Shown in pieces: positions 1 through 64,000 of a DNA stretch of 64,000 nt. The position numbers and the translations under genes were made by a program. The stretch covers positions 1 through 64,000 of the forward strand of contig CAVYRF010000002.1 in NCBI GenBank assembly GCA_963770895.1, read 5' to 3'. How positions within the stretch are numbered: the first letter of the stretch is position 1; the number at the start of each line of letters is the position of its first letter. Below the pieces are notes generated by a model that was not told the DNA's origin, did not search any database, and saw only the letters and a program-made list of their open reading frames with translations. This stretch comes from an uncultured Acidobacteriota bacterium. GTDB lineage: Bacteria; Acidobacteriota; Thermoanaerobaculia; Multivoradales; UBA5704.

Positions 1-35
1 AACTGGCGGATCCACATCACATAGATCGCGTTCAT
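1..35 (-). CDS. ABC-2 type permease, 5' end only (runs off window)
   Basis: ATG at 35 with GAGGG SD, reads MNAIYVMWIRQ; directly downstream of a DrrA-like ATPase. Confidence 0.6.
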   Translation of the reverse strand, partial: MNAIYVMWIRQ

Positions 36-42
36 ATCCCTC

Positions 43-831
43 TCACTTGCGGCGCATCGCGCGCGCCATCGTCCGCATGCGGTCGGTGGAATTGGATTCC
101 TCTTCGCGGATGGAAGAGCCGGTCAGCGCCAAAAACGCCTGCTCCAGGCTGTCGGCGCCCGTCTGTGCCTTCAGCTCCGCGGTCGAACCCAAAGCCACGA
201 TGCTGCCATGGTCGATGATCGCGATCCGCTGCGCCACCCGCTCCGCCTCCTCCATATAGTGGGTGGTCAGGAACACCGTCACGCGCTCCTTTTCGTTCAG
301 CTGCTTGACATGCGTCCACAGCTGGTTGCGCGTCTGCGGGTCCAGCCCCAGCGTCGGTTCGTCCAGGAACAAGATCCGCGGCGTATGCAGCAGCCCGCGC
401 GCGATCTCCAGCCGCCGCCGCATCCCGCCCGAAAACTGCTTCACCGGATCGCCCCGCCGCTCCCAAAGCTCGAACAGACCCAGCAGCTCCTCGATCCGCT
501 GCCGCCGCACCTTGCGCGGCACGCTGTACAAGATGCCGTGCAGATCCATGTTCTCGTACGCCGTCAGCTCGTCATCAACGCTGGGGTCCTGAAACACAAT
601 GCCAAACCGCCGCCGCACCTCGTCATGCGCCACCGCCGGATCCAGCCCATCGATCTCCACCCGGCCGCTGGTCGGCCGCAACAACGTCGTCAACATCTTG
701 ATCGTCGTCGTCTTCCCCGCCCCGTTCGGCCCCAGAAACGCAAAGATCTCCCCTTCCGGGATCTCAAACGAAATCCCCGCCACCGCCACCAGCTCCCCGT
801 ACTTCTTGACCAGGTTCTCCACCCGAATCAT
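43..831 (-). CDS. ABC transporter ATP-binding protein (DrrA/multidrug type)
   Basis: Walker A GPNGAGKTT, signature FSGGMRRR, Walker B ILFLDEPT, H-loop TTHY; start taken at MIRVENL. Confidence 0.93.
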   Translation of the reverse strand: MIRVENLVKKYGELVAVAGISFEIPEGEIFAFLGPNGAGKTTTIKMLTTLLRPTSGRVEIDGLDPAVAHDEVRRRFGIVFQDPSVDDELTAYENMDLHGILYSVPRKVRRQRIEELLGLFELWERRGDPVKQFSGGMRRRLEIARGLLHTPRILFLDEPTLGLDPQTRNQLWTHVKQLNEKERVTVFLTTHYMEEAERVAQRIAIIDHGSIVALGSTAELKAQTGADSLEQAFLALTGSSIREEESNSTDRMRTMARAMRRK

Positions 832-960
832 CGCCAACGCCGCACCCTCACCATGTCTCGTCGTAGTTCCAGGTAGTTCCAGAGGATCGTCCAGGATCGC
901 ACCGCAGCTTCGCCCAACCACACCGCTACACCACCAACAGCATCGCCAATCGCATCGCTA

Positions 961-1041
961 CCGCCCCACCGCCTCGCCCGCCCTGCGCCGCGCCCACCCG
1001 CCCCACCGCCTCGCCCGCCCTGCGCCGCGCCCACCCGCCCC
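961..1041 (+). repeat. 37-bp tandem repeat, about 2.2 copies
   Basis: ccgccccaccgcctcgcccgccctgcgccgcgcccac at 961-997 and 998-1034, partial third copy. Confidence 0.85.
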
Positions 1042-1076
1042 GCCGGCGACCGAAGCATACATGACCGGCCAACCCG

Positions 1077-1109
1077 CGGTGGTGACATCGGTGGTGACAT
1101 GCCTGTCAC
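1077..1109. promoter_or_regulatory. Direct repeat plus palindrome upstream of recombinase (putative protein-binding site)
   Basis: cggtggtgacat x2 (1077-1100) overlapping GTGACA-N4-TGTCAC (1094-1109); TATGAT -10-like hexamer at 1175-1180. Confidence 0.4.
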
Positions 1110-1210
1110 ACCCCCGAGGCGCCGCAGAGCCCTCGTTTCACCACCGCGGCTCCAGCAAGGGCGCCGCCACCACCTATGATTCCCCTCCCTGGCAACTTCG
1201 AGGAGGGGAC

Positions 1211-2155
1211 ATGACTCTTGATGAAGCCGTCACGATCTTTCTGTCACATTGTCGTTACGAAAAGAACCTCAGCCAGAAGACTCTGCGCGCCTACAACATC
1301 GACCTCCGCCAGCTGATGGACCACCTGCGCCTCCTCGACCCCACCCTCCCCTCCCTGCCCGATCTCGACAAAGCCCTCCTCCGCCGCTACATCCAAAGCC
1401 TCTTCGGCCGCAATGCCGACAAGACCATCAAGCGCAAAGTCGCCACCCTCAAGGTCTTCTTCCACTTCCTGGAGCGAGAAGACCTCATCGGCATCAACCC
1501 CTTCCGCAAAATGGACGTCCGCATCCGCGAAGCCCGCCGCCTCCCCCGCACCGTCCCCCTGGCCGACCTCCGAGCCCTCTTCCGCTACCTTTACGCCCAC
1601 AAGCGCACCCTCCAGCAGCCCGACACCCCCGCCTACCGCCGCGTCGTCCGCGACATCGCCGTCCTCGAGCTCCTCTTCGCCACCGGCGCCCGCGTCTCCG
1701 AAATCTGCACCCTCACCCAGCAAAACGTCGATCTCCGAGAAGGCTACGTCCGCATCTTGGGAAAAGGCGCAAGGGAGCGTATAATTCAGCTCTGCGATGA
1801 CGAAACTCTGGAGGCGCTAAGGGCTCACCAAGCCCTCGGCCCCTCCCCAGAAGGAGGCTACTTCTTCTCCAACGGCAGCACCGGCCGCCACCTCTCCGAC
1901 CAATCCGTCCGCACCATGCTCAAAACCACCGTCCGCCGAGCCGGCCTCCACCTCCACCTGACCCCCCACATGATCCGCCACACCATCGCCACCCTCCTCC
2001 TGGAAAGGGGCCTCGACATCCGCTACATCCAGCACCTCCTGGGCCACAGCTCCATCTCCACCACCCAGATCTACACCAGCGTAGAAGCCGGCCACCAACG
2101 CCGCCTCCTAACCGCCCACCACCCCCGCCGCCATCTGCTTCAAAACATCGCATGA
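1211..2155 (+). CDS. Tyrosine recombinase/integrase (XerC/D-like)
   Basis: GGAGGGG SD then ATG at 1211; SAM-like N-domain; catalytic R (TGARVSE), K (GKGARER), HxxR (HMIRH), LLGH and Y (TQIY) all present. Confidence 0.95.
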   Translation: MTLDEAVTIFLSHCRYEKNLSQKTLRAYNIDLRQLMDHLRLLDPTLPSLPDLDKALLRRYIQSLFGRNADKTIKRKVATLKVFFHFLEREDLIGINPFRKMDVRIREARRLPRTVPLADLRALFRYLYAHKRTLQQPDTPAYRRVVRDIAVLELLFATGARVSEICTLTQQNVDLREGYVRILGKGARERIIQLCDDETLEALRAHQALGPSPEGGYFFSNGSTGRHLSDQSVRTMLKTTVRRAGLHLHLTPHMIRHTIATLLLERGLDIRYIQHLLGHSSISTTQIYTSVEAGHQRRLLTAHHPRRHLLQNIA

Positions 2156-2445
2156 GCACCAACGTAGCGATAACTCGGAATTATCAAGCCTCGCACCTGG
2201 AGGGGCACGTGACGGACAGCGAACTCGGAGTGTGCGGAGAACCGCCTGGACTGACGCAGGTTGTCCTGGCATTTCTCAAGGCCAGATTCATGTGCCTTGG
2301 ACTGGTCCCAGATCTCCTCGGGAAAGTCGACAGCTCCAAGTCGCGGTGGAAGCCATGTTCCCAATCGCTCCATTCGCAGGGCGCATCCGACCTGTCGCAC
2401 CTTCGGGTTCATTTTCTCGGGTCGCTCAGCCAACCGCCTGACTAA
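2152..2445 (+). CDS. Small hypothetical ORF reading through the left repeat (ATG 2152 or GTG 2209)
   Basis: ATGA overlap with recombinase stop; in-frame GTG start MTDSEL with SD identical to the aminotransferase start; no recognisable domain. Confidence 0.3.
   Translation: MSTNVAITRNYQASHLEGHVTDSELGVCGEPPGLTQVVLAFLKARFMCLGLVPDLLGKVDSSKSRWKPCSQSLHSQGASDLSHLRVHFLGSLSQPPD
2169..2227 (+). repeat. Left inverted repeat / putative recombination site
   Basis: gataactcggaattatcaagcctcgcacctggaggggcacgtgacggacagcgaactcg equals reverse complement of 9741-9798 apart from one extra G; core GATAA-CTCGGAA-TTATC. Confidence 0.92.
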
Positions 2446-2471
2446 TCTCTACTTCAAAAAGGTGCTCGCGC

Positions 2472-5400
2472 ATGTCACACGTGCAAGTGAGTTGTGGAAC
2501 ATCGCCCAATTCACTGCGATGGAGGCTTGGGCAGTACGGCGGCCACGCCTTTGACGATCTTCTCTTCGACGTCCTTACCCGAGATCTCCAGCAGCAGGAT
2601 CCGAATATCCGAGTGCGACAGACTCCTCGCGTCGAGGATGGTGGCCGTGACGTCGAGATAGTGACCGACAAGATACTGAAGCTGGCTGGCGTCGTGATTC
2701 ATCCACCTGGCGCAGCCCCGCATAGGATCTTGGTCGAAGTGAAGACGATAACGTCGGGCTCCAAGCCACGGCTTCCATTTTCTGCGTTTGGCAAAAACTA
2801 CCACCAGCTTCGCGGGCTGGATTATTCCCACTTCGTTCTCGTCACGAATGCCTCGATCTCCCCGCGAACGGCGCGAGAGGTGTCACAGTCCTTCTCCGCA
2901 GCCGGGAAGCAATTCGTCCTTATCGACGAGTATCTCCTCTGGACCTTGCTTGATAAGCATGGCTTGGCAGGCCGATTACCAGAACGTTCGGAGTTGACTC
3001 CTACCGAGCTCGTGATCGAAACGCAGGTCAAGCGCACGGTGCAGGACGAAGCCGTGATCATCGACCTCGACCTGATGCTCCGCAACTACTCGAACATGCC
3101 GAGGCGCGTCACTGTCGAGAATCGCAGCGATGTGACCTGGCGGCAGACCATTCCCGAGGTGACCCGCACGATTGAGCCCGGCCGGTTCGAGACACTGCAC
3201 CTGATCGCCAAGAGCAGGAGACGCGAGACCGGCGATCTGGAGCTTCGCGTCCATGATCAGGATGGGGCGGAGTACCCTCTTCGCTTCGAAGCCCGTGACA
3301 TTGCCTTCGACTTTAAGCCGCCTCTCGTCGGAGAGCGACATCACCGCTGCCTCAACGAGCTGGTCGTCGCTCTCGGCGCAGACCTTCCGAGCCACCTTGT
3401 CAGCGTGGTCGGTGGAGCTGGACGAGGCAAAACACGCCTGATTGAAGAGGCTCTTGCCCGTACCGACAGGGCCACCCGCAAGGTCGTCCGTGCGGTGGTC
3501 GATCCTGATCGGTCGGAGCCAGCACTGGAAGCCGTGCTCAGCGGGATTCATGCCGCGCTCGGCGACACAGCTGCCCATCGAAACCTGAAGCCAGGCCGTC
3601 ACCCGTCCACGGCAGTCCGATTGCTCGAGGTGCTGACACAGCTCGACCATGCGTTCTACTCCGTCGTCATCTTGCTGGAAGACCTTCATCACGCAAGCCA
3701 CCCGGTCTTTACTCTCCTGCGCGACTTCCTGCGCATCGACCGCTCTGGGCAGTGTCCCTTGACTTTCGTCATTTCAGGACGCGATGACTACTCCTTCCCA
3801 AACGATGCATATTTCGCTCTCCTGGACGTGCTTGCCCACGCCGCGGCAGAGACGCCCGCCGTCGGGGAGTGTCGCGTAAGCACGATTCGCGTCCCTGATT
3901 TAACGCCCGAGGACTCTCGGCTTTTGATTCGCGCCATCGTGCGCGATGCACCAGCGTACGCCATGGATCGCCTCGAGGCCATTGGCGAGAATGTGCCTTT
4001 CTTCATTGTGCAGACCATAGAATATATGCTGGAAACAGGCATCGCCATTTTGTTGTCGCGCGAGAGCGTTGGCATTCCCAACCCGGCGGTGTTCGGTTCG
4101 CGAGCCGGCTTCCCAGCTGCAATGAAGTCTATTCTTACGGGCAGGTTGACGGCTCTCGACGCGCAGCCCGAAGGGCTCCGTCTGCGCCACTTTCTGGGAG
4201 TCTCTTGTTTTTTTGGCCAGCTGATACCCCAGGATATCGAGTTCGCGCTGATTGGAAACGTATCTGTTGATGAGGTCGAAGACCTGCTAATTGGCCGGCG
4301 ATTTCTCAAGCGCGGCGATGATGGATCGCTCCAGTGGTACCACGAGAACATCCTGCACCTCCTGCAAGAACTGGTACACGATGACGGCAGTGCGACGCTG
4401 CTGGCGCAGGAGATCGCCCTGACGCCGGCCCTGTTCAAGCACTTTACCGGCTGGCGTGCCGGCAGAATCCTGAGCGAGGCCGGGCTTCATCGTGCCGCAT
4501 TGCCGTATTTTACCACCATTAGCTCGCTTGCGGATGCAATGACCAACTTCAGCTCCGTTAACGTGGACCATACCTGCTTCGACTATTTATCGTGTACGTT
4601 CGATTCCGCAATAGCCTGTGGCGAGCAGCCGTCCCGGCTAATTCGTCTACTACTGCTACAGACGTATATCGCCGTGCACCACTACTCTGGACGGCATGGG
4701 CCCGAGACCGCAGCGCATGCCCTCTCGCGGCTGCCCCTCGTTCCGGCCGATGACGCGGAATTGCTCGAAGCGCGCGCCAAGCTCTTGCAACTGCGCGCGC
4801 ATGGGCTTATGGACATCGGTGAAATCGGCCGTGCAACCAAGCTGTTCTTGGAAATGGAGGGCTCGGTTAAACAGCCCGATTCGATCCTCAGGCAGCCAGA
4901 CCTGCTCTTCGATCTCTACAATCGCCTTCAAGACATCTATCGCATGCACAACCACCTAGCCGTCTGCGAACGGTACGGCGAGCTGGCCGGTCATGCGGCA
5001 CGTCAATCTGGAGGTGAGCTGCAGACTGTGGCGATGGGCGACAGTGCCATTGTTTACCACTACGTCGATACCCCGCGGTGTATCCGCCTTCACGAGGAGG
5101 CCCTTGCGTTTGCTCACCTCTTCGGCGCGAAGCGTCATGTCGCCCACATCGAGGTCGGCCTCATCGTGGCCAGCTTGAGCGACGCAGGAAGCAACGTCGA
5201 ACGCCTCAAAGATCTCATGGCCCGCGCGATCGAGCTTCTGCGCCAAGCGCTCGACAAGTCGTATGGGTCGCTTCTGGCACGCATCTACTTGCTACTGGCC
5301 ACGGTTGCGCATCTCCTCGCAGCGTACGGTGTCACGTCGAAGTCAGCGGTCGACAAGTACATCGAGCTCAGTCTTAATGCCGCAGTGATGTACCGGTCTG

Positions 5401-5825
5401 GCTACGACGCGTGGATGATCTACAACCTAAAGGCAATAGCAGCCTTGAGCGCCGGCCGGCCGATTAAGGAGGTAGGTGCCTACTTCGCTACGGCACTGCG
5501 CCTGCTGCGCCGTAGCGCTCTTCTCTTCCTCGGGAACCTCGACCTAACCTTCGAGAATATCATCGTTTTAAGCAACATCCTACGCTTCCTATCCGAACAC
5601 GGGACAGAGCGAGAGAAGTTCTCTATCGCACTTGAAATACGCCATTATGAAGACGTGGACGATGTTGCGCGAGGAGATCCGGAAGCCGACCTCTCTTGGG
5701 GGAAAGTCCGCTTCTCACAGCTTGAGCAAGATGTCCTCAACCATCGCATCATCGGGCAGACCGTTGTGCCAGACTCAGTGTTATTCGACAACGTGACTGG
5801 CTACGCTATTTGCGTTACTTGCTGA
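2472..5825 (+). CDS. Mrr-like PD-(D/E)XK nuclease - STAND/AAA NTPase - helical (TPR-like) repeat protein, Avs-like
   Basis: N-terminal QTPRVEDGGRDV...ILVEVK nuclease motif; Walker A GGAGRGKT; Walker B VILLEDLH; long alpha-helical C-terminus; 1117 aa. Confidence 0.8.
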   Translation: MSHVQVSCGTSPNSLRWRLGQYGGHAFDDLLFDVLTRDLQQQDPNIRVRQTPRVEDGGRDVEIVTDKILKLAGVVIHPPGAAPHRILVEVKTITSGSKPRLPFSAFGKNYHQLRGLDYSHFVLVTNASISPRTAREVSQSFSAAGKQFVLIDEYLLWTLLDKHGLAGRLPERSELTPTELVIETQVKRTVQDEAVIIDLDLMLRNYSNMPRRVTVENRSDVTWRQTIPEVTRTIEPGRFETLHLIAKSRRRETGDLELRVHDQDGAEYPLRFEARDIAFDFKPPLVGERHHRCLNELVVALGADLPSHLVSVVGGAGRGKTRLIEEALARTDRATRKVVRAVVDPDRSEPALEAVLSGIHAALGDTAAHRNLKPGRHPSTAVRLLEVLTQLDHAFYSVVILLEDLHHASHPVFTLLRDFLRIDRSGQCPLTFVISGRDDYSFPNDAYFALLDVLAHAAAETPAVGECRVSTIRVPDLTPEDSRLLIRAIVRDAPAYAMDRLEAIGENVPFFIVQTIEYMLETGIAILLSRESVGIPNPAVFGSRAGFPAAMKSILTGRLTALDAQPEGLRLRHFLGVSCFFGQLIPQDIEFALIGNVSVDEVEDLLIGRRFLKRGDDGSLQWYHENILHLLQELVHDDGSATLLAQEIALTPALFKHFTGWRAGRILSEAGLHRAALPYFTTISSLADAMTNFSSVNVDHTCFDYLSCTFDSAIACGEQPSRLIRLLLLQTYIAVHHYSGRHGPETAAHALSRLPLVPADDAELLEARAKLLQLRAHGLMDIGEIGRATKLFLEMEGSVKQPDSILRQPDLLFDLYNRLQDIYRMHNHLAVCERYGELAGHAARQSGGELQTVAMGDSAIVYHYVDTPRCIRLHEEALAFAHLFGAKRHVAHIEVGLIVASLSDAGSNVERLKDLMARAIELLRQALDKSYGSLLARIYLLLATVAHLLAAYGVTSKSAVDKYIELSLNAAVMYRSGYDAWMIYNLKAIAALSAGRPIKEVGAYFATALRLLRRSALLFLGNLDLTFENIIVLSNILRFLSEHGTEREKFSIALEIRHYEDVDDVARGDPEADLSWGKVRFSQLEQDVLNHRIIGQTVVPDSVLFDNVTGYAICVTC

Positions 5826-7608
5826 GCTCTGCCTGTCGCGTCTTCGTGATCAAGGCGCCCTCAATGACGAGCGCATCTAGCCCGCAGGACAGGAACGCGC
5901 GGATTGAATCTTCCGGCGTCTCCACCATTGGCTCTCCGGCCAAGTTGAACGATGTGTTCAGGAGCACCGCAAGACCAGTTCGCCGATGAAACGCGGCCAA
6001 CAGCGCCTGCAGAAATGGTTCCTGACTATCCACAGTCTGAACTCGTGCCGTACCGTCGATGTGGGTAATGGCCGGTAACAGCGCCTGATACGCTGCTCGG
6101 ACATCGCACGCGAAGAGCATGAATGGCGAGGGCTGGATAAGGTCAAAGATCTCTGCCGCATGCTCGGCGAGGACCATCGGAGCGTAGGGCCGAAACGCTT
6201 CACGGAACTTTACGTAGGCGTTCAAGTGGTCTTTCATAGAGGGAGATCGCGGATCTGCAAGGATCGAACGATGCCCCAAGGCCCTGGGGCCCAGTTCGCT
6301 GCGACCACGCAGCAGGCCGACGGTCCAGCCCTGCTCGATGAGGGCGGCGACCTCTTCGACCAGGACATGATCGTCGTGCCACTCGTATGCGAGCCCGTGC
6401 CGAGCGATCGCTGCCTCAATAGCGTGTCGGTCGTAGGAGAGTCCAGCATAGGGAAGAACGGGAGGGACGGCAGGCTCAGCCGGATGTAATGTGGGCCTAG
6501 GAGTCCGTCCCTTGAGCAATGCACTTACTGCAAACGCGGCCCCCACTGCGTGACCTTCGTCACCGCAGGCAGGCATGGCAAAGATCTCGCTGAAGAGCCC
6601 GGCCTTCAGGAGCTTGTGGTTCGCCACGCAGTTGAGGAAGACACCTCCAGATACACATAGCTTCGGCTCACCCAAGCGGTCACGGGTGTAGCGCGCAAGG
6701 CCGAGCAGCGCCTCTTCGGTGAACTTCTGAATCGTACTCGCCGCATCGGCGCGGTGCAGCCGAATGAACGCACCTATGGACATCGACTCAGTTTCGGCGA
6801 CGTTTTCGACTTCACGGATGATGTCGGCGAGGGTGAGCGAGTAACTGAAGTCGGTCACTGGCCACATGCGCGGATCTACTAGAGGCCTTCCATAGGACGC
6901 AAGGCCCATTGTCTTGCCGTTCTGTTCGTTGCCGAACCCTAAGAAGTAAGTGAACTGCTCGTACTTTCGACCGATACCAACGGTCTGTGTCGCGTAGCGG
7001 TCAGGCATCTGGGAAGCGCAGTAGAAGAACGGCCGGTCGTAGATGTCGTGCAGGAACGACTGCAAGCGACGATCGCACAGTTCCAGGGTGTCGCCATCGG
7101 CGAGGAACAGGCTCTCGCCCTCCATGCCCACGGCAAGGTCGGCCGCTCCTGGTGCCCCAACCGACTCCCTCCCAGGCGGCCCGACGAGATCGCCGGCGCC
7201 GTCACAGACTAGGATCGCGCAGCGCTGGAATCCGGAAAGTGCGCGTACACTCCAGGCGTGTGCGAGATGGTGCGTCACCGGAATACACGTGATGTCGGGA
7301 AGGTCAAAATAAACGCTCAGATCGTCTTCAAAACGACCGGCAAGCTTGTTGACCTCGCAGTTCTCGAAGCTAAATCCGACAGCGTCGACATCGTGAATCG
7401 TGCGGCCAACCTGAGCAAGGACAGCTGCGATGGCCTGGATCGGTATCTGGCAACCGGACGAGAACTTCACGCGGTCGAGCCGCTCCTGCGCGATGTGCCC
7501 GATTAGCCTGCCATTCTCCACCAGCGCCGCGCTGCGGTCGTGGCCTATATGGACGCCGAGCACTAAGCCAGAACCGCGGCATGTGACGATCGAAGGCGAG
7601 AGCTGCAT
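5815..7608 (-). CDS. O-carbamoyltransferase, NodU/CmcH/TobZ family
   Basis: GHDRSAALV, QERLDRVK, HHLAHA, DGAGD, GKTMGLASYG, SELGPRALGHRSILADPR, KFREAFRPYAP, NTSFN. Confidence 0.93.
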   Translation of the reverse strand: MQLSPSIVTCRGSGLVLGVHIGHDRSAALVENGRLIGHIAQERLDRVKFSSGCQIPIQAIAAVLAQVGRTIHDVDAVGFSFENCEVNKLAGRFEDDLSVYFDLPDITCIPVTHHLAHAWSVRALSGFQRCAILVCDGAGDLVGPPGRESVGAPGAADLAVGMEGESLFLADGDTLELCDRRLQSFLHDIYDRPFFYCASQMPDRYATQTVGIGRKYEQFTYFLGFGNEQNGKTMGLASYGRPLVDPRMWPVTDFSYSLTLADIIREVENVAETESMSIGAFIRLHRADAASTIQKFTEEALLGLARYTRDRLGEPKLCVSGGVFLNCVANHKLLKAGLFSEIFAMPACGDEGHAVGAAFAVSALLKGRTPRPTLHPAEPAVPPVLPYAGLSYDRHAIEAAIARHGLAYEWHDDHVLVEEVAALIEQGWTVGLLRGRSELGPRALGHRSILADPRSPSMKDHLNAYVKFREAFRPYAPMVLAEHAAEIFDLIQPSPFMLFACDVRAAYQALLPAITHIDGTARVQTVDSQEPFLQALLAAFHRRTGLAVLLNTSFNLAGEPMVETPEDSIRAFLSCGLDALVIEGALITKTRQAELSK

Positions 7609-7624
7609 GGGTCCTCGTTGTCTC

Positions 7625-8383
7625 TCAAATCGTCATGTTGGGGCCAGGATAGGCCCGATGATCGCAGCGAGAGCACACCGGTCCAGCCCTTCGCCTATCG
7701 CCGCGCATGAGATGCTGCCGGAGCTGCTCCATCGATGCGCTGCGCCAGATGTCCTCTAGACGAGAACGTCCCAGGTTGCCCAAGACGACCTCGCGACGCG
7801 CATCTTCATGGCAGAGAACTACGTCACCGTTGACAGTCACGATCAGCATCTCAGACGGCGCATGACAGGCCCGTCGCAGCGGCCTCTTGACACTGAGGAC
7901 GGCACCGGCGCGCCCGGACAGATCGAGATCACGAGGAAATTGCACAAGTTGATGGAGCCGACGTCGCATCGGCTCCCCGCCGTGGCGAGTTACGATGAAG
8001 AACTCGACACCCGCGTCGAGGAGGCTGGCATAGCGGGCGTCACTGAGAAGGTCCCCGTTGCTGTAGAGCACGAGATGTGCGAGCGGTAGCCAAGCGCGGG
8101 CGATTGCGATGAGGTCCTCGAGGTCCTTGCGGACTAGCGGCTCGTTGTAAAAATGAAACGACAATCGGCCGCTGAACTCGATCCCAGCAAGCTGAGCCAC
8201 GATACTGCGATATAGCTCTATTTCCATGAATAAGGATGACGACGTTGAGCCGAGCGTGCCGTTCGGGCAATAAGAACAGGTGCGGTTGCAGCGCACACCC
8301 ACTTCGATTTCGACGACGCTCGGCCAGGGAGCGGAGGGTGGACACGAATTCGTGCCATTTGAAAGTGAGGAGTTGGAAGCCAT
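7625..8383 (-). CDS. btrN: Radical SAM/Twitch dehydrogenase, BtrN-like (inosamine dehydrogenase)
   Basis: EIEVGVRCNRTCSYCP, GRLSFHFYNEPL, YSNGD, CHAPS..VTVNGDVVLCHED, C-terminal CSRC; about 250 aa, collinear with BtrN as recalled. Confidence 0.8.
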   Translation of the reverse strand: MASNSSLSNGTNSCPPSAPWPSVVEIEVGVRCNRTCSYCPNGTLGSTSSSLFMEIELYRSIVAQLAGIEFSGRLSFHFYNEPLVRKDLEDLIAIARAWLPLAHLVLYSNGDLLSDARYASLLDAGVEFFIVTRHGGEPMRRRLHQLVQFPRDLDLSGRAGAVLSVKRPLRRACHAPSEMLIVTVNGDVVLCHEDARREVVLGNLGRSRLEDIWRSASMEQLRQHLMRGDRRRAGPVCSRCDHRAYPGPNMTI

Positions 8384-9759
8384 TAGATCCCTTCGTGAAT
8401 TGTGAGCTCGCAGGCGCGGGCCTTTAGCGCTGGCGCATATGTGCGGACTTTGATGATGGCCTTGACGACGTCCTGCATATCGTCGGGAGCAGAAAGCAGC
8501 ATTTGATGAGGAAACGTCACGACCTCTGCGTAGGCCTGGGCGGCGCGAGGAAGTGCAAAGCGGCTAGGCTCCAACGCGTCGCGTACTTCCTGGTTGCGAG
8601 CAGCCATCGGTGCTTTAGTTGGTACATAAAGAGGATTTGCGTTCAGCGGCGCATCAATGCCACGGATGTCTACACTCAGCTCGGCCGCAAGAGCCGGAAC
8701 GATTTCGAGAGCCGAGAGGCCAGCGAAGACTGAGCGATTCACGCGCGCGGCTAATCTGTAGTAAGTGGGTCGGTTAACATCGGCACCTGGCACTATCAGT
8801 TCGATACCGTCGATGGATGCGATGCTAGCGGCGAGCGTGTCGACACAGGTCATCCGGTGGCCATTTTCCCGATCGAGTCGGCCGAGGCCCTCAAGCAGCA
8901 GCGCGGACTGAAACTCGGTGAGGCAAAGATTCTGTCCGGCCACTTCCCCGGCGGCCCTTAGCTCGTAACCGTCAGGCGCGATAGCGTGGCGTGCGCCAAT
9001 CGCTGGCAGTTGCTCTATGTCGAGGTTATTCGCCGGCGCACTAAAAGGGTCAGAACGATACTGCCTACCGTCGGCTCGAAGTTGCTGCAACTTCGCGTAG
9101 AGCGTGGGGTCGTCGGTAACGCATAGACCACCCTCACCGCTGGTAAGCAGCTTGCTCTGCTGAGTACTAAAGACGCTGATCGCGCCGAATGATCCTATTT
9201 GACTGCCGCGCCACGTTGCGCCGTGTGCCTGGGAGGCGTCTTCGATTAGCGTGACGCCTTGTCGTTGGGCCATGTCAAGGTATGCAGCGACATCACAGAT
9301 TGAGGAATACATGTGAATCATTAGAATGGCGCGCGTCTTTGGCGTGATCGCGCGTTCGATCGTAGAGGCCGATGCGCAAAGGCTCGCGGAATCAATGTCA
9401 ACGAAAATGGGACGCGCGCCAAGTCTGGTGATCGCGGCCGGAACTGCAACCCAGGTGAGGCCAGTCAGGATGACCTCATCTCCCGGACCGACGTCGAGTG
9501 CCTGTAGCGCGATTGAGAGGGCTGCTGATCCATGCGAGCAGGCGACGCAGTACTTTCGTCCAACATAGGCCGCGAATGCTCTGCTTATCCGCCGCTCGAA
9601 GGTGTCTGGAGCGTTGGACCAACCGCTGATAGCCCATTTCCCAGAGTGGAGAACCTCAAGTACGCAGCGTTGTGTAGCAGCAGTGGCTACAGGCCATTTA
9701 GGCCACGGCCGCTGGCGGACTGGATGGCCCCCAAACAACGCGAGTTCGCTGTCCGTCAC
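8383..9759 (-). CDS. btrR: DegT/StrS PLP aminotransferase, BtrR/NeoB-like inosose aminotransferase
   Basis: VLHSGKWAISG, FERR, GLTWVA, IEDASQAHG, FSTQQSKLLTSGEGG (PLP Lys), LRADGR; TAATG coupling to the radical SAM gene. Confidence 0.82.
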   Translation of the reverse strand: MTDSELALFGGHPVRQRPWPKWPVATAATQRCVLEVLHSGKWAISGWSNAPDTFERRISRAFAAYVGRKYCVACSHGSAALSIALQALDVGPGDEVILTGLTWVAVPAAITRLGARPIFVDIDSASLCASASTIERAITPKTRAILMIHMYSSICDVAAYLDMAQRQGVTLIEDASQAHGATWRGSQIGSFGAISVFSTQQSKLLTSGEGGLCVTDDPTLYAKLQQLRADGRQYRSDPFSAPANNLDIEQLPAIGARHAIAPDGYELRAAGEVAGQNLCLTEFQSALLLEGLGRLDRENGHRMTCVDTLAASIASIDGIELIVPGADVNRPTYYRLAARVNRSVFAGLSALEIVPALAAELSVDIRGIDAPLNANPLYVPTKAPMAARNQEVRDALEPSRFALPRAAQAYAEVVTFPHQMLLSAPDDMQDVVKAIIKVRTYAPALKARACELTIHEGI

Positions 9760-9798
9760 GTGCCCTCCAGGTGCGAGGCTTGATAATTCCGAGTTATC
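9741..9798 (-). repeat. Right inverted repeat / putative recombination site containing SD and start of the aminotransferase
   Basis: 58-bp inverted copy of 2169-2227. Confidence 0.92.
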
Positions 9799-9929
9799 CC
9801 ACTCACACGGGACGGGCCGCTGTTGCTCAACGAAATAATCCAGGTAATCACCGGGTGAGACTACGTCAGCTGGTGGTCGTGGAGGCAGGTGCTTTGCAGG
9901 AGCCAGATTCCACTCTCAAGGAGAACTTC

Positions 9930-11249
9930 ATGAACCGGCAGGGTGTCCACATTAAACCTTCGCAAGGAAAGTTAGGAGTTTTGTTGGTGGGACTGGGCGC
10001 AGTCTCCACTACCTTCATCGCAGGAGTCGAGGCTGTCAAAGCCGGGCTCGGAAAGCCGATCGGTTCGCTGACGCAGATGGGGACCGTCCGCCTCGGCGAG
10101 CACTCGGATGACCGGGCGCCTCGCATCGCCGACTTCGTACCCCTTGCACACCTTGAGGATCTGGTCTTCGGCGCCTGGGATATTTTTCCCGACGACGCCT
10201 ATGCTATCGCCTGTGGGGCCAAAGTCCTCGAGCGTGGGTTGCTTGACCGGCTTCGTCCCGAGTTGGAGGCTATCCGTCCCATGAAGGGGGTTTTCAACCC
10301 TCGCTACGTCAGACGCCTCAATGGCACCCACGTCAAGGAAAATTGTAATAAGTGGGAGCTAGCCGACATGCTAAAAAGTGATATCGAGGAGTTCCAGCGC
10401 CAGCGCGGGATTCAGAGGTCGGTGATGGTCTGGTGCGGCTCAACGGAAAGTTACTTGTGCGCCTCTGAGGTCCACCAGTCCCTCGACGATTTTGAGGCAG
10501 GACTGAGGAAAAGCGACGATGCGATCCCGTCAAGCATGATCTACGCTTATGCTGCCCTGTCACTAGGAATTCCTTTTGTCAACGGTGCGCCAAACTTGAC
10601 GTTGGACGTGCCGATCTTCCGCGAGCTGGCGAAGAAACAGCTGGTTCCGATCTGCGGCAAGGACCTAAAAACCGGTCAGTCGCTGATGAAGACCATCATC
10701 GCCCCTGGCCTCAAGGCCCGACTGCTCGGCCTCGAAGGCTGGTTCTCGACGAACATCTTGGGCAACCGTGACGGTGAGGTGCTGGACGACCCCGAGTGCT
10801 TTAGGACTAAAGAGCGCAGCAAACTCTCGGTTTTGGAGCATATCCTTGAGCGTCATCTGTACCCGGATCTCTATGGCGACTTCCATCACCAGGTCCAAAT
10901 CCACTACTACCCGCCACGGGGAGACAACAAAGAGGGATGGGACAACGTTGACATCTTCGGCTGGCTCGGCTATCCGATGCAGATTAAAATCGATTTCCTT
11001 TGCCGGGACAGCATTCTGGCTGCTCCGCTTGTGCTCGACCTTGTCCTCTTTCTTGACCTCTGCCACCGCGCTGGCATGCACGGCATACAGGAGTGGCTCT
11101 CGTTTTATTTCAAGAGCCCGATGACGCCTCCGGGCCTTCATCCGGAGCACGATCTTTTTGTCCAGCTCACGAAGCTTCAAAATACTTTACGGTTCCTGAG
11201 AGGCGAGGGACAGGTCACGCACCAAGAGCTTGATTACAAACCGGAGTGA
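9930..11249 (+). CDS. ino1: myo-inositol-1-phosphate synthase
   Basis: AAGGAG SD; GLGAVSTT, VWCGSTE, NGAPN, GKDLKTGQ, TNILGNRDG, GDNKEGWD, CRDSILAAPLVLDL. Confidence 0.93.
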   Translation: MNRQGVHIKPSQGKLGVLLVGLGAVSTTFIAGVEAVKAGLGKPIGSLTQMGTVRLGEHSDDRAPRIADFVPLAHLEDLVFGAWDIFPDDAYAIACGAKVLERGLLDRLRPELEAIRPMKGVFNPRYVRRLNGTHVKENCNKWELADMLKSDIEEFQRQRGIQRSVMVWCGSTESYLCASEVHQSLDDFEAGLRKSDDAIPSSMIYAYAALSLGIPFVNGAPNLTLDVPIFRELAKKQLVPICGKDLKTGQSLMKTIIAPGLKARLLGLEGWFSTNILGNRDGEVLDDPECFRTKERSKLSVLEHILERHLYPDLYGDFHHQVQIHYYPPRGDNKEGWDNVDIFGWLGYPMQIKIDFLCRDSILAAPLVLDLVLFLDLCHRAGMHGIQEWLSFYFKSPMTPPGLHPEHDLFVQLTKLQNTLRFLRGEGQVTHQELDYKPE

Positions 11250-11321
11250 ACGCCCTGCAGCAGCTGGTGAAGAACCTGACTTCGCATCCTGACACGCGAA
11301 TGGACAGGGCGCCGGCCCGGC

Positions 11322-12641
11322 TCAGCGGGTGGCGGAGAGGTCGGCGCCTTTGGCTTCGCGGCCGGCTAGGGTGATTGCGGCGAGGAGGAGGGAGACCAGG
11401 AGGACGGTTAGGGCTAGGACGGGGGGGTAGCGGCCGGCGTAGCGGCGCTCGACTAGCTTGGCTTGGATGACGGAGTTGCGGGAGGAGAGGAGGTTGCCGA
11501 GCTGGTAGGTGAGGCCGGGGAAGGTGCCGCGGAGGCTGGGTGGGGAGAGCTCGTTGAGGTGGGCGGGGACGACGCCCCAGGCGCCTTGGACCATGAACTG
11601 CATCAGGAAGCCACCTAGGGCCAGCAGGGGGGCGGTGGTGGCGTAGGCCCACAGGGGGATGACGGGGATGGCCAGGAGGGCGGCAAGGACGATGGCGCGG
11701 CGGCGGCCCAGGCGCTCGGACCAGGCGCCGAAGCAGATGCCTCCCAGGAGGGCGCCGATGTTGTAGATCACTGCGATGGTGCCGACGGCGGCGGGCGAAA
11801 AGCCGTGGTTCTTCTCCAGGAAAGTGGGATAGAGGTCCTGGGTGCCGTGGCTCAGGGAGTTGAAGGCGAACATGAGGACGGCCAGGAAGAGAAAGGTTCC
11901 CAGGTGGGCGAGGACGCCGCTGCGCCACGGCTGCGGCGATGGGCTGGCGGTGTTGGCGGCGTTCGCGGCGTCGGCGGCATTGGCCTCGCTGAGGGCAGCG
12001 ACGGGGGACGCTTGCGGCGGGGCGAGCGCGCTTGCGGGGTCGCGGCCCTCGCGCCAGGCTGGCGATTCGTCGACTTGCGCGCGGATGTAGAGCACCAGCA
12101 GGGCTGGCAGGGCGCCGACGATGAAGAGGCCGCGCCAGCCGACGAAGGGGAAGAGGGTGCCGTAGAAGAGCGCGGCTCCCAGGTAGCCGACGACGTAGCC
12201 TTCCTGCAGGAGGCCGGAGAAAAAGCCGCGGCCTTGGGCTGGCAGGGTTTCGAAGGCTAGGGCGGCGCCGACGCCCCATTCGCCTCCCATTGCGATTCCG
12301 AAACAGGCGCGCAAGACCAGGAAGACGGGGAGGGAGGGCGCAAAGGCGGAGGCCAACTCGAAGATCGAATAGCAGACGATGTTGATCATCAGGGTGGGCC
12401 GGCGGCCGTAGCGATCGGCGAGGCGGCCGAACAGGAAGGCTCCGACTGGACGCATGGCGAGGGTCAGGAAGATTGCCTCGGCGATGGCGGAAACCTTGGT
12501 GTGAAACTCCGCGGCGATGGCGCTGACGCAGAAGACCAGGATGAAGTAGTCGAGCGCATCCAGCGACCAGCCCAGGAAGCAGGCGACAAAGGTGCGGCGC
12601 TGCGAGGGCGTGAGCCGGCGGAAGGGGCCGATGAGATCCAT
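11322..12641 (-). CDS. MFS transporter, sialate/lactate:H+ symporter (SHS) family
   Basis: GWSLDALDYF, GRLADRYGRR, GIAMGGEWG, HGTQDLYPTFL; 12 TM pattern. Confidence 0.9.
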   Translation of the reverse strand: MDLIGPFRRLTPSQRRTFVACFLGWSLDALDYFILVFCVSAIAAEFHTKVSAIAEAIFLTLAMRPVGAFLFGRLADRYGRRPTLMINIVCYSIFELASAFAPSLPVFLVLRACFGIAMGGEWGVGAALAFETLPAQGRGFFSGLLQEGYVVGYLGAALFYGTLFPFVGWRGLFIVGALPALLVLYIRAQVDESPAWREGRDPASALAPPQASPVAALSEANAADAANAANTASPSPQPWRSGVLAHLGTFLFLAVLMFAFNSLSHGTQDLYPTFLEKNHGFSPAAVGTIAVIYNIGALLGGICFGAWSERLGRRRAIVLAALLAIPVIPLWAYATTAPLLALGGFLMQFMVQGAWGVVPAHLNELSPPSLRGTFPGLTYQLGNLLSSRNSVIQAKLVERRYAGRYPPVLALTVLLVSLLLAAITLAGREAKGADLSATR

Positions 12642-12788
12642 GGGTGGTTACGCCCTCGCTTGCGTGGGGTCGATGGAGCGCCTGGGATCGGCAAAAAGCA
12701 TCGCACTTGGCTTGCCCTCGATGGCTGGGGCTGCGTTGCTCCCGGCCGGGAGTGCCGCCTTGAGGCCGGAGGGCACGCAAGGAGCCTT

Positions 12789-12811
12789 CGGATGAACCGG
12801 GCGGGACACTA
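12789..12811. repeat. Copy of a 23-bp dispersed repeat (REP/MITE-end-like)
   Basis: Minus strand tagtgtcccgcccggttcatccg resembles 14744-14766 and inverted 14698-14720. Confidence 0.55.
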
Positions 12812-13762
12812 ATCCGCTCCTGCGCCGGAGCTTTGGCGGCTGGCGACCCGGACTGGATAGGTGCCGATGGGGGTCTGCGCACCGCCGGCGGCGATGCCGG
12901 TGACGGTCAGGCGATAGTCCCCTGCCGTCAGAAAGGCGGGGGGGAAGGTGATCATCAGGACGCCCAGCGCGTTGGGATGCAGTCCGTTGCGTTGGACCAG
13001 GCGGCGGCCTGCGGCATCCTGCAAGTCGATGCCGTAGCTGGCGAAGCGCGGGTCGTCGCCGGCATCGACGGCAAGCGACAGGGGCTGTGCCGCCTGCGCC
13101 GCGGTGATGATGGGGAGCACCGCTGGCGCGTCGCGGAAAATATGGAGCAGGATGAGCGGCGCGTCGAGCAGCGGTTGGCTCCAGGACGAGCCGCCCCGCG
13201 ACGGATGCGTACCGGAGGCCAGCTGGGCTTGCAGCCGGGCGCGCTCGGCGCTGCCCTGCGCCTGGGCGGCCTGCAGCTGGTGGCTCAGCTCGTCGGCCCT
13301 GGCGTGGTCGGTTTGCCAGCGCTGCCGGTAGGCATCCGCCTGGCGTGCGGCGGCACCGGCCGCACTGGCGGCGCCGGTTGCGGCGCCGGCTTCGGCAGCG
13401 CTCGCTCCAGGCGTCCGCATGTCGCGGTCTGCGCGCCGGCCTGCCAGCCAGGCAGCTGGAATGCCCGCCGCCAACAGCAGGACCAAGGCTCCGGCGGCGC
13501 CTCGCGCCAGACGCCCGCGGCGCGCCAGCCAGGCGAAGAGGCCGGCGGCCATGAGGGCGTGCTGCGTCGCGGCGGCGACCGCCGCGTCTTCCGCGGCCAT
13601 GGCGTGGACACCGCGGGCGAAAGAGCGGGCCACGTCGAGCTCGCGGGTGCACTCGGCACAGCCGACAAAATGCTCTTCGAAGCGCGCCTCTTCGTCCGGC
13701 TCCAGCAGGCCCTGGCGGTAGCGGTCGATCAGGCCGTGCTCCTCGATGTAGGCGTGGTCCAT
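12809..13762 (-). CDS. Zinc-finger (zf-HC2) membrane anti-sigma factor
   Basis: FEEHFVGCAEC HxxxCxxC, TM helix, coiled coil, beta-rich C-domain; follows ECF sigma. Confidence 0.85.
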   Translation of the reverse strand: MDHAYIEEHGLIDRYRQGLLEPDEEARFEEHFVGCAECTRELDVARSFARGVHAMAAEDAAVAAATQHALMAAGLFAWLARRGRLARGAAGALVLLLAAGIPAAWLAGRRADRDMRTPGASAAEAGAATGAASAAGAAARQADAYRQRWQTDHARADELSHQLQAAQAQGSAERARLQAQLASGTHPSRGGSSWSQPLLDAPLILLHIFRDAPAVLPIITAAQAAQPLSLAVDAGDDPRFASYGIDLQDAAGRRLVQRNGLHPNALGVLMITFPPAFLTAGDYRLTVTGIAAGGAQTPIGTYPVRVASRQSSGAGAD

Positions 13763-13779
13763 AGGCTCTCGCCTCGCCG

Positions 13780-14619
13780 TCAGGCGCGCGACTCCACGGG
13801 AGGCACCGCCGCGGTCTTCGGCGGCATGGCAGGGACCGTCGGGATGGTCGGGATGGCTGCCTGGGTCGGGAAGGCTGGCCGGGCAGGCCAGGGCGAGGCG
13901 GCGCCCAGCCGTCCCGCGCTCGCCGCGCCCGCAGGCCGCTCCGCGCGCGCCGCTCTGGACGCGTGGCTGGCTGCCGCCGCGGCGAGCGCGGCGACCGCGA
14001 CCGTGGCGACCAGCAGGAGGGCGGTGCGGAGGGCCGCGGCCGGGTTGCGGGCGAGGTGCGCCGCGAGCAGCTCCTTGTAGCGCTGGCGGGCGCGATGGAG
14101 GACGCGGTTGAACTGCAGGGCGGTGAGGCCGAAGTCGGCGGCGATGCGGTCGCGGTCTTCTTCGGCCAGGTAGAAGCGCAGCAGCACCTGGCGGTCGCGA
14201 TCGTTGCCCAGCTCGGCGATCACCCGCCGCACCAGGGCCGCGTTTTCGCGCGCCAGGACTTCGCTCAGCTGGCCGGTGCCTTCGGCCGCGACCTCCGCGA
14301 CGGCGTCGCTGTCGGCTTCTGTGCGCCGCCGCGTCGCCTTGCGGTAGTGCTCGATGGCCAGGTTGCGGGCGATCTGGGCGAGAAAGCCGGGGAGCTTTTC
14401 GGCCTCCCTCAGCTCGCCGCGCCGCAGCTTTTCGAGCGCCACGCGGAAGGTGTCTTGAAACAGGTCTTCGGCTTCCGGCCGGCCGCTGGTGTGGCGGTCG
14501 AGGAGCAGCGCGACACCGCGGCCGAAGAGCGCCACCATCTGCTCTTCGGCGGCCCGGTCCCCCACCGCGATGCGCCCGGCAAGGTCGCTTACTTGGACCT
14601 GCTCCGCGTCGATCTGCAT
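13780..14619 (-). CDS. ECF sigma factor with hydrophobic C-terminal extension
   Basis: AEDLFQDTF (region 2), IARNLAIEHYRK, region 4 VLHRARQRYKE; start taken at MQIDAEQ. Confidence 0.88.
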   Translation of the reverse strand: MQIDAEQVQVSDLAGRIAVGDRAAEEQMVALFGRGVALLLDRHTSGRPEAEDLFQDTFRVALEKLRRGELREAEKLPGFLAQIARNLAIEHYRKATRRRTEADSDAVAEVAAEGTGQLSEVLARENAALVRRVIAELGNDRDRQVLLRFYLAEEDRDRIAADFGLTALQFNRVLHRARQRYKELLAAHLARNPAAALRTALLLVATVAVAALAAAAASHASRAARAERPAGAASAGRLGAASPWPARPAFPTQAAIPTIPTVPAMPPKTAAVPPVESRA

Positions 14620-14697
14620 GTCGTCGTTACCCGGAAAGCAGCGGCTGTTTCCTGTTCGAGAAGCCGCATGCCAGTGGCCCAACCAGGCGGGATACTG

Positions 14698-14764
14698 GTG
14701 CCCCGCCCGGTTCATTCGCATGGTAGTCGCGCTGCAATCCGTGCGAATGAATCGGACGGGACAC
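14698..14764. repeat. 23-bp imperfect inverted repeat (hairpin) upstream of the ECF gene
   Basis: gtgccccgcccggttcattcgca ... tgcgaatgaatcggacgggacac; 3 differences, 2 of them G-U pairs in the minus-strand RNA. Confidence 0.7.
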
Positions 14765-14784
14765 TAGCATGCCCGGCGCCTCGC

Positions 14785-15261
14785 CTATCGCGCCGGGGCG
14801 CCGGCGCCTCCGGGTCTCTTTCCGGTGGCTTCAAAAGGTGCAGGCGGCGGGTTGCCGTCGGCGCCCCAGACCCCCACCTGGTCGGGATCGCCGATGGTCG
14901 TCGAGGCGTAGATGGACAGGTAGGTGCCGCCGTCGAGCAGCTGGGCCTCGGCCAGCGAGATGTAGATGCGCAGCGGCCGCTGTTGGTAAAAGCCGAAGCC
15001 TCGCAGGGTGCCGCGGCTGAAGACGAGCAGCAGCGGTTCCTGGTCGGAGGAGGCCGAGCTGAGGATCGGGTTGCCGTTCGGGTCGAGCAGCGAGAAGCCG
15101 ACGCAGACCTCGTAGTCCTCGGACAGCTGCGGCGCCGGCGCGCCGTCGGCGACGCCCGTGCCGATGAGCATCGTGCAGTTGGTTTGCACGAAGGGGGCCT
15201 CGCCCGATACCCATTGAACGTACCACTTGCCAATGAAGGGTGCGACGGTTTCAACGGCCAT
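14785..15261 (-). CDS. Hypothetical protein (158 aa, beta-rich)
   Basis: AAAGGAG SD, host-like codon usage, in the CHAT-ECF operon. Confidence 0.75.
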   Translation of the reverse strand: MAVETVAPFIGKWYVQWVSGEAPFVQTNCTMLIGTGVADGAPAPQLSEDYEVCVGFSLLDPNGNPILSSASSDQEPLLLVFSRGTLRGFGFYQQRPLRIYISLAEAQLLDGGTYLSIYASTTIGDPDQVGVWGADGNPPPAPFEATGKRPGGAGAPAR

Positions 15262-15370
15262 GACGGTGGCTCCTTTCGTTCATTCATGCCTCCAGCAGCT
15301 AAGTGTGATCAGAAGCGCGGACATCGCACCGACTGCCCCGCACGGGCTCGGCTGGGCGCGGCCGGGTTCC

Positions 15371-18300
15371 TCAACGCCAGTCGCCGACCAGGACAAAGGC
15401 GGCCCAAAAGAAGGGATCGCTGTAGCGCCGGTCCTGGCGCAGCGATCGCTGCGCCGCACGCAACGCCGCCGCCGGCGGCAACCCCTGGGTGAAGAGCGCG
15501 CGATAGAAACGCGTCATCAGCGCCGCCGCCGCCCGGTCGTCGATGCGCCACAGAGTGGCCAGCACGCGCGCTGCGCCGGCGTACTGAAAACCGCGCGCCA
15601 GGCTGACCAGCCCCTCGCCGCGCGCTTCGCGGCCGAGCGCCGTGCGGCACCCCGACAGCACCACCAGGTCGGCCGAGAGGCGCAGGCTGTACACGTCGCG
15701 CAGATCCAGAAATCCCTGCTGTGGGCGGCCTTCGCGATCGACCAGCGACAGCGCCAGCCCCGACAGCGACGGATGATCGTTGTCCAGCACGCCGTGGGTG
15801 GCAAAATGCACCACCCGGTACCCATTCAATCGTTCCCCGAGCACCGCGGCGCGGCTGGCCGCAAAATCGAGCGCCACCGTCGCCTCTCCCGGCGGCGCCA
15901 GCGCCGCGATCGCTTCCGCCTCCTGCCGCGACGCCGGCAACCGTGCAAAAGCCGGCGCGCCGGCGCCGGCGGCCTGAGGCGGCGTGTCGGCCCAGGCGGC
16001 CGAACGGAATGGAACCGCGGGAGCCGGAGACGTCGGGCCTGTTGGAACCGCCACGCCGGGCGGGGGAACTGATCCGGGTAAGGCTGCCGCGCCGTCTGGG
16101 GCCTCCGGGCCGGGTGGGGCCGACGATCGTGCCGGGACTGCCGCTGAACGTGCGGGCACCGCGGCGGCCTGGCGTGCCGCCGGCACCGCCTGCGACACGC
16201 GCGGGTCGTCGGGCTCGAAAACCGGATCGGCAAAGACCGCGAGCCAACGCGCCGGCCGTTCCCGCCCGGCCAACAGCCGCCGCTCGACGGCCAACGTCGA
16301 CGCCGACGGCAGCATGACGACCTCGTGGCGTTCGAGCAGCGGCACCGGCGCGCCTGCGCTCTGCGTGCCCGGCGCACTCGCACTCCGCGGCGTTGGCGCG
16401 TCGCGACCGGCACCGGGCAGGGCCGCCGGCGACCCAGCGGGCTGGCCGCCGGACGCCGCTTCCGGCGCCGGGCCGCTCTGGCCTGCCACCGGTTCCGGCA
16501 GCGCGGCAAAGGGAACGTAGTCGAGCGCGCCGTCAGGCACGATGGCCAGGCGCCTGTCCCCCAGACGGCCGGCGACCGGCCCCAGCAGGATGCCGGACAA
16601 GGCGCCGGCGGTGGCGGCGGCGATTCGGCGCAGCGCGGGGTCGCCCGCGCTCCACTGCTGCTGGAGGGATCGCGCCAGCTCTTCGATGACGGCGCGCGGC
16701 GGCAGCTCGAAGCTCGCCACCATGTCGCTGCTGACCGCCCAGAGATAGCTGCGCGCCTCGCCCAGCGAGTAGGCGAGCAGGAGCGTGTCGCCGTCGAGCA
16801 GCGCCTGCATGCCGGCAGCGTCCAGCGGCTGCGGCCGGACCAGATCCGCGTAGGCGGGGCTGCGCTCGCGCAGCTCGGCTTCCACCAGGTCCAGCTCGCG
16901 CAGGATGTCCTGCTGCTCGTTCTCGCGCGCCGCCTTCTCGGCGGCTCCCACCGCCGGTTGGCGAGCCGCCCGTTCGGCCTTGGCGGCCAGCCGTTCGGCC
17001 AGCTCGATGCGGCGCGCCGCCAGGTCGGGAGCTTCGCCGGCAGGCACCGCAACCCCGGCGTCCGCGAGCACGTCGAGCAGCGTGCGGGCGCGGGCGCGCT
17101 CGTCGACCGCCAGCGCCTCCCGGTCGTGCCCGGCGCCCGGAGCGGCCCGATGGGCCTCCATCAGCAGCTCGATATCGAGCTCATACGCCTGGTGGGCAAC
17201 CGCCGAAAACGCCGTCCCCAGGTCCGGGTCGCCGATCCGCCGCCGCAGCGCCTCGAACGCGTCCAGTGCCTGTCCCGCATGCAGCAGCGCACTGTCGAGA
17301 GAGCCGCCCGCCGCCGCGGCGCCGAAGCGGTGTTCCGTGCTGGCCAGCTGGAACAGGACGCGTGCTTCGCCCGCCTGCATGCCCGCCTTGCGGAAGGCGG
17401 CCAGCGCCGCGTTCAGGTTGGCCAGCGCGCCCGGCCCATCGCCCAGGGCGGCGCGGGCCTCGCCCTGGCCGTGGAGGGCCTCGGCCCGATTGGGCAGGTC
17501 GCCCAGCGCCGCCAGCCGCTCGTCGGCCTGGGCGAAGCTGTCGCGGGCCGCGGTCGCGTCGCCCAGGTCCAGCTGTGTGCGGCCCAGCTGGGTGAGGGCG
17601 ATCCCCTCGCCGCGCCGGTCCTTGAGGACGCGCGCCAGGTCGAGCGCCTGCGCCAGGTGCGCCGCCGCCTGGCGCGGCTCGCCCAGGGTGCCGTCGATGG
17701 CGCCCAGATTGGTCAGGGTGGTCATCTCGCCGGCGCGGTCGCCCACCGCGCGCCACAGCGGCAGCGCCGCCTCGAAGCTGGCGCGGGCGCGCCGCGGTTC
17801 GCCGGTCGCCTGATAGACCAAGCCGATGTTGTTGACCACGCGCGCCTGCCACCTGCGGTCGGCCAGGTCGCGGAAGATCGCCAGCGCCGCGCCGTATTGC
17901 GCCAGCGCCTCCGCGATCTCGCCCAGCCCGGCGTCCAACACCCCGACGTTGTTGCGCACCCGCGCCTCGCTCTCGCGGTTGCCGGTCGAGCGCAACCGCT
18001 CCAGCGCCTGCCGGTAGCGGGCGCGCGCCGCCAGCGGCTCGCCGATCGCGTCGTAGGCGCGGCCGGCGCTGGTCAGCGCCGCGGCCAGCAGCTCTTCGGC
18101 TCGCACCTCCTCCAGCAGCGGCAGCGCGCCGTCGTAGCACGCGATCCCCGCTCGCAGGTCGCCGCGGCTGAGGTCCATCAGGCACAGGTTGCTGGCGGCC
18201 ACCGCCTCGCCGTAGCGGTCGCCGAGCGCCCGCGAGCGGCCCCGCGCGCGCTCGAACGCGGCGCGCGCCTGGTCGCCCTGGCCCAGCAGCCAGCTGTCCA

Positions 18301-19177
18301 GGCCGATCTCGTTGTCCGCCGCGGCGGCAAGGGAGCCGGCCCCCACCGCCTCCCACAGCGGCAGCGCTGCCCGCGCCAGCGCCAGCGCCACACCCGGCTC
18401 GTCCACCAACCGCGACACCACCGCCCGCTCGTACAGCGCCCGCACCTCCCCCTCCGCCGATCCCGCCTGCCGGAACAGCTCCTGCGCCTGGCCGTACAAC
18501 CCAAGAGCCTGCCGTCGCGCCACCGGCGTCGCCGCCGCGTACAGCCCCCCCGCCGCCGTCATCGCCGCCTCCGCGGCGGTACGGGTCGCCGCCGGCCGAG
18601 CGGTACCGACAGCGGTGCCAACGCCCACACCGGCCCCGGCGCCGGCTCCGGCCGCGACGCCGCTGCTGCCGGCCGCAGGGCCACTGGGGACGGCCTCGCT
18701 GCCGGCCGCACCGCCGCCGGGCGCTTCATCCCCTGCCGCCGTGCCGGCGGCCAGCGCCGCCATCTCCTCCAGGCGGATCCGGTAACGGCCTCGCGGCGGC
18801 GCGCCCGGCTCGCGCGCCCGCACCTCGATGCGGTATCGGCCGGCGACCCGCGGCGCCAGCAGCAGCGACTCGACGCCCTGCCGATCCAGCGGGCTGTCCA
18901 CCAGCGCCACCTGCCGGCCATCGGGGTCGATGGCCGCCACCGTGACATCGATGCCCAGCTGTTCGACCGTCACCAGCAGCGGCGGCCCCGCATCCGCCGC
19001 CTGGACGTCATAGGCATGCGCCTCGCCAGCCGCCATCTCCCGCACCAGCGGCAAGCCGACCCCAAGCCGCCCCAGAGGCACCGCAGGCGTCGGCGTGGAT
19101 AACGGCGGCGCAGCCCAAAGCGGCGCTGCAAGGGACCACGCGGCGACCCAGGCCAAGGCCGGCAATACGATTCTCAT
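15371..19177 (-). CDS. Secreted TPR-CHAT (caspase-like) protease
   Basis: Signal peptide MRIVLPALAW, PPC-like domain, many TPRs, VHFATHG and VVLSGCRT catalytic dyad, WAAFVLVG. Confidence 0.92.
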   Translation of the reverse strand: MRIVLPALAWVAAWSLAAPLWAAPPLSTPTPAVPLGRLGVGLPLVREMAAGEAHAYDVQAADAGPPLLVTVEQLGIDVTVAAIDPDGRQVALVDSPLDRQGVESLLLAPRVAGRYRIEVRAREPGAPPRGRYRIRLEEMAALAAGTAAGDEAPGGGAAGSEAVPSGPAAGSSGVAAGAGAGAGVGVGTAVGTARPAATRTAAEAAMTAAGGLYAAATPVARRQALGLYGQAQELFRQAGSAEGEVRALYERAVVSRLVDEPGVALALARAALPLWEAVGAGSLAAAADNEIGLDSWLLGQGDQARAAFERARGRSRALGDRYGEAVAASNLCLMDLSRGDLRAGIACYDGALPLLEEVRAEELLAAALTSAGRAYDAIGEPLAARARYRQALERLRSTGNRESEARVRNNVGVLDAGLGEIAEALAQYGAALAIFRDLADRRWQARVVNNIGLVYQATGEPRRARASFEAALPLWRAVGDRAGEMTTLTNLGAIDGTLGEPRQAAAHLAQALDLARVLKDRRGEGIALTQLGRTQLDLGDATAARDSFAQADERLAALGDLPNRAEALHGQGEARAALGDGPGALANLNAALAAFRKAGMQAGEARVLFQLASTEHRFGAAAAGGSLDSALLHAGQALDAFEALRRRIGDPDLGTAFSAVAHQAYELDIELLMEAHRAAPGAGHDREALAVDERARARTLLDVLADAGVAVPAGEAPDLAARRIELAERLAAKAERAARQPAVGAAEKAARENEQQDILRELDLVEAELRERSPAYADLVRPQPLDAAGMQALLDGDTLLLAYSLGEARSYLWAVSSDMVASFELPPRAVIEELARSLQQQWSAGDPALRRIAAATAGALSGILLGPVAGRLGDRRLAIVPDGALDYVPFAALPEPVAGQSGPAPEAASGGQPAGSPAALPGAGRDAPTPRSASAPGTQSAGAPVPLLERHEVVMLPSASTLAVERRLLAGRERPARWLAVFADPVFEPDDPRVSQAVPAARQAAAVPARSAAVPARSSAPPGPEAPDGAAALPGSVPPPGVAVPTGPTSPAPAVPFRSAAWADTPPQAAGAGAPAFARLPASRQEAEAIAALAPPGEATVALDFAASRAAVLGERLNGYRVVHFATHGVLDNDHPSLSGLALSLVDREGRPQQGFLDLRDVYSLRLSADLVVLSGCRTALGREARGEGLVSLARGFQYAGAARVLATLWRIDDRAAAALMTRFYRALFTQGLPPAAALRAAQRSLRQDRRYSDPFFWAAFVLVGDWR

Positions 19178-19281
19178 CTTCGGTCGCAGAACACTACCAC
19201 CACCGCCGGCCGGCCGAGCGCTCGGCGGCAGCTGGCGATGCTCGCCCGATTGCGCCATGATCTCGGTAACCGAGGACATCG

Positions 19282-19617
19282 ATGACCCGACCCACAGACT
19301 TGGTGCAAGGCACGCTCGATCTGCTGCTCCTCAAGATTCTGGCCCTGCAGCCGATGCACGGCTGGGCGGTGGGTCAGCGCCTGCGGCAGGTGTCGGGCGA
19401 GGTGTTACAGGTCAGCGACGGTTCGCTCTATCCGGCGCTCCACAAGCTGGAGCAGGAAGGGTGGATCACCGCCGAATGGAAGACCAGCGAGCTGGGGCGC
19501 CGCGCCAAGTACTACAGCCTGACCCGCCTGGGCCGCCGCCAGCTGGAACAGGAAGAGCGCGAATGGCAGCGGCTGTCGGCGGCCATCCAGCAGGTCGTCT
19601 GTCTCAAGGAGCCCTGA
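19282..19617 (+). CDS. PadR family regulator (acidobacterial type)
   Basis: [35 protein letters not shown]. Confidence 0.93.
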
Positions 19618-19618
19618 A

Positions 19619-21910
19619 GTGTCTTTTGTCGCCTGGCGCCGCCTGCCGTACACCATCCCCCTGCGCCTGCGCACGCTCTTCCGGCGCGCCGGCGTCGAGC
19701 GCGACCTGGACGACGAGCTGCGCTTCCACGTCGAGCGCCAGGTGGCGGAATCGGTCGCCCAGGGCATGACGCCGCAGGCCGCGCGGCAGGCCGCGCTGCG
19801 CGACCTGCACGGGATCGAGCGCGGCAAGGAGGCCTGTCGTCAGGTGCGCAAGCTCAACTGGGTGTTCGATCTGATCCAGGACGTCCGCTACGGTGTGCGC
19901 ATCCTGCGCCAGCGGCCGACGTTCACCTTGATCGCCGTGGCGACGCTGGCACTCGGCATCGGCGCCAACACGGCAATTTTCAGCGTCGTCGACGCCGTGC
20001 TGGTGCGGCCGCTGCCCTACCCACAGCCGCAGCAGCTGCTCACCCTCGATTCGGGCGAGTCGCTGCCGGCCTTGGAGGACATCCAGCGCCTGACCCGCTC
20101 GTTCGCCGGCATCGGCGCCTACAACGTGCAATCGCTCGCCTATACCGGCGAAGCCGAGCCGCTGGAGATCTACGGCGCGCTGTGCACCGCCGACCTGTTC
20201 CCCGTCCTGGGCGCGACGCCGCTGCTGGGGCGTGCGATCTCGGCCCAGGACGACCGCTACGGCGCCGCGCGCGTCGCTCTGCTGACCTACGCCTTCTGGC
20301 AGAGCCACTTCGCCGGCGACACCGCGGTCCTGGGCAAGGCCATCACGCTCGACGGCAATCCCTACACGGTGATCGGCGTGATGCCGCCCGAATTCTGGAA
20401 GCCGGGGCGCAAGGCCCTGGGCGCGCCGACGGCGCGCCTGGTGCGCCAGATGCTGGCCGAAAGCATCCCGCTGGTCGTGGCCGGCGGCGGCGCGGGGCTG
20501 CTGCTGGCGTGGTGGGGCGTGCACCTGCTGGCGGTGCTCAAACCGGCCGACCTGCCGCGGCTGACCGCGGTGCGCATCGACGGATCGGTCCTGGCTTTCA
20601 CCTTCGGCCTGTGCGCCCTGACCAGCGTCGTCTTCGGTGCGCTGCCGGCGCTCGGCGGCGCCGCGCGCGCCAACCTGAGCGACAGTCTGAAGGCGGGCGC
20701 ACGCGGCTCGGCCGGCGCCGCCACCATCCGGCTGCGCATGCTGCTGGTCGTCGCCGAGGTGGCCCTGGCGCTGGTGCTGCTGGTCGGCGCGGGCCTGCTG
20801 GTGCGGAGCTTCCACGGCCTGACCAGCGTCGAGCCCGGCTTCAACGCCGAACACGTGCTCACCCTGCGGCTGGAGCTGCCCGCCGTGCGCTACCGCAAGC
20901 TCGAACCGCAGCGCCGCTTCCGGCAGCGCCTGCTGGAGGCCGTCAACGCCCTGCCCGGCGTGCAGGCGGCGATGATCAGCAAGCTGCCGATGAGCGGCGA
21001 CTCCCTCTCCCACAACTTCGTCATCGCCGGCCGCCCACCGCTCGCCACCGGCGAGGAACCCGAGCTGCAATCCCGCACCGTCGCCGGCAACTACTTCCGC
21101 GTCCTGCGCATCCCGCTGCTGCGCGGACGCGCCTTCGCGGCGGAGGACCACGCCGGGACGGCGCACGTGGTGGTCGTCAATCAAGCCTTCGTCGAGCAGT
21201 ACTTCCCCCACCAGGACCCGGTCGGCGCCCACATCGCCTGGGCGCGCGACACACCGCGCGACTGGATGACCATCATCGGCGTCGCCGGCGACGTCCGCCA
21301 CTTCGGTCCCGCGCAGCCCGAGCGCCCGGCCGCCTACGACCTCTATTCGCAGACGGCGCAGGACTGGAAGCGTTGGATGTTCCTGGTGGTGCGCAGCTGG
21401 GTCGCGCCTTCCGCCCTGCGCGCCGAGGTGAACCGCTGCCTGGGCGCCATCGACAACCAGATACCGCCGACCGAGGTGCAGACCATGGTGGAGGTCGCCG
21501 CCGCCGCCCTGGCGCGGCCGCGCTTCAACCTCACGCTGATGGGGATCTTCGCCGCGCTGGCACTGGCGCTGGCGGCGATCGGCATCTACGGCGTGACGGC
21601 CTACACCGTGACCCAGCGCACGCAGGAGATCGGCATCCGCATCGCTCTGGGCGCCCGCCACGGCAACGTCCTCACGCTGCTGCTCGGCCAGTGCGCCTGG
21701 CTCACCCTGACCGGCGCCGCGATCGGCACCGCCGCCGCCCTGGGCCTCACCCGCCTGATGGCCAGCCTGCTGTTCGGCGTCACCGCCCAGGATCCCCTGA
21801 CCTTCGCCGCGGTGGCGGCGCTGCTGGTCGCCGTGGCCCTCCTGGCCGCCCTGCTGCCGGCGCGGCGCGCCATGCGCATCGACCCGGTCAAGGCGCTGCG
21901 CACCGAATAG
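19619..21910 (+). CDS. ADOP/MacB-FtsX ABC permease, apparently with internal in-frame deletion
   Basis: [38 protein letters not shown]; first periplasmic domain jumps straight to [11 protein letters not shown]. Confidence 0.85.
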
Positions 21911-22008
21911 ACCTGATGCCGCCGGGGCCGGGGCCGCCGCCGGGGACGGAGCGGTTGCAGGTCCGATTCCGGCGAGTCGCCGCGAGGAGCGGCCTGTAGA
22001 CTCATCGC

Positions 22009-23637
22009 ATGCGGGGCGCCGCCGGACCTTCGCTCGTCTTGCTGAGCACGGATCAGTGCCAGCGCGCGGCGCACGCGCGCGACCCGCGCTTCGACGGGGT
22101 GTTCTTCATCGGCGTCACCACGACCGGGATCTACTGCCGGCCGATCTGCCCGGCGCGGGTGGTGATCTCCACCCGGCGGCGCTTCTTCGTCTCGGCGGCG
22201 GCGGCCGAGCGCGCCGGCTTCCGCCCCTGTCTGCGCTGCCGCCCCGAGCTGGCGCCGGGGCGGGCGCCGGTCGATGCCGTGTCGCGGCTGGCCTTCGCGG
22301 CCGCGACACGCATCAGCGCCGGAGCGCTCAACGACGGCTCGGTGGCCGACCTGGCGCGCGAGCTCACGGTCAGCGAGCGGCACCTGCGCCGCGCCCTGGA
22401 ACGCGAATACGGCGTGTCGCCGGTCGAGCTGGCGCAGACTCACCGGCTGCTGCTGGCCAAGCGGCTGCTGGCCGACACCGCGCTGCCGGTCACCCACATC
22501 GCATTCGCCAGCGGCTTTCAGAGCCTGCGCCGCTTCAACACCGTGTTCCTGGAGCGCTACCACCTGAGCCCCAGCGCGCTGCGCCGCGCCGCCCTGCCGG
22601 GCAACGAACGGCGCGGCGGCAAGGGCGGCGCGACGCGCACGTCCGCGACGACGGCACCCGCGGCCACCGCGGCAACGGCCGCCGCCGCGACGGACCCGGT
22701 GCGCGACGTCGTGCGGCTGACCCTGGCCTACCGCGCCCCATTCGCCTGGGACGTGCTGCTGCGGTTCCTGCAGCGCGATGCCCTGCCCGGCGTGGAGCTG
22801 GTGGACGGCAGGCGCTACGGGCGCGCCGTGCACATCGACGGGCGCAGCGGCGTGGTCTTCGCGACCGACGCGGCGGCCGACGCGCCGGACGCTACGTATG
22901 CGGCGCGCGCGCGGCGCCCGGCGAGCGCTCCGAGCACCCACCTCGACATCGAAGTGTCGCTGTCGCTGCTGCCGGCGCTGGTGCCCCTGCTCGCCCGCCT
23001 GCGCCAGCTCTTCGATCTGGACGCCGAGCCGGCCGCAATCGACGCGCACCTCGAGCAGGGCGGCCTTGCCGCGCTGGTGGCACGGCGGCGAGGCATCCGC
23101 ATCCCCGGCACCCTGGACGGCTTCGGCGTGGTGCTCGCGGCGCTGACCCGCGGTGGCGGCCGACCTGATCGCCGCGTCACGGCAAACGTCATCGAAGCTC
23201 TCGGCGAGCCGCTGGAAAGCGGCGTCCCGGCCTTGCGCCGCCTGGCCCCGACCCCTCAGCAGGTCGCCGCGGCGGGAGCGGCGCGGCTGCGCGCCCTGGG
23301 CCTCACGCCGCAGCGTGCGCTGGCCCTGGCAACCGCGGCGCGCGCCATCGACCAGGGCCGCCTGGCGCTGGAACCGGGCAACGACGTCGCCACCGCCCGC
23401 GGCGTGCTGCTGGCCATTCCGGGCATCGGCGACCGGCTCGCCGCGGAGATCGTCGCCCGCACGCTCTACTGGCCCGACGCGTTCACCCTGACCGATCGCG
23501 CGATGCAACGCACCACCGGCGTGCGCGGACCGGGCACGCTGCGCGCGCTCGCCGAGCGCTGGCGCCCCTGGCGCGCCTACGCCGCGCTGCACCTTCAGCT
23601 GCAAGCCGAGAGCGCCGCCCAAAGCCAGGAACGCTAG
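22009..23637 (+). CDS. alkA: Ada metal-binding/AraC - AlkA DNA-3-methyladenine glycosylase fusion
   Basis: ARDPRFDG, TTGIYCRPICP, FRPCLRCRPE, AraC HTH, AlkA_N, HhH IPGIG, WRPWRAYA. Confidence 0.92.
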   Translation: MRGAAGPSLVLLSTDQCQRAAHARDPRFDGVFFIGVTTTGIYCRPICPARVVISTRRRFFVSAAAAERAGFRPCLRCRPELAPGRAPVDAVSRLAFAAATRISAGALNDGSVADLARELTVSERHLRRALEREYGVSPVELAQTHRLLLAKRLLADTALPVTHIAFASGFQSLRRFNTVFLERYHLSPSALRRAALPGNERRGGKGGATRTSATTAPAATAATAAAATDPVRDVVRLTLAYRAPFAWDVLLRFLQRDALPGVELVDGRRYGRAVHIDGRSGVVFATDAAADAPDATYAARARRPASAPSTHLDIEVSLSLLPALVPLLARLRQLFDLDAEPAAIDAHLEQGGLAALVARRRGIRIPGTLDGFGVVLAALTRGGGRPDRRVTANVIEALGEPLESGVPALRRLAPTPQQVAAAGAARLRALGLTPQRALALATAARAIDQGRLALEPGNDVATARGVLLAIPGIGDRLAAEIVARTLYWPDAFTLTDRAMQRTTGVRGPGTLRALAERWRPWRAYAALHLQLQAESAAQSQER

Positions 23638-23697
23638 GCACGCACGCCGGGGCTTCGGCGTCCGAAAGTGGCGAGCAGTCGCCGGTTTGGAGCAGTA

Positions 23698-23749
23698 CCT
23701 TTCGATTGTGCACTCGCGATATCGCGAAGTGCATGGTCCAATCGAAAGG
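23698..23749 (+). promoter_or_regulatory. Long hairpin overlapping the SD of the HAF-repeat gene
   Basis: cctttcgattg/caatcgaaagg, tgcact/agtgca, central palindrome tcgcgatatcgcga. Confidence 0.6.
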
Positions 23750-23757
23750 AGACAACC

Positions 23758-24960
23758 GTGAGGACCAGCATCGCGCTTCTGTCCGCAGTGACCCTCGTCT
23801 CGGGTGCCGGTTCCGTCCATGGCAGTGATGCACCGGCGCCATCCCAGGCCAGCGCTCCGGCCATCCAGTATCGGGTCAGCAACCTTCCCACGCTCGGCGG
23901 CGCCGCCGGCACCGGCAGCAGCATCAACGACCTCAATTGGGTCACGGGCCTTTCCACCCTGGCGGGCAACCAGTCTCAGCACGCCGCCCTGTGGCTGCAC
24001 GGCACGGCCTTCGACCTGGGCACGCTGGGCGGCGCCAACAGCAGCGTGCTGTGGCCGGTCAAGAACGACACCGGCCTGGTCGCCGGCATCGCGCAGACGT
24101 CGACGCCGGACCCGTTGAAGGAAAACTGGAGCTGCTCCGCCTTCTTCCCCGCCGCCACCGCCGTCGGCCCCACCTGCCTGGGCTTCGTGTGGGAGGACGG
24201 CCGCATGCAAGCGCTCCCCACCCTGGGCGGCAACAACGGCTTCGCCACCGGCGCCAACAACCTGGGGGCGGTGGTGGGCTGGGCGGAAAACTCCGTGCAC
24301 GACCCGACCTGCACCCCGCCGCAGGTCCTGCAGTTCCGCCCCGTCGTGTGGGAGCCTCTGACCCGGCGCGCGCACGCCCTGGCGGTGCTGCCGGGCGATA
24401 CTTCCGGCGCCGCCACGGCGATCAACGACCGCGGCCAGGTCGCCGGCATCTCGGGCACCTGCGACCAGGCGGTCGGCCGGTACACCGCCGCCCACGCGGT
24501 GCTGTGGGACAACGGCACCGTCATCGACATCGGCAACCTGGGCGACAACGCCTGGAACACCCCGATGGCGATCGATCAGCGCGGTGACATCGCCGGCTTC
24601 GCCGCGCTGCCGGGCAGCGATCCCGACGGCCCCACGCTGCACGCCTTCCTATGGACGCGCGGCGGCGGCATCCGCGACCTGGGCACCCTGCCCGGCGACG
24701 CGATCAGCGAAGCCCTGGGAATCAACAACCTGCGCCAGGTCGTTGGCCTGTCGTGCAACGCCAGCGGTGCCTGCCGCGCCTTCCTGTGGCAGGGCGGCGT
24801 GATGACCGACCTGAACACCCTGGTGGCGCCGGGCTACTCCGGCGTCCTCACCGACGCCCAGGACATCAACGACCGCGGCGAGATCACCGGCCAGGCCTCC
24901 ATCGCGAGCACCGGCGAGGTGCCAGCCTTTCTGGCGGTACCCGTCCTGACCGCACCCTGA
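23758..24960 (+). CDS. Secreted HAF-repeat protein
   Basis: AAAGGAGA SD plus GTG; signal peptide; repeats DLGTLGG, AINDRGQVAG, HAFLW. Confidence 0.88.
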   Translation: MRTSIALLSAVTLVSGAGSVHGSDAPAPSQASAPAIQYRVSNLPTLGGAAGTGSSINDLNWVTGLSTLAGNQSQHAALWLHGTAFDLGTLGGANSSVLWPVKNDTGLVAGIAQTSTPDPLKENWSCSAFFPAATAVGPTCLGFVWEDGRMQALPTLGGNNGFATGANNLGAVVGWAENSVHDPTCTPPQVLQFRPVVWEPLTRRAHALAVLPGDTSGAATAINDRGQVAGISGTCDQAVGRYTAAHAVLWDNGTVIDIGNLGDNAWNTPMAIDQRGDIAGFAALPGSDPDGPTLHAFLWTRGGGIRDLGTLPGDAISEALGINNLRQVVGLSCNASGACRAFLWQGGVMTDLNTLVAPGYSGVLTDAQDINDRGEITGQASIASTGEVPAFLAVPVLTAP

Positions 24961-25019
24961 CCGCGGCGCAAGGCGCCGGGCGGCGCGCGCCGTGCCGCGA
25001 CGCCCGGCCTTGCCGGCCC

Positions 25020-25088
25020 TTGCCCAGCCAGCACCGCCTCCAGCGCGGGCAGATTGCCGTGGATGTCGTAGATCGCGGCGACTCGCAT
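25020..25088 (-). pseudogene. N-terminal remnant of a metallophosphoesterase
   Basis: MRVAAIYDIHGNLPALEAVLA with GGAGG SD, then similarity is lost; no GD/GNH motifs. Confidence 0.65.
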
Positions 25089-25117
25089 GGCGCGCCTCCC
25101 CGGCCGTAGTATTTTCC

Positions 25118-25345
25118 ATGCCGATGCGAATTTCCATCCGCGCCAAACCGGGAGCCAAAGCGGCGCGGATCACCGACCTGGACGGGCGCCTGCAGGTGGC
25201 GGTCGTCGAGGGGGCGACCGACGGCCGCGCCAACCGTGCGATCGAAAAGGCGCTGGCGCGGCACTTCGGCGTGCCGCCCTCGCGGGTACGCATCGTCGCC
25301 GGCCACACCGCGCGCGACAAGGCGGTCGAGATCGACCAGGACTGA
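25118..25345 (+). CDS. DUF167 (YggU) family protein
   Basis: IRAKPGAK, DGRANRA, LARHFGVPPSRVRIVAGHTARDK. Confidence 0.85.
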   Translation: MPMRISIRAKPGAKAARITDLDGRLQVAVVEGATDGRANRAIEKALARHFGVPPSRVRIVAGHTARDKAVEIDQD

Positions 25346-25365
25346 GCGGCCGGGCCGCGCGACCG

Positions 25366-27015
25366 CTATCGCAGGTAACCCAGGTCGCGCAGGCTCTTCG
25401 CCAATCCGGGATCGAGCGCATCCGAACCGGCCGCGGCGCCGCCGCGCGGATGGAAGGCGAGCAGCTGGCGCAGCAGCTCGCGGGTGAGCCGCGGCTGCCC
25501 GGCGGACAGGTCGGACCGCTGGGCCGGATCGCGGGCCACGTCGTACAGCTCGGTGCGCGTCAGGCGCACGCCGCTGACCCCGAAGGCGAAGCAGCGCGTC
25601 TCCCGCGGCGCATCGTCGTCCGGTTCATCGCAGTGCTCCGCCTCCATGACGATCCGCGCCGGCCCCGCGACCGCTAGGCGCACCGGCGCCCACGCCGGCG
25701 TCAGCGCCACCTCGGCCAGCCGCTGCTGCCCCTGGCTCAGCGTCAGCCGCTGCTGTCCCGCAAAGGCGCGGGCGTTGAACGCCAGCGGGCCCTGCGCGTC
25801 GAAGCTCACCCGCCGCGGCAGCCACGAGCCGGCGGGCGGATCGAACAGCAGCAAGCTGTCCAGCCGGCGCCGCTCGCCGCGGTAGACCGCCTGGACGCCG
25901 TCCAGCGCCATCATGTGCGCGGTGCCGGCGCGCGGCGGCGCCGGGCGGCCGACGGCGCGGGCAAAGCTCACGCCGCTGGGCGGCTGGCGCGCCGCGACGT
26001 GGGCCAGCTCGCACAGCGAAGGCGCGATATCGATCAGCTGCACCACGCCGGCATGCCGCACCGCGGTCCGCAGGTCGGGGTGCACCACCAGGAGCGGCAC
26101 GTGCAGCGACTCGCGATAGAGCTGCGTATGGTTGAAATTGCCGTGCTCCAGGAACTCCTCGCCGTGATCGGAAGTGAGGATCACCGTGACGTCGCCGGCA
26201 AGGCCCAAGCGGTCGAGCTCCGCGAAGAAGCCGCGCAGCACGTCGTCGGTCTGCCGGATGCCGGCGTCGTACAGCGCCCGCAGCCAATCGACCACCACGG
26301 GTGGCGGCCGCCCGGCGCTCATCGTCTGCCGCGCCAGCTCCCGTCCAGTGGGCGGAAAGGCCACGTCCGGCTGATCGCCCGGCCAGAAGATGCTCTGGTA
26401 TTCGGGCGGCGCATCGTAGGGGGTGTGCACGGCATAGGTGTGCAGAAACAGGAAGAAGCGGTCGCTGGGCCGCAACCCGCGCAGGAATTCCGCGCCGCGG
26501 CGGAAGGTGCTTTCGACCTGGCGGTTGCCGTGGCGGTCGCGCGCCACGAAAGTGTCGAAGCCGCGGCGAAAGCCGTAGCGGCCGCTGACGTAGCCGCCCT
26601 CGGTAAAGCCGGCGGTGACAAAACCGTGGCGGTGGAAGGTTTCGGGCAAGGTCTCGATGGCCGGCGACAACACCGCGTTGGGCGGCAGCACGCCGTGCTC
26701 GCGCGGGTAGAGCCCGGTGAAAATCGACATGTGCGAGACCAGGGTGCTGGGAAACTGCGAGTACGCCTCCTCGAACAGCGTCGCCCGCCGCGCCAGCGAA
26801 TCCAGGAAGGGGCTGGTCGGCCGGGCATAGCCGTAGCAGCCCAGGTGATCGGCGCGCAGCGTGTCGATCGAGATCAGGATGTAGCCGCGGGTCTGGCGCG
26901 GCAGCGGACCCGCCGCCGCCGGCCCGCGCGGCGCCGCCGCCCGGCCGCAAGCCGCCAGCACGACCACCGCAGCCAACGCCGCGGCCACCGCCGGCCCGCC
27001 GCCTGCGCCCTTCAT
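25366..27015 (-). CDS. Sulfatase-like (alkaline phosphatase superfamily) lipoprotein
   Basis: Lipobox LAAC; ILISIDTLRADHLG, TLVSHMSIFTG, TSDHGEEF, ELYD. Confidence 0.85.
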   Translation of the reverse strand: MKGAGGGPAVAAALAAVVVLAACGRAAAPRGPAAAGPLPRQTRGYILISIDTLRADHLGCYGYARPTSPFLDSLARRATLFEEAYSQFPSTLVSHMSIFTGLYPREHGVLPPNAVLSPAIETLPETFHRHGFVTAGFTEGGYVSGRYGFRRGFDTFVARDRHGNRQVESTFRRGAEFLRGLRPSDRFFLFLHTYAVHTPYDAPPEYQSIFWPGDQPDVAFPPTGRELARQTMSAGRPPPVVVDWLRALYDAGIRQTDDVLRGFFAELDRLGLAGDVTVILTSDHGEEFLEHGNFNHTQLYRESLHVPLLVVHPDLRTAVRHAGVVQLIDIAPSLCELAHVAARQPPSGVSFARAVGRPAPPRAGTAHMMALDGVQAVYRGERRRLDSLLLFDPPAGSWLPRRVSFDAQGPLAFNARAFAGQQRLTLSQGQQRLAEVALTPAWAPVRLAVAGPARIVMEAEHCDEPDDDAPRETRCFAFGVSGVRLTRTELYDVARDPAQRSDLSAGQPRLTRELLRQLLAFHPRGGAAAGSDALDPGLAKSLRDLGYLR

Positions 27016-27142
27016 CGGCGCCCGTGGTCCTGGATGTCGCGCATCGGGAAGCAAGGATACCCCACCACCGGACGGCGCCCTCCTGCCGGCGCCTTCCGCT
27101 ACAATGACGCCGCCGCGAAGCGCAGAGCGTTACCAGCCCATC

Positions 27143-28135
27143 ATGATCGATCCTCACGCCGACCGGGCGCCGCTTTACGTTGTCGTCGTGGGCAGCTGCA
27201 TCGTCGATTTCTCCGTCGAGGTGCAGCGCCTGCCCGCGCCGGGCGAAACGGTGATCGCCGGCGGCCTGGAGCGCCACCTCGGCGGCAAGGGGGCCAACCA
27301 GGCGACCGCCCTCAGCCGCCTGGGCGCCGCCGCGGCCCTGATCGCCTGCGTCGGCGCCGACGACTTCGGCACCGCGTTCCTCGACTTTCTGCGCCGCGAA
27401 GGCGTCGACACGGCCTGCATGACGCGTACTGCGGCGCAGCCGACCGGCATCGCCATGCCCATGATCCTGCCGGGCGGCGCCAACGCCATCGTGGCGGCGC
27501 CCGCCGCCTCGCTGGCGCTGTCGGTGGCCGACGTCACGGCGGCGGCGGCGGCGCAGCGGTTCGAGCGCGCCGCGGCGCTGCTGCTCTCCCTGGAGGTGCC
27601 GGCGGAGACCGCCGCGGCCGCCATGGCGGCGGCCCGCCGCGCGGGGTGCCCGGTGTTCCTCAACCCAGCCCCCTGGGTGGCGGGCACGGCGCAGCTGGCC
27701 GCGGCGGCCGACGTGTTGATTCCCAACCAGGTCGAAGCCGCGGCCCTGGCGGGCCAGGCGATCGCGACGCCCGACGATGCCCTGCGCGTGGCGGACCGCC
27801 TGCGCGACCTGGGGCCGCCGGCGGTGATCATCACCCTGGGCGACGCCGGCGCGGCGATCAGCGCTCCCGACTGCCGCCGCGTCGTGGCGGCGCTGCCGAT
27901 CGCCGCCGTGGATTCGACCGGCGCCGGCGACGCCTTCTGCGCCGGCCTTGTCGCCGCGCGCTGCCGCGGCGCCGGCTGGACCGAAGCGGTGGCGGCCGCC
28001 TGCGCCTGCGGCGCCCTGGCCTGCCGCGGCAAGGGCGCCACTGCCTGGCTGCCGACCACCGCCGAAGTGAGCCGCCTGCTGGCCGGCGCCGGAGCCGGAG
28101 CCGCGGACGTCCGCCGGACGTCAGGCCGGACCTGA
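27143..28135 (+). CDS. rbsK: Ribokinase (PfkB family)
   Basis: GGKGANQA, LNPAP, PNQVEA, ITLGDAGA, DSTGAGDAF; alternative start 27104. Confidence 0.88.
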   Translation: MIDPHADRAPLYVVVVGSCIVDFSVEVQRLPAPGETVIAGGLERHLGGKGANQATALSRLGAAAALIACVGADDFGTAFLDFLRREGVDTACMTRTAAQPTGIAMPMILPGGANAIVAAPAASLALSVADVTAAAAAQRFERAAALLLSLEVPAETAAAAMAAARRAGCPVFLNPAPWVAGTAQLAAAADVLIPNQVEAAALAGQAIATPDDALRVADRLRDLGPPAVIITLGDAGAAISAPDCRRVVAALPIAAVDSTGAGDAFCAGLVAARCRGAGWTEAVAAACACGALACRGKGATAWLPTTAEVSRLLAGAGAGAADVRRTSGRT

Positions 28136-28216
28136 ACCCGATCGCACCGTTCATCCAGCGGGCCGGCGCCGCACGTACACCTACGAATCCGGCAAGAGCA
28201 AGGAGACCGCACGCTT

Positions 28217-29155
28217 ATGGCAGGAGCAGTGGACGCCAACGTCGTTCCCGGCATTCCCATGGACCGCCCCATGGACCGCCGCAACCTGCTGCGCGGCGCC
28301 GCCCTGTTCGGCCTGGCCAGCCTGGGTGCGGCCACCACCGCCTGCGCCAGCTCCCAGGCAAAACCGGCGCCGCCCCAAGGCGACGCGGCGCCACAGGACG
28401 CGCCGCAACCGGTGGCGGCGGCGGCCGACACGGTGCAGCAGATCTTCACCGCCGCGCTGATCGCCGAGGATCTGGCGACCACCTTCTACTACCACGGCCT
28501 GGTCGGCCGGGTGATCCAGGACCACAGCCTGGCCGGCCCCGAAGGGGATGCCACCACGGTCTTTGCCGGCTCCGACGGCAACGTCGGCTACCTGCGCGCC
28601 GCGCTGGCCGCGGAGATCGCTCACGCCGACCTGATGCGCAGCCTGATCGGCCAGACCGAGGCCGGCGCCGACCCGATCCAGGCGTTCTATTTTCCGGTGC
28701 GCACGTTTGACGACGTCGGCACCTTCCTGTCGATTCTCGACGGGCTCGAAAATGCCTTCATCGGCGCCTACCTGGCCGCGGTGGGAGAGTTCGCGCGCAT
28801 GGCGGCCAGCCTGGGACCGGAAGCCGGCCGCCAGCTCGACAGCGCCGGCAAGCCCTACACGCGCCAGCAGCTCAGCTTCTTCGCCGAGGTCGCGGCCTCG
28901 ATATTGGGCGTCGAGTCCGAGCATCGCGCCCTGGGCCGGGTCATCGGCCACCTGATACCGGCAAACAACGTCTGCTATCAGCAGAGGAGCGGCGTGCACA
29001 GCGTCTTTACCGGCGCCAGGTCCGCGGTCGCGGCGCTGCAGCACTTCGTGCAGCCCGGCGGCGAGGGCTTTTCCTCCACACCCTATTCGTTGCTGGCGGC
29101 GCGGCGCGGCGCCGGCGCCGTGACGCTGCCCTGCGGCGGCGGCCTGCCGGCCTGA
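28217..29155 (+). CDS. Tat-exported ferritin-like domain protein
   Basis: DRRNLLRG twin-arginine; AEDLATTFY, EIAH, LENAFIGAY, ILGVESEH di-iron motifs. Confidence 0.8.
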   Translation: MAGAVDANVVPGIPMDRPMDRRNLLRGAALFGLASLGAATTACASSQAKPAPPQGDAAPQDAPQPVAAAADTVQQIFTAALIAEDLATTFYYHGLVGRVIQDHSLAGPEGDATTVFAGSDGNVGYLRAALAAEIAHADLMRSLIGQTEAGADPIQAFYFPVRTFDDVGTFLSILDGLENAFIGAYLAAVGEFARMAASLGPEAGRQLDSAGKPYTRQQLSFFAEVAASILGVESEHRALGRVIGHLIPANNVCYQQRSGVHSVFTGARSAVAALQHFVQPGGEGFSSTPYSLLAARRGAGAVTLPCGGGLPA

Positions 29156-29210
29156 GCAGGCCGCGAAATGCCGTCCACAGCCCCGCAAACCAGCCAGGGG
29201 TTGACGGTTA

Positions 29211-29219
29211 TGCTACAAT
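29211..29219 (+). promoter_or_regulatory. Extended -10 promoter element
   Basis: TG-c-TACAAT about 45 bp upstream of the 29265 start. Confidence 0.5.
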
Positions 29220-29264
29220 CGCAACAGGTTTTCCGGCAAATCGTATCGCAAAGGAGCTTTACGC

Positions 29265-30572
29265 ATGAAGAGATCCTCCCTGTACCTCCTCGCCCTGAGT
29301 GTCCTGTTCGCCGGCGCGGCAAGGGCACAGACCACCTACTACGTGCTTGTGCCGTCGATCACGCCAGGCGTAACCGAGACCAAGGTGGAGATGCTGAGAA
29401 GCGACCTCACGCTCACCAACGTGCAGGCGACCTATGTCGCCGACGGCAAGTCGGGGCTGGATGCAACACCCTCGGCGATGAAGGTGTACATCGGGCCGTC
29501 GACCTCAAAGCCCAACCCGCTGCTCGACCTGACGCCGATCCTGCCGACCGGCGGCATGGTCATCCTGGAGCCGGTGCCGGGCCTGCAGGCGATCGAGGTT
29601 TCCTTCGAGGTCGACGAAAACCCCATCCGCACCGCGTGGAAGCTCCCGCTGCTCACCGCCGATCAGTTCTTCGCCGCCGGCACCACGGTCTACGTGCAGA
29701 ACCTGGTCAAGGCCAGCGACGCCGCCAGCACCTTGCAGATCTTCAATCCCAGCAACCTGGCCAGCACTTGCACCACCGAGGTCCTGCGCCCCAAGGGCAC
29801 GGTCATCGAAGAGCGGCAAAACATCACGGTGCCGGCCCAGGGCGCGACGGCCATCAACGACATCCTGCGCAAGGTGACCGCGGTGCCGTCCGCCGGGATC
29901 AACGTGGCGGTCACCTGCGACGCGCCGTTCTATGCGCTGGGCTCCTACGCGGCCACCAACCGCTGGAACACCCAGGTGGAATATCCGGTTGCGAAGCTGC
30001 CCACCAACCTGACCCCTGTGGTGCTGGAAAACCGGCCGGGCCTGTTCCTGAACGCGACGCAGTCCAACGCCAACCTGATCCTGCCGCTGTCGATCGACCC
30101 CACCATCACCTATCACACGATGACCATCAACTTCGATGCGGTGGTGGCTGAGCCGCCGGCCTTCCTGGTGTTCTGGAACATCGCCGGCCTGTTCCGCCAC
30201 GGCGGGCGGCGCTTCGACAAGACGCTGTTCTTCGGGAACTTCTACAACTACGACAAGGAGAAGTACGTCGCGGACGTGGGCACTCCCTATATCGAAACCA
30301 CACTCAAGCGCGTCTTCCCGCTGAGCCCCACCCACCGCTACCACTGGTCCATCACCCTCAACAACGACCAGCAGTCCAATCACTACGTGATCAGCGACTC
30401 GAACGGCAACGCCCTGATGGACCTGCTGGTCGGTCTGTACAATCCGATCGCCAGCGACGCCGCCGGCGACCTGCCGCAGCTGCAGATCGGCCTGCAGGGA
30501 ATCGCCGACCACGCCTACTTCCCGCCGGCGGGATGGCGCTTCTCCAACCTCAACGTCACCATCACCAAGTAG
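29265..30572 (+). CDS. Secreted hypothetical protein (435 aa, beta-rich)
   Basis: AAGGAG SD, signal peptide ending ARA, strong host codon usage. Confidence 0.85.
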   Translation: MKRSSLYLLALSVLFAGAARAQTTYYVLVPSITPGVTETKVEMLRSDLTLTNVQATYVADGKSGLDATPSAMKVYIGPSTSKPNPLLDLTPILPTGGMVILEPVPGLQAIEVSFEVDENPIRTAWKLPLLTADQFFAAGTTVYVQNLVKASDAASTLQIFNPSNLASTCTTEVLRPKGTVIEERQNITVPAQGATAINDILRKVTAVPSAGINVAVTCDAPFYALGSYAATNRWNTQVEYPVAKLPTNLTPVVLENRPGLFLNATQSNANLILPLSIDPTITYHTMTINFDAVVAEPPAFLVFWNIAGLFRHGGRRFDKTLFFGNFYNYDKEKYVADVGTPYIETTLKRVFPLSPTHRYHWSITLNNDQQSNHYVISDSNGNALMDLLVGLYNPIASDAAGDLPQLQIGLQGIADHAYFPPAGWRFSNLNVTITK

Positions 30573-30597
30573 CGCCCCGACGGGGCCGTAGCGCCTG

Positions 30598-31986
30598 CTA
30601 CGGCCCCGTCTGTCCACCAGCCGGGACCACCGGCGCCGCCGGTGCCGCCGGCACCCCGCCACGCCGCACCACCACGCCGTCTTTCATCACGAAGACCACG
30701 CGCGACATGGCGCCGATGTCGGCCAGCGGGTCGCCCGCGACCGCCACCAGGTCGGCCAGCTTGCCGGGCTCGATCGCGCCCAGCCGGTCGGCGAACCCCA
30801 GCAGCTCCGCCGCGTTGATGGTCGCGGCCTGCACGGCCGCGAGCGGCGACAGGCCGCCGCGCACCAGCGACACGAACTCGTGGTCGACCAGGTTGGGATC
30901 GTCGTCCAGCCCGAACGCGATGTGCAGGTGGTGGGCGCGCGCCCGATCGAACGCCGGCTGTTGGAAGCCCAGGATCTCCTTGCCCTTTTCCAGCATCGCC
31001 GGCTCCTGCCCCGCCGCCAGCCCCATTTCGACGCCGTGCTGGAAGGTGTAGAGGGTCGGCACCAGCCACGTCCCCTGCCGCTCCATCAGCGCCGCGCCCT
31101 CTTCGTCGAGCATGGTGCCGTGCTCGATCGAATCGACCCCGGCGCGCACCGCCGCCTTGATCCCCTCCGTCCCCTCGGCGTGCGCCATCACCTTGCGATG
31201 GGCGCGATGCGCCACTTCCACGGCGCGCCGCATCTGCTCTTCGGAAAGCTCCTGCACGCGGAAGTCCGACAGCGGGTCCTCGACCCCGCCGGTGGCCATC
31301 AGCTTGATCCAATCGGCGCCAAACTTGAGGTCGCGGCGCGCCGCCCGCGCCACCTCGTCCACCGTGTCGGCGATGTTGGGGTCGCGCGGCAGAGAGCGGT
31401 CGGGAGCCAGCACGTCGCTGTCGCCATGGCCGCCGTTGACCGACAGGAACATCCCCGCCGACACGATGCGCGGCCCGCGGATGCGCCCCGCCGCGACGGC
31501 TTCCTTGAGCGCCAGCTGCGGGTAGCCGGGATTGCCCTCGCCGGCGTCGCGGACCAGCGTGAAGCCGTGCTGCAGGTAGATTTCGGCGTTGACCACGCCG
31601 TACAGCGCCGCCTGCGCCGCCGACGTCCGCAGGTCCGAGCTGCCCGACAGGTCCTGCCAGTTCGAGGTGATATGGACGTGGCAATCGATCAGGCCGGGCA
31701 GCAGCGTCGCATCGCCCAGATCGATCACCGGCACGCCGCGCGGCGCCTCCTGCGCCACCGCGGCGATCCGCCCGTTTTCGATCACCACCACCGCGCCCGC
31801 CGTCATCTTCCCCGTTCGCACGTCCAGCAGCCGCCCGGCGCGCACCGCCAGACGCACCACCGGCGCCGGCGTTGCGGCCGCTGCCGCCGTACCGCCCGAG
31901 TCCGCCGCCGCCGCCGGCCGCGCCGCCAACGACGCGACCATCAAGCCGACGACCATCGCCAAGCCCATCAGAGATCTAGTTTGCAC
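30598..31986 (-). CDS. Secreted metal-dependent amidohydrolase (Xaa-Pro dipeptidase-like)
   Basis: PGLIDCHVH, WIKLMATGGV, MAHAEG, SIEHG, GKLADLV; GTG with GGAGGGG SD. Confidence 0.9.
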   Translation of the reverse strand: MQTRSLMGLAMVVGLMVASLAARPAAAADSGGTAAAAATPAPVVRLAVRAGRLLDVRTGKMTAGAVVVIENGRIAAVAQEAPRGVPVIDLGDATLLPGLIDCHVHITSNWQDLSGSSDLRTSAAQAALYGVVNAEIYLQHGFTLVRDAGEGNPGYPQLALKEAVAAGRIRGPRIVSAGMFLSVNGGHGDSDVLAPDRSLPRDPNIADTVDEVARAARRDLKFGADWIKLMATGGVEDPLSDFRVQELSEEQMRRAVEVAHRAHRKVMAHAEGTEGIKAAVRAGVDSIEHGTMLDEEGAALMERQGTWLVPTLYTFQHGVEMGLAAGQEPAMLEKGKEILGFQQPAFDRARAHHLHIAFGLDDDPNLVDHEFVSLVRGGLSPLAAVQAATINAAELLGFADRLGAIEPGKLADLVAVAGDPLADIGAMSRVVFVMKDGVVVRRGGVPAAPAAPVVPAGGQTGP

Positions 31987-32086
31987 GGTGCCCCTCCGCG
32001 TAGATCCGCGGAGTCTACCCGCAAACGTGCCGCTCGGCCGGTGGCCGCCGGGAGGACCCGGCGACGACCGGCGAGGGTTCAAGCGG

Positions 32087-32686
32087 TCAGTGCGCCTGCT
32101 GCAGCTTGGCCAGGGCGGCCAGCACTTCGTCGCTGTGCACGCCAGGATTCACCTTGACGAAAACCTGCGCGATCTTGCCCGAGGGGTCGACTAGGAAGGT
32201 GTTGCGCGCCGACAGCTTGGCGCCCTTGTACTCCATGACCGACCCGTAGCGCGTCGAAACCTGCGCGTCGGTGTCGGACAGGAGCTTGAAGCTCAGCCCT
32301 TCCTTGGCGCAGAAGCTCTTGTGCGACGCCGTGTCGTCGACGCTGACGCCCAGGATCACGACGCCGCCCTGCTCGTACTTCGCCATGTCGCGCTGGAAGT
32401 TGTGCGCCTCCATGGTGCAGCCGCTGGTGAAATCCTTGGGGTAGAAATAGAGCACCACCCACTTGCCACGGAAGTCCTTCAGGCTGGTCGTGTTGCCCTC
32501 GCTGCTGGTCAGGGTGAAATCCGGCGCCATCGAGCCGGCTCCTGGAATCGGCAGCGCCATCGTCACCGGCGCCGCGGAGCTGGCCGCCGGCGTATCCGAC
32601 GACGCGGCGACAGGTGCCACAAGCGCCAGCGCGGCCGCCAGCGACAGGCAAAGAAGAACCGGAACCGAAACGCGGACAGATGTCAT
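32087..32686 (-). CDS. bcp: Peroxiredoxin BCP/PrxQ with signal peptide
   Basis: YFYPKDFTSGCT, GVSVD, HKSFC, RNTFLVD; GGAGG SD. Confidence 0.9.
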   Translation of the reverse strand: MTSVRVSVPVLLCLSLAAALALVAPVAASSDTPAASSAAPVTMALPIPGAGSMAPDFTLTSSEGNTTSLKDFRGKWVVLYFYPKDFTSGCTMEAHNFQRDMAKYEQGGVVILGVSVDDTASHKSFCAKEGLSFKLLSDTDAQVSTRYGSVMEYKGAKLSARNTFLVDPSGKIAQVFVKVNPGVHSDEVLAALAKLQQAH

Positions 32687-32911
32687 CTTCGCAACCTCCG
32701 ATCGGGTCGTATGGGGTGTCGTTTCGCTCGGGCAGTCTAGCAGCTGCAGCAGCCCCAGATCGCCGCGCCCAGCCGTGGCCGCGAGCCCGGCGGGGGCCGC
32801 GCGGGCCAGGTGGGCCAGGTGGCCTAAGTGGGCCACTTCCGGACACACCGTGTCGAAGGTAAGTCCGGCCCGACCGGCAACCGGTTCAAAGCGTCGCGCC
32901 TGCGCCGCGCC

Positions 32912-33439
32912 TCACGCCGGCGGCGCCGCCGCCAGGCGCAGCAGGACGGCCAGGTCCAGGGGCTCGGTGGTCATGGCCACTTCGCCCTGCGCCGAACGCG
33001 GCCACTGCTCGCGCGGGCGGTCCCAATAGAGCTCGATGCCGTTGCCGTCGGGGTCGGCCAGGTAGATCGCTTCGCTCACGCCATGATCGGCGGCACCCTG
33101 CAGGCGGATGCCGGCGTCCAGGACGCGGCGCAAGGCAGTAGCCAGGGCCGCCCGCGAGGGGTAGCGGATCGCCGCGTGGTACAGGCCGGTGTGCCCGGCC
33201 GGCGGCGCCACGCCGCCGCGGCTTTCCCAAGTGTTCAGGCCGATGTGGTGGTGGTAGCCGCCGGCCGACACAAAGGCGGCCTGCGAGCCGTGGCGCGCCA
33301 CCAGCTCGAAGCCCAGAACGCCGCAATAGAACGCCAGGGCGCGGTCCAGGTCGGCCACCTTGAGGTGGACGTGACCGATGTCGACCCCGGCCGGAACGAC
33401 ATACGCCGCGGCGGTTGGTGTCGCGGGAGAGGAGCTCAC
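32912..33439 (-). CDS. VOC/glyoxalase family protein (CatE-like)
   Basis: IGHVHLKVADL, GGYHHHIGLNTW, DHGVSEAIYLADPDGNGIELY. Confidence 0.9.
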   Translation of the reverse strand: MSSSPATPTAAAYVVPAGVDIGHVHLKVADLDRALAFYCGVLGFELVARHGSQAAFVSAGGYHHHIGLNTWESRGGVAPPAGHTGLYHAAIRYPSRAALATALRRVLDAGIRLQGAADHGVSEAIYLADPDGNGIELYWDRPREQWPRSAQGEVAMTTEPLDLAVLLRLAAAPPA

Positions 33440-33500
33440 ACCACGGCAACGCCGCCCGGCAGGCGCCAAATTCCCCACCCTCGGCGCACCGGCGAAGCCG

Positions 33501-33537
33501 ATATAGGACGCGAACCAACCTATATTGAGCGTAGACT
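33501..33537. promoter_or_regulatory. Palindromic operator and -10 element of the WYL regulator
   Basis: ATATAGG-N11-CCTATAT (33501-33525); TAGACT at 33532-33537, 6 bp before ATG. Confidence 0.65.
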
Positions 33538-33543
33538 GGCACC

Positions 33544-34500
33544 ATGTACCGCCCCACCACGCGCGTGCTCACGGTGCTCGAGCTGCTGCAGACCCACGGC
33601 ACGATGAGCGGCGCCGAGCTGGCGCGGCGGCTCGAGGTGGACCGCCGCACGGTGCGCCGCTACATCACCATGCTCGAAGAGCTGGGGGTGCCGATCACCG
33701 CCGAGCGCGGGCGCGACGGCGGCTACATGCTGGTGGCGGGATTCAAGCTGCCGCCGATGATGTTCACCGACGACGAAGCGCTGGCGCTGGCGGTCGGCCT
33801 GCTCGCGGCGCGCGGGCTCGGCCTGGCGGCGGCGGCGCCCGCGATCACCAGCGCGCAGGCAAAGCTGGAGCGGGTGATGCCGGCCAATCTGCGGCGCCGC
33901 GTGCGTGCCATCAGCGAGACGGTGACGCTGGACTTTTCGCGCTCCGCGGCCACGGCGCCCGACGACAACAAGGCGCTGGTCGTGCTGAGCGCCGCCGCCG
34001 AAGGTCAGACCCGCGTCCACCTGCACTATCGCACCGCCAGGGACGAAGAAACGCGGCGCGACTTCGACCCCTACGGCCTGGTCTATCGCCACGGCTGCTG
34101 GTACGTCGCGGGGATGTGCCACCTGCGCGGCGGCATGCGCTCGTTTCGCCTCGATCGCGTGCAGTCGGTCGAGCCGCTCGCCGTGCGCTTCCATCGCCCG
34201 CAGGGTTTCGACGCCCTGGAGCACATCTCGTCTTCGCTCGCCACCCTGCCGCGCGCCTTCACCGCCGAAGTCCTGCTGGCAACCGACCTGCAGACCGCCC
34301 AGCGATCGCTGTCTCCCGTCACCGGAGTGCTGGAGGCGGTCGGCGGCGCGGTGCTGCTGCACAGCCAGCTCGACGAGCTGGAACCGTTTGCCGCCGACCT
34401 GGCGCGCCTGCCCTTCGCCTTTCAGGTCCGCCAGCCGGCGGCCCTGCGCGATGCCGTCGCCGCGCTGGCGCGGCGCCTGCTGGCGCAAGTCGAAGCTTGA
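33544..34500 (+). CDS. HTH-WYL-WCX transcriptional regulator (YafY family)
   Basis: LEVDRRTVRRYI, GRDGGY, LPPMMFTDDEA, DPYGLV..GCWYVAG, RSFRLDRV. Confidence 0.93.
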   Translation: MYRPTTRVLTVLELLQTHGTMSGAELARRLEVDRRTVRRYITMLEELGVPITAERGRDGGYMLVAGFKLPPMMFTDDEALALAVGLLAARGLGLAAAAPAITSAQAKLERVMPANLRRRVRAISETVTLDFSRSAATAPDDNKALVVLSAAAEGQTRVHLHYRTARDEETRRDFDPYGLVYRHGCWYVAGMCHLRGGMRSFRLDRVQSVEPLAVRFHRPQGFDALEHISSSLATLPRAFTAEVLLATDLQTAQRSLSPVTGVLEAVGGAVLLHSQLDELEPFAADLARLPFAFQVRQPAALRDAVAALARRLLAQVEA

Positions 34501-34522
34501 TTCCGGCAGCGGCGCGGCCGGT

Positions 34523-36874
34523 TCATCGCCATCGATCGTTCCACACCGACCGCCGCTGGCAAGGCACGGCGAGCAGCAGCAGGACCGCCACGGCGCCGAG
34601 CAGGGTGAGGGCCGCCCCGAGGCGCAAGCCCGGAGGCTCAAAGGAAAGCTCGACCTGGGCGGCTCCCGCCGGCACGATGATGCCCAGGTAGGCGGTGTTC
34701 ACCTGCACCTTGCGCAGCACGTGGCCGGCGCTGGTTGCCGTCCAGCCGGCAGGGAAAGGCAACGACGTCGCGAGAAGCTTTTCGCCATCCGCCGGCAGCA
34801 CAAGCTCGACGTCGCCGCGGCGCATGCGCAGCACCCGCACCGCCGCGGGCGTCCATGGCCGCTCGGGCGCGATCCAATCGCCCACCTCTTCGCGCACCAG
34901 CACGACCCGCCGCGCGTCGCGCATCTCCCGGATGCCAGCTAGCGCGTCCTCGCGACCGCGCACCTGTGCGCCGATGGGCAGGAACCAGCGCGGCAGAGCG
35001 GAGGGATTCCGCCACACCCGCAGCGGCCGGTCGCCGCGCACCAGCGCGAACCGTGGGGGCACCTCGGCCGCGTCGGCCAGGATGACGGTTCGCACGTTCA
35101 GAAAATCGAGAAACGGATGATCGATGTTGCGAAACCCGCTCTTGTAGCGGCGGCCCTCCGGCCCGAAGCCGAAGATCTCACCCAGCGGGGCAAGCTGCTC
35201 CGCGGGTGCCAGCGGATTGTCGATCCGCACGTCGGCGACGCCGTACATCGGCAGGAGCGACGGATAGACGCCGAAACCTCCCGCCACCGCGCGCCACGGC
35301 CCGCCCTGAGCGACGCTGCCTTCGATCGCCGCGATCAGGGGAGTCCGCGGATAGAAAAGCTCGCGATGACCGCGCGGCAGAACCTCGCGGTCCCAGCCGA
35401 CAAGATCCAGCACCGACGCCAGGCCGAGCAGTGCGATGCCCAGGAGACGCCGGCGGGGTGCCAGCAGAACGGCAAGCGCGATCAGCAGCCACAACGCAAC
35501 GATCGGCACGTCGTGCCGGACCAGCAGGCTGGCGGCGGCCGCGGCGAGCCCCAGCGGCGCCGCAGGCCACTGCGGACGGATCGCCTGGTCCAACCCCAAA
35601 GCCGCCAGCACGGCGAGCGGCAGCGCCGCCGCCGGCAGGAAGCGGTCGAGCGCGGCCGCCCGGCCGAGCGGCAGCAGGCTCACCAGCCAGCGGCAGGGGG
35701 CCCAGCCGGCCGCCAGCAGGAACCCTCCCAAGGCCAGCGCAAACAGCGACCAGGCAAGCGGCCGCCGCGCCCCGCCAAGCGCGAAGCCGGCGCCGGCGAG
35801 CGCCACCAGGCCCAGGTAGCTCCCGGCCGCAATCGGCCAGTTCGCCGGCCCCACGTAGGGTTCGTGAAACGGCCGGCCGAAGCTCCAGGGATTGAGCGGC
35901 GACAGAAGGAGGCGCTCCTCGCCAGGCGGAAACCAGGCAAATGCGGCATGCGCCGGCGGCCCACCGCCGCTTTGGGCACCGGCCGCTCGCAGCGAATGCC
36001 CGGCGACCAGCAGGAACGGCACCAGCGCGCAGGCCGCGAGACAGGCGCCAAGCGTTGCCGCCAGGCCCGCGGCCGCAACCGCGGGGACCAGCCGCTGGCG
36101 CCGCCGCCGCGCGATCATGCCAAAGCCGGCCGCGACCAGACACTCGGCAAAGGCGATCTCCGGATGCCCGGAGAGCAGGAGCGCCGCAAAGATCGCCGCC
36201 GTGGCACCGATCCCGCGCGGCCAGGGCCTGCGGACGACTCGCACCACGCCCACCGCCAGCCAGGGGCTCCAGGCGACGACGCTGCTCAGTGGAAACACCG
36301 CCCAGGCCATGAGCGGTCCGCCCAGGGCGAAGGCGCCGGCGCCCAGCGCCGACGGCAGCCGCCTGGCCCCCGCCACCCGCGCCAGCAGCCAGCAGCCTTC
36401 GAACGCCAGCAGGATCTTGATCGCCAGCGTCCCCAGCAAGAAGTGCTCCAGCGGCAGCAAGCGCCCCAACATGGCGATCGGCGAAAGCACCGCCGCCTGG
36501 GGGTTCACCCAGGGCGAGCTGCCGCCGTCCAGGACGTCCGACCAGAAAGGCAGGTGCCCCTGGAGCAAAGAGCGGCGCACCTCCGCCTCCCACGGCAGCA
36601 GCTGCAGGATCGCGTCGTTGAACACCCCGTGAGCGAAGTCGGGCCCCACCACCTGCGGCGCATCCGGCAGATTGGCAAGGATCGGCGCGTCGGTCGGCGC
36701 CAGCAGACGGCCGCCGTGCAGCAGCGGCAGGAGCACCACGATCGGCAGGCACAGCCCGGCCGCCTGCACCTGCCAGGGCAGCCGCAGCGCCAGACAACGC
36801 GCCAGGCCCCAGGCCGCCACCTGGGCAACGCCAAGCCCAAGTGCCAGGCCCAAGGCCAGGTGCAAAACCCCCAT
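34523..36874 (-). CDS. YfhO-family polytopic membrane protein (GT-C-like)
   Basis: Many TMs, LPFWSDVLDGGSSPW, SGHPE, C-terminal PFPAGW...VNTAYLG..VPAG. Confidence 0.78.
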   Translation of the reverse strand: MGVLHLALGLALGLGVAQVAAWGLARCLALRLPWQVQAAGLCLPIVVLLPLLHGGRLLAPTDAPILANLPDAPQVVGPDFAHGVFNDAILQLLPWEAEVRRSLLQGHLPFWSDVLDGGSSPWVNPQAAVLSPIAMLGRLLPLEHFLLGTLAIKILLAFEGCWLLARVAGARRLPSALGAGAFALGGPLMAWAVFPLSSVVAWSPWLAVGVVRVVRRPWPRGIGATAAIFAALLLSGHPEIAFAECLVAAGFGMIARRRRQRLVPAVAAAGLAATLGACLAACALVPFLLVAGHSLRAAGAQSGGGPPAHAAFAWFPPGEERLLLSPLNPWSFGRPFHEPYVGPANWPIAAGSYLGLVALAGAGFALGGARRPLAWSLFALALGGFLLAAGWAPCRWLVSLLPLGRAAALDRFLPAAALPLAVLAALGLDQAIRPQWPAAPLGLAAAAASLLVRHDVPIVALWLLIALAVLLAPRRRLLGIALLGLASVLDLVGWDREVLPRGHRELFYPRTPLIAAIEGSVAQGGPWRAVAGGFGVYPSLLPMYGVADVRIDNPLAPAEQLAPLGEIFGFGPEGRRYKSGFRNIDHPFLDFLNVRTVILADAAEVPPRFALVRGDRPLRVWRNPSALPRWFLPIGAQVRGREDALAGIREMRDARRVVLVREEVGDWIAPERPWTPAAVRVLRMRRGDVELVLPADGEKLLATSLPFPAGWTATSAGHVLRKVQVNTAYLGIIVPAGAAQVELSFEPPGLRLGAALTLLGAVAVLLLLAVPCQRRSVWNDRWR

Positions 36875-37160
36875 GGCGCCACCATACCAGGCGCCGGCGG
36901 CCATAGGACTTGCGCCCGCTTGCCCCGCGGGAAACGGAGCCACTGCCCGACCCACCTCGTGCATCGCAGGCCGCCGTCGAGGGTGTAGGACGCCGACGAC
37001 AGGACGCGCCGGAATCCAGGAAGTTGAAGGCCCCGGTACAGCCATGGCCAAGATCCGCAGCGCCACAACCCGCCAAGCCGCCGCCGGCAGCCAATCCCGG
37101 CCCCCGCCGCCGCGGAAAGCCTCAAAAGCGCCCTCGCCCAGACGGGCCCCCCGGCAGCAG

Positions 37161-39307
37161 CTCGAAAGCACCGTCGCCCGCGCGCGCGCCGGCACCTACC
37201 CCGAGAGCATCGCCGAACGGGTCTCAGCCGAGCGTCTGGAGCGCTTCTTCACCAGGGTGGATCGTCACTACCAGGTCAGCCGTAAATTGCGCGATCTCTG
37301 CGTATTCGCCCGCCAGGACGTGACCAAGGATCCGCCCTTCTCTCGCGTCGACGTCATCAGCTGCTGCAACCTGCTGATCTATTTCGAGCCTCGCCTCCAG
37401 GAGAGAGTGCTGGCCATTTTCCACTACGCTCTCAATCCCGGCGGTTTTCTGCTGCTGGGGCCGTCGGAGAGCGCGGCGGCGGCGCCGGCCCTGTTCGAGG
37501 CACTCGACAAGCGGCACAAGATCTAGGTGAAAAAGTCCGCGACGAATGGTCCAGGCGTCCGATTTGCGGGGCGCGGCGTGGTCGGGGGCGGACGCGGCAG
37601 CAGCGCGGTCGAGCTGCCGGAGCGGACGGCCGGCAGCCGGGCGTGGGCTCCCAGGGAGGCCGACCGGCTGCTGCTCGCCCGCTACACCCCCGCTGGCGTG
37701 ATCGTCGACGAGCGCCTCGACATCCTGGAGTTCCGCGGCGATACCGACGCCTACCTCCGGCACGCCCATGGCGGCGCGAACCTCAATTTGATGAAGATGG
37801 TGCGCAAGGATCTGTATGTGGATCTGCACCGGGTGCTCGCGGACGCCGGAGAACTTGCCGCCCCGGCGCGCCGCGATGCCGTCCGGCTGCGACACCAGGG
37901 CGGGGTGAGCAGAGTGAGCATCGAGGCCGTCCCGATCTCGGGGCCTGCCGAGTCCGAGCGCTGCACGCTCGTGCTGTTCACGCCGTCGACCGCACGACTT
38001 GACGACCCTGGCCACCGGCCCCTTTCACCGGCTGAAAAGAGCCTTGGGGACGGCCCGGGCGCCGCGGAAAGGATCGCGCAGCTCGAGCAGGAGCTGACCG
38101 CGGCGGCCGGGCATCTGCGCACCGTGCTCCTGGACCACGAAACGGCTCGTGAGGAGCTGCAGGCCTCGAACGAGGAGCTGTTGTCGGCCAACGAAGAGTT
38201 CCTCAGCCTCAACGAAGAGCTCGAGACGGCCAAGGAGGAGATCCAGTCGGTCAACGAAGAGCTGGCCACTCTCAACCAGGAGCTGCGGGACCGCAATTTT
38301 CAACTCGGCCGCGTCAACGACGATCTGCTGAACCTGCTCGACAGCACCACCACTGCCACCCTCATGGTGGACAGCGCCTTGTGCCTGCGGCGATTCACTC
38401 CAGCGGCCGAGAAGCTGCTCAACCTGCGCCCGGCCGACCTCGGCAGACCGCTCGCCGCCCTGCCGACCCATCTCGCCGGCGATCTGGAGGTCGAGGTCAG
38501 GCAGGTCATCGAGAACGTGACCATTCAGGAGCGCGAGGTGCGCACCCGCGACGGCTCGACGTTCCTGCTGCGCATCCGTCCCTACCGCACCCAGGAAAGG
38601 GCGATCGACGGCGCGGTCGTCCTGCTGTTCGACGTCAGCGAGCTCAAGCGCAGCGCCGAGCTGGTGGCTTCTCGATCACTCCCGCATCGTGGCCGGGCAG
38701 CTCAAGCTCAACCCGCGTGCGATGGACCTGGCCGCGGTCGCCGAGCTCGCCCTCGACAACATGCACCTGGCCGCGGACGCCAAGCACATCCACCTCGATC
38801 TCGTGCTCTCCTCCGAGGCGAAGAGCGTCGGCATGGTCGGCGACCCCGACCGCTTGCACCAGGTCGTGCTCAACCTGCTCGACAATGCCGTCAAGTTCAC
38901 GCCGTCCGGGGGCCGCATCGGGATCTGGATCGGTGCTCATCGTCGAAGACGACGACGACAGCCGCGAGGCGCTCGCAGCGCTGCTCGAGCAGCGCGGCGT
39001 CCGGGTGACGGCCACGGCCTCGGCCGCCGAAGCGATCACGGCCCTGGATCGTGAGGTGCCCGATCTCTTGGTGAGCGACATCGGGATGCCCGGTCTGGAC
39101 GGGTACGAGCTGCTCGGCAACGTGAGACGGCGTTCCGAAAAGCAGGGGGGCCGGGTGGCGGCGCTCGCCCTGACCGGCTATGCGGACCCGGGTGACGCTC
39201 AGAAAGCGGTCGCCGCGGGTTTCCAGATGCACCTGGCAAAACCTGTCAGTTTACCCGACTTGTTGCGCGGCCTGGCACAGCTGGCCGGGCGCCTCGACGC
39301 AAACTGA
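37161..39307 (+). pseudogene. Decayed CheR-PAS-histidine kinase-receiver hybrid
   Basis: CheR C-half (DPPFSRVDVISCCNLLIYF), in-frame TAG at 37524, coiled coil/PAS, frame jumps near 38668 (LLDHSRI..NLLDNAVKFT) and 38930 (REC VLIVEDD..SDIGMP..KP). Confidence 0.85.
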
Positions 39308-39452
39308 TCGACGGTCGCGGGCTCACCTCACCGTGACGCCCGCGCTCAGGCCGCTCACCGTTTGCAACTTCTGCATTTTGTGAACTCGCCTTGGCGGCAA
39401 CGGGAGCTCCCTGTTCGCCGTAAAGGATTCATTCGATAGGGAGCGGGCAGCA

Positions 39453-39468
39453 TGGCACAGGAAATGCT
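39453..39468 (+). promoter_or_regulatory. Putative sigma-54 (-24/-12) promoter
   Basis: TGGCACAGGAAATGCT with GG-N10-GC spacing; TGCA-N5-TGCA about 90 bp upstream. Confidence 0.6.
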
Positions 39469-39635
39469 GCTTCCCTGGTCAGTGCGGCAAACCAAAATCA
39501 GCCATCTTGGCGGCAGGCCTCCTCCGGCGGCCAGGCTGGTGGCAGTATCGAGACTCGTCAGCGCCCACGGCGAGCTCATGATCGCGCTCTTCTTCCCGCC
39601 TGCTTCATTTCAGATTTTTCCGGGGCCTTGCAGTC

Positions 39636-43869
<4,234 letters not shown>

Positions 43870-43877
<8 letters not shown>

Positions 43878-44208
43878 CCGGCCAGGGGATGTCCCGGTGG
43901 ACGGCGGTTCCTCCTTCGCCAGGCAGATCGGGGCGAAAGCGGCGCGCAAGCAGCGAGCCCGGCGCGACGGCGCCGCGGACGTCTGGTTCGGTTTGGGAAT
44001 GATGGGGCTGGTCGGCTGGTCCGTGGTCGTACCGACGCTGCTCGGCGCGGCGCTCGGGCTGTGGCTGGACGAGCACCACGCGGGCAGGCACGCCTGGACG
44101 CTGGCGCTGATGGTAGCCGGGTTGCTGATCGGCTGTCTGAACGCGTGGCACTGGGTCGCGCGGCAGGAGCAGGCCATGCGCGAGCAAGGCGAGGGTGGCG
44201 ATGCGTGA
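43870..44208 (+). CDS. atpQ: N-ATPase AtpQ (AtpZ/AtpI-like)
   Basis: GLGMMGLVGWSVVVPTLLG..GLWLD, GCLNAWHW. Confidence 0.88.
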
Positions 44209-44515
44209 AGCTCTATCGCTCGCGGCGTCCGGGGTCGCAGGCTTTCTTTTGGGGGCATTCTTCTTCGGCGGCCTGTGGTGGACGGTTGGCAAGGGCGTAC
44301 GGTCGCCGCGGCCGGCGCTCTGGTTCCTCGGCAGCCTGTTGCTCCGGATGGGCCTTGCCATGGCTGGCGTTTTCTTTATCTGCGGCGGCAGCTGGCAACG
44401 GCTGCTGCTCTGCCTCCTGGGTTTTGTCCTGGCGCGCCTGGCGGTGACACGCTTGACGCGGCCGGAGCAAGGGGAGCGGCGCGGGCCGGCGGGGGCGGCA
44501 AGGCATGCACCTTAG
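44201..44515 (+). CDS. atpR: N-ATPase AtpR
   Basis: FFGGLWWTV, SLLLR, GFVLAR with two conserved Arg. Confidence 0.88.
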   Translation: MREALSLAASGVAGFLLGAFFFGGLWWTVGKGVRSPRPALWFLGSLLLRMGLAMAGVFFICGGSWQRLLLCLLGFVLARLAVTRLTRPEQGERRGPAGAARHAP

Positions 44516-45194
44516 TCCCGATCAGACCATCTTCTGGCAGCACGGGTTCGTCAAGCTCAATGCCACCATCGTCTTCACCTGGGGCCTGATGCTGGTTCTG
44601 GCCGTCGGCTCCCGGCTCATCACCCGCAGGCTGCGGGTGGGCGTCGAGCGTTCCCGCTGGCAGAGTCTGCTGGAGATCCTGGTCCTTGGCATCGGCAAGC
44701 AGATCGAAGACGTGGGCCTCCGCAGACCGCGGCGATATCTCGCCTTCCTCGGCACGCTCTTCCTGTTCGTTGCGGCGGCCAGCCTCGCCACGGTGATCCC
44801 CGGCTACGCGCCGCCCACCGCGTCGCTCTCGACCACGGCGGCGCTCGCGCTGTGCGTGTTCGTGGCCGTGCCGCTGTTCGGCATCGCGCAGCAGGGCGTG
44901 GCCGGCTATCTCAGGTCGTACGTCGAACCGACGGTCATCATGCTGCCGTTCAACCTGATCAGTGAGCTTTCGCGGACGTTGGCCCTGGCGATACGGCTGT
45001 TCGGCAACATGATGAGCGGCGCGATGATCGTCGCGATCCTGCTGGTCATCACCCCGTTCCTCTTCCCCGTGGTCATGACCGCGCTGGGTCTGCTGACCGG
45101 CATGGTGCAGGCATACATCTTCAGCATCCTTGCCGCGGTGTACATCGCCGCGGCCACGCGCACCCGCGAGCGCGGTCCAAAGCCGTCGCCTTGA
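44505..45194 (+). CDS. atpB: N-ATPase subunit a
   Basis: SELSRTLALAIRLFGN, QAYIFSILAAVYI. Confidence 0.94.
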   Translation: MHLSPDQTIFWQHGFVKLNATIVFTWGLMLVLAVGSRLITRRLRVGVERSRWQSLLEILVLGIGKQIEDVGLRRPRRYLAFLGTLFLFVAAASLATVIPGYAPPTASLSTTAALALCVFVAVPLFGIAQQGVAGYLRSYVEPTVIMLPFNLISELSRTLALAIRLFGNMMSGAMIVAILLVITPFLFPVVMTALGLLTGMVQAYIFSILAAVYIAAATRTRERGPKPSP

Positions 45195-45228
45195 ACCGGA
45201 AGACCGCGAGACAAATTGAGGAAACCCC

Positions 45229-45510
45229 ATGGATACCATGACCATCATCGCCGTCGCCTCCATCGTCACCGCCGGCCTTACGACGGGCGTGGGCTGCATG
45301 GCGCCGGCCCTGAGCGAAGGACGGTCGGTGGCCTCGGCCCTGACGTCTCTGGCGCAGCAGCCCGACGCCTCCGCCACCATCACCCGGACGCTGTTTGTCG
45401 GCCTTGCCATGATCGAATCCACGGCCATCTACTGCTTTGTCGTGTCGATGATCCTCATTTTCGCCAACCCCTTCTGGAATCACGTCATCGCCCAGACCGC
45501 GGGAAAGTGA
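45229..45510 (+). CDS. atpE: N-ATPase subunit c
   Basis: PALSEG, QQPD, MIESTAIY. Confidence 0.95.
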   Translation: MDTMTIIAVASIVTAGLTTGVGCMAPALSEGRSVASALTSLAQQPDASATITRTLFVGLAMIESTAIYCFVVSMILIFANPFWNHVIAQTAGK

Positions 45511-45514
45511 TCCC

Positions 45515-46342
45515 ATGCTCATCGATTGGTTCACCGTCGGTGCGCAGGCACTGAACTTCCTTGTCCTGGTGTGGCTGATGCAGCGCTTCCTCTATCGCCC
45601 GATCCTCGCCGCCATCGATGGGCGGGAAAAGCTGGTCGCCGCCCAACTCGCGGACGCCGCCGCCAAGCAGGCCGCGGCCCTGGCAGATCGCGATGAGCTC
45701 CAAAAGAAAAACGACACCTTCGATCGCCAGCGCGCCGCGCTGCTGAAGACGGCGACCGACCAGGCCAACGCCGAGCGCGGACGGCTTCTCGATGCCGCGC
45801 GGCAGGCGGCCGATGCGCTGAGCGCCAAGCGCCAGGACGCGCTGCTGGCGGAAGCGGCAAACCTGCACCAGGCCATCGGCCGCCGAACGCAGGAGGAAGT
45901 CTTTGCCATCGCGCGCAAGGCGCTGACCGACCTGGCCACGGCCAGCCTGGAAGAGCGGTTGGGTGAAGTCTTCATCCGCCGCCTGCGCGAGCTGAGCGGC
46001 CGGGCCAAAGCCGACCTGGCGAGCGCCCTGCAAACGGCGCCCCAACCGGCCGTCGTGCGCAGCGCTTTCGAGCTGCCGCCGCAGTCGCGCGCGGGCGTAC
46101 AGCACGCGCTCAACGAAACCTTTGCGGCGGATGTCAACGTGCGGTTCGTCACCGCGCCGGACCTGATCAGCGGCATCGAGCTCAGCGCCAACGGGCAGAA
46201 GATCGCGTGGAGCCTCGCGGACTACCTCAGGTCGCTGGAAAAGGACGTCGCCGAGCTGCTGCTGCAAGGGAAGAAGCCGCCGCCTCAACCGCCAGCCGAG
46301 GTCGTGGCGGAAGAGCGAGTACCGGTCGCGGCAGGCGTATGA
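45515..46342 (+). CDS. atpF: N-ATPase subunit b (long form with delta-like C-terminus)
   Basis: [23 protein letters not shown], coiled coil, LISGIEL. Confidence 0.92.
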
Positions 46343-47943
46343 CGATCGCTCCCGACAGCTTGCAAACCGTCTTCGATCGCACCTTCGCAGGCATCAAAGA
46401 GGCCCGCGACGCCTTCACCCCACAACTGACGACGCACGAGATCGGCACGCTCGCGAGCGTCGCCACCGGTATCGCGCGGGTCTCGGGCCTGCCCGGAATC
46501 GGCTATGAGGAGCTGGTGGAATTTCCCGGCGGCGCCTTGGGCATCGCGTTCAACGTGGACCGGGACGACATCGGCGTCGTGCTGCTTGGCGACTACTCCC
46601 AGCTGCACGCGGGCGACCAGGTCGAGCGCACCCACCGGGTGATGGACGTGGCCGTGGGCGACGGACTGCTCGGGCGGGTGGTCGATCCCCTGGGCAGGCC
46701 GCTCGACGGCGGCGGGCCGCCTGCCACCAGCCGCCGGCTGCCGATCGAACGCCCCGCCGCGCCGATCATGGATCGCGCGCCGGTAGCGGTGCCGCTGCAG
46801 ACCGGGCTGAAAGTCGTGGATGCGCTCATTCCCATCGGACGCGGCCAGCGCGAGCTGATTCTGGGCGATCGGCGGACGGGCAAGACGGCGATCGCGATCG
46901 ACACCATCATCAATCAGAAGGGCCGCAACGTGGTGTGCGTATATTGCGCCATCGGCCAGCGAGCCTCCGCCGTGGCCAAGGTGGTGGCCGACATGCGGGA
47001 ACACGGCGCGATGGACTACACCGTCGTGGTCGTGGCCGAGGGCAACGACCCGCCCGGCCTCTCCTATATCGCTCCTTACGCCGCGACAAGCATGGCGGAG
47101 CACTTCATGGAGACCGGCCGCGACGTGCTGATCGTGTACGACGATCTCACGCAGCACGCACGCTCCTATCGCGAGCTGTCGCTGCTGCTGCGGCGCCCGC
47201 CGGGACGCGAAGCCTTTCCCGGCGACATTTTCTACATCCATTCGCGCCTGCTGGAGCGCGCCACCCACCTGCGCGCCGAGCTCGGCGGCGGCTCGCTCAC
47301 CGCCCTGCCCATCGTCGAAACCGAGGCGCAGGACATCTCCGCCTACATCCCGACCAACCTGATCTCCATCACCGACGGACAGGTCTACCTGTCGCCGTCG
47401 CTGTTCGAGCTGGGGGTGCTGCCCGCGGTCGAAGTCGGCAAGTCCGTCTCGCGCGTCGGCGGCCAGGCGCAGCTGGCGGCCTACCGGTCGGTAGCGGGCG
47501 CCCTCAAGCTCGGCTACGCGCAGTTCGAGGAGCTCGAAAGCTTCGCCAGGTTCGGCGCCAGCCTGGATGCGGACACCCGCAAGGTCATCGAGCACGGGCA
47601 GCGCATCCGCGCCTGCCTCAAGCAGGCTGAATTCGCACCGGTTTCGGTGGCGGCGCAGATCGCGATCCTGCTCGCGTTGACCGGCGGCCTCTTCGACGCC
47701 GTGCCCCTCGACCGGATGCCGGAGGCCGAGCGCGCCGTGCTGGACGCGGCGGCCGGCATTCCGGCGGCGGTTGCCGAGCGCTTCCAGACCGCCGCGACCC
47801 TGAACGACGAGGATCGCAGGACGATCGTCGAGATCGCGCGCGGCACGCTCGCCGCCTTCCTGGCCAAGCCGGCGGCAAAGGCCGCGGCCCAGGTGGAAAA
47901 GGAGAAGGCGCCGGCTCCCCCAAAGGCAGCCGGCAGGCCATGA
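46339..47943 (+). CDS. atpA: N-ATPase alpha subunit
   Basis: [41 protein letters not shown]. Confidence 0.95.
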
Positions 47944-48842
47944 GCGACAGCACCCAGGGCCTGCGCCGCCAGATCGGCAGCGCCATGGACCTCCAATCCG
48001 TCGTCCGTACGATGAAGAGCCTGGCGGCCTCGAAGATCGGGCAATACCAGGCGGCCGTGCGCGCCTTGGCCGACTACTACCGAACCGTCGAGCTGGGGTT
48101 GGGCGTGTGCTGTCGCCAGAACATGCCCGCGTCGCCGACGGGGACACGCCCGGAGCGAGGCGATCCGGCCCGCGTCGGCGCCGTCGTATTCGGCTCCGAC
48201 CAGGGGCTGGTGGGCCGGTTCAACGACGTGGTGGCCGACTTCGCGCTCGAGCGTCTGGCGGCCCTTCCCGGCGGATCCCAGATCTGGGCGGTCGGCGAGC
48301 GCGTCCACGCACGGCTGGCTGACGCAGGTCTGCCGCCGGCCGGACGCTTCGCCGTGCCGACCGGCGTCAAGGCCATCACGTCGCTCGTCGGGCAGATCCA
48401 GGTTGCAAGCGAGGCCCATCGCGCCCAGGGCGAGGTTGCACAGCTGTGGGTATTTCACAACCGGCCGCTGGCGGGAGCGCTGTACGAGCCGAGCGGGCAA
48501 CGTCTGCTGCCGCTCGACGACGCCTGGCGGCAAGCCCGTGCCGCAGTCCCATGGCCCGGCAGGAGCCGTCCCGAGGTGCTGGGGCCCGGCGCCGAAACCT
48601 TTGGCGCACTTGTACGCGAATATCTGTTCATTTCGCTCTTTCGAGCGTGCGCCGAATCCCTCGCCAGCGAAAACGCCAGCCGCCTGGCCGCGATGCAACG
48701 CGCCGACCAGAACATCGACGAGTTGCTGGAGGGCCTCCATGGCACCTTTCGCCGGCTGCGTCAAAGCGGCATCGATGAAGAGCTGTTCGACGTGATCTCG
48801 GGTTTCGAGGCGCTCTCGGCCGCAAGCGCGACCACCGCTTGA
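47940..48842 (+). CDS. atpG: N-ATPase gamma subunit
   Basis: [42 protein letters not shown]. Confidence 0.94.
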
Positions 48843-48908
48843 TCCAATCTCGCTCCGGCCTCGTAGAGGAGGAGAAGGACGACGGCGGCGGTCTGCCAAA
48901 ACCGCTTC

Positions 48909-48937
48909 TTGCCCGCTGTAGGGTCCCTTGCTAAACT
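48909..48937 (+). promoter_or_regulatory. sigma-70 promoter of the TonB-dependent receptor
   Basis: TTGCCC-N17-TAAACT with TG extension. Confidence 0.6.
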
Positions 48938-49089
48938 GCCCGAGGCAAAGCCACCTGACGATCTGATGGCGGCTCTCCGTGAGCCGTAGGACGTCCCGAG
49001 AAGCCATTGTGCGACCGTGGCAGCTCTGGATGTCGTGGACCAGGTCGCTGGGGGCTTATCGAATGATCGTTCAGGAGCTTTCGGCCGGA

Positions 49090-51492
49090 ATGGCGAAAGC
49101 CTGGCGTTCCGTGGGCCTTGGGGCTCTCCTCCCCGCTCTCCTCGCAGCAGTCTTCCTGGTCCTCCTCCCTGCCGCCGGCCTGGCCCAAGAGGCGAGCATC
49201 GCCGGCCGCGTCATCGATCCTGACGGTCGGGGCGTCCCGGCCGCCGTGGTGAGCCTTGTCGACGCCGGGGGGAAGCAGGCGGCACACGCCGCGACCGGCA
49301 ATGACGGACGCTTTGCACTCAAAGGCCTCCGCCCGGGCCCCTACACCTTGAACGTCAACCTTTCGGGATTCGAGCCTGTCGCCCAGACGCTAAGCCTCCA
49401 GGGCGCCATCACCCTTGAGATCCCGCTGCGGCTCGCCTCCTTCAATGAGACCGTGGTCGTGACCTCTCGACAGGACAGCCTTTTGGGGGTCGCCGAGTCG
49501 GCGGGGCAAGGAGTGACCGGCGCAGCGGACCTGGCCGATCGCCCGATCCTCAGGAGCGGCGAGATCCTCGAGACGGTTCCCGGGGTCATCATCACGCAGC
49601 ATGCCGGGGGCGGCAAGGCCAACCAATACTTCCTGCGGGGCTTCAACCTCGACCACGGCACGGATATCGCGGTCTTCCTCGACGACATGCCCCTGAACCT
49701 CCCGTCCCACGCTCACGGCGAGGGCTATTCCGATATGAACGTGGTCATCCCCGAGCTCGTCGAGACCGTGAACTACGACAAGGGTCCCTACGCAGCCGAC
49801 GTGGGCAACTTCGGCTCGGCAGCAAGCGCTCACCTCCAGTTCTTCAAGACCCTGCCCGCGGACTTCGTGACCGTGGAAGGGGGGATGTACACATTCGGCA
49901 GGATCGTCGGCGGTGCGTCGCGCGCCGTGGGCGACGGCAGCCTGCTCGTCGGTGGCGAGGCCTACTATGACGACGGACCCTGGACTCACCCGGATGGCTA
50001 TGGGAAGTTCAACGGCCTGGTCACCTACAGCCAGGGGGATGGCCAGGATGGATTCAGCCTCACCGCGCGCGGCTACCATGGCAAGTGGAGCTCCAGCGAC
50101 CAGATCCCCGAAAGCTTCGGCGCCGACCATTTCTTCGGCACCGTGAACCCGACGGACGGCGGGAACTCCGACCGCTTCAGCCTGCAGGGAGAGTGGCACC
50201 ATGCGAACGCCGACTCCGCGACGAGCATCATGCTCTACGGCTTCCGCTACGATCTCGACCTGTTCTCGGATTTCACCTACTACCTGACCGACCCCCAACG
50301 CGGCGACCAGTTCGAGCAGCAGGACGGCCGCTGGGTGGGCGGACTCGACGCCCACCACACGCTGTTCAGCGAATGGTGGGGCCGGCCGGTGGAAAATACG
50401 ATCGGCGTGCAAGTCCGCAACGATTGGATCGACAACGGGCTCTACCAGACCGAAGACCGGGTCCGCGTGAACAAGCTGGACGCCGCGACCGGCACGATCC
50501 TGCCCGCGACAACCGAAGCGGACGACTTCACCGACCTGCAGGCCGGGATCTACGCCGAAAACCAGATCCAATGGTTCGACAAGCTCCGCACGGTCGCCGC
50601 CCTCCGCGGGGACGTCGACTTCTTTGACGTCACCTCGCTCGTCAACCCTGCAAACTCGGGCACCTCGACGACGGTTCTCCCCAGCCCGAAGCTGAAGGTG
50701 GTCCTCGGCCCCTGGAGCCAGACCGAGGTCTACCTCGATGGGGGTTTCAGCTTCCACAGCAACGACGGCCGAGGCGCGACCCAGACCGTCGAGCCCGTCT
50801 CGGCCGACAATCCGTATCCCGGCACCCCCTCCGCCAAGATCCCCGGGCTCATCCAGACGAAGGGCGCGGAAGTGGGAGTCCGGACCCTCGCCGTTTCCCA
50901 CCTCCAGTCCACCGTGACCCTCTGGTACCTCCACAGCGACTCCGAGCTCGAACAGGACGGGGACACCGGCGGCACCGTGGCCTCGAAGGAGCCCAGCAAC
51001 CGCTACGGAGTCGAGTGGGCGAACTACCTCTCCCTGAGCCGCCACGTCGCCCTCGATCTCGACCTCGCCGATTCGACCGCCCGCTTCACCGCCGTCGACG
51101 CCGCCGACGCCGCGCCCGGAAGCCCTGGGGGCACGCGGGTGCCCGAGGCCGTGGGCGTGGTCGTCTCCTCGGGTCTCACCCTCCACAATCTCGGGCGCTT
51201 CTCCGGCAGCCTCAGGCTCCGCTACTTCGGACCGCGCGACCTGACCTCGGACGGAATCTATCGCTCACCGCAAACCCTCCTGCTGAACGCCGGCATCGCC
51301 GCGGACCTCAGTCCCCGCTGGGCCGTCAAGGTAGAAGTCCTCAATCTGCTCAACCGGCGAGATCACGACATCGACTACGCCTACCTCTCCCAGGTCTCGC
51401 CCACCTCGCCAGCAACCTTCCAGGACGTCTTCCATCCCGAGGAGCCCCTGCAACTACGGGTGTCCCTGACAGCCCGCTTCCCTCACGGCTGA
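49090..51492 (+). CDS. TonB-dependent receptor
   Basis: Signal peptide, carboxypeptidase-regulatory N-domain, ETVVVT TonB box, plug TQHAGGGKANQYFLRGFNLDHGTD, beta-barrel; start uncertain. Confidence 0.9.
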   Translation: MAKAWRSVGLGALLPALLAAVFLVLLPAAGLAQEASIAGRVIDPDGRGVPAAVVSLVDAGGKQAAHAATGNDGRFALKGLRPGPYTLNVNLSGFEPVAQTLSLQGAITLEIPLRLASFNETVVVTSRQDSLLGVAESAGQGVTGAADLADRPILRSGEILETVPGVIITQHAGGGKANQYFLRGFNLDHGTDIAVFLDDMPLNLPSHAHGEGYSDMNVVIPELVETVNYDKGPYAADVGNFGSAASAHLQFFKTLPADFVTVEGGMYTFGRIVGGASRAVGDGSLLVGGEAYYDDGPWTHPDGYGKFNGLVTYSQGDGQDGFSLTARGYHGKWSSSDQIPESFGADHFFGTVNPTDGGNSDRFSLQGEWHHANADSATSIMLYGFRYDLDLFSDFTYYLTDPQRGDQFEQQDGRWVGGLDAHHTLFSEWWGRPVENTIGVQVRNDWIDNGLYQTEDRVRVNKLDAATGTILPATTEADDFTDLQAGIYAENQIQWFDKLRTVAALRGDVDFFDVTSLVNPANSGTSTTVLPSPKLKVVLGPWSQTEVYLDGGFSFHSNDGRGATQTVEPVSADNPYPGTPSAKIPGLIQTKGAEVGVRTLAVSHLQSTVTLWYLHSDSELEQDGDTGGTVASKEPSNRYGVEWANYLSLSRHVALDLDLADSTARFTAVDAADAAPGSPGGTRVPEAVGVVVSSGLTLHNLGRFSGSLRLRYFGPRDLTSDGIYRSPQTLLLNAGIAADLSPRWAVKVEVLNLLNRRDHDIDYAYLSQVSPTSPATFQDVFHPEEPLQLRVSLTARFPHG

Positions 51493-51525
51493 ACAAGATC
51501 CGGCGGATGGTGTCTACAGGGCTGC

Positions 51526-53406
51526 ATGCACTACGAAGACTTCGTCCTGCAGCTCGAGGCAAGCTCGCGCGGCGGCTACTCGGCGCGAGTGCTCAAGTCG
51601 CCTTTCGGCGAGGGCGCCACCAGCTTCGTGCTGCCCGCGATTGCCCAGACAGGCCTGGCAGGCGGCATCAGGTTGCGCGCACCGGAGGACGATCCCTCCC
51701 CGCCGGCGGCCGACCCGAGAAGGGTCGAACCGTCGCCGACCGAGATCGGTACCGAGCTCTATCGTGCCGTCTTCCAGGGGCCGGTGCGGTCGCTGCTCGA
51801 CAAGAGCCGCGGCCAGCTCGAGCGGTCGCCGCAATCCGGCCTGCGCCTCAAGATCAAGCTCGACCTGGGCGACCCCGATACGGCGGCGCTCGCCGATCTG
51901 CCCTGGGAGCTGCTCTGCGACAGCGAGACCGAGGACTTCTTCGCGCTGTCGCGGCAGACGTCGCTGGTGCGGTACCTGGACGTGCCGCGGATGTCGCAGC
52001 CGATCCCCTTCACGCCCCCCCTGCGCATCCTGGCGGTCAGCGCCAGCCCCGATTCGATGCCGCCGCTCGACCTGGCCGAGGAGGCGCGTCGCCTCGAAGC
52101 GCTGCGCCAGAGCGGCCTGCCGATCGAGGTGAAGCACCTGGTCAACGCGTCCGCCGGGGCCATGCGCGAAGCGCTGGTGAGCGGAACCTGGCACGTGATG
52201 CACTTCATGGGCCACGGCCACTTCGATCGGGCGACGGGCGAGGGCATGCTGGCTTTCGAGCGAGCGGACGGCCGCGGCGATCTGGTGAGCGGCAGGGCTT
52301 TTGCCACCAAGCTCAAGGATCTCAGCTCGCTTGGCGTGGTGGTGCTCAACGCCTGCAACACGGCGCGCGCCGGCCGCCAGGGCGAAGTGAACCCCTTTCA
52401 CGGCGTTGCCACGGCGCTGGTTCTGGGCGGCGTGCGCGCCGTCGTCGCCATGCAGCGGCCGATCCCCGACCGCGCCGCGATCGCCTTCAGCACCGCCTTC
52501 TACCGCCACCTGGCGCGCGGCGATTCGATCGACGAGGCGCTGATCGAGGGGCGTCAGGCCATCCATTCCGCCGCGCCGGAAACCTTCGCCTGGGCGATAC
52601 CGGTCCTCTTTCTGCGCACCCCGGAAGGCAACGTCTTCACAGCGCAGCCCAACGCCGCGGTCCCGCCCCAGCCGACGGCGGCCGAGCCGGCGCGGCCTGG
52701 CGGTTCTCCGGCGCCCGGCGTGCGCGGCAAGCTGCTCCGGATCGGCGCCGGCGCCGGCGTCGCGGGGCTGATCGCGTACGGTATCTCTGCGGGGATCGGG
52801 CGGTCGCCCCAGGCACCTGCCCCCGATCTGAAAGCCAACGCCATCACTCTGCCACCGGTTCCGGCAGCGGGACCGACCAACCCTACCCACCAGGACCCTG
52901 CGCCGCCAAAGACATCTGCCAGGGCGCATTCGCAGAGCGTCGATCGGGACGGCCAGTCTCCCTCGACGGGCGCGGCGTCCACCAAGCCCGGCGGCGATGA
53001 CTCGAACGCGCCGGCTCCGGCGCCAACCCCGGCCCCGACACCCGCCGACCTGTCGAATCTTTCGGCACAGGCGATTGCGATCTCTCCCCGGGCCAACGGC
53101 GGTCTGAGCGTGACCGCCAGCTTCAGGAACAGCGGCAGTGCACCGCTGTCGCTGACCCTGGACCTGAGGAACGCTCAGCTGTCGGACGATCAGGGCGAAA
53201 CCTACCTTGCCGTGCACACCACCCTTCCCCTTGCCGCCGGCAACCCACGCCTCGATCTCGCGCCCGGCGCCTCCAAGAACGCCCAGTTCGACTTTCCTAA
53301 ATACAGGCCCGGCAGCAAGACGTTCGGGCTCTCCCTCGTCACGACGGACAAGGATCCGATTTTCGTCAGCGGCAAGCTACCCCTGCCCCTTGAGAACCCG
53401 CCTTAG
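51526..53406 (+). CDS. Membrane-anchored CHAT-domain protein
   Basis: LPWELL, HFMGHG, VVLNACNT, VVAMQ, WAIPVLF; TM, Pro-rich linker, Ig-like C-domain. Confidence 0.88.
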   Translation: MHYEDFVLQLEASSRGGYSARVLKSPFGEGATSFVLPAIAQTGLAGGIRLRAPEDDPSPPAADPRRVEPSPTEIGTELYRAVFQGPVRSLLDKSRGQLERSPQSGLRLKIKLDLGDPDTAALADLPWELLCDSETEDFFALSRQTSLVRYLDVPRMSQPIPFTPPLRILAVSASPDSMPPLDLAEEARRLEALRQSGLPIEVKHLVNASAGAMREALVSGTWHVMHFMGHGHFDRATGEGMLAFERADGRGDLVSGRAFATKLKDLSSLGVVVLNACNTARAGRQGEVNPFHGVATALVLGGVRAVVAMQRPIPDRAAIAFSTAFYRHLARGDSIDEALIEGRQAIHSAAPETFAWAIPVLFLRTPEGNVFTAQPNAAVPPQPTAAEPARPGGSPAPGVRGKLLRIGAGAGVAGLIAYGISAGIGRSPQAPAPDLKANAITLPPVPAAGPTNPTHQDPAPPKTSARAHSQSVDRDGQSPSTGAASTKPGGDDSNAPAPAPTPAPTPADLSNLSAQAIAISPRANGGLSVTASFRNSGSAPLSLTLDLRNAQLSDDQGETYLAVHTTLPLAAGNPRLDLAPGASKNAQFDFPKYRPGSKTFGLSLVTTDKDPIFVSGKLPLPLENPP

Positions 53407-53536
53407 GGACCAGAAGGATGGCACCCTTTCTTTTGCATGGGCGCAACCGATGGAGCAGGCGCAGATCGCTGCAAAGCGCGCCGGGTGGCGTCGCCAGCCA
53501 CCCGAGCGGCCTTAGGGCTGGTGCTGCAGCGACGGC

Positions 53537-54832
53537 TCAGTGGTCGGGGCTCGCCTCCGCCGCGAGGCACTCGGGCCTTTCCGGCGTCGGTGCCGCTTTC
53601 GAATCGACCTCGACGCGGTCGCCCACGTTGATCTCCAGGGCCTTTTCGGCCACATGCGCCACTGAAAAGTTTGCGTCGGTCTTGTAGACCGTGATCGTGC
53701 CGTTTCCGCGCGTGTCTTCACCGATGATGGTATGCGTTTCCGGGTCGACGACCTTCCTGATGACGGACTTCACGCGCAGCATGGCGCCCACGGTCATCCC
53801 CCCCTGGCTGCCGCTGTTCACATAGTAGTCCGGAGGGAATTTTGCAACGATGCTCCCATTCCACTGTCGAGACTTGAGATATTTGGCGATCTCGTAGGCG
53901 GCCTTGTTGGTGCACGCCGCGACCGCATAATTGACCGGCAGCTTGCCTGAGGTTGCGCTGCCGCCTGTACCCCCCAGATCGACGTGCGACTCGCCCAGCC
54001 GCGCCCGCTGCGCCGTCGTATAGAGCACCTGGCCGCTGCCGACGTCGGCCAGGGTGAAGGTGATGGCAACCTCGGCGGTGCTCTTGCCCATCGTGGGCTG
54101 CCCCAGCAGGTTGGCGCCCGGAATGTGGCTCAGCAGACCCTGCCCGCCCGTCGAGCTGCTGGTGCGGTCCGGCGTCCACTCGTTGACCGTGGCGTAGACC
54201 AGGTACTGCACCCCCAGCACCCTGCCGGCGTTCTGCTCCGGCGTCGGCGGCGGCGAGTGGAGTGCGGCGGCGCCCTTGCGCGTCTGGCGCTTGCTCTCCT
54301 CGGTTTTGACCGGGGTCGGTTCCTCCGACGGAGGGAGCGCCACCGTGTCGGTGCGGGTCTGCTGCCGCTTGATTTCGTCGACTCGTTGCTGCTCGATGAC
54401 GTCGAAGCGCCGGGTGTTGTAGAGCGCTGCCGTCAGCATCTCCTGGATGCCCGCCGCCGGCACTGCCAGCCGTTCCTTGCCATCAGCGCTATCGGCCTCG
54501 GCCGCCTTGTTGACCACCGAGAGGACGCCGAGCCGGATGCGCGGTCCCGGATTGTAGGTGAACTGCAGCCCCAACCAATCCTCGTCGTGCTCCGAGTTGA
54601 GCGTGTTGCGCACCGGTGCCAACGTCCCATCCGGGCCCTTGAAGTAGGCGATCCAGGAGCTGTCACTGATGCAGCTCTTGACGATCTCCGGGTCCAGCTT
54701 CTTGGGGCCTTGAGCGTCCTTTTTATCGTCGTGTTGATTGCCGCCGCCGGGCCAGCCATAAGCAGGCAGACCGTTGGCGAGCAGCAGCCAGACGAGCGAG
54801 CACCCTGCAACCAAACGCCACCGTTCCCTCAT
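53537..54832 (-). CDS. CsgG/HfaB-family protein with FlgT-like C-terminus
   Basis: Signal peptide; GIQEMLTAALYNTRRFDVIE, LGVQYLVYATVNEW, VVDPET..IG; AGGAAGGA SD. Confidence 0.78.
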   Translation of the reverse strand: MRERWRLVAGCSLVWLLLANGLPAYGWPGGGNQHDDKKDAQGPKKLDPEIVKSCISDSSWIAYFKGPDGTLAPVRNTLNSEHDEDWLGLQFTYNPGPRIRLGVLSVVNKAAEADSADGKERLAVPAAGIQEMLTAALYNTRRFDVIEQQRVDEIKRQQTRTDTVALPPSEEPTPVKTEESKRQTRKGAAALHSPPPTPEQNAGRVLGVQYLVYATVNEWTPDRTSSSTGGQGLLSHIPGANLLGQPTMGKSTAEVAITFTLADVGSGQVLYTTAQRARLGESHVDLGGTGGSATSGKLPVNYAVAACTNKAAYEIAKYLKSRQWNGSIVAKFPPDYYVNSGSQGGMTVGAMLRVKSVIRKVVDPETHTIIGEDTRGNGTITVYKTDANFSVAHVAEKALEINVGDRVEVDSKAAPTPERPECLAAEASPDH

Positions 54833-55029
54833 ATCCTTCCTCCTCCAGAGAGCCTCCTGGCGCGCCGCGCCGCGGTCCGGTGCCGCAGACGCTGCCGGTA
54901 GCCAGGCGACCGACGTCCCGCGGAAGAGACACGGTGAAAGTGGGATTGTTGAGGGCACCGCGGCGGATCGTTGCCCATCCATCGCCCGCCGCGCAGGCCG
55001 CTGCCGCAGGTGGCGGGACTCAGCCTCGC

Positions 55030-55950
55030 TCATGCACATGCGGCACCGATCGGGTCTTCGAATTCGCCGTGGTGCCGCAGCAGGCGGTCCGTCAGGGTGC
55101 GGGCCAGCTCTTCGAACGGCTGCGCCGCCAGGGGGCAGAGGCTGTGTGCGCGCTCCAGCCATACGCTTTCGGCGTCTCCGGCCAGCCGCGCCTCGATCTC
55201 GGCGCAGCTCAGGGCGATGCGCGCCGCCACCGTCGGGGCCAGCACGGAATCGAGCAGCTTCCAGGCACGCTCCAGATTGCGCCGCGCCGGCAGCAGGTCG
55301 TTGGTTGTAAGCAGGATGAAGCCGATCTCGGCCAGGCAGGCCGCGGTGGGCAGCGTCGCTCCGGCGTGCGCAAACGCGAAGGCCGCCTGCCGGTAGTGCG
55401 CCACGGCCTCGTCCCACGCGCCCACCTGCTGGTCGACCTGCGCCCAGCCGGCGGCGGCCAGCGCCTTTTCCTCGCTGGGCTCCTCGGGGTCGTCCAGGAA
55501 CGCGACGATCTCCGCAAACGACTGCACCGCGCCCGCCAGGTCGCCGCGATGGAGGCGGGCCTTGCCCAGCAGCCAGTGCGCCAGCGCCCCCGCCCGCCCG
55601 ACGCGGCCCCGCGGGTCGCGCGGCAGGCAGGCGGCCAGGACCGTCGCGGCTTCGGCCTCCTGTTCGCCCACCTCGCGGCCCCGTGGCTGCAGCAGCGCGC
55701 TTTCGGCTTCCAGGTTGAACAGAGTCAGCAGGGTCCGGCGATGGAATCGCGCTTCGTGCCGTACCGCCTGCAGGCGGTCCACCCGCGGCATGGCCATCAG
55801 CTCCTTGGCCAGTACCGCGGCCTCCTGAGCCCTGGCCATCAGATCGGCCATTGGGGACGCGCCCCCACGGTCGCGCCCCGCGGCGAGGAAGGGGTATCGC
55901 GGCGTCGCGCCGGGGAAGTCGCTGCGCTCGGAACTGCGATTTCGTGCCAT
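55030..55950 (-). CDS. TPR-like hypothetical protein
   Basis: AGGAG upstream; helical repeats (LAHWLLGKARL, EAVAHYRQAA, LAEIGFIL). Confidence 0.65.
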   Translation of the reverse strand: MARNRSSERSDFPGATPRYPFLAAGRDRGGASPMADLMARAQEAAVLAKELMAMPRVDRLQAVRHEARFHRRTLLTLFNLEAESALLQPRGREVGEQEAEAATVLAACLPRDPRGRVGRAGALAHWLLGKARLHRGDLAGAVQSFAEIVAFLDDPEEPSEEKALAAAGWAQVDQQVGAWDEAVAHYRQAAFAFAHAGATLPTAACLAEIGFILLTTNDLLPARRNLERAWKLLDSVLAPTVAARIALSCAEIEARLAGDAESVWLERAHSLCPLAAQPFEELARTLTDRLLRHHGEFEDPIGAACA

Positions 55951-56021
55951 GGCAATGTCCCCACAGGAGAAGAGGGGGTCGGAGATGGCCAGGCAGCGGC
56001 CGGCTCGCGGCCTCCGTACCT

Positions 56022-56435
56022 TCAAGACACATCGGAGGTGTCCAGTGGGGGTGTGTTGCAGGGATCGGCGGCCGCAGCGACCCGGCGCATCGACACCTCG
56101 ACCTCCGCATCCTGCGCAAGCTGGAGCTGCCACCACGCCTCCCCTGCCAGGCGCGCACCAGCGTCGCCCGCCCGCGCATCCGCGGAAAAACTCAACAGCT
56201 GGTGCTCCGCGAACGCCGCAGCCTCGCGCACGATCACCAGGGCCAGCTGGGCGAGCCGGCCGGCCGCCGCCGGATCCTCGCGCGCCTCGCCGCCACTCTT
56301 GACCTGGAGCAGGCGGCAGAGTCCCCAGGTGTGGAATGTCTCATCCACCGCGGCGGCCCGCAGCTGCTCGTCGAAGGAGAGCGGCGCCAGCCGCCCCCAC
56401 AGGTCGGGCGCCGCCGGCCCACTCGGTCGCGGCAT
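56022..56435 (-). pseudogene. Fragment of a related TPR-like protein
   Basis: FHTWGLCRLL..S..EAREDPAAAGRLAQLALVI resembles the N-terminal part of the neighbour; short. Confidence 0.4.
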
Positions 56436-56683
56436 GTGTCCACCGCTGAGAATGCCGTACCGAGCCAGCTGACAGGTGCTAATCAGATATGCAGAGGAAG
56501 GTTACTTTGCATCATTGCGCCCCAAGGACACAGCGGCAGCGTCCTTCTCGGGCGTCACCACCTGCAGCGTTATGGCGCCCGTCAGCATGGCGACGACCTG
56601 GAAGACCTGCTGGTTAGTGTCCCGAGGGAGCTTTGGGGGCCTGCTTGTGCGGTCTGGCAGGGGTAACGCCCCCGGTTTGGTAG

Positions 56684-56935
56684 CTAGAGGCCGAAGTACC
56701 CCTTGGCGCAATTCTCGATTCCAAAGAAGCGCGCCATCTTTATGGCGTGCTGGACTTCAATCTCGGGGTTTGCGCGAGTCTTCCCGTGCTTTCCCCTCGG
56801 CAGTCCACGGTAGGTTCTACCCTTTGCATCCAAGACCCATATCTTGTGCTCCTTCGATACCATCCGCGTTCCTGGCAAGCATTCGTCCAGCATTGCCTGG
56901 ATTTCCGAAAGCTTTACCTGGAACGTGGATCGCAT
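56684..56935 (-). CDS. HicA-like putative toxin (83 aa, basic)
   Basis: Size and pattern KEH..W...LP..KH...EI...IKMARFFGI resemble HicA; paired with a HicB-like gene. Confidence 0.55.
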   Translation of the reverse strand: MRSTFQVKLSEIQAMLDECLPGTRMVSKEHKIWVLDAKGRTYRGLPRGKHGKTRANPEIEVQHAIKMARFFGIENCAKGYFGL

Positions 56936-56948
56936 TCCAGAGCTTGTG

Positions 56949-57413
56949 CTAGGCCGCTAGCGCTTCTTCGTGGACCTCTGGCTTCTTCGGCGCGAGTGTC
57001 TGGTGCTCCAGCGGCACCACTTGGATGCCGATGTACGACTCTGACGGGCGCCTCCCCATGTCCTTCAGGTCGACCTCGCCGGCCCGGACTTGGAGCACGG
57101 CCTCCTCCCACTCCCTGAGCGCCGTCATATTGGTGTCGAAGAAGAAGCGCTCCGCTGCCGCCTTGAAGCTCGCGAAGTCCTCCTCGCCTTCGGCGATGTC
57201 CAGCAACACTTCGTAGTAGCTCTTGCTCAGCGCACCGAGGGCGCTGGGTACGGAGTCGCCTCTTTCGGCGAAACCGCCGGGGCTCACCGCTTCGGCCCAG
57301 AATTCGCCATCCTCGCCCGTCACGAGGATGCGACCGGCCACGATCACTCCGGCTGTGAAGTGCCCGTTTCTCACGAGGTCGCGACGCGAGAAGAGGATCG
57401 GGTAGTGCGTCAT
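56949..57413 (-). CDS. HicB-like putative antitoxin (154 aa, acidic)
   Basis: EDGEFWAEAVSPGGFAERGDSVPSAL resembles the HicB core; GGAG SD. Confidence 0.6.
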   Translation of the reverse strand: MTHYPILFSRRDLVRNGHFTAGVIVAGRILVTGEDGEFWAEAVSPGGFAERGDSVPSALGALSKSYYEVLLDIAEGEEDFASFKAAAERFFFDTNMTALREWEEAVLQVRAGEVDLKDMGRRPSESYIGIQVVPLEHQTLAPKKPEVHEEALAA

Positions 57414-57774
57414 GATCGATGATTCTCCAATAGTCCCATAGCCCCCTTCGGGAAGGAGGACACAAGGGAAGGTGCAACAGGCGCGCCATCGCGAGACAGC
57501 GCCGAGGCATCAGGAATCCTAAAATGCTTCCGTAGCATCTTATATTGGGTGTGACATTCCCGTCAATGCCCCACCTGGCCAGTCTTCGGGCTGGCCTATT
57601 GCCCGTGCGGGGCAACCTAATACTACTAGACGTAACGGGAGCCGTTTTTCTTCCCAGAACGGGCCGATCCGGGCGATTGAGTCGGTTCCCCATTCGGCCG
57701 CGTGTCCGTCTCGACGAGCCTCGGCATGGGCGAGCGAGAGCGAGCGGGCAGCCTTGAAGACGCCGGCAGCGGAA

Positions 57775-57936
57775 ATGAGCTGGGTCCTCGCCGCTGCTGG
57801 GATCGAGCGCGAAACCCTGGTGAGCTTGCGCCTCTTCCTGGATGCCGCCCGTCAGGAGGCGGCCACGGTTGAGCAAGCGCGCGCAGCGCTGCGGCTCCTC
57901 GGTCGGTCACCCCATCTTGGCGTCCCTGCACCCTGA
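57775..57936 (+). pseudogene. Possible C-terminal remnant of a TPR protein
   Basis: GIERETLVSLRLFLDAARQEAATVEQAR resembles C-termini of acidobacterial TPR proteins (recollection only). Confidence 0.3.
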
Positions 57937-58750
57937 GTGCGCGATCCAGCCGTCGTGGTCGCAGCCGCGGGCGGGCCGCTCGGCAGATGATCTCGATGTT
58001 GGGGCACGATGGGCACGGCATCTCGTGCCCGCCACACTGGATCAACCATGACTCCTTGCTCTCGTCGAATTCGGAGGAGCATTGGCCCGATGGGCTGGTG
58101 CAGGTGCCGGGACAGCTCGGGTCGTTAGGGCAGTGCGCCGTGCAAGCGTTCGGCCGGATTCCCTACGCCCTCATCGCCGCAAGCCCTCCATCCGTGGCAA
58201 GACGCTTCGCCCGCCCCCGGCCCGATTGCGCGCGCGCCGCTAGGCGCGTCGTGATCGGGGCAGCTGTTGAGCGACCCGCATCCGGTGGAGGTGGCGCGAA
58301 GCCCCCGCCAAGAGTCGGACTGCCATCGGCTTTTGCGGGAGCGGGGGCTGTGGGGCCTGGGGAGGTCTGCTGGTGGTGGCTGACGCTTCCTCTCTCCACG
58401 CGGATAGCCGCGGCGCATCCCCCTCAACGTCAGCACTGTGCGGCTCAGGTCCGTTCAAATGCCAGGTACGCCCAGGCCAGGTGCCGCGTCCAGTTCTGGC
58501 GGTGCGGGCAGAGGACGCGCAGGCGGAAGGCGCCGGTGGGAAATTGGCGGGCTACGCCCCAGCTGGTCGCGTAGAGGTGGGCGACGTTGTAGTCGGCGTG
58601 CCCGTAGATTGGCGATTGCCGCTCGGCGCAGAGGCGCTCCGCCCGGTCCCTGGCAAGGGGGCTTGAACCAGGGCCGCAATGGTAGGCTGGACAGGTGCGC
58701 GCGGGCGGCCGGTACTGGCTGCGTGGCGCTTCTTGTAAGGAGTCGCAACG

Positions 58751-60397
58751 ATGATAGCGGTGCTTGCGTTGCTGGCGGCAGGAGCGGCAGGGGCGGCGGT
58801 GGACGCTGGCCAGGTGCGACCTGTTCCTGACCTGGAATCGCATGTGGCGGCGTGGGCCAAGGACCAGGGCAGCGGCGCGGTGGTGGTGGCCGAGCGGGTG
58901 CAGGGGCAGTGGCGGTATGGCATGGGCGGGCAGCCGTTCGCGGCCGGACATGCGGCGGTGGCGCCCGAGCGGATCGAATTCGAAATTGGGTCGCTGAGCA
59001 AGGTGTTCACCGGCCTGCTGCTGGCGCAGGCGGTGCACGAGGGCAAGCTGGCGCTCACCGACACGCTGGCAGTGCGGCTGCCGGTGCAGTTTGCGTCGCG
59101 CGAGGTGGGCGGCATCACGCTCAAGCAGCTGGCGACCCACACGTCGTGCCTGCCGCGGCTGCCCGACAACATGGTTGGAGCCGACTCGCCCGACCCCTAT
59201 GCCGCGTACACCAACGCAGACCTGTTCGCGTACCTGGCGCAGGCCAAGCTGCCGTCGGCGCCGCCGTGCGCGCCGGACTACTCCAACCTGGGGTTTGGCG
59301 TGCTGGGAGTGGTGCTGGAACGGGCGTATGGGCAGTCGTGGGATACGCTGGTGCACAACAAGATCACCTTGCCTCTGGGGATGGCTGACACGGTGCAGCA
59401 CCTGTCGACGGAGCAGCGCGCGCGCTTCGCGCAGGGGTGGTCGGAGGGCAAGCAGGTGCAGCCCTGGACGTTCCAGGCGATGGCCGGCGCCGGGGCGCTG
59501 GTCTCGACGGCTGCCGACCTGACCAAGCTGGCTGACGCGATGCTGGCTGGCGCCGGCGGGCCGCTGCGCGATGCGTGGCAGCTGATGTCTGCCGACCAGA
59601 GCGACGCGGGGGCCATGGGCGGTCACATCGGCCTGGCGCTGATGCACGACCGGCTGTACGGCCAGGATCGCTACTGGCACGACGGCGGCACCGGCGGCTT
59701 CCGCAGCACCTTGCAGGTGTTCCCGGCCGACGGGCGGGCGCAGATCGTCCTGACCTCCAGCGCCGACGGCAAGGTGGAAGCCTGGCTGACGGCGTGGCGC
59801 GCCGAGGGCCGGACACCGGTCGCGTGGCGCGAGATCACCCTGCCGGCGGGCGCCCTGGACGAATACACCGGCGTGTACCAGCTGTCGCCGCAGGCCCGCT
59901 TCACCATCCTCAGGGTCGGCGACGATCTGCGCGTGCGCTTGACCGGCCAGCAGTTCCTGGCGGTGTTCGCCAGCGCCAAGGATGAGTTTTTCTACCGCGC
60001 GGTCGATGCGCAGCTCTCGTTCCAGCGCCAGGGCGGCAAGATCACCGGGCTGGTGGTGCACCAATACGGCCGCGACCTGGCGGCGCGCCGCACCGCCGAC
60101 CCGGTGCCCCACGTCGAGTTCCTGCCGGTCGCTTCGCTGGCGGAGCTGGCCGGGGACTACGACTTCAGCTCCGTCGAGGCGGGCGCGGTGCTCACCGTCC
60201 GGGTGCGCGGCGAAGGGCTTACCGCGCAGCTCACCGGCCAGCCGATGGTGCCGGTCTTCGCGGTGGCCAAGGACCGCTTCCAGTACGACGTCGTCGATGC
60301 GACGCTGGTGTTCGAGCGCGACGCCGCCGGCAAGGTGTCCGCCGTGGTGCTGAACCAGAACGGCGCCTCCGTCCGCGCGCCCCGCAAGCACCCATGA
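58751..60397 (+). CDS. Serine hydrolase, beta-lactamase class C-like, with two DUF3471-like domains
   Basis: FEIGSLSK (SxxK), LATHTS, YSN, WHDGGTGG; duplicated C-terminal domain; AAGGAG SD. Confidence 0.9.
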   Translation: MIAVLALLAAGAAGAAVDAGQVRPVPDLESHVAAWAKDQGSGAVVVAERVQGQWRYGMGGQPFAAGHAAVAPERIEFEIGSLSKVFTGLLLAQAVHEGKLALTDTLAVRLPVQFASREVGGITLKQLATHTSCLPRLPDNMVGADSPDPYAAYTNADLFAYLAQAKLPSAPPCAPDYSNLGFGVLGVVLERAYGQSWDTLVHNKITLPLGMADTVQHLSTEQRARFAQGWSEGKQVQPWTFQAMAGAGALVSTAADLTKLADAMLAGAGGPLRDAWQLMSADQSDAGAMGGHIGLALMHDRLYGQDRYWHDGGTGGFRSTLQVFPADGRAQIVLTSSADGKVEAWLTAWRAEGRTPVAWREITLPAGALDEYTGVYQLSPQARFTILRVGDDLRVRLTGQQFLAVFASAKDEFFYRAVDAQLSFQRQGGKITGLVVHQYGRDLAARRTADPVPHVEFLPVASLAELAGDYDFSSVEAGAVLTVRVRGEGLTAQLTGQPMVPVFAVAKDRFQYDVVDATLVFERDAAGKVSAVVLNQNGASVRAPRKHP

Positions 60398-61332
60398 CCG
60401 CGACCGTCGCAGTGCGGAACACCCGGGTCAACCGCCGGCCGGGCACGCTGTGGAAGGTGCTGCAGTTCCCGCTGACGCGGGCGCTGCTGGCGATCCTGGC
60501 GATGGCCGCCGTGGTCGCCGCCGTGCAGGGCGCCCAGCACGCGCTGGGCCTGGCGCCGCAGGGCGCCGCGAGCCGCGTCCTGGGGCTGGGGCTGATCGCC
60601 GGGCTGTGCCTGGCCTACGTCGGCACCGTTCGCCTGATCGAGCGGCGCGCCGCGGTCGAGCTGGCGCCGCGCGATGCCCTGCCGGCTTTTGGCGGCGGCT
60701 TCCTGGCCGGCACGGCGCTGTTCAGCGCCACCATCCTGGTGCTGTGGGCGCTGGGCGCCTATCGCGTCGACGGCACGCGCGGCGCCGACGCCCTGGTGGG
60801 GCCGCTGCTCGGCTCGCTGATCGCGGCGGTCTTCGAGGAGCTGCTGGTGCGCGGCGTGCTGTTCCGCATCGTCGAAGAGAGCCTGGGCAGCTGGCTGGCG
60901 CTCGCCATCACCGCCGCGCTCTTCGGCCTGCTGCACTTCTTCAATCCCGGCGCCACGATCGCCAGCACCTGCGCCATCGCGCTGGAAGCCGGCATTCTGC
61001 TGGCCGCCGTCTACATGGCGTCGCGCACGCTGTGGATGTGCATCGGCCTGCACTGCGCCTGGAACTTTGCCGAAGGCGGCATCTTCGGCGCCAGCGTTTC
61101 GGGCGGCAAGCCCGAAGGGCTGCTGATCGCGAAGTTCCAGGGCTCCACCCTGCTCACCGGGGGCAAATTCGGCCCCGAGGCCTCGCTGCCCGCGGTGGTG
61201 ATCTGCCTGGCCGGCGGCCTTGCCTACCTGGCCCTGGCGCGCCGCCGCGGCCGCATCCTGCCGCCCGCCTGGCGCCGCGTGCCAGATCCTCCGACCCCGG
61301 ACCCGGCCGCCATCCCGCCTGTCGTCCTCTAG
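60394..61332 (+). CDS. CPBP (Abi/CAAX) intramembrane metalloprotease
   Basis: FEELLVRG, FGLLH, IGLHCAWN, GGKFGPEAS; ATGA coupling. Confidence 0.92.
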   Translation: MTATVAVRNTRVNRRPGTLWKVLQFPLTRALLAILAMAAVVAAVQGAQHALGLAPQGAASRVLGLGLIAGLCLAYVGTVRLIERRAAVELAPRDALPAFGGGFLAGTALFSATILVLWALGAYRVDGTRGADALVGPLLGSLIAAVFEELLVRGVLFRIVEESLGSWLALAITAALFGLLHFFNPGATIASTCAIALEAGILLAAVYMASRTLWMCIGLHCAWNFAEGGIFGASVSGGKPEGLLIAKFQGSTLLTGGKFGPEASLPAVVICLAGGLAYLALARRRGRILPPAWRRVPDPPTPDPAAIPPVVL

Positions 61333-61351
61333 CTGCTCCCGCCGATCTCGG

Positions 61352-63091
61352 CTATTCGTGACCCATACCGGCCGCCGCTGACGCCGACGGCGACGGCCGG
61401 TCGGCGGATGCCGCCTGGGTGATGCTCAGGGCGACGGCTTCCGCCACCCGGATGCCGTCCACGGCGGCGGACAGGATGCCGCCGGCGTAGCCGGCGCCTT
61501 CGCCGGCAGGATACAGACCGGCCACGGCAACGCTCTGCAGGTCGTCGTCGCGGCGCGTCAGGCGCACCGGCGCGGAGGTCCGCGTCTCGACGCCGGTGAG
61601 CACCGCGTCCTCCATGGCGAAACCGCGCAGCTGGCGGTCGAACGCCGGCAGCGCCTCGCGGATCGCCGCGATCGCGTAGTCCGGCAGGCAGGACGTCAGG
61701 TCGCCCCAACGCACCGCCGGCCGATAGGACGGCAGCACCGCACCGGGCGCCGTCGACGGGCGGCCGGCGAGAAAGTCGCCGACGCGCTGCGCCGGCGCGT
61801 CGTAGGAGCTGCCGCCCAGCTCGAAGGCCCGCGTCTCCCAGAACCGCTGCAGCTCGACGCCGGCCAGGGGGCCGCCGGGATAGTCCTCGGGCGTGATGCC
61901 GACGACGATGCCGCTGTTGGCGTTGCGCTCGTCGCGCGAATATTGGCTCATGCCGTTGGTCACCACCCGGCCGGGCTCCGACGCCGCCGCCACCACGGTG
62001 CCGCCCGGACACATGCAGAAGCTGTAGACCGAGCGGCCGTTGCTGCAGTGGTGCACCAGCTTGTAGTCGGCGGCGCCGAGCAGCGGGTGCCCCGCCTGGG
62101 CACCGAAGCGGCGGCGGTCGATCAGCGACTGCGGATGCTCGATGCGGAAGCCGATCGAAAACGGCTTGGCTTCCATCAGGACGCCACGCCGCGCGAGCAT
62201 CTGAAAGGTGTCCCGCGCGCTGTGCCCCGGCGCCAGCACCACGTGATCGGCCGCCAGCCGCTCGCCACCGCCGGCGCCGCCGCCGCCCACATCACCCGCG
62301 TCGCCCGCTGCCGCACCGGCACCCGCCACGACCACGCCGCGCACCCGCCCCCGCTCGACGAGCAGGTCTTCGACCCGGCACTGGAAACGGATCTCGCCGC
62401 CCAGCGACTCGATCTTGGCGCGCATCGCTTCCACCACCTTGACCAGCCGGAAGGTGCCGATGTGCGGCTTGCTGACGAAGAGGATCTCCGCCGGCGCGCC
62501 GGCGGCGACCAGCTCTTCGAGCACCTTGCGCCCGCGGTGGCCGGGGTCCCTGATCTGGCTGTACAGCTTGCCGTCGGAGAAGGTGCCGGCACCGCCTTCG
62601 CCGAACTGCACGTTGGATTCTGGATCGAGCACCCGCTTGCGCCACAGCCCGAAGGTATCCACCGTGCGCTCGCGCACCGCCTTGCCGCGCTCCAAAACCA
62701 GCGGCCGCAATCCCATCTCGGCCAGGAGCAGGGCGGCGAACAGCCCACACGGCCCCATGCCGATGACGATCGGCCGCGGCACCGCCCCCGCGCCCGCCGG
62801 CGCCGCCTGCTCCGACCGCGCCACGAAACGATAGGAGGTGTCGGGCGTCGGCCCGACCCGCGCGTCGCCGCGCAACCGCGCCAGGATCCGGGATTCGCGC
62901 GCCGGCGCCGTTTGGACGTCCACCTGGTAGATCAGCGTGATCGCGCCGCCGCGGCGCGCGTCGTAGCTGCGCCGGACGATCGACCAGCCCAGCAGGTCGC
63001 GCCGCTCGATGCCGAGCGTCGCCGCGATCGCCACCGGCAGCGCCTCGGCGCCGTGGTCCAGCGGCAGTCTCAGCTCCTTGATGCGCAACAT
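61352..63091 (-). CDS. FAD-dependent oxidoreductase (COG2509-like)
   Basis: IGMGPCGLFAA, FGEGGAGTFSDGKL, FCMCPGG, ETRTSAP, GEGAGYAGGILSAA. Confidence 0.92.
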   Translation of the reverse strand: MLRIKELRLPLDHGAEALPVAIAATLGIERRDLLGWSIVRRSYDARRGGAITLIYQVDVQTAPARESRILARLRGDARVGPTPDTSYRFVARSEQAAPAGAGAVPRPIVIGMGPCGLFAALLLAEMGLRPLVLERGKAVRERTVDTFGLWRKRVLDPESNVQFGEGGAGTFSDGKLYSQIRDPGHRGRKVLEELVAAGAPAEILFVSKPHIGTFRLVKVVEAMRAKIESLGGEIRFQCRVEDLLVERGRVRGVVVAGAGAAAGDAGDVGGGGAGGGERLAADHVVLAPGHSARDTFQMLARRGVLMEAKPFSIGFRIEHPQSLIDRRRFGAQAGHPLLGAADYKLVHHCSNGRSVYSFCMCPGGTVVAAASEPGRVVTNGMSQYSRDERNANSGIVVGITPEDYPGGPLAGVELQRFWETRAFELGGSSYDAPAQRVGDFLAGRPSTAPGAVLPSYRPAVRWGDLTSCLPDYAIAAIREALPAFDRQLRGFAMEDAVLTGVETRTSAPVRLTRRDDDLQSVAVAGLYPAGEGAGYAGGILSAAVDGIRVAEAVALSITQAASADRPSPSASAAAGMGHE

Positions 63092-63140
63092 GATCGCGGC
63101 AGCAGGCGCGCCCCGGGCGTCGCCGCGGCGCGCCGCGGCT

Positions 63141-64000
63141 TCAGGCGCCGCCGGCGTCGCCGGCCCGCTCCAGCGCCTGCCGGTCCCAGCTGGCAAGGTT
63201 GGCGGCGGCTTCGTAGGTGCTCTGCAGGAACGCCAGGAGCGCCGCGTCGGGGTCGGGAGCGGCGCGCAGCACGTCGTAGGGCAGCAGGAATTCCCCCATC
63301 TGCGCATTGTAGGCGGCCCCCGCCGGTTGCACCGGCGCGGCGCCGAAACCCGGCGGCGTGGGATAGGCGTAGGCGTAGAACGCCGCCTGCGGCGCCTGCG
63401 GGCTGCCGGGCCAGAAACCGGCGCTGGACACTTCGTGCGAGTACCCTTCGCGCATCACCCGGTCGGCCACGTGCGGCGCGCCGCCGGGATGCGGCGGCGC
63501 CGGCCGGCCCGAAAAGCGGCTTGCCGCCAGGTCGAAGCTGCCCCAGAAGAAGTGCACCGGGCTGGCCTTGCCCAGGAAGCGCCCGCGGAACACCTTGAAC
63601 ACCCGGTCCGCCTGCACCAGCACTCGCCAGAAGCGCTGCGCCGCCAGGCCGTCGTAGGCGGCGTGCACGCGATCGTCGGCAAACGGCAGCGCGTCGTCGG
63701 GGATTTCCACCGGCACCGGCCAGATGTGGACCGCCACGTCGAGCGCCGCCAGCGCCGCCTGGTAGTCGGCAAAGAAGTCGGCGACGCTGCGCGCCGCAAG
63801 CGGCACCGCGCGCCGGCCGCCGTCGCTCACCCGGAACGCCAGCTCATGGGCCAGCAGGTCGAATTCGATCTCCAGCAGCCGCCCGCCGCTGCACGGCATG
63901 GCCGAGGTGGTCAGGCCGCGGGCGCTGACGTACAGCGCCACCTGCCACCAGTGGTTCAGCATCGGTTCCAGGGCCAGGCGCGTCTTGCCGACGATCTGGC
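63141..64000 (-). CDS. DUF5996-family protein (5' end outside window)
   Basis: NHWWQVALYV, SPVHFFWGSFDLA, YSHEVSSAGFWPG, FLQSTYEAAA. Confidence 0.85.
   Translation of the reverse strand, partial: QIVGKTRLALEPMLNHWWQVALYVSARGLTTSAMPCSGGRLLEIEFDLLAHELAFRVSDGGRRAVPLAARSVADFFADYQAALAALDVAVHIWPVPVEIPDDALPFADDRVHAAYDGLAAQRFWRVLVQADRVFKVFRGRFLGKASPVHFFWGSFDLAASRFSGRPAPPHPGGAPHVADRVMREGYSHEVSSAGFWPGSPQAPQAAFYAYAYPTPPGFGAAPVQPAGAAYNAQMGEFLLPYDVLRAAPDPDAALLAFLQSTYEAAANLASWDRQALERAGDAGGA

What the first reader, a model, noticed from the sequence alone, without database searches (positions are those of the whole stretch)
1211..9798. Candidate 7.6-kb invertible switch toggling a defence-type nuclease against an aminocyclitol operon
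Seen: 2169-2227 and 9741-9798 are inverted copies (one G indel). The left copy starts 13 bp after the stop of an intact tyrosine recombinase. The outer end of each copy is GATAA-CTCGGAA-TTATC, a dyad around an asymmetric 7-bp spacer. Established: tyrosine recombinase core sites have this form, and identical spacers in inverted orientation give inversion. The enclosed segment holds two convergent modules. Inference: flipping decides whether the nuclease-STAND gene (current state) or the aminotransferase-radical SAM-carbamoyltransferase operon lies downstream of the recombinase promoter. This would be whole-module phase variation rather than promoter flipping.
Basis: partly seen in the sequence, partly recalled or inferred. 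Interest (0 to 1): 0.92.

Follow-up and report, generated by a model that had tools for sequence, protein, structure and literature searches.

The report
Recombinase-flipped two-module gene switch
A Xer-like recombinase sits beside a 7.6-kb DNA segment that it can very probably flip, swapping which of two opposed gene sets (a nuclease-type immune sensor or an aminocyclitol pathway) faces which flank, and the same design recurs in several bacterial phyla.

Summary
Copies at 2169-2227 and 9741-9798 are inverted (one G indel). Each begins at its outer end with GATAACTCGGAATTATC, 13 nt after the stop of an intact Xer-like tyrosine recombinase (1211-2155). These are the only two copies in the 8.16-Mb genome.

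- Recombinase homologues carry the same GATAACT-N4-ATTAT(C) site in Acidobacteriota, Gemmatimonadota, Bacteroidota, Ignavibacteria-type, Cloacimonadota, a Minisyncoccia MAG and, as a variant, an Aliarcobacter plasmid.
- Sites come as one inward-facing pair. The spacer is identical within a pair and differs between genomes.
- The pair always brackets two convergent modules. Their start codons abut the sites and their stop codons nearly overlap.
- Both orientations exist. Two genomes have collinear flanks with the segment inverted exactly at the sites. One assembly joins the same inner end to two flanks. A metagenome contig with this same cargo has the aminotransferase operon on the recombinase side.

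The cargo is a PD-(D/E)xK-like nuclease-STAND gene versus BtrS-like, BtrN-like and TobZ-like enzymes.

Inversion in this strain, and which flank drives expression, remain untested. My searches found no description of this family.

The parts
922..1210 (+). Region upstream of the recombinase gene. It holds a C-rich 37-bp tandem repeat (949-1059) and the Shine-Dalgarno sequence GAGGAGGGG (1200-1208). The recombinase promoter is presumed to lie here.
   Evidence: The promoter is inferred: the sigma-70 scan did not exceed shuffles.
1211..2155 (+). Xer-like tyrosine recombinase, 314 aa (N-terminal SAM-like domain plus catalytic domain). Proposed invertase.
   Evidence: Pfam PF02899 and PF00589. XerD 1a0p E 2.5e-31, with the catalytic R, K, H-x-x-R, H and Y aligned. 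NCBIfam XerC 226 bits (cut-off 335) and XerD 214 bits (cut-off 329.6). Another locus in the genome passes the XerD cut-off.
2169..2185 (+). Left core recombination site GATAACTCGGAATTATC, proximal to the recombinase.
   Evidence: It fits the family consensus GATAACT-N4-ATTAT(C).
2169..2227 (+). Left copy of the 59-nt inverted repeat: core site, shared leader with GGAGGGG, GTG, and the 6 codons that the two copies share.
2228..2471 (+). 244-nt leader before the STAND gene. The 78/97-codon ORF that runs through it (2209 or 2152 to 2445) has no homologue and is probably not a gene.
   Evidence: tblastn found no hit in any fetched locus. No Pfam, NCBIfam or PADLOC hit. No Rfam hit.
2472..5825 (+). 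Nuclease-STAND protein, 1117 aa. It has an N-terminal restriction-endonuclease-like domain (about residues 1-165, D56/D60...E89-x-K91), a beta-sandwich (about 180-272) and a P-loop STAND NTPase (from about 300) with a long C-terminal region.
   Evidence: AAA_22/AAA_16. 107 library representatives, mostly about 1090 aa with the same layout. Conserved columns. AlphaFold2 pLDDT 90. Foldseek: MspJI 4f0p_A E 7.9e-5 and AspBHI. Profile against PDB: MalT, Cdc6 and plant NLRs on the NTPase part.
5815..7608 (-). O-carbamoyltransferase (TobZ/GdmN/NodU type). Its stop overlaps the STAND stop by 11 nt.
   Evidence: Pfam Carbam_trans_N and Carbam_trans_C. GdmN E 1.3e-72 and TobZ E 2.4e-66. Overlap.
7625..8383 (-). 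BtrN-like radical SAM/SPASM enzyme (aminocyclitol dehydrogenase type).
   Evidence: Pfam Radical_SAM and SPASM. BtrN 4m7t E 4.9e-44 over residues 22-242.
8383..9759 (-). DegT-family aminotransferase closest to L-glutamine:2-deoxy-scyllo-inosose aminotransferases. Its GTG start and first 6 codons lie inside the right repeat.
   Evidence: Pfam. 5w70 E 1.2e-86 and 2c7t E 6.5e-77. Start position.
9741..9798 (-). Right copy of the inverted repeat (58 nt).
9782..9798 (-). Right core recombination site GATAACTCGGAATTATC, distal from the recombinase.
9799..9929 (.). 131-nt distal flank between the right site and the divergent synthase gene. It may hold promoter(s).
   Evidence: A promoter here is an inference.
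9930..11249 (+). myo-Inositol-1-phosphate synthase. It lies outside the invertible segment but inside the same low-GC island. It is the likely supplier of the cyclitol precursor.
   Evidence: Pfam PF07994 and PF01658. Start ATG 9930 behind AAGGAGAA. GC 55-60% over about 2000-11250 against 64-76% in the flanks. In one relative (L056) the homologue is the first gene inside the segment.

Best explanation
This is a site-specific invertible segment.

What the sequence and comparisons show:
- The Xer-like tyrosine recombinase at 1211-2155 has two inverted 17-bp core sites (2169-2185 and 9782-9798). Strand exchange in the identical asymmetric spacer would flip the 7.6 kb between them.
- The segment carries two convergent modules. 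One is a nuclease-STAND gene. The other is a BtrS-like aminotransferase / BtrN-like radical SAM / carbamoyltransferase operon.
- Each module begins just inside a site and the stop codons overlap.
- The sites, their pairing, the family-wide architecture and the existence of both orientations in relatives are shown.

What follows by inference:
- Everything upstream of each module (promoter and 5' leader) comes from whichever flank it faces. Inversion therefore swaps the two modules between the recombinase-side flank and the distal flank that holds the divergent inositol-phosphate synthase.
- Without a terminator between the modules, read-through from the active side runs antisense into the other. 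That would favour mutually exclusive expression.
- In the assembled state the STAND gene lies downstream of the recombinase gene, and the aminotransferase operon faces the synthase.
- The likely result is a mixed population expressing different levels of an abortive-infection-type nuclease sensor and of an aminocyclitol product.

Not shown: catalysis by this recombinase, flipping in this strain, and the effect on expression.
For: (1) Sites. There are exact inverted cores, 13 nt after the recombinase stop, and no other copy in the genome.

(2) Enzyme. It has the Xer fold and domains with R-K-H-R-H-Y aligned to XerD. It is not the housekeeping XerC or XerD.

(3) Association within the family.
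- 46 of 92 genomes have one homologue at E<=1e-60.
- The pattern ATAACNNNNNATTATC gives 56 sites in 33 of 92 genomes, against 4 hits for the reversed-pattern control.
- My hand tally: 30 genomes have both, 16 the recombinase only, 3 a site only, 43 neither.

(4) Pairing. In 15 genomes there is one '+' then one '-' site on one contig. The spacer is identical within each of the 15 pairs, and there are 10 different spacers between genomes. 33 of 81 sources (window plus 80 loci) carry such pairs. 4 further loci have pairs of a variant site.

(5) Architecture.
- 46 of 64 module starts lie within 10 nt of the site end, and 15 have their ATG inside ATTATG.
- Convergent stops are 25 nt or less apart in 22 of 26 segments and overlap in 13.
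- The site lies within 400 nt downstream of the recombinase gene in 40 of 77 loci.

(6) Both orientations.
- L051 against L060: the flanks are collinear and the segment is inverted exactly between the sites (1708 nt, 65% identity).
- L064 and L065: the same 109 nt from the site inward (109 of 109 identical) are joined to two different outer flanks in one assembly.
- Contigs end at or within 11 nt of a site in 7 cases.
- Five metagenome contigs carry this same cargo (STAND 71-77% identical) between sites with other spacers. Contig L151 has the aminotransferase operon on the recombinase side.

(7) Cargo identity.
Against: - No direct evidence in this genome. Only low-depth soil-metagenome contigs held the stretch. 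None spans a site and no joint was reported at the sites.
- 37 of 77 homologue loci with room show no site within 400 nt downstream. 4 of these have a variant site, and a few have the site farther off or upstream.
- In three genomes (the genomes of L056, L061 and L064/L065) the paired sites are far from the recombinase homologue or on another contig. Adjacency is therefore not obligatory, and action in trans is assumed there.
- Which flank is transcriptionally active is unknown. The sigma-70 scan gives 3 hits against 2.8 expected.
- The distal neighbour points away in 17 of 28 loci, toward the segment in 10, and 1 had no room or ORF (the window was mis-called 'toward', which gives 18 and 9 by hand).
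- Some distal flanks are AT-rich and promoter-like. Both modules could be expressed in both states.
- The 59-nt repeat here is much longer than the 17-25 nt shared elsewhere, so homologous recombination could also invert it.
- The related genomes are kin and the two locus sets overlap, so the counts are not independent.
Confidence: 0.75

Rival explanations
1. The sites form a cassette platform and the inversion is incidental. The recombinase and its paired sites mainly serve to capture or exchange two-gene cassettes, by double crossover between molecules that carry the same pair of sites. Both flanks carry promoters, both modules are always expressed, and flipping has no regulatory meaning.
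For: - The same spacer (for example CTAGAGA) brackets unrelated cargo in different genomes.
- The cargo has a much lower GC3 than the recombinase gene and the host genes.
- The same STAND/aminotransferase cargo occurs at 71-77% identity in contigs of very different GC.
- The same cargo pairs recur across phyla.
- Distal flanks are non-coding and AT-rich, and some are promoter-like.
Against: - Every segment holds exactly two convergent modules with overlapping stops. That arrangement invites antisense interference, and a simple insertion platform has no need of it.
- The low-GC island here reaches beyond the distal site to 11250, so acquisition was not bounded by the sites.
- No circular or plasmid-borne free cassette was seen.
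- This rival does not exclude the toggle. Both could be true.
Confidence: 0.13
2. The switch is fixed or decayed. The sites and the recombinase are real, but in this strain the element no longer flips at a meaningful rate. The arrangement is then simply a frozen gene order.
For: - No flipped junction was seen in the contigs laid on the window.
- The left module has an unusual 244-nt leader with a non-conserved ORF.
- The repeat carries one indel.
Against: - The recombinase ORF is intact and all catalytic residues are aligned.
- Both 17-bp cores are identical.
- The indel lies outside the core.
- The read data were too thin to detect anything: depth 0-5 and no contig across a site.
Confidence: 0.08
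3. The dyad is a protein operator and not a recombination site. GATAAC-N5-ATTATC would be a transcription-factor binding site that sits on the translation start of co-regulated genes. The recombinase next to it would be unrelated.
For: The motif is a near-palindrome that overlaps the ribosome-binding region and start codons. Repressor operators often sit in this position.
Against: - The spacer is identical within each of the 15 pairs and differs between genomes. An operator does not require this, but strand exchange does.
- The segment is inverted exactly at the motif between collinear flanks.
- One inner end is joined to two flanks in one assembly.
- The motif co-occurs tightly with one recombinase family across phyla.
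- The sites always come as one inward-facing pair.
Confidence: 0.02
4. The inverted repeat is an assembly artefact or chimera.
For: The window starts at a contig end, 1.2 kb from the recombinase gene. The assembly is a metagenome-type genome in 3 contigs.
Against: - Five independent metagenome contigs show the same gene order between paired sites.
- Dozens of genomes from several phyla show the same architecture.
- Contigs of run X1 match inner parts of the segment without differences (table 8).
Confidence: 0.02

Closest known systems
Phage Mu G segment with Gin, and relatives (P1 C segment/Cin, Salmonella Hin). Recalled; no paper read here.
   Same: An invertible segment holds two alternative gene sets in opposite orientation. 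Expression is decided by which end faces a fixed outside element. The invertase gene lies next to the segment.
   Different: Those use serine invertases with a Fis-bound enhancer, and a constant 5' part of the gene lies outside the segment. Here the enzyme is a Xer-like tyrosine recombinase, the site is a minimal 17-bp one at the ribosome-binding region or start codon, whole genes lie inside, and the two modules are unrelated in function.
Mycoplasma Vpma/Vsa-type loci with Xer1-like recombinases, and the Ureaplasma mba/UU376 switch. PMC2268961, PMC3047005 and PMC3599477 were seen only as search listings with the start of each abstract; details are recalled.
   Same: A Xer-family tyrosine recombinase acts on short inverted sites at the 5' ends of genes. 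Inversion brings a different gene to the expressed position. In Ureaplasma two unrelated genes alternate.
   Different: Those switch surface antigens in host-associated Mollicutes, and often among many paralogues. Here the design is strictly two modules, convergent with overlapping stops. It is conserved across free-living soil phyla and Bacteroidota, and its cargo is immune-type NTPase, TIR or pentapeptide proteins paired with small-molecule or lipid-modifying enzymes.
XerC/XerD-dif chromosome dimer resolution
   Same: Same protein family and domain pair. The core resembles the inner part of dif (ATAA, spacer, TTAT; the dif sequence is recalled, not tested).
   Different: Scores are below both equivalog cut-offs, and a separate locus in the genome passes the XerD cut-off. 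The sites are inverted pairs around genes and not a single site at the terminus. No FtsK dependence can be inferred.
Promoter invertons (fimS with FimB/FimE; Bacteroides and Clostridioides difficile switches). Papers listed; only starts of abstracts seen.
   Same: A tyrosine recombinase inverts DNA between short inverted repeats, giving phase variation.
   Different: Those flip a small promoter-bearing element in front of fixed genes. Here the genes flip and the flanks stay.
Gene-altering programmed inversions and intragenic invertons (PMC9881135 and PMC10028968; term searches in the main text only)
   Same: Recombinase-linked inverted repeats change what is expressed.
   Different: Those change coding sequence inside genes such as hsdS. 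The terms 'convergent', 'promoterless' and 'whole gene' do not occur in PMC9881135. The terms 'entire gene', 'whole gene', 'convergent', 'start codon' and 'Xer' do not occur in PMC10028968.
Avs-type STAND antiviral NTPases with N-terminal nuclease effectors (family features recalled)
   Same: Layout of nuclease effector, then STAND NTPase, then a long C-terminal region. A related cargo protein in L053 hits the Avs2 and CHAT models of PADLOC.
   Different: The window's protein hits no PADLOC model. Its family has 107 representatives in the library and no tested function.
2-Deoxystreptamine-type aminocyclitol enzymes BtrS/BtrR, BtrN and TobZ
   Same: The aminotransferase, radical SAM enzyme and carbamoyltransferase match these solved enzymes at E 1e-86, 5e-44 and 2e-66.
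   Different: No 2-deoxy-scyllo-inosose synthase is present. An inositol-1-phosphate synthase sits next door instead. No glycosyltransferase is present, so the product is probably a free or carbamoylated aminocyclitol and not an aminoglycoside.

Membership tests
Tyrosine recombinase, Xer-like subgroup | N-terminal SAM-like core-binding domain plus C-terminal catalytic domain | tested here: met
   PF02899 E 3e-13 and PF00589 E 2e-37.
Tyrosine recombinase, Xer-like subgroup | Catalytic R, K, H-x-x-R, H/W and Y | tested here: met
   In the alignment to XerD 1a0p, ATGARVSE, GKGARER, HMIRH and LLGHSSISTTQIYT line up with the XerD motifs. The roles of these residues are recalled. The same positions are invariant in 14 homologues (R161, K185, H253, R256, H279, Y288).
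Housekeeping XerC or XerD | Score above the NCBIfam equivalog cut-off | tested here: not met
   XerC 226.1 bits against 335.15, and XerD 214.2 bits against 329.6. Another locus of the genome reaches 345.8 bits for XerD.
Site-specific DNA inversion switch | Two recombination sites in inverted orientation with identical asymmetric spacers | tested here: met
   Within-pair spacer identity holds in 15 of 15 same-contig pairs in the family.
Site-specific DNA inversion switch | A dedicated recombinase linked to the sites | tested here: met
   13 nt separate the recombinase stop from the site here. 40 of 77 homologue loci have the site within 400 nt downstream. Hand tally of genomes: 30 both, 16 recombinase only, 3 site only, 43 neither.
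Site-specific DNA inversion switch | Both orientations exist in nature | tested here: met
   Met for homologous elements: L051 against L060, L064 and L065, and L151 against the window. Not met for this genome itself, where the reads were uninformative.
Site-specific DNA inversion switch | Orientation changes expression or phenotype | not testable with these tools
   No RNA run holds the stretch. The claim is inferred from start codons at the sites and overlapping stops.
Serine-invertase G-segment type (Gin/Hin/Cin) | Serine recombinase with an enhancer | tested here: not met
   The enzyme is a tyrosine recombinase. An enhancer was not looked for.
Integron | IntI-type integrase with attI/attC cassettes in one direction | tested here: not met
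   The integron integrase model scores 88.6 bits against a cut-off of 265. The sites are inverted pairs of one 17-bp type.
STAND NTPase with nuclease effector | P-loop NTPase of the STAND class | tested here: met
   AAA_22 E 3.7e-8 and AAA_16. The family profile hits MalT, Cdc6 and plant NLR NTPase domains. The GxGKS/R Walker A motif is conserved.
STAND NTPase with nuclease effector | PD-(D/E)xK nuclease domain | tested here: met
   D56, G58, D60 and K91 are invariant and E89 nearly invariant in 53 sequences. The model has pLDDT 90. The best Foldseek PDB hit is MspJI 4f0p_A (E 7.9e-5, 152 columns), and AspBHI also hits. Pfam, NCBIfam and PDB sequence searches gave no nuclease hit, so support is moderate.
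STAND NTPase with nuclease effector | Match to a known defence-system model | tested here: not met
   No PADLOC family matches the window's protein.
Aminocyclitol (2-deoxystreptamine-like) biosynthesis | Inosose aminotransferase plus BtrN-type radical SAM dehydrogenase | tested here: met
   5w70 E 1.2e-86 and 2c7t E 6.5e-77. BtrN 4m7t E 4.9e-44.
Aminocyclitol (2-deoxystreptamine-like) biosynthesis | A cyclitol-forming enzyme | tested here: inconclusive
   An inositol-1-phosphate synthase is adjacent. No 2-deoxy-scyllo-inosose synthase, inositol phosphatase or inositol dehydrogenase was seen in 1-12000. None of the 5 related metagenome contigs carries the synthase.

The most novel reading that the evidence does not exclude
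This may be one member of an undescribed, cross-phylum class of recombinase-run 'two-faced' immune cassettes.

A resident Xer-like invertase with a minimal 17-bp site fused to the translation start toggles between two functionally coupled partners. It may also exchange them between genomes. One partner is a sensor or effector: nuclease-STAND, CHAT-STAND, TIR, pentapeptide or other proteins. The other is a small-molecule, lipid or glycan enzyme: an aminocyclitol pathway, glycosyltransferases, CDP-alcohol phosphatidyltransferase, ATP-grasp, methyltransferase or UbiA.

Antisense read-through across the overlapping stops would enforce an either/or choice. In this window the choice would be between an abortive-infection nuclease and a chemical defence by an aminocyclitol. 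Aminoglycosides are known to block phage infection (PMC9239200; abstract start seen in the listing).
Probability: 0.3. Interest if true: 0.93.

Novelty: new variant of a known kind. Interest (0 to 1): 0.85.

Why it matters
Phase variation by DNA inversion is known mostly from host-associated bacteria, and mostly as promoter flips or allele shuffling. This finding adds three things.

- A compact, conserved design. One Xer-like enzyme acts on a 17-bp site that sits on the ribosome-binding region or start codon, and two whole gene modules lie tail to tail. It recurs from soil Acidobacteriota and Gemmatimonadota to Bacteroidota, a Minisyncoccia MAG and a Campylobacterota plasmid.
- A possible new layer of immune regulation. 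The cargo repeatedly pairs immune-type proteins (STAND, CHAT, TIR) with enzymes that make or modify small molecules, lipids or glycans. This suggests heritable, reversible either/or choices between defence strategies within a clone, and possibly functional coupling between the two partners.
- A possible tool. The minimal site and single recombinase could serve as a compact genetic toggle.

It also gives a concrete handle on many 'hypothetical' gene pairs, whose partnership is conserved across phyla.

Tried and rejected
- Reads. The look-up of sequencing runs listed 6 runs, all kept as contigs. Five are labelled soil metagenome and one 'organism A'. The best holds 0.55 of the sampled words, and no RNA holder was listed. 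Read laying on 1-12000 with 4 runs gave depth 0-5, no contig across either site and no joint at the sites. This says nothing for or against inversion. Two contigs (X3 record 22 and X4 record 30) match the 3' part of the recombinase gene and then run on unlike the window. I could not read those ends.
- The promoter and terminator scan gave 3 promoter-like hits against 2.8 expected and 12 terminator-like hits against 7.2 expected. I did not use it.
- Rfam found no match in 1-12000 at E<=0.1. No tRNA or tmRNA was found in 1-16000, so there is no sign of a tRNA-targeted island.
- The ORF at 2152 or 2209 to 2445 has no homologue in any fetched locus and no family hit. I dropped it as a gene.
- The 518-aa reading of the recombinase ORF (599-2155) was rejected. 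It overlaps the ABC gene, and homologues begin at the position of ATG 1211.
- GTG 9771 as the synthase start was rejected in favour of ATG 9930.
- PADLOC, NCBIfam and PDB sequence searches gave nothing for the STAND N-terminus. The Atlas gave only low scores (0.81). For the ~360-aa partner of the CDP-alcohol phosphatidyltransferase the Atlas gave unnamed clusters plus a weak RcgA lead (20% of members of one cluster, rank 9). I looked that lead up and judged it irrelevant.
- Viral contigs: 27 pattern matches, none a relative of the recombinase.
- Synteny: the ABC gene left of the recombinase is conserved in same-genus genomes but lies on other contigs than their recombinase homologues. The locus is therefore not at a fixed chromosomal place.
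- The recombinase homologue in the genome of L064/L065 (L154) has no site nearby and shares nothing with those two contigs.
- Literature: ten searches and term searches inside PMC9881135, PMC10028968 and PMC7159879 found no description of this recombinase/site family or of this two-module design. The library lacks most subscription journals, and supplements were closed, so an earlier description cannot be excluded.
- Counting caveat: the loci from the genome search (G handles) and from the search for related loci in genome contigs come from overlapping collections, so their counts must not be added.

Full report
OBSERVATION. Positions 2169-2227 (+) and 9741-9798 (-) are inverted copies that differ by one G. 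Each copy begins at its outer end with GATAACTCGGAATTATC. The 17-mer occurs only at these two places in the window, and 0 of 100 shuffles reach the observed match count. A 61-nt query finds only these two places in the 8.16-Mb genome. The recombinase gene starts at ATG 1211 behind GAGGAGGGG and stops at 2155, 13 nt before the left copy.

GENES.
- 43-921 (-): an ABC ATPase.
- 1211-2155 (+): a 314-aa tyrosine recombinase with the XerC/XerD domain pair. It aligns over its whole length with XerD (1a0p, E 2.5e-31), and the motifs carrying R, K, H-x-x-R, H and Y are conserved. It scores below the NCBIfam cut-offs for XerC and XerD. The genome holds another locus that passes the XerD cut-off. It is therefore a Xer paralogue and not the dimer-resolution enzyme.
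- 2472-5825 (+): a 1117-aa STAND NTPase (AAA_22/AAA_16).
- Converging on it, with an 11-nt overlap of stops: a carbamoyltransferase (5815-7608), a radical SAM/SPASM enzyme (7625-8383) and a DegT-type aminotransferase (8383-9759). The aminotransferase's GTG and first six codons lie inside the right repeat.
- 9930-11249 (+): a myo-inositol-1-phosphate synthase, outside the repeat and divergent from the operon.
- GC is 55-60% from about 2000 to 11250 against 64-76% around it. The island therefore reaches beyond the right repeat.

THE SITE BELONGS TO A RECOMBINASE FAMILY.
- A same-genus genome has a 70-78% identical recombinase. Next to it lie GATAACTAAGGATTATC and, 6.2 kb away and inverted, GTTAACTAAGGATTATC. 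These bracket a glycosyltransferase and a DegT aminotransferase that converge on a different 1221-aa AAA_16 protein.
- Across the 92 genomes of the family, 46 have one homologue at E<=1e-60.
- The pattern ATAACNNNNNATTATC gives 56 sites in 33 genomes, against 4 hits for the reversed-pattern control.
- By my hand tally, 30 genomes have both, 16 only the recombinase, 3 only a site and 43 neither.
- In 15 genomes the sites form one '+' then '-' pair on one contig, 1.7-9.5 kb apart. The spacer is identical within every pair, and 10 different spacers occur among the 15. Conserved arms with a free but pair-matched spacer are what strand exchange by a tyrosine recombinase requires.
- A scan of species-representative genomes gave 80 loci. 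By the record titles the window's family belongs to the Thermoanaerobaculia (Acidobacteriota), mostly soil MAGs. Homologues of 53-58% identity occur in Gemmatimonadota. Homologues of 42-48% occur in Bacteroidota, Ignavibacteria-type bacteria, Cloacimonadota and a Minisyncoccia MAG.
- 33 of 81 sources (window plus 80 loci) carry a same-spacer inward pair. 40 of 77 loci with room have the '+' site within 400 nt downstream of the recombinase match.
- 4 of the 25 no-motif loci that I re-examined have pairs of a variant site, GGATAACTAAAGGTTATC.
- An Aliarcobacter plasmid has a 44% identical recombinase followed by two convergent, overlapping 'hypothetical' genes between AATAATAGGATATTATA-type repeats.
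- G at the first position (63 of 66 sites) and T after GATAAC (60 of 66) are conserved although the search pattern did not force them.
- These locus sets overlap and the genomes are related, so the counts describe the family. They do not give independent trials.

A CONSTANT ARCHITECTURE. Every paired-site segment holds two convergent modules.
- Of 64 module starts, 46 lie within 10 nt of the end of the site. In 15 the ATG is the last three letters of ATTATG.
- The spacer is often purine-rich (AGGA, GAGA, GGGA) at Shine-Dalgarno distance.
- In this window the site lies 22 nt before the GTG, and the repeat carries its own GGAGGGG. This explains why the repeat is 59 nt long here against about 17-25 nt elsewhere.
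- The convergent stop codons are 25 nt or less apart in 22 of 26 evaluable segments and overlap in 13. That leaves no room for terminators.
- The recombinase gene is nearly always just upstream of the '+' site and co-oriented with it. My rough estimates of the gap between the gene's end and the site are 3-36 nt in most Bacteroidota and the Minisyncoccia locus, and about 70-270 nt in most Acidobacteriota and Gemmatimonadota. Exceptions are the same-genus genome and contig L150, where it is divergent.
- The distal flank shows no conserved partner. The neighbour points away in 17 of 28 loci, toward the segment in 10, and 1 had no room or ORF. The window was mis-called 'toward', which gives 18 and 9 by hand.

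BOTH ORIENTATIONS EXIST.
(a) L051 and L060 come from two genera. They share the recombinase gene, the distal genes and the cargo, but the 1.7-kb segment is inverted exactly between the outer edges of the sites.
(b) In one assembly, two contigs carry the same 109 nt from the site inward (109 of 109 identical) joined to two different outer flanks. One of the two contigs ends 92 nt past the site.
(c) Contigs end at a site or within 11 nt of it in 7 cases: two contigs of one genome, one each of two others, and L148, L149 and L126. An assembly graph would break there if both junctions were present in the sample.
(d) For each conserved cargo pair, either partner can be the one next to the recombinase gene.
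(e) Five metagenome contigs carry the window's own cargo: a STAND protein 71-77% identical, plus the carbamoyltransferase, the BtrN-like enzyme and the aminotransferase. The cargo lies between paired sites with other spacers. In L149 the order is recombinase, site, STAND, as in the window.

CARGO.
- The STAND protein belongs to a family of about 1090-aa proteins with 107 representatives in the library.
- Their N-terminus has invariant D56, G58, D60 and K91, and nearly invariant E89.
- The AlphaFold2 model (pLDDT 90, pTM 0.80) matches the MspJI and AspBHI restriction endonucleases best (E 7.9e-5 and 1.5e-3). A beta-sandwich follows the nuclease-like part.
- The NTPase part matches MalT, Cdc6 and plant NLRs.
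- 'Nuclease-STAND' is therefore supported, moderately, by fold and motif. No Pfam, NCBIfam or PADLOC nuclease or defence model hits this protein.
- The opposite operon matches solved aminocyclitol enzymes: 2-deoxy-scyllo-inosose aminotransferases (E 1.2e-86), BtrN (E 4.9e-44) and TobZ/GdmN carbamoyltransferases (E 2.4e-66 and 1.3e-72).

Other segments pair the following, and several of these pairs recur in different phyla:
- CDP-alcohol phosphatidyltransferase with an unnamed protein of about 360-380 aa.
- Class I/II aminotransferase with a pentapeptide-repeat protein.
- ATP-grasp ligase with an AAA_16-TPR protein.
- GT2 or DegT enzymes with STAND proteins. One example is a Melioribacteraceae locus (L144) whose STAND protein is 27% identical to the window's.
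- GT4 with CHAT-STAND.
- Methyltransferase with TIR.
- UbiA with a multi-pass membrane protein.

The cargo has a lower GC3 than the recombinase gene and the host genes.

HOW IT MOST LIKELY WORKS.
- Shown: the sites, the enzyme family, the pairing rule, the architecture and natural inversion of homologous segments.
- Inferred: this recombinase exchanges strands in the CTCGGAA spacer and flips 2186-9781. Each module lacks its own upstream region, so it takes promoter and leader from the flank it faces.
- On the recombinase side, where the gap can be only a few nucleotides, the proximal module is most simply co-transcribed with the recombinase gene.
- Without a terminator between the modules, transcription of one runs antisense through the other. 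That favours an either/or outcome.
- In the assembled state the STAND gene follows the recombinase gene. The aminotransferase operon faces the divergent synthase gene across 131 nt.
- I could not decide whether the distal flank is silent or carries a promoter of its own. Some distal flanks are AT-rich and promoter-like. The direction of the switch, meaning which state turns which module on, is therefore open.

RIVALS. I considered four rivals.
- Cassette-exchange platform with incidental inversion. This is compatible with much of the data and does not exclude the toggle.
- A frozen switch in this strain.
- An operator reading of the dyad. The pair-matched spacers and the exact inversion breakpoints contradict it.
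- An assembly artefact. Five independent contigs with the same order contradict it.

WHAT IS KNOWN.
- Inversion that brings alternative genes to a fixed expression context is known from the Mu G segment (serine invertase) and from Mycoplasma and Ureaplasma Xer-type switches. I recall these systems. Of the papers, I saw only listings and the starts of abstracts.
- My ten searches and three in-paper term searches found no description of this family: this recombinase clade, the 17-bp site on the start codon, and two tail-to-tail modules that pair immune-type proteins with small-molecule enzymes.
- The library omits most subscription journals, and supplements were closed.
- I rate it a new variant of a known kind.
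- Aminoglycosides inhibit phage infection (PMC9239200; abstract start seen in the listing). That makes a toggle between a chemical and a protein defence a plausible but untested reading.

VERDICT. Interest is high because the element turns out to be one member of a broad, apparently undescribed family.

Noticed in passing
window 949-1059: A C-rich 37-bp tandem repeat (three copies, two of them identical over 37 nt) lies between the ABC gene and the recombinase gene. This is where the recombinase promoter should be.
   Followed up: no
window ~2000-11250: The low-GC island (55-60% against 64-76% around it) extends past the right site and includes the inositol-1-phosphate synthase. Acquisition was therefore not bounded by the recombination sites. 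In L056 the synthase homologue is the first gene inside the segment.
   Followed up: partly
L058:5823-7214: A Mutator-family transposase gene (GC3 0.84, host-like) sits between the two modules of an invertible segment in a same-genus genome. It separates the convergent stops.
   Followed up: no
L138: 5090-7038 and 10945-14533: A Dysgonomonas isolate has two paired-site segments with different spacers. One lies 3 kb upstream of the single recombinase gene and one directly downstream. One enzyme may serve two switches with non-interchangeable spacers.
   Followed up: no
Sites listed (one genome with a third same-spacer site on another contig; another with two '+' sites on two contigs); L149:1-17: Some genomes have a third site, on another contig or upstream of the recombinase gene. 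This hints at multi-site (shufflon-like) arrangements or at several cassettes.
   Followed up: no
Outer flanks of sites in low-GC taxa, for example L117, L119, L120, L133, L134, L138: A GAAT(A/G)A(A/C)(G/T)-like motif lies directly outside GATAAC on both the proximal and the distal side. It may be an extra recombinase-binding arm. L127's distal flank also has a TACCTTTG motif that resembles the Bacteroidetes -7 promoter element (consensus recalled).
   Followed up: partly
L131, L082, L090, L128, L142 and L059: In several loci the two modules share the first few codons after the site, as in this window (6 codons). The identity therefore extends inward beyond the 17-bp core.
   Followed up: no
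window 1585-2159 (X3 record 22 and X4 record 30): Two contigs match the 3' part of the recombinase gene and then continue with sequence unlike the window. One is from the run labelled 'organism A' (X3) and one from a soil-metagenome run (X4). They may be related strains with other cargo behind the same gene.
   Followed up: no
L153 (Aliarcobacter plasmid), 6576-7784: A second gene annotated as a site-specific integrase lies directly upstream of the Xer-like recombinase gene on this plasmid.
   Followed up: no

Follow-up and report, generated by a model that had tools for sequence, protein, structure and literature searches.

Gene content of the locus and its inverted repeat

The locus lies in a 64-kb stretch of Acidobacteriota DNA, referred to here as the window. 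It comprises a gene for an Xer-like tyrosine recombinase and, downstream of it, a 7.6-kb segment bounded by the two arms of an inverted repeat (Table 1). The segment carries two convergent units, each starting just inside a core site. The first consists of an orphan open reading frame (ORF) and the gene for a nuclease-STAND NTPase; the second is an operon for a DegT-family aminotransferase, a radical SAM/SPASM protein, and a carbamoyltransferase. By Pfam, the two units are unrelated to each other, and the same holds for the cargo pairs of relatives.

Table 1. Coordinates of genes, repeat arms, and predicted sites in the window.
Feature	Position	Strand	Details
Xer-like tyrosine recombinase, presumed invertase	1211..2155	+	314 aa; Pfam Phage_integrase 7.3e-38 and SAM-like N-domain
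Leader reading frame	2152..2211	+	ATG at recombinase stop, through core, to GTG
Left arm of inverted repeat	2169..2227	+	59 nt: core, 13 nt, Shine-Dalgarno sequence (SD), GTG, 6 codons (VTDSEL)
Proximal core recombination site (predicted)	2169..2185	+	GATAACTCGGAATTATC
SD of left arm	2199..2205		GGAGGGG; GTG at 2209
Orphan ORF	2209..2445	+	78 aa from GTG; 97 aa from ATG 2152 (2152..2445)
STAND-type NTPase	2472..5825	+	1117 aa; probably Mrr-like nuclease, AAA_22, TPR; Pfam AAA_22/AAA_16
Carbamoyltransferase (NodU-like), last biosynthetic gene	5815..7608	-	Pfam Carbam_trans_C 2.5e-63, Carbam_trans_N
Radical SAM/SPASM protein	7625..8383	-	Pfam
DegT/DnrJ/EryC1-family aminotransferase, first biosynthetic gene	8383..9759	-	Pfam 1.3e-74
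Right arm of inverted repeat	9741..9798	-	58 nt; GGAGGG (CCC at 9763-9765)
Distal core recombination site (predicted)	9782..9798	-	Identical to proximal core
Distal outer flank	9799..9929	.	Between distal core and divergent myo-inositol-1-phosphate synthase gene (9930-11249)

The recombinase scored 226 and 214 bits against the NCBIfam XerC and XerD models, under the cut-offs of 335 and 330. It was also under the cut-offs for XerS, integron integrase (TIGR02249, 88.6 bits against 265, with only residues 226-296 matched), and FimB/E-type invertases (55-64 bits against 221-222). A role as XerC/XerD in chromosome dimer resolution was rejected because the scores were under the equivalog cut-off and two inverted sites, not a single dif, flank genes; integron (IntI) membership was rejected on the TIGR02249 result. 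Orthologues in relatives are 52-78% identical to the recombinase, and R161, H253, R256, H279, and Y288 are invariant across 14 of them (R..HxxR..H..Y). In our reading of the alignment, these are probably the catalytic residues. Other Xer-like paralogues in the genome have 35-36% identity to the recombinase.

For the 1117-aa NTPase, the nearest Atlas clusters combine Mrr_cat, AAA_22, and TPR_12 (scores 0.97-0.99), which serves as a lead only; searches of PADLOC, NCBIfam, and PDB sequences gave no match. Assignment to the Avs/AVAST anti-phage STAND NTPases was rejected, as no PADLOC Avs model matched. The counterpart in one relative, G032, gave weak matches to the PADLOC Avs2 and CHAT models. 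The DegT protein aligns from residue 1 with its G032 orthologue, and the orthologues in L124 and L125 begin VMDNEP and VTDNEL, respectively. The DegT stop codon overlaps the radical SAM start (TAATG), as first noted in the sequence-only reading. The region 2200-11200 is lower in G+C than its flanks.

Between the arms of the inverted repeat, the alignment falls into two mismatch-free blocks (36 and 25 nt) that a single G sets out of register; the 1-nt G-run difference previously noticed between them (GGAGGGG against GGAGGG) was thus found again. Other inverted repeats within 14 kb are at most 32 nt long and 70-91% matched, so the arm pair is not a chance occurrence, and the 8.16-Mb genome has only these two copies. 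Each arm has at its outer end a 17-bp core of the pattern GATAACT-N4-ATTATC. The repeat extends 42 nt inward beyond the core in the window; this extension was unseen in the relatives examined, whose repeats are 17-22 nt. No further core-like site was found in the window with up to 3 mismatches allowed, which leaves unsupported the idea that the inositol-phosphate synthase gene had been flipped out between extra sites. Likewise, no direct duplication flanking the arms was found, Rfam models (E up to 1) gave no match in 900-11400, and an exact search of metagenome contigs for the inner repeat gave none either.

Core sites and cargo orientation among relatives

A proximal core was present just downstream of a related recombinase in 47 of 81 loci, and 30 of these had an inverted partner core 1.6-7.6 kb away. 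The N4 spacer was identical within all 30 core pairs, with 20 distinct N4 sequences among them. The loci are mutually related, and these counts therefore overstate independence. In a smaller recombinase set, the core was downstream in 5 of 12 loci (the window and 4 of 11 relatives). The exact pattern GATAACTNGNNATTATC occurred in 19 of 92 family genomes, while the reversed control had 0 matches; all eight same-contig core pairs of this pattern were ordered + then -. The recombinase lay outside the repeats in every locus.

The cargo varies widely from one genome to the next. At 38 of 77 sites, an ORF of at least 100 aa begins within -3 to +5 nt of the end of the core; among random positions this was so for 174 of 3000. 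The DegT-rSAM-carbamoyltransferase/NTPase cargo of orthologous loci (72-77% aa identity) starts 12-26 nt after a core; in compact family members, the recombinase stop is inside or beside the core, and cargo starts 12-31 nt on. The earlier suggestion that the site is tied to translation starts thus holds across the family, since cargo genes begin at the inner core edge.

Relative to the recombinase, homologous cargo was found either way round. Cargo with 64-66% aa identity lies in opposite orientation in G024 and G092. A CDP-alcohol phosphatidyltransferase and its partner of about 370 aa are proximal-first in four loci and distal-first in four, and an ATP-grasp/AAA_16 pair is oppositely oriented in L067 and L100. 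In addition, some short-read contigs end 0-150 nt from a core in several relatives (G090, two contigs; G106; G018; G026; L068; L085; L071). Core conservation, identical N4 spacers, and both orientations among relatives support the proposal of the sequence-only reading that the segment between the repeats is the invertible unit of the adjacent recombinase. For the partner of about 370 aa, a PDB sequence search gave no match. The Atlas lead 'RcgA' for this protein was set aside: it is a minority label in 20% of a rank-11 cluster, and the linked papers concern unrelated plasmid transfer.

Four DegT-type loci were compared (the window, G032, L124, and L125). The DegT end was never beside an orthologous recombinase, the recombinase position being unseen in L124 and L125. 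Read data came from four (X1-X4) of 12 public runs, among which no RNA run was listed. X1-X4 gave short, low-depth contigs, none bridging either arm or covering 2069-2293, with no joints or indels listed.

Leader frame, G-run, and orphan ORF

The ATG at 2152-2154 overlaps the recombinase stop codon (TGA, 2153-2155) as ATGA, and translation from it gives the 97-aa ORF previously described. The GTG is corrected here to 2209-2211; it is in frame with ATG 2152 in the present state. In-silico inversion within the cores reproduced the 19-aa leader predicted for the flipped state, MSTNVAITRNYQASHLEGT-stop, whose TGA overlaps the DegT GTG (GTGA). No SD was seen before ATG 2152.

The orphan ORF had no Pfam match. 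Against 1.84 billion representatives, it matched only itself and weak low-complexity sequences, with no real homologue, and no further copy was found in the genome or in the fetched relative loci. An antisense 97-aa ORF had no homologues among proteins of 53-170 residues, the lengths searched. Codon-position G+C of the region resembles that of neighbour genes in the sense and antisense frames alike, and so cannot decide whether the orphan ORF is coding. MTDSEL had been read as a shared N-terminus with two alternative bodies; the shared sequence is there, but the second body, the orphan ORF, is without a homologue.

It is possible, although we lean against it, that the left-copy G4 is a homopolymer assembly error, with identical arms and a leader that ends at GTGA in both states. 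Homopolymer length is the main error type of long reads, and a three-contig, 8.16-Mb assembly is typical of them. The arms match at every other position. Moreover, the string GGAGGGCACGTGACGGA, the right-arm G3 version, recurs in the independent orthologous metagenome contig L125 and so corroborates G3, while G4 is without such confirmation. On the other hand, true mutations in which a G-run slips by one base are common too.

The sequence-only reading had instead given the indel a function: the G4/G3 difference would be selected, and recombinase, leader, and DegT would be coupled stop to start in the flipped state only. We regard this as unlikely. The ATGA, GTGA, and TAATG overlaps all exist in silico, tight stop-start spacing is a trait of the compact part of the family, and a 96%-identical relative (run X4) retains the ATGA, after which the frame stays open towards the core (our own reading, by translation over 30 letters only). 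However, besides the window, a bridging ORF was found in just 4 of the 37 loci that had a callable cargo start (among 46 related loci) and in 0 of 24 relatives of at least 52% recombinase identity with a called cargo start. The recombinases of the four positive loci have at most 52% identity, and three of these loci have stop-to-start gaps of only 12-31 nt. The distance from core to GTGA is 13 nt in L125 and 23 nt in the window; hence, this orthologous DegT locus does not preserve the frame that passes through the core. GTG/TTG codons in the distal flank also open an upstream ORF in that frame in the present state, which stops at the same TGA by the DegT GTG, and coupling would therefore not be special to the flipped state. 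The lack of an SD before ATG 2152 also counts against coupling, and by our rough estimate some 5-10% of such layouts would show the combination by chance. A function for the 1-nt indel and the 19-aa leader is thus not supported.

Proposed inversion model and comparison with known systems

The locus probably represents an expression-site switch based on site-specific DNA inversion. Its Xer-like recombinase would recognise the two inverted 17-bp cores, each formed by short inverted half-sites around an asymmetric spacer, and strand exchange within the identical spacers would flip the 7.6-kb segment. The recombinase side is the most likely entry point of transcription, and the unit beside the recombinase would accordingly be the one expressed. 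In the sequenced orientation this is the NTPase unit; a flip would put the biosynthetic operon in its place. In front of the NTPase unit there now lies a duplicate of the start of DegT (SD, GTG, and six codons), which gives rise to the orphan ORF. The ATGA overlap, leader frame, and G-run difference would follow from this layout with its 42-nt longer repeat; they may aid translation and are not needed to explain the locus.

The promoter side was assessed from the flanks. Of 46 proximal flanks, 14 had an extended -10-like motif, TGNTANNNT, as did 2 of the 29 distal ones (Fisher p 0.013); at loci of at least 52% identity, the proportions were 12/33 and 0/18 by our own count from the listing. Overall sigma-70 scores showed no difference (proximal 7.65, distal 7.59, p 0.55). 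The motif comparison suggests that the recombinase side is the likelier promoter side, which makes plausible the earlier claim that the flipped state is ON for biosynthesis; the window itself has no such motif in the last 150 nt before the core, and just 13 nt separate the recombinase stop from the core. Within the recombinase gene, a patch of low GC3 matches a promoter at 10/12 positions; orthologues do not share it consistently, and it is therefore mentioned only in passing. On the distal side, a simple scan found no sigma-70-like site in 9799-9929. The synthase gene is divergent beside DegT in the window, and its homologue is the first gene of the DegT unit in G032; a promoter in 9799-9929 could therefore drive DegT now.

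Fixed promoters in both flanks, or inversion that has ceased, would make the locus an evolutionary leftover and not a working switch. This we consider improbable. It would fit the lack of a proximal promoter motif in the window, the position of DegT beside a functionally related divergent gene, and the absence of flipped molecules among the X1-X4 contigs, which bridge neither arm. Nevertheless, the recombinase is intact in length and has every family-invariant residue, the two cores are perfect and do not differ, the cargo genes leave no promoter room inside the segment, and relatives show both orientations and contig breaks at cores. That the repeats are terminal inverted repeats of a transposon-like mobile cassette can practically be dismissed: the reduced G+C, the varied cargo, and a close relative with the same recombinase end but a different spacer and downstream sequence would suit it, whereas the recombinase lies outside the repeats throughout, the arms are not flanked by a direct duplication, one cargo pair is found either way round beside the same recombinase family, and inverted sites of a tyrosine recombinase lead to inversion, not excision.

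Known cases of phase variation by DNA inversion come largely from host-associated bacteria and for the most part concern promoters, surface proteins, and restriction specificity. The present locus suggests that a module for inversion is conserved in soil Acidobacteriota and in several further phyla, where it exchanges entire, unrelated genes behind a recombinase; often a defence-like NTPase or a TIR protein is the alternative to biosynthetic enzymes. Provided that the switch operates as inferred, these cells choose between such functions in a mutually exclusive manner, and the 17-bp core, whose spacer covaries, would offer a small and portable site for inversion that brings its own translation start. 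Tentatively, these loci may form an undescribed cross-phylum family of two-state switches in which one Xer-like recombinase flips the segment, the core also acts as the translation-initiation region, and either an immune-type effector or an enzyme set is expressed, never both. If true, this would amount to bet-hedging between suicide-type immunity and a surface or metabolite change. The phyla concerned are Acidobacteriota, Gemmatimonadota, Bacteroidota, Cloacimonadota, and Patescibacteria. The immune-type effectors would include STAND NTPase, TIR, and pentapeptide proteins, and the alternatives would be small-molecule or envelope-modifying enzyme sets. Cultured isolates among the carriers belong to Prolixibacteraceae, Parabacteroides, and Dysgonomonas, which makes the switch idea testable.

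Among known systems, XerC/XerD-dif and the single-recombinase XerS/difSL and XerH/difH systems, whose site is next to the gene, share with the window the recombinase sequence family and a site with ATAA...TTAT inner symmetry beside the gene. They have one site at the terminus, whereas the window has two inverted sites flanking cargo. FimB/FimE-fimS is an ON/OFF phase variation system in which a tyrosine recombinase flips a small promoter element with short inverted repeats before fixed genes; promoter invertons were reportedly treated by Jiang and colleagues in 2019. In the window, by contrast, genes would flip behind a presumably fixed promoter. ORF-11 at integron attI1 is a short ORF across a tyrosine-recombinase site, proposed to aid translation of the next promoterless gene. 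The sequence-only reading had drawn this parallel, which proved superficial: integrons combine attI with attC for cassette capture, the window has two inverted copies of one core for inversion, and the Mycoplasma vpma/vsa switches match more closely.

For gene-altering programmed inversions, the pipeline of Milman et al. 2023 accepted only repeats 22 bp or longer of which one copy lay strictly within a coding sequence, and the inversions described swap the downstream parts of one gene (PMC9881135). They share with the window inverted repeats at opposing-strand gene starts beside a recombinase, with alternative products; the window differs in swapping whole unrelated genes at 17-bp cores, and a filter of that kind would miss them. 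No description of the recombinase-and-core family was found in the literature consulted, including a text search of Milman et al. 2023.

The closest known design is the single-promoter, Xer1-driven vpma switch of Mycoplasma agalactiae; M. bovis vsp and M. pulmonis vsa (HvsR) are inversion switches as well (PMC2268961). In these systems, each recombination site is placed shortly before a start codon, within the 5' untranslated region, and inversion puts a silent gene behind a single outside promoter (PMC2268961), a promoter arrangement that in the window is inferred only. They and the window have in common an Xer-like recombinase beside the locus, sites before start codons, and shared 5' regions. 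They shuffle many paralogous surface-lipoprotein genes, whereas the window has two sites and two unrelated units, which are not paralogues of one family, and its family resides in soil Acidobacteriota and several other phyla. The vpma system shows that a switch of the same design works.

Inverted repeat, core site, and recombinase family

The inverted repeat of the window consists of a 36-nt and a 25-nt perfect block with a one-G offset between them, and the genome (8.16 Mb, three contigs) holds only two copies of it. Read inward, both arms carry an SD-like GGAGGG(G), a GTG, and then six common codons (VTDSEL). Inside the repeats, the minus-strand DegT, radical SAM, and carbamoyltransferase genes converge on the plus-strand orphan ORF and NTPase gene. 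The window begins at a contig end.

Features of the recombinase locus and the probable invertible segment in the window
Feature	Position (nt)	Strand	Remarks
ABC ATPase gene	43-921	-	outside repeats, left
Tyrosine recombinase, 314 aa	1211-2155	+	Pfam Phage_integrase, 7.3e-38
97-aa ORF	2152-2445	+	opened by ATG 2152-2154, overlapping recombinase TGA 2153-2155
Inverted repeat, left arm, 59 nt	2169-2227		SD-like GGAGGGG at 2199-2205; GTG 2209
NTPase, 1117 aa, AAA_22/AAA_16	2472-5825	+	inside repeats
Carbamoyltransferase	5815-7608	-	inside repeats
Radical SAM/SPASM	7625-8383	-	inside repeats
DegT aminotransferase	8383-9759	-	inside repeats
Inverted repeat, right arm, 58 nt	9741-9798		GTG at 9759, minus strand; GGAGGG
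myo-inositol-1-phosphate synthase gene	9930-11249	divergent	outside repeats, right
MFS gene			outside repeats, right

G+C content is 55-62% over 2200-11200, a stretch that extends past the invertible segment across the inositol-phosphate synthase gene, vs 63-77% in the flanks. Between the ABC ATPase and recombinase genes, upstream of the recombinase start, a 37-nt C-rich unit is repeated three times in tandem (949-1059; two identical). At 1078-1110, about 100 nt upstream of that start, two direct copies of GGTGGTGACAT are followed by a palindrome, TGACA-N4-TGTCA, a possible operator of the recombinase promoter.

The outer end of each arm is a 17-bp core, GATAACT-N4-ATTATC, where N4 is the spacer. 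Relatives in the same family have orthologous recombinases (52-78% identity), from which the Xer paralogues are distinct at 35-40%; GATAACTnGnnATTATC lies downstream of the recombinase gene in 5 of 12 loci (the window and 11 relatives). Of the 92 family genomes, 19 contain the exact core pattern, and none matches a reversed control pattern. All eight same-contig core pairs in these genomes are in + then - order, which puts GATAAC on the outside in every pair. Recombinase alignment yielded a larger set, 81 loci with the window counted among them and the other 80 being genome contigs, in which cores with at most one mismatch were called downstream of the recombinase. A core was found in 47 of these loci, which are related to one another (L111 and L112 are near-duplicates). 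An inverted partner was also present in 30, a lower bound because some loci stop short of any partner, with core-to-core units of 1.6-7.6 kb; the partner in the related genome G032 lies 9.5 kb away, beyond the counted locus end. N4 is the same within 30/30 pairs and takes 20 different forms among loci, the covariation that a spacer-homology requirement predicts. These comparisons indicate that the inverted repeat is the recombinase's own site.

According to record titles, the relatives are assigned to Thermoanaerobaculia (Acidobacteriota), and distant members (42-58% identity) to Longimicrobium, Bacteroidota, Cloacimonadota, and Minisyncoccia. In the closest relative (L044 of genome G009, 3397-10945; recombinase 76-78% identical), the recombinase gene reads away from a 6.3-kb core pair upstream of it, whose opposed cargoes are a 1221-aa protein on one side and, on the other, a DegT-like gene with a 443-aa protein. 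The Bacteroidota loci L111/L112, L105, and L094 carry a second core pair or extra cores with another spacer near the recombinase, possibly as tandem modules.

Probable inversion and proposed expression of the recombinase-proximal unit

Both orientations are documented among relatives; for the window organism, the public runs gave only low-depth contigs, which cross neither arm. Relative to the recombinase, the homologous cargoes of G024 and G092 (64-66% aa identity) point in opposite directions, and an ATP-grasp/AAA_16 pair is likewise opposite in L067 vs L100. A pair formed by a CDP-alcohol phosphatidyltransferase and a ~370-aa protein occurs in eight loci, the transferase being recombinase-proximal in four and distal in four. 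A number of contigs break off at a core or close by: at 0 nt (G090 C121), 3 nt (G106, L068), 6 nt (L085), 38 nt (G018), 88 nt (L071), 123 nt (G090 C181), and 150 nt (G026). Their names are mostly of the k-mer short-read assembler type, and a 17-nt repeat alone should not break an assembly with k-mers >100; we infer that the breaks reflect mixed orientation in the sample.

Under a simple longest-ORF rule, ORFs of 100 aa or more begin between -3 and +5 nt of the core inner end at 38/77 sites and within +25 nt at 55/77, vs 174/3000 and 484/3000 random positions (Fisher p ~4e-25 for the enrichment). Several Bacteroidota-type loci have the recombinase stop codon within the core, and their cargo ATG is either the last three core bases or a few nt further on. 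Of the paired loci with recombinases of at least 52% identity, 9 of 18 have an all-purine N4, vs 0 of 12 more distant ones, mostly Bacteroidota. This fits the core doubling as a ribosome-binding site where used, with base composition as an alternative cause. An extended -10-like motif (mostly TGCTAnAnT) was found in the recombinase-to-core spacer, in 14/46 proximal vs 2/29 distal flanks; generic sigma-70 scoring showed no difference between them. Taken together, these patterns point to a family design in which a recombinase-side promoter would read through the core into a promoterless cargo gene. The spacer of the window, just 13 nt between recombinase stop and core, lacks the motif, and the simplest reading is that transcription would come from the recombinase's own promoter or one inside its gene. 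GC3 of the recombinase gene falls to 0.53-0.60 at 1720-1830 (0.87-1.0 elsewhere), coinciding with the region's best sigma-70-like match, TTGGGA-17-TATAAT (1757-1785); the dip is present in some orthologues, inconsistently.

The family evidence favours the recombinase-proximal unit as ON, which would be the NTPase unit in the present state and the biosynthesis operon in the inverted one. The sequence-only reading, in which the flipped state is ON for biosynthesis, agrees with this preference; against it, the DegT end adjoins an orthologous recombinase in none of the four DegT-type loci seen. In the window it adjoins the functionally related inositol-phosphate synthase gene, whose homologue is the first gene of the DegT unit in G032. 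A promoter in 9799-9929 driving DegT in the present state therefore remains a candidate.

Leader ORF and extended repeat

The same reading held that a 1-nt indel and a short leader couple the recombinase to the aminotransferase after inversion. Its sequence details were reproduced: the ATG overlapping the recombinase stop with its 97-aa ORF, the GGAGGGG vs GGAGGG difference, and TAATG, in which the aminotransferase stop and the radical SAM start overlap. With the segment inverted in silico at the cores, the leader reads MSTNVAITRNYQASHLEGT-stop, and its TGA overlaps the aminotransferase GTG. Relatives do not conserve these overlaps. Among 46 loci, with a cargo start called in 37, an ORF spanning from the recombinase stop to the cargo start was found in only four besides the window, all with recombinases of at most 52% identity (stop-to-start gap 12-31 nt in three). 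It was absent from 24/24 relatives with recombinases of at least 52% identity (gaps 29-1719 nt). The core-to-GTGA distance is 23 nt in the window vs 13 nt in the related locus L125, which changes the frame through the core. In the present state, in-frame GTG/TTG codons of the distal flank open an ORF ending at the same TGA. A contig of the public soil read set X4, with a loose end at window 2159, matches the 3' end of the recombinase gene at 96% identity and keeps the ATGA and, weakly (30 letters), an open frame into the core. Its core spacer is AGAG and its inner sequence is unrelated to that of the window, which suggests that cargo and core were exchanged behind a conserved recombinase gene. 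A functional coupling is unlikely.

The window repeat reaches 42 nt inward of the core; the relatives examined have 17-22 nt in common. Because the DegT N-terminus aligns from residue 1 with its G032 orthologue, we read the 42-nt extension as the DegT 5' end. Two metagenome contigs with orthologous cargo (72-77% aa identity) start DegT 12-26 nt after the core, as VTDNEL and VMDNEP, and one of them, L125, also has GGAGGGCACGTGACGGA; the GGAGGG copy is thus the original and the left arm a copy, which would be a DegT 5' end set before the NTPase unit. An assembly error in the left-arm G-run is possible though doubtful. It and a functional coupling are both compatible with recombinase-driven inversion. 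The 244 nt after the left arm had no relative in protein, genome, or fetched-locus searches, and their codon-position G+C is gene-like in sense and antisense frames alike; a 78/97-aa product is hypothetical, and we lean towards a by-product.

Cargo and comparison with known switches

The invertible segments pair an enzyme (CDP-alcohol phosphatidyltransferase, UbiA, PAP2, methyltransferase, GT2/GT4, aminotransferase, ATP-grasp, or DegT with radical SAM) with a second protein, often defence-like: TIR (ThsB-like matches), CHAT-NACHT (Avs2-like matches), AAA_16/TPR NTPases, or pentapeptide proteins. The window NTPase resembles Mrr_cat-AAA_22-TPR clusters (an Atlas lead only) and had no PADLOC match. 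The recurrent transferase pair (L046, L052, L059, L063, L106, L107, L116, L119) spans four phyla by record title, in both orientations; the transferase has ~190 aa, and its uncharacterised ~370-aa partner had no Pfam match in 8/8 members and no PDB match in the one searched. In L025 (G003), a Mutator-family transposase gene (8823-10214) lies inside the segment, between an AAA_16-TPR gene and an ATP-grasp/decarboxylase unit.

Literature searches turned up no description of this recombinase-and-core family, nor did a text search of the main programmed-inversion survey. That survey asks for a repeat length of 22 bp or more and for one copy to lie strictly within a CDS (PMC9881135), filters that would miss the family. 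The inversion principle is already known; the family, its core, and whole-gene swapping appear to be new. In the Mycoplasma vpma/vsp/vsa switches, as described in PMC2268961, Xer1 or HvsR acts at sites at most 72 nt upstream of start codons, and there is one unique promoter. These switches would have in common with the family design an outside promoter, a site, and a promoterless gene.

Follow-up and report, generated by a model that had tools for sequence, protein, structure and literature searches.

Described systems closest to the locus

Avs proteins act as single genes. The STAND protein encoded in the window (the whole stretch of 64,000 nucleotides analysed here) shares with Avs3 and Avs4 a three-part design of N-terminal nuclease (Mrr-type here), STAND NTPase and C-terminal helical-repeat sensor, and the defence-island neighbours of Avs genes are found around loci of the present family too. 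It differs from them in matching no PADLOC Avs model, in an extra beta-sandwich that a structure model places between nuclease and NTPase, and in its obligatory partner, a TobZ/NodU-type carbamoyltransferase (CT), in 32 of 32 loci. In the STAND protein MalT a small carbohydrate determines the state of the switch; the output of MalT is DNA binding, whereas the present protein carries a nuclease. It is because of the analogy with MalT that ligand gating is proposed below.

The neighbouring enzymes recall BtrN, BtrS/BtrR and TobZ: the radical-SAM enzyme (rSAM) matches BtrN, the aminotransferase (AT) matches 2-deoxy-scyllo-inosose aminotransferases, and the CT has GdmN, NovN and TobZ as its solved relatives. 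Compared with the butirosin/2-deoxystreptamine pathway, however, an inositol-phosphate synthase (MIPS) replaces 2-deoxy-scyllo-inosose synthase, and the genes share a recombinase cassette of 7.6 kb with the gene of an immune-type protein. Glycosyltransferase, resistance and export genes are absent here, so a bare carbamoylated aminocyclitol would be expected rather than an aminoglycoside.

A phage CT with the domains PF02543 and PF16861 converts 5hmdC in ssDNA, in dsDNA and as 5hmdCTP to 5-carbamoyloxymethyl-dC; it is phage-encoded and adjoins dCMP hydroxymethylase-type genes (PMC8670742). A sequence-only reading of the window had stated that NodU-family CTs modify phage DNA bases, which this same-Pfam-pair enzyme acting on 5hmC bears out. 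The cassette CT has the Pfam pair and a phage–host conflict setting in common with it, but is host- or element-encoded, lies beside the STAND gene and, in the window's clade, follows cyclitol enzymes.

As described for pdif modules in Acinetobacter plasmids, inverted Xer-type sites flank discrete gene modules in different contexts, and the palindromic inner part of the sites is conserved while the centre and outer parts vary (PMC6449649). The present cassettes, known here from sequence alone, are likewise discrete, flanked by inverted sites and found in varied contexts, and their sites too keep a constant palindromic inner part around a variable centre, with variable outer parts. Their core spans 17 bp with a 7-nt centre, unlike the 11-6-11 arrangement of dif; in most loci (23 of 32) a dedicated Xer-like tyrosine recombinase (INT) lies beside the cassette, which carries two convergent promoterless arms as cargo, and the platform is spread over about ten phyla. 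Invertons and shufflons (the fim switch, hsdS invertons) also combine inverted repeats with an adjoining tyrosine recombinase, and here too both orientations occur among related loci, a comparison between loci and not within a population. Promoter or gene segments invert in those systems, whereas here whole multi-gene cassettes of 5–8.7 kb lie between the repeats.

Layout of the cassette in the window

The region from about 2000 to 11250 has a GC content of 0.57–0.62, between flanks of 0.64–0.78; GC3 is 0.61–0.69 in the STAND, CT, rSAM, AT and MIPS genes as against 0.83–0.88 in the integrase core and host genes. The sequence-only reading had taken 2472–11249 as one system and had noted that STAND and CT share the island's composition. 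The low-GC island and the shared composition stand, but the cassette itself runs from site to site (2169–9798) and MIPS lies beyond the right-hand site. That reading did not recognise the locus as a cassette, and it overlooked both the inverted recombination sites that flank it and the adjoining Xer-like recombinase. The tail-to-tail overlap of 11 bp that it reported (5815–5825) was confirmed from the ORF list, in which the STAND and CT frames share these bases at their 3′ ends. Sequencing runs that hold the window do so as low-depth contigs only, which are uninformative on the junctions.

Table 1. Features of the cassette and its borders, in window positions.
Feature	Position	Strand	Basis
Xer-like tyrosine recombinase (INT)	1211..2155 (ORF listed 599-2155)	+	Phage_integrase E 1.8e-37, Phage_int_SAM_1
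Left inverted-repeat arm	2169..2227	.	17-bp core site GATAACTCGGAATTATC at 2169-2185
Filler, 243-nt, left arm to STAND start	2228..2471	.	
STAND NTPase with N-terminal Mrr-type PD-(D/E)xK nuclease, 1117 aa	2472..5825	+	domain search, invariant residues, structure model
STAND: nuclease domain	aa 1-165, 2472-2966	+	D60, E89, K91
STAND: beta-sandwich	aa 180-272, 3009-3287	+	between nuclease and NTPase; structure model
STAND: NTPase	aa 288-520, 3333-4031	+	Walker A G314-T321, Walker B D404
STAND: helical-repeat sensor	aa 660-1091, 4449-5744	+	
TobZ/NodU/CmcH-type carbamoyltransferase (CT), 597 aa	5815..7608	-	Carbam_trans_C E 2.5e-63, Carbam_trans_N E 6.9e-29
BtrN-like radical-SAM dehydrogenase (rSAM), 252 aa	7625..8383	-	Radical_SAM + SPASM; BtrN 4m7t, E 4.9e-44, residues 22-242
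DegT-family aminotransferase (AT), inosose/2-deoxy-scyllo-inosose type, 458 aa	8383..9759	-	DegT_DnrJ_EryC1 E 1.3e-74
Right inverted-repeat arm	9741..9798	.	core site GATAATTCCGAGTTATC at 9782-9798
Long-type myo-inositol-1-phosphate synthase (MIPS), about 439 aa from ATG 9930	9930..11249 (ORF listed 9771-11249)	+	NAD_binding_5 E 4.5e-96, Inos-1-P_synth E 1.4e-29

The right-hand core site is the reverse complement of the left, with an identical spacer, and the GATAA-N7-TTATC core occurs only twice in the whole 8.16-Mb genome, both occurrences bracketing the cassette. The remainder of the left arm (2186–2227) repeats the beginning of the AT gene, with its ribosome-binding site, start codon and 6 initial codons; AT is the first gene of the enzyme arm. 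INT stops 14 nt ahead of the left site and has a host-like GC3 (0.83); its best NCBIfam matches, XerC (224 bits) and XerD (212 bits), both fall under the cut-off. Its true start is uncertain, since the ORF opens with ~200 codons that are rich in Pro and Ala and coincide with an ABC ATPase ORF of the opposite strand. Neither blastn nor tblastx matched the filler to any of the fetched loci or to another part of the genome, no Pfam family was found, and a 97-aa ORF spanning it (2152–2445) is probably spurious. The distance from site to STAND start in other loci has a median of about 20–30 nt.

AAA_22/AAA_16 domains were found in the STAND protein. Across 42 family sequences, 22–74% identical to the window's, D60, K91 and the Walker A and Walker B motifs are invariant, while at least 90% of the sequences retain E89; NB-ARC is detected in 21 of the 42 and Mrr_cat in 16, in line with the earlier proposal of an Mrr-like N-terminus. 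By sequence, the best matches among solved proteins are MalT (8bob, E 3e-5, in the NTPase) and NRC-type NLRs, and Foldseek with the structure model (pLDDT 86.9) returned STAND-TPR 6mfv, Avs3 (8dgc, rank 2), Avs4 (8dgf) and Apaf-1. We infer that this first arm is an Avs-like immune sensor-effector, in which an Mrr-type nuclease is joined to a STAND ATPase switch and to a helical-repeat sensor.

The second arm would be an enzyme line ending in a TobZ-type O-carbamoyltransferase, the His/Asp motifs of which are invariant in 20 sequences. The rSAM, whose best solved relative is BtrN, has a CxxxCxxC motif at residues 32–39 and four C-terminal Cys (173, 191, 237, 240), and the best solved relatives of the AT are L-glutamine:2-deoxy-scyllo-inosose aminotransferases (5w70, E 1.2e-86; also 5w71 and 2c7t). 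MIPS, outside the cassette and divergent from the AT gene, likely starts at the ATG at 9930. The genome has no other MIPS, and the GC3 of this one (0.69) matches the cassette; MIPS proteins of relatives are 72–78% identical to it, with a GC3 of 0.90–0.97. In the window's clade the BtrN-like dehydrogenase and the inosose AT would precede the CT, and the co-transferred MIPS beyond the site would feed the arm. Given this set of enzymes and the MIPS feed, the expected product would be a carbamoylated scyllo-inosamine or streptamine-type aminocyclitol, derived from glucose-6-phosphate via inositol.

STAND–CT pairing and the cassette platform

We examined family loci gathered by homology, many of them contigs of MAGs or metagenomes that come from related samples, which makes the counts non-independent; a CT gene lay convergent beside the STAND gene in 32 of 32, in about ten phyla and at STAND identities to the window's protein down to 23%. 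In 18 of 25 tabulated loci the two reading frames overlap at their ends. Such an arrangement of convergent, overlapping genes is as compatible with mutually exclusive expression as with co-operation. In the reverse direction, seven of eight loci with a CT of the same clade (at least 349 bits to the window's CT) carry the STAND gene, the eighth being a contig of only 2.1 kb. Neither this STAND nor the site motif was found at loci with other CTs (0/72), and neither a CT nor the site motif at loci with unrelated STANDs (0/17). STAND and CT also co-diverge (Mantel r 0.90; reached in 0 of 2000 permutations). Co-divergence is expected for any two tightly linked genes. The suggestion that the nuclease and the CT travel together thus held across the family, and we regard it as very probable that the two form a conserved, functionally coupled unit on a site-specific cassette platform.

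The neighbourhoods did not bear out the broader claim of a four-gene aminocyclitol set. Its constant part is the STAND–CT pair; rSAM and AT are present in 7 of 32 loci and MIPS lies inside the cassette in two (L011 and L015). The conserved core is therefore STAND plus CT, to which rSAM and AT are an add-on. The assignment of the extra enzymes to aminocyclitol chemistry proved sound, as seen in the BtrN-like rSAM, the 2-deoxy-scyllo-inosose-type AT and the MIPS within those two cassettes.

A script found the cassette enclosed by an inverted pair of sites with matching spacers in 26 of 32 loci; inspection by eye added L078 and L046. In five whole genomes the site motif gave 1–7 real hits, compared with 0–1 from reversed-pattern controls. 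Five long-flanked loci had no tyrosine recombinase in the fetched DNA. In the 20 loci with INT nearby, the arm adjoining it is the enzyme arm in 13 and the STAND arm in 7; INT is immediately upstream and co-directional in 15 (facing the enzyme arm in 10, the STAND arm in 5) and divergent in the other five. For both arms the distance from the site inward to the arm's start has a median of about 20 nt, and terminator prediction at the STAND/CT junction found none.

The same sites bracket other convergent cassettes that pair a sensor or death protein with an enzyme, usually with INT adjacent (none was found in the fetched stretch of L150). Their cargo includes a STAND-TPR protein with an ATP-grasp enzyme, a STAND protein with a GT2 glycosyltransferase and a DegT aminotransferase, a TIR protein with a methyltransferase, a membrane protein with a UbiA prenyltransferase, and a pentapeptide-repeat protein with an aminotransferase. 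Orthologues of the window's INT (58–78% identity) adjoin other site-flanked cassettes in relatives: in all seven relatives fetched they border a low-GC stretch starting at such a site, with the site pair found in six, and Pfam scans of four of these cassettes revealed unrelated cargo, INT alone being common with the window. In L157 and L158 a common 6.3-kb flank (94% identity) runs up to an identical site, beyond which the cassette alleles differ and turn opposite arms toward that flank. L001 and L014 carry one and the same cassette (85% identity), which lies in opposite orientations with respect to a homologous INT flank. These locus comparisons show apparent exchange and inversion of cassettes at the sites. 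The recombinase would invert a cassette between its two like-spacered sites, and genomes would exchange cassettes there. With only about 20 nt between site and arm, too little for a promoter, inversion could set which arm is read from a recombinase-side promoter.

Proposed function and competing explanations

No PADLOC-DB 2.0 model matches the STAND or the CT, and no matching description of the cassette was found in PADLOC or in the literature searched, which agrees with the sequence-only reading, whose author knew of no described system with this gene set. Our results suggest that the STAND/CT cassette is an undescribed immune module. The 112 flanking ORFs, for which there is no background rate, include a CBASS SAVED-nuclease, Hachiman HamB, GajB, Dsr2, SIR2-HerA (twice), MADS and HEC-01. 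Our main reading, given a probability of roughly 0.5 with the ligand-gating step excluded, is a mobile two-armed cassette whose arms form one functional unit, most likely acting against phages or mobile elements; a role in conflict or phage defence, taken by itself, is moderately probable.

The immune function, ligand gating and promoter logic that we infer would operate as follows. The STAND switch would be governed by a carbamoylated small molecule in the way that MalT is by maltotriose; this molecule would either report that 'self is healthy', so that the nuclease is armed when it disappears, or itself be the activating signal. Once activated, the STAND protein would oligomerise and its nuclease would cut DNA, leading to abortive infection. 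The aminocyclitol cannot be the general ligand, because 25 of 32 cassettes carry the CT only. That ligand gating couples the two arms is a tentative proposal drawn by analogy, and we hold it to be rather doubtful.

The 25 CT-alone cassettes would also be accounted for if the CT carbamoylated a hydroxyl of nucleic acid, for example the 5-hydroxymethyl-pyrimidines of invading phage DNA or dNTPs, and the Mrr-type nuclease of the STAND protein were modification-dependent and read the mark, a scheme close to the DNA-modification hypothesis of the sequence-only reading. The phage CT with the same Pfam pair acts on 5hmdC (PMC8670742), Mrr_cat is detected in those 16 family members, the overlapping convergent layout (18/25 loci) resembles a restriction-modification pair, and BapA with Brig3 offers the precedent of a host base-editing enzyme that widens a DNA-targeting defence (bioRxiv 10.64898/2026.02.25.707755). 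Such a scheme leaves no role for the STAND switch or the helical-repeat sensor, however; the nearest solved CTs use small molecules, and the BtrN-like and inosose-AT genes (7/32) and MIPS (2/32) indicate a cyclitol acceptor. We therefore consider it unlikely. Similarly improbable is a switch with biochemically unlinked arms, in which inversion exposes one arm to a recombinase-side promoter and antisense read-through silences the other, so that cells switch to and fro from an 'enzyme' state, with a metabolite or envelope modification, to a 'STAND' state, with an abortive-infection sensor. The lack of internal promoter room, the co-directional upstream INT in 15 of 20 loci, the overlapping 3′ ends without a predicted terminator, the matching spacers that permit inversion and the recurrence of the convergent design with unrelated cargo are all consistent with it. 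INT is nevertheless divergent in five loci, and the two-way exclusive pairing of STAND with the CT clade, together with their co-divergence, is hard to explain without functional coupling.

STAND regulators beside pathway genes are common, and MalT and AfsR are STAND regulators that sense metabolites. The cassette might accordingly be a non-immune mobile biosynthetic or detoxifying set whose STAND protein is a metabolite-sensing regulator with a nuclease-like domain that only binds DNA, as its best solved match by sequence (MalT) and enzymes typical of aminoglycoside pathways would allow. Yet the nuclease residues persist down to 22% identity, a single enzyme in 25 of 32 cassettes makes no pathway, Avs3 ranked second by Foldseek, and several known defence systems are among the neighbours. 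Nor can the palindromic sites be STAND operators, because they also flank cassettes without this STAND protein. This role is thus a little harder still to credit. Finally, the genes could be merely co-mobilised cargo of one island, since all of them are low in GC and lie on one acquired segment, and the platform's cargo is varied; the coupled-unit reading is preferred, and the absence of any functional link is highly improbable given the conserved overlapping layout and the co-occurrence across about ten phyla (32/32, reciprocally 7/8), against 0/17 and 0/72 in the controls.

Co-inheritance of the STAND and carbamoyltransferase genes

In the window, a gene for a STAND protein with Mrr-type nuclease, NTPase and helical-repeat regions (STAND) lies tail to tail with a TobZ/NodU-type carbamoyltransferase gene (CT), behind which stand genes for a BtrN-like radical-SAM protein (rSAM) and a DegT aminotransferase (AT). 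A Xer-like tyrosine recombinase gene (INT) lies left of this cassette and a myo-inositol-1-phosphate synthase gene (MIPS) to its right (see table). The 11-bp overlap of STAND and CT (5815-5825) read from the sequence alone was borne out by the ORF listing, and the island composition proposed for both genes agreed with a GC content of 0.57-0.62 over about 2000-11250 vs 0.64-0.78 elsewhere in the window. GC3 was 0.61-0.69 for STAND, CT, rSAM, AT and MIPS, vs 0.83 for the core of INT and 0.84-0.88 for host genes. A 5.83-Mb contig begins with the window's 64 kb and belongs to a genome of 8.16 Mb and 71% GC. No tRNA was detected within these 64 kb, and a promoter scan gave 3 matches where shuffled sequences led us to expect 2.9, which is no difference. 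A read-data search recovered parts of the window in only four low-depth soil runs, as short contigs that carried no information on joints or junctions. Four kilobases right of the island, beyond an MFS transporter and an ECF sigma/anti-sigma pair, we also observed a gene of host-like GC for a 1302-aa protein with TPR and CHAT (caspase-like protease) domains (15371-19279, minus strand).

Genes of the window, domains of its STAND protein, and cargo of other site-flanked loci (L, locus; G:C, genome and contig)
Feature	Location	Strand	Content and basis
Tyrosine recombinase, Xer-like (INT)	599-2155	+	Pfam/NCBIfam; XerC 224 bits, XerD 212 bits, both under cut-off
STAND	2472-5825	+	AAA_22/AAA_16 protein, 1117 aa; Pfam
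Carbamoyltransferase (CT)	5815-7608	-	Carbam_trans_N + Carbam_trans_C
rSAM	7625-8383	-	radical-SAM/SPASM protein; Pfam
AT	8383-9759	-	DegT aminotransferase; Pfam
MIPS	9771-11249	+	long myo-inositol-1-phosphate synthase; Pfam
STAND, alpha/beta	residues 1-165		AlphaFold model
STAND, beta-sandwich	residues 180-272		AlphaFold model
STAND, NTPase	residues 288 to ~520		AlphaFold model
STAND, helical repeats	residues 660-1091		AlphaFold model
L150 cargo	G435:C24 93-3505		STAND (AAA_16+TPR, 798 aa) + ATP-grasp
L151 cargo			class I/II aminotransferase + pentapeptide-repeat protein; INT adjoining
L152 cargo	G436:C55, locus 3304-6553		ATP-grasp + 760-aa protein without Pfam family; INT adjoining
INT-orthologue cargo			GT2 glycosyltransferase + DegT aminotransferase vs 1221-aa STAND
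L171 cargo			membrane protein vs UbiA prenyltransferase
L172 cargo	G003:C3, locus 3723-9858		PLP-decarboxylase + ATP-grasp vs 826-aa STAND-TPR; IS256-type transposase inserted
L173 cargo	G015:C3, locus 10857-12749		TIR protein convergent with SAM-methyltransferase, 1.9-kb cassette
L174, L176 cargo			unannotated pairs, 360+190 aa and 366+197 aa

A HMMER scan of 1.84 billion representatives returned 179 STAND matches at E<=1e-3, 116 of them at <=1e-30; among the 150 matches listed, lengths were mostly 1040-1220 aa. The close family comprised 41 proteins at >=67% identity. We compared the window with 31 further loci, namely L001, L011-L015, L035-L043, L044-L052 (the nine full-length STAND members among 26 loci returned), L071, L075, L076 and L078 (new from a CT-based scan, in which L072-L074 fell on contigs already counted), L157-L158 (from viral contigs) and L177 (plasmid pSD25 of Ruegeria sp. 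PR1b). The sequence-only reading had proposed that STAND and CT travel together, and in this gene-neighbourhood comparison CT followed STAND directly and convergently at all 32 loci. The CTs were 37-74% identical to that of the window, and the two ORF ends overlapped in 18 of 25 tabulated loci. As a control, 17 loci matching only the NTPase domain of STAND contained no CT. In the reverse test of 80 CT loci, eight scored >=349 bits and made up the cassette clade; STAND adjoined CT in seven of these, and the eighth was a 2.1-kb contig starting at a cassette-end site. The 72 loci scoring <=311 bits had no STAND-family gene, no site motif and no related recombinase. Pairwise identities of STAND and CT across 28 loci gave a Mantel r of 0.90, a value reached by 0 of 2000 permutations, and a Spearman coefficient of 0.72 for pairs below 50% identity. 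These results show that the STAND nuclease and CT form a strictly conserved, co-diverging unit, co-inherited with no partner swapping, a pattern that linkage alone would also favour.

An aminocyclitol pathway as part of the conserved system was not supported: rSAM and AT occurred in 7 of the 32 loci (the window, L001 and L011-L015), and MIPS lay inside the cassette in two. In these two, L011 and L015, a short-type MIPS (Inos-1-P_synth E 2e-34 and 1e-33) is a fifth gene between CT and rSAM, which places it within the cassette in this sister variant. The aminocyclitol genes are a clade-specific add-on to STAND and CT. The four-gene block of the window (2471-9764) was 70% identical in nucleotide sequence to that of an Acidobacteriota MAG.

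By record title, carriers within Acidobacteriota were an uncultured MAG, Pyrinomonadaceae and Thermoanaerobaculia. The others comprised Melioribacteraceae, Ignavibacteriales, Croceimicrobium, Muribaculaceae, Bacteroidaceae, Polaromonas, Ruegeria, Caldithrix, Lachnospiraceae, Oscillospiraceae, Treponema, Chitinispirillales, Rubrobacter and Maridesulfovibrio. A 400-genome sample of the window's phylum yielded only NTPase-domain matches to other STANDs, and 40 relatives contained no cassette, only MIPS homologues and weak matches. In tblastn searches, the window's STAND had no match among plasmids; the distant member P0074 had none among phages and a single one, L177, among plasmids. In the Acidobacteriota MAG (L001 10001-13347), the STAND homologue was broken up over four reading frames (tblastn gave four pieces; ORF lengths were 150-359 aa), either as a pseudogene or through assembly indel errors. 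Two-gene cassettes measured 4960-5285 bp, apart from two of about 6.1 kb with an extra unannotated ORF between STAND and CT (L048 5243-5848, plus strand, 201 aa; L052 11349-12434, minus strand, 361 aa).

Inverted sites, recombinases and other cargo

The four genes of the window are enclosed by a 58-nt inverted repeat (2169-2227 vs 9741-9798) with one indel. Aligned cassette ends reduced the element common to the loci to a 17-bp core, GATAAY-N5-RTTATC or GATAA-N7-TTATC, which matches exactly twice in the 8.16-Mb genome, at the two cassette ends. An inverted pair with complementary spacers around STAND to CT (or to AT) was identified by script in 25 of 31 loci, and additionally in L177. By eye, L078 had a degenerate pair and the contig of L046 began and ended inside its two sites; the cassettes of L012, L043 and L076 were truncated by contig ends, and in L044 the spacer of the right-hand site differed. 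The core motif was likewise absent from the 17 NTPase-only control loci.

From site to aligned arm start, the median distance was about 20 nt on both the STAND arm and the enzyme arm (CT to AT), and several loci had only an RBS in this gap. The left gap of the window was the largest (286 nt, 2186-2471), consisting of a 42-nt copy of the AT RBS and first codons together with a further 243 nt; apart from the duplicate, 2186-2471 had no homologue. This duplicate and filler are the scar of an earlier rearrangement. We found no third site beyond MIPS, and the window's flanks were not syntenic with the MIPS or INT loci of relatives. L045 (1539 and 1641) and L044 (7855 and 7957) had a second core site with another spacer, some 100 nt farther out than the one belonging to the cassette, which hints at adjoining cassette arrays or remnants of exchanged cassettes. 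Immediately beyond the core site we noted a conserved stretch of about 70 nt in inverted copies; it flanked the recombinase gene in L012 (61-111 and 1543-1594) and the cassette in L014 (9904-9972 and 17391-17459, an 86-nt perfect inverted repeat). Accessory binding of the recombinase or promoter activity may be its role.

The fetched DNA of 23 of the 32 loci contained a tyrosine recombinase gene; in 20 of the 22 loci scored, its distance to the cassette was no more than 700 nt. Among these near genes, 15 lay upstream and were co-directional (towards the enzyme arm in 10, towards the STAND arm in 5) and five were divergent (3 and 2, respectively). Ten recombinase queries found none in the long fetched flanks of L041, L050, L071, L157 and L158. 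The recombinases fell into at least two clades, mutually 30-37% identical. The inverted sites are conserved, with a recombinase usually adjacent. In the window, the 5' extension of the recombinase ORF is Pro/Ala-rich, carries a perfect 37-nt tandem duplication (961-1034) and overlaps an opposite-strand ABC ATPase ORF (43-921); the recombinase is probably shorter than the 518 aa annotated.

Xer-dependent dif modules, as described in PMC6449649, resemble the cassette in being flanked by inverted Xer-type sites in varied contexts. Their dif sites are 28-bp 11-6-11 sequences used by host XerC/XerD. In the cassette sites, the outer arms beyond the core are not conserved, and most cassettes have a recombinase of their own nearby. 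An integron was also considered and rejected: the integron-integrase model scored 85 bits vs a cut-off of 265, and the sites are short inverted palindromic cores. Unlike integrons, the cassette has neither an IntI-type integrase nor attC-type sites in direct orientation.

Several pairs of loci bear on recombination. L157 and L158, which come from two samples, have a common 6.3-kb flank (93.7% identity) reaching as far as the inner edge of a site identical in both; of their cassettes, only 782 nt could be aligned, with 65% identity. In L157 it is the CT arm that this flank faces, in L158 the STAND arm, and the first 69 nt of contig L157 are an inverted copy of the same flank and site. Between L001 and L014 the cassettes are collinear (85% identity), and a homologous flank of INT and a neighbouring gene (65-72% identity) adjoins the AT end in one and, mirrored, the STAND end in the other; L012 and L013 likewise have homologous INT genes on opposite sides. 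Contigs ended exactly at sites in L038, L046, L011, L014, L070 and at the end of G435:C5, and six Logan contigs with close homologues measured 7.46-7.81 kb, approximately the size of the cassette. These comparisons show that relatives have exchanged cassettes and carry them in opposite orientations. The sites appear to be the recombination points. Switching within one population may occur, the indirect evidence being the contigs that stop at sites and the opposite junction repeated at the start of contig L157. Tyrosine recombinases recombine only between like spacers. Spacers here were alike at both ends of each cassette and unlike between cassettes of one genome, so only a cassette's own two ends should be able to recombine with each other.

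We further examined other cargo at these sites. Five cassette-holding whole genomes contained 1-7 core sites each, compared with 0-1 for a reversed-pattern control, and further inverted pairs with like spacers each enclosed two convergent genes starting at the sites. Orthologues of the window's INT (58-78% identity) were present in 9 of 24 relatives of the same family. All seven fetched loci had the orthologue next to a low-GC stretch starting at a site; six had a complete inverted pair, and the seventh stopped at a contig end. Only the INT gene was conserved between the window and these loci. Pfam was applied to 10 cargo proteins from four of them, L174 and L176 being left out, and the ATP-grasp protein of L172 was identified by BLAST to those of L150 and L152. 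The recurrent cassette design is a sensor or death protein set against enzyme(s). We also noted a second recurrent pairing, in three distant lineages (L150, L152 and L172), of a STAND/AAA_16-TPR protein, or the 760-aa protein without a Pfam family, convergent with a D-Ala-D-Ala-ligase-like ATP-grasp, to which a PLP-decarboxylase was added once.

Predicted functions of the two arms

In 42 STAND-family members, 22-74% identical to the window's, D56, G58, D60 and K91 were invariant and E89 was present in >=90%, as were, without exception, Walker A residues G314, G317, G319 and K320 and Walker B residue D404. From this pattern we assign D60/E89/K91 as the predicted PD-(D/E)xK triad. When members were scanned singly, Mrr_cat matched 16 of 42 (best E 1e-7) and NB-ARC 21 of 42; the window's own STAND had no direct Pfam match to Mrr_cat. 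An AlphaFold model built on the 42-member alignment reached a mean pLDDT of 86.9. In Foldseek searches of the PDB with this model, the STAND-TPR protein 6mfv ranked first (9e-11) and terminase-bound Avs3 (8dgc) second (1e-10), followed by SAMD9, MalT, Apaf-1 and Avs4; TM-scores were low, which was to be expected of a chain with several domains. The top sequence-profile matches among solved structures were MalT (3e-5) and plant NRC-type NLRs.

The window's STAND has an intact Walker A/B NTPase core and a predicted N-terminal nuclease effector, as Avs proteins do, but no family of PADLOC-DB 2.0, whether Avs or other defence, matched STAND or CT at E<=0.01. These data support a Mrr-nuclease STAND that is Avs-like in design and do not support membership of a curated Avs family. 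To our knowledge, Avs proteins act as single genes. Two ideas about the protein were rejected. A C-terminal Cys as a HypE-like carbamoyl acceptor was dropped because it is kept only in the close STAND subfamily and not in the sub-family alignments A3 or A4, and the palindromic sites as operators of the nuclease-like domain because they also flank cassettes without this STAND protein. Eight family members of 1147-1222 aa (P0113, P0116, P0127, P0128, P0132, P0133, P0136 and P0151) aligned with the window's STAND from about residue 270 onward but not before, and their N-terminal effector domain is accordingly a different one.

On the enzyme arm, the best solved relative of rSAM was BtrN (4m7t, E 4.9e-44, residues 22-242), the next matches being at E>1e-3. 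With a CxxxCxxC cluster motif at 32-39 (C32/C36/C39), auxiliary cysteines C173/C191/C237/C240 and full-length similarity, it is a predicted BtrN-type radical-SAM dehydrogenase. The three top solved relatives of AT, 5w70 (1.2e-86), 5w71 and 2c7t (1.7e-77 and 6.5e-77 for the other two), are L-glutamine:2-deoxy-scyllo-inosose aminotransferases and outranked sugar-nucleotide aminotransferases (<=1e-46); its DegT fold and closest relatives point to an inosose/2-deoxy-scyllo-inosose aminotransferase. The CT profile matched GdmN, another carbamoyltransferase, NovN and TobZ (1e-105 to 1e-86), and its Kae1-like N domain (PF02543 E 6.9e-29) and YrdC-like C domain (PF16861 E 2.5e-63) give the two-domain form of a putative TobZ/NodU/CmcH carbamoyltransferase. 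NodU proper (NCBIfam NF041651) was rejected, at 177.7 bits vs an equivalog cut-off of 1000.

The window's MIPS, the only one in the genome, lies 132 nt beyond the right site and is divergent from AT. Its GC3 of 0.69 is cassette-like, compared with 0.90-0.97 for its closest homologues, which come from the same bacterial family (72-78% protein identity). MIPS was likely co-transferred with the cassette and likely supplies the enzyme arm functionally. Butirosin and streptomycin-type chemistry is established, and reading rSAM, AT, CT and MIPS against it we infer a product made from glucose-6-P through inositol phosphate and inositol, with radical-SAM oxidation and transamination once or twice and carbamoylation last. 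The cassette contains no glycosyltransferase, exporter or resistance gene.

Possible coupling of the arms and relation to known systems

Defence genes were frequent near the cassettes. The neighbours of L001 included a CBASS-type SAVED nuclease, an M78 peptidase, HamA with a helicase (Hachiman) and a UvrD-type helicase, and those of L158 three serine recombinases and HerA with SIR2. PADLOC on 112 flanking ORFs of 22 loci (E<=1e-10) gave HerA (2 proteins), SIR2 (2), Dsr2, GajB, HamB, HEC-01A, mad3 and mad8, as raw matches without a background rate.

We infer an immune role for the STAND and CT module and some coupling between its arms. MalT is a STAND switch governed by maltotriose, and by this analogy we favour, tentatively and as a possibility we still hold to be rather unlikely, a STAND switch gated by the enzyme-made molecule. 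The alternatives are that the two arms form a modify-and-cut pair, that independent arms purely flip-flop, or that STAND is a regulator with a small pathway. The 25 cassettes with CT only show that the aminocyclitol is not the general partner molecule. Background on the phage 5hmC carbamoyltransferase and on Brig3/BapA is treated in PMC8670742 and 10.64898/2026.02.25.707755, respectively.

The gated switch forms part of a joint reading, to which we give a probability of about one in four. In it, Xer-like recombinases and heterospecific GATAA-N7-TTATC sites would constitute a widespread platform, with no description in the sources searched, on which two-armed modules are stored, flipped and swapped. 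Every such module would combine a death or sensor protein (Mrr-STAND, STAND-TPR or TIR) with dedicated metabolite-making enzyme(s): a carbamoyltransferase with or without the aminocyclitol line, an ATP-grasp with or without a decarboxylase, a glycosyltransferase plus an aminotransferase, or a methyltransferase. The enzyme-made small molecule, here a carbamoylated aminocyclitol, would be the ligand guarding or firing the STAND receptor, a pairing that would reflect a principle new to NLR-like immunity. With their like spacers, the inverted sites would serve as a natural device for recombinase-mediated cassette exchange and for phase switching.

The earlier suggestion that no described system has this gene set agrees with our searches. 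Neither PADLOC-DB 2.0 nor full-text literature searches, which covered main texts, yielded a STAND-carbamoyltransferase system, and the literature searches yielded no such site or cassette platform. In the main text of the STAND survey 10.64898/2026.01.04.697583, the words 'transferase', 'recombinase' and 'ATP-grasp' are absent. If the module is immune, a STAND/NLR-like receptor would depend on a partner small-molecule enzyme, a design found in neither source, and the link of aminoglycoside-type chemistry would be with innate immunity instead of antibiosis. The sites matter whatever the function: their 17-bp core is kept from Bacillota to Acidobacteriota and marks a platform on which entire gene modules seem to be swapped between genomes and turned round. 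Inverted pairs of like-spacered sites offer a simple sequence handle for mining more cargo. The platform is a candidate natural cassette-exchange system in which differing spacers may prevent recombination between cassettes.

The system is testable: a two-gene cassette measures just 5 kb or so, and a conjugative plasmid of a cultured Ruegeria strain carries one (L177; NC_004574.1 21652-35097), where the site-flanked STAND and CT cassette adjoins a tyrosine recombinase and STAND is split by an IS21-family element. RefSeq names this copy only as 'ATP-binding protein', 'hypothetical protein' and 'carbamoyltransferase C-terminal domain-containing protein'. Also nearby are an IS5-like element and a second integrase.
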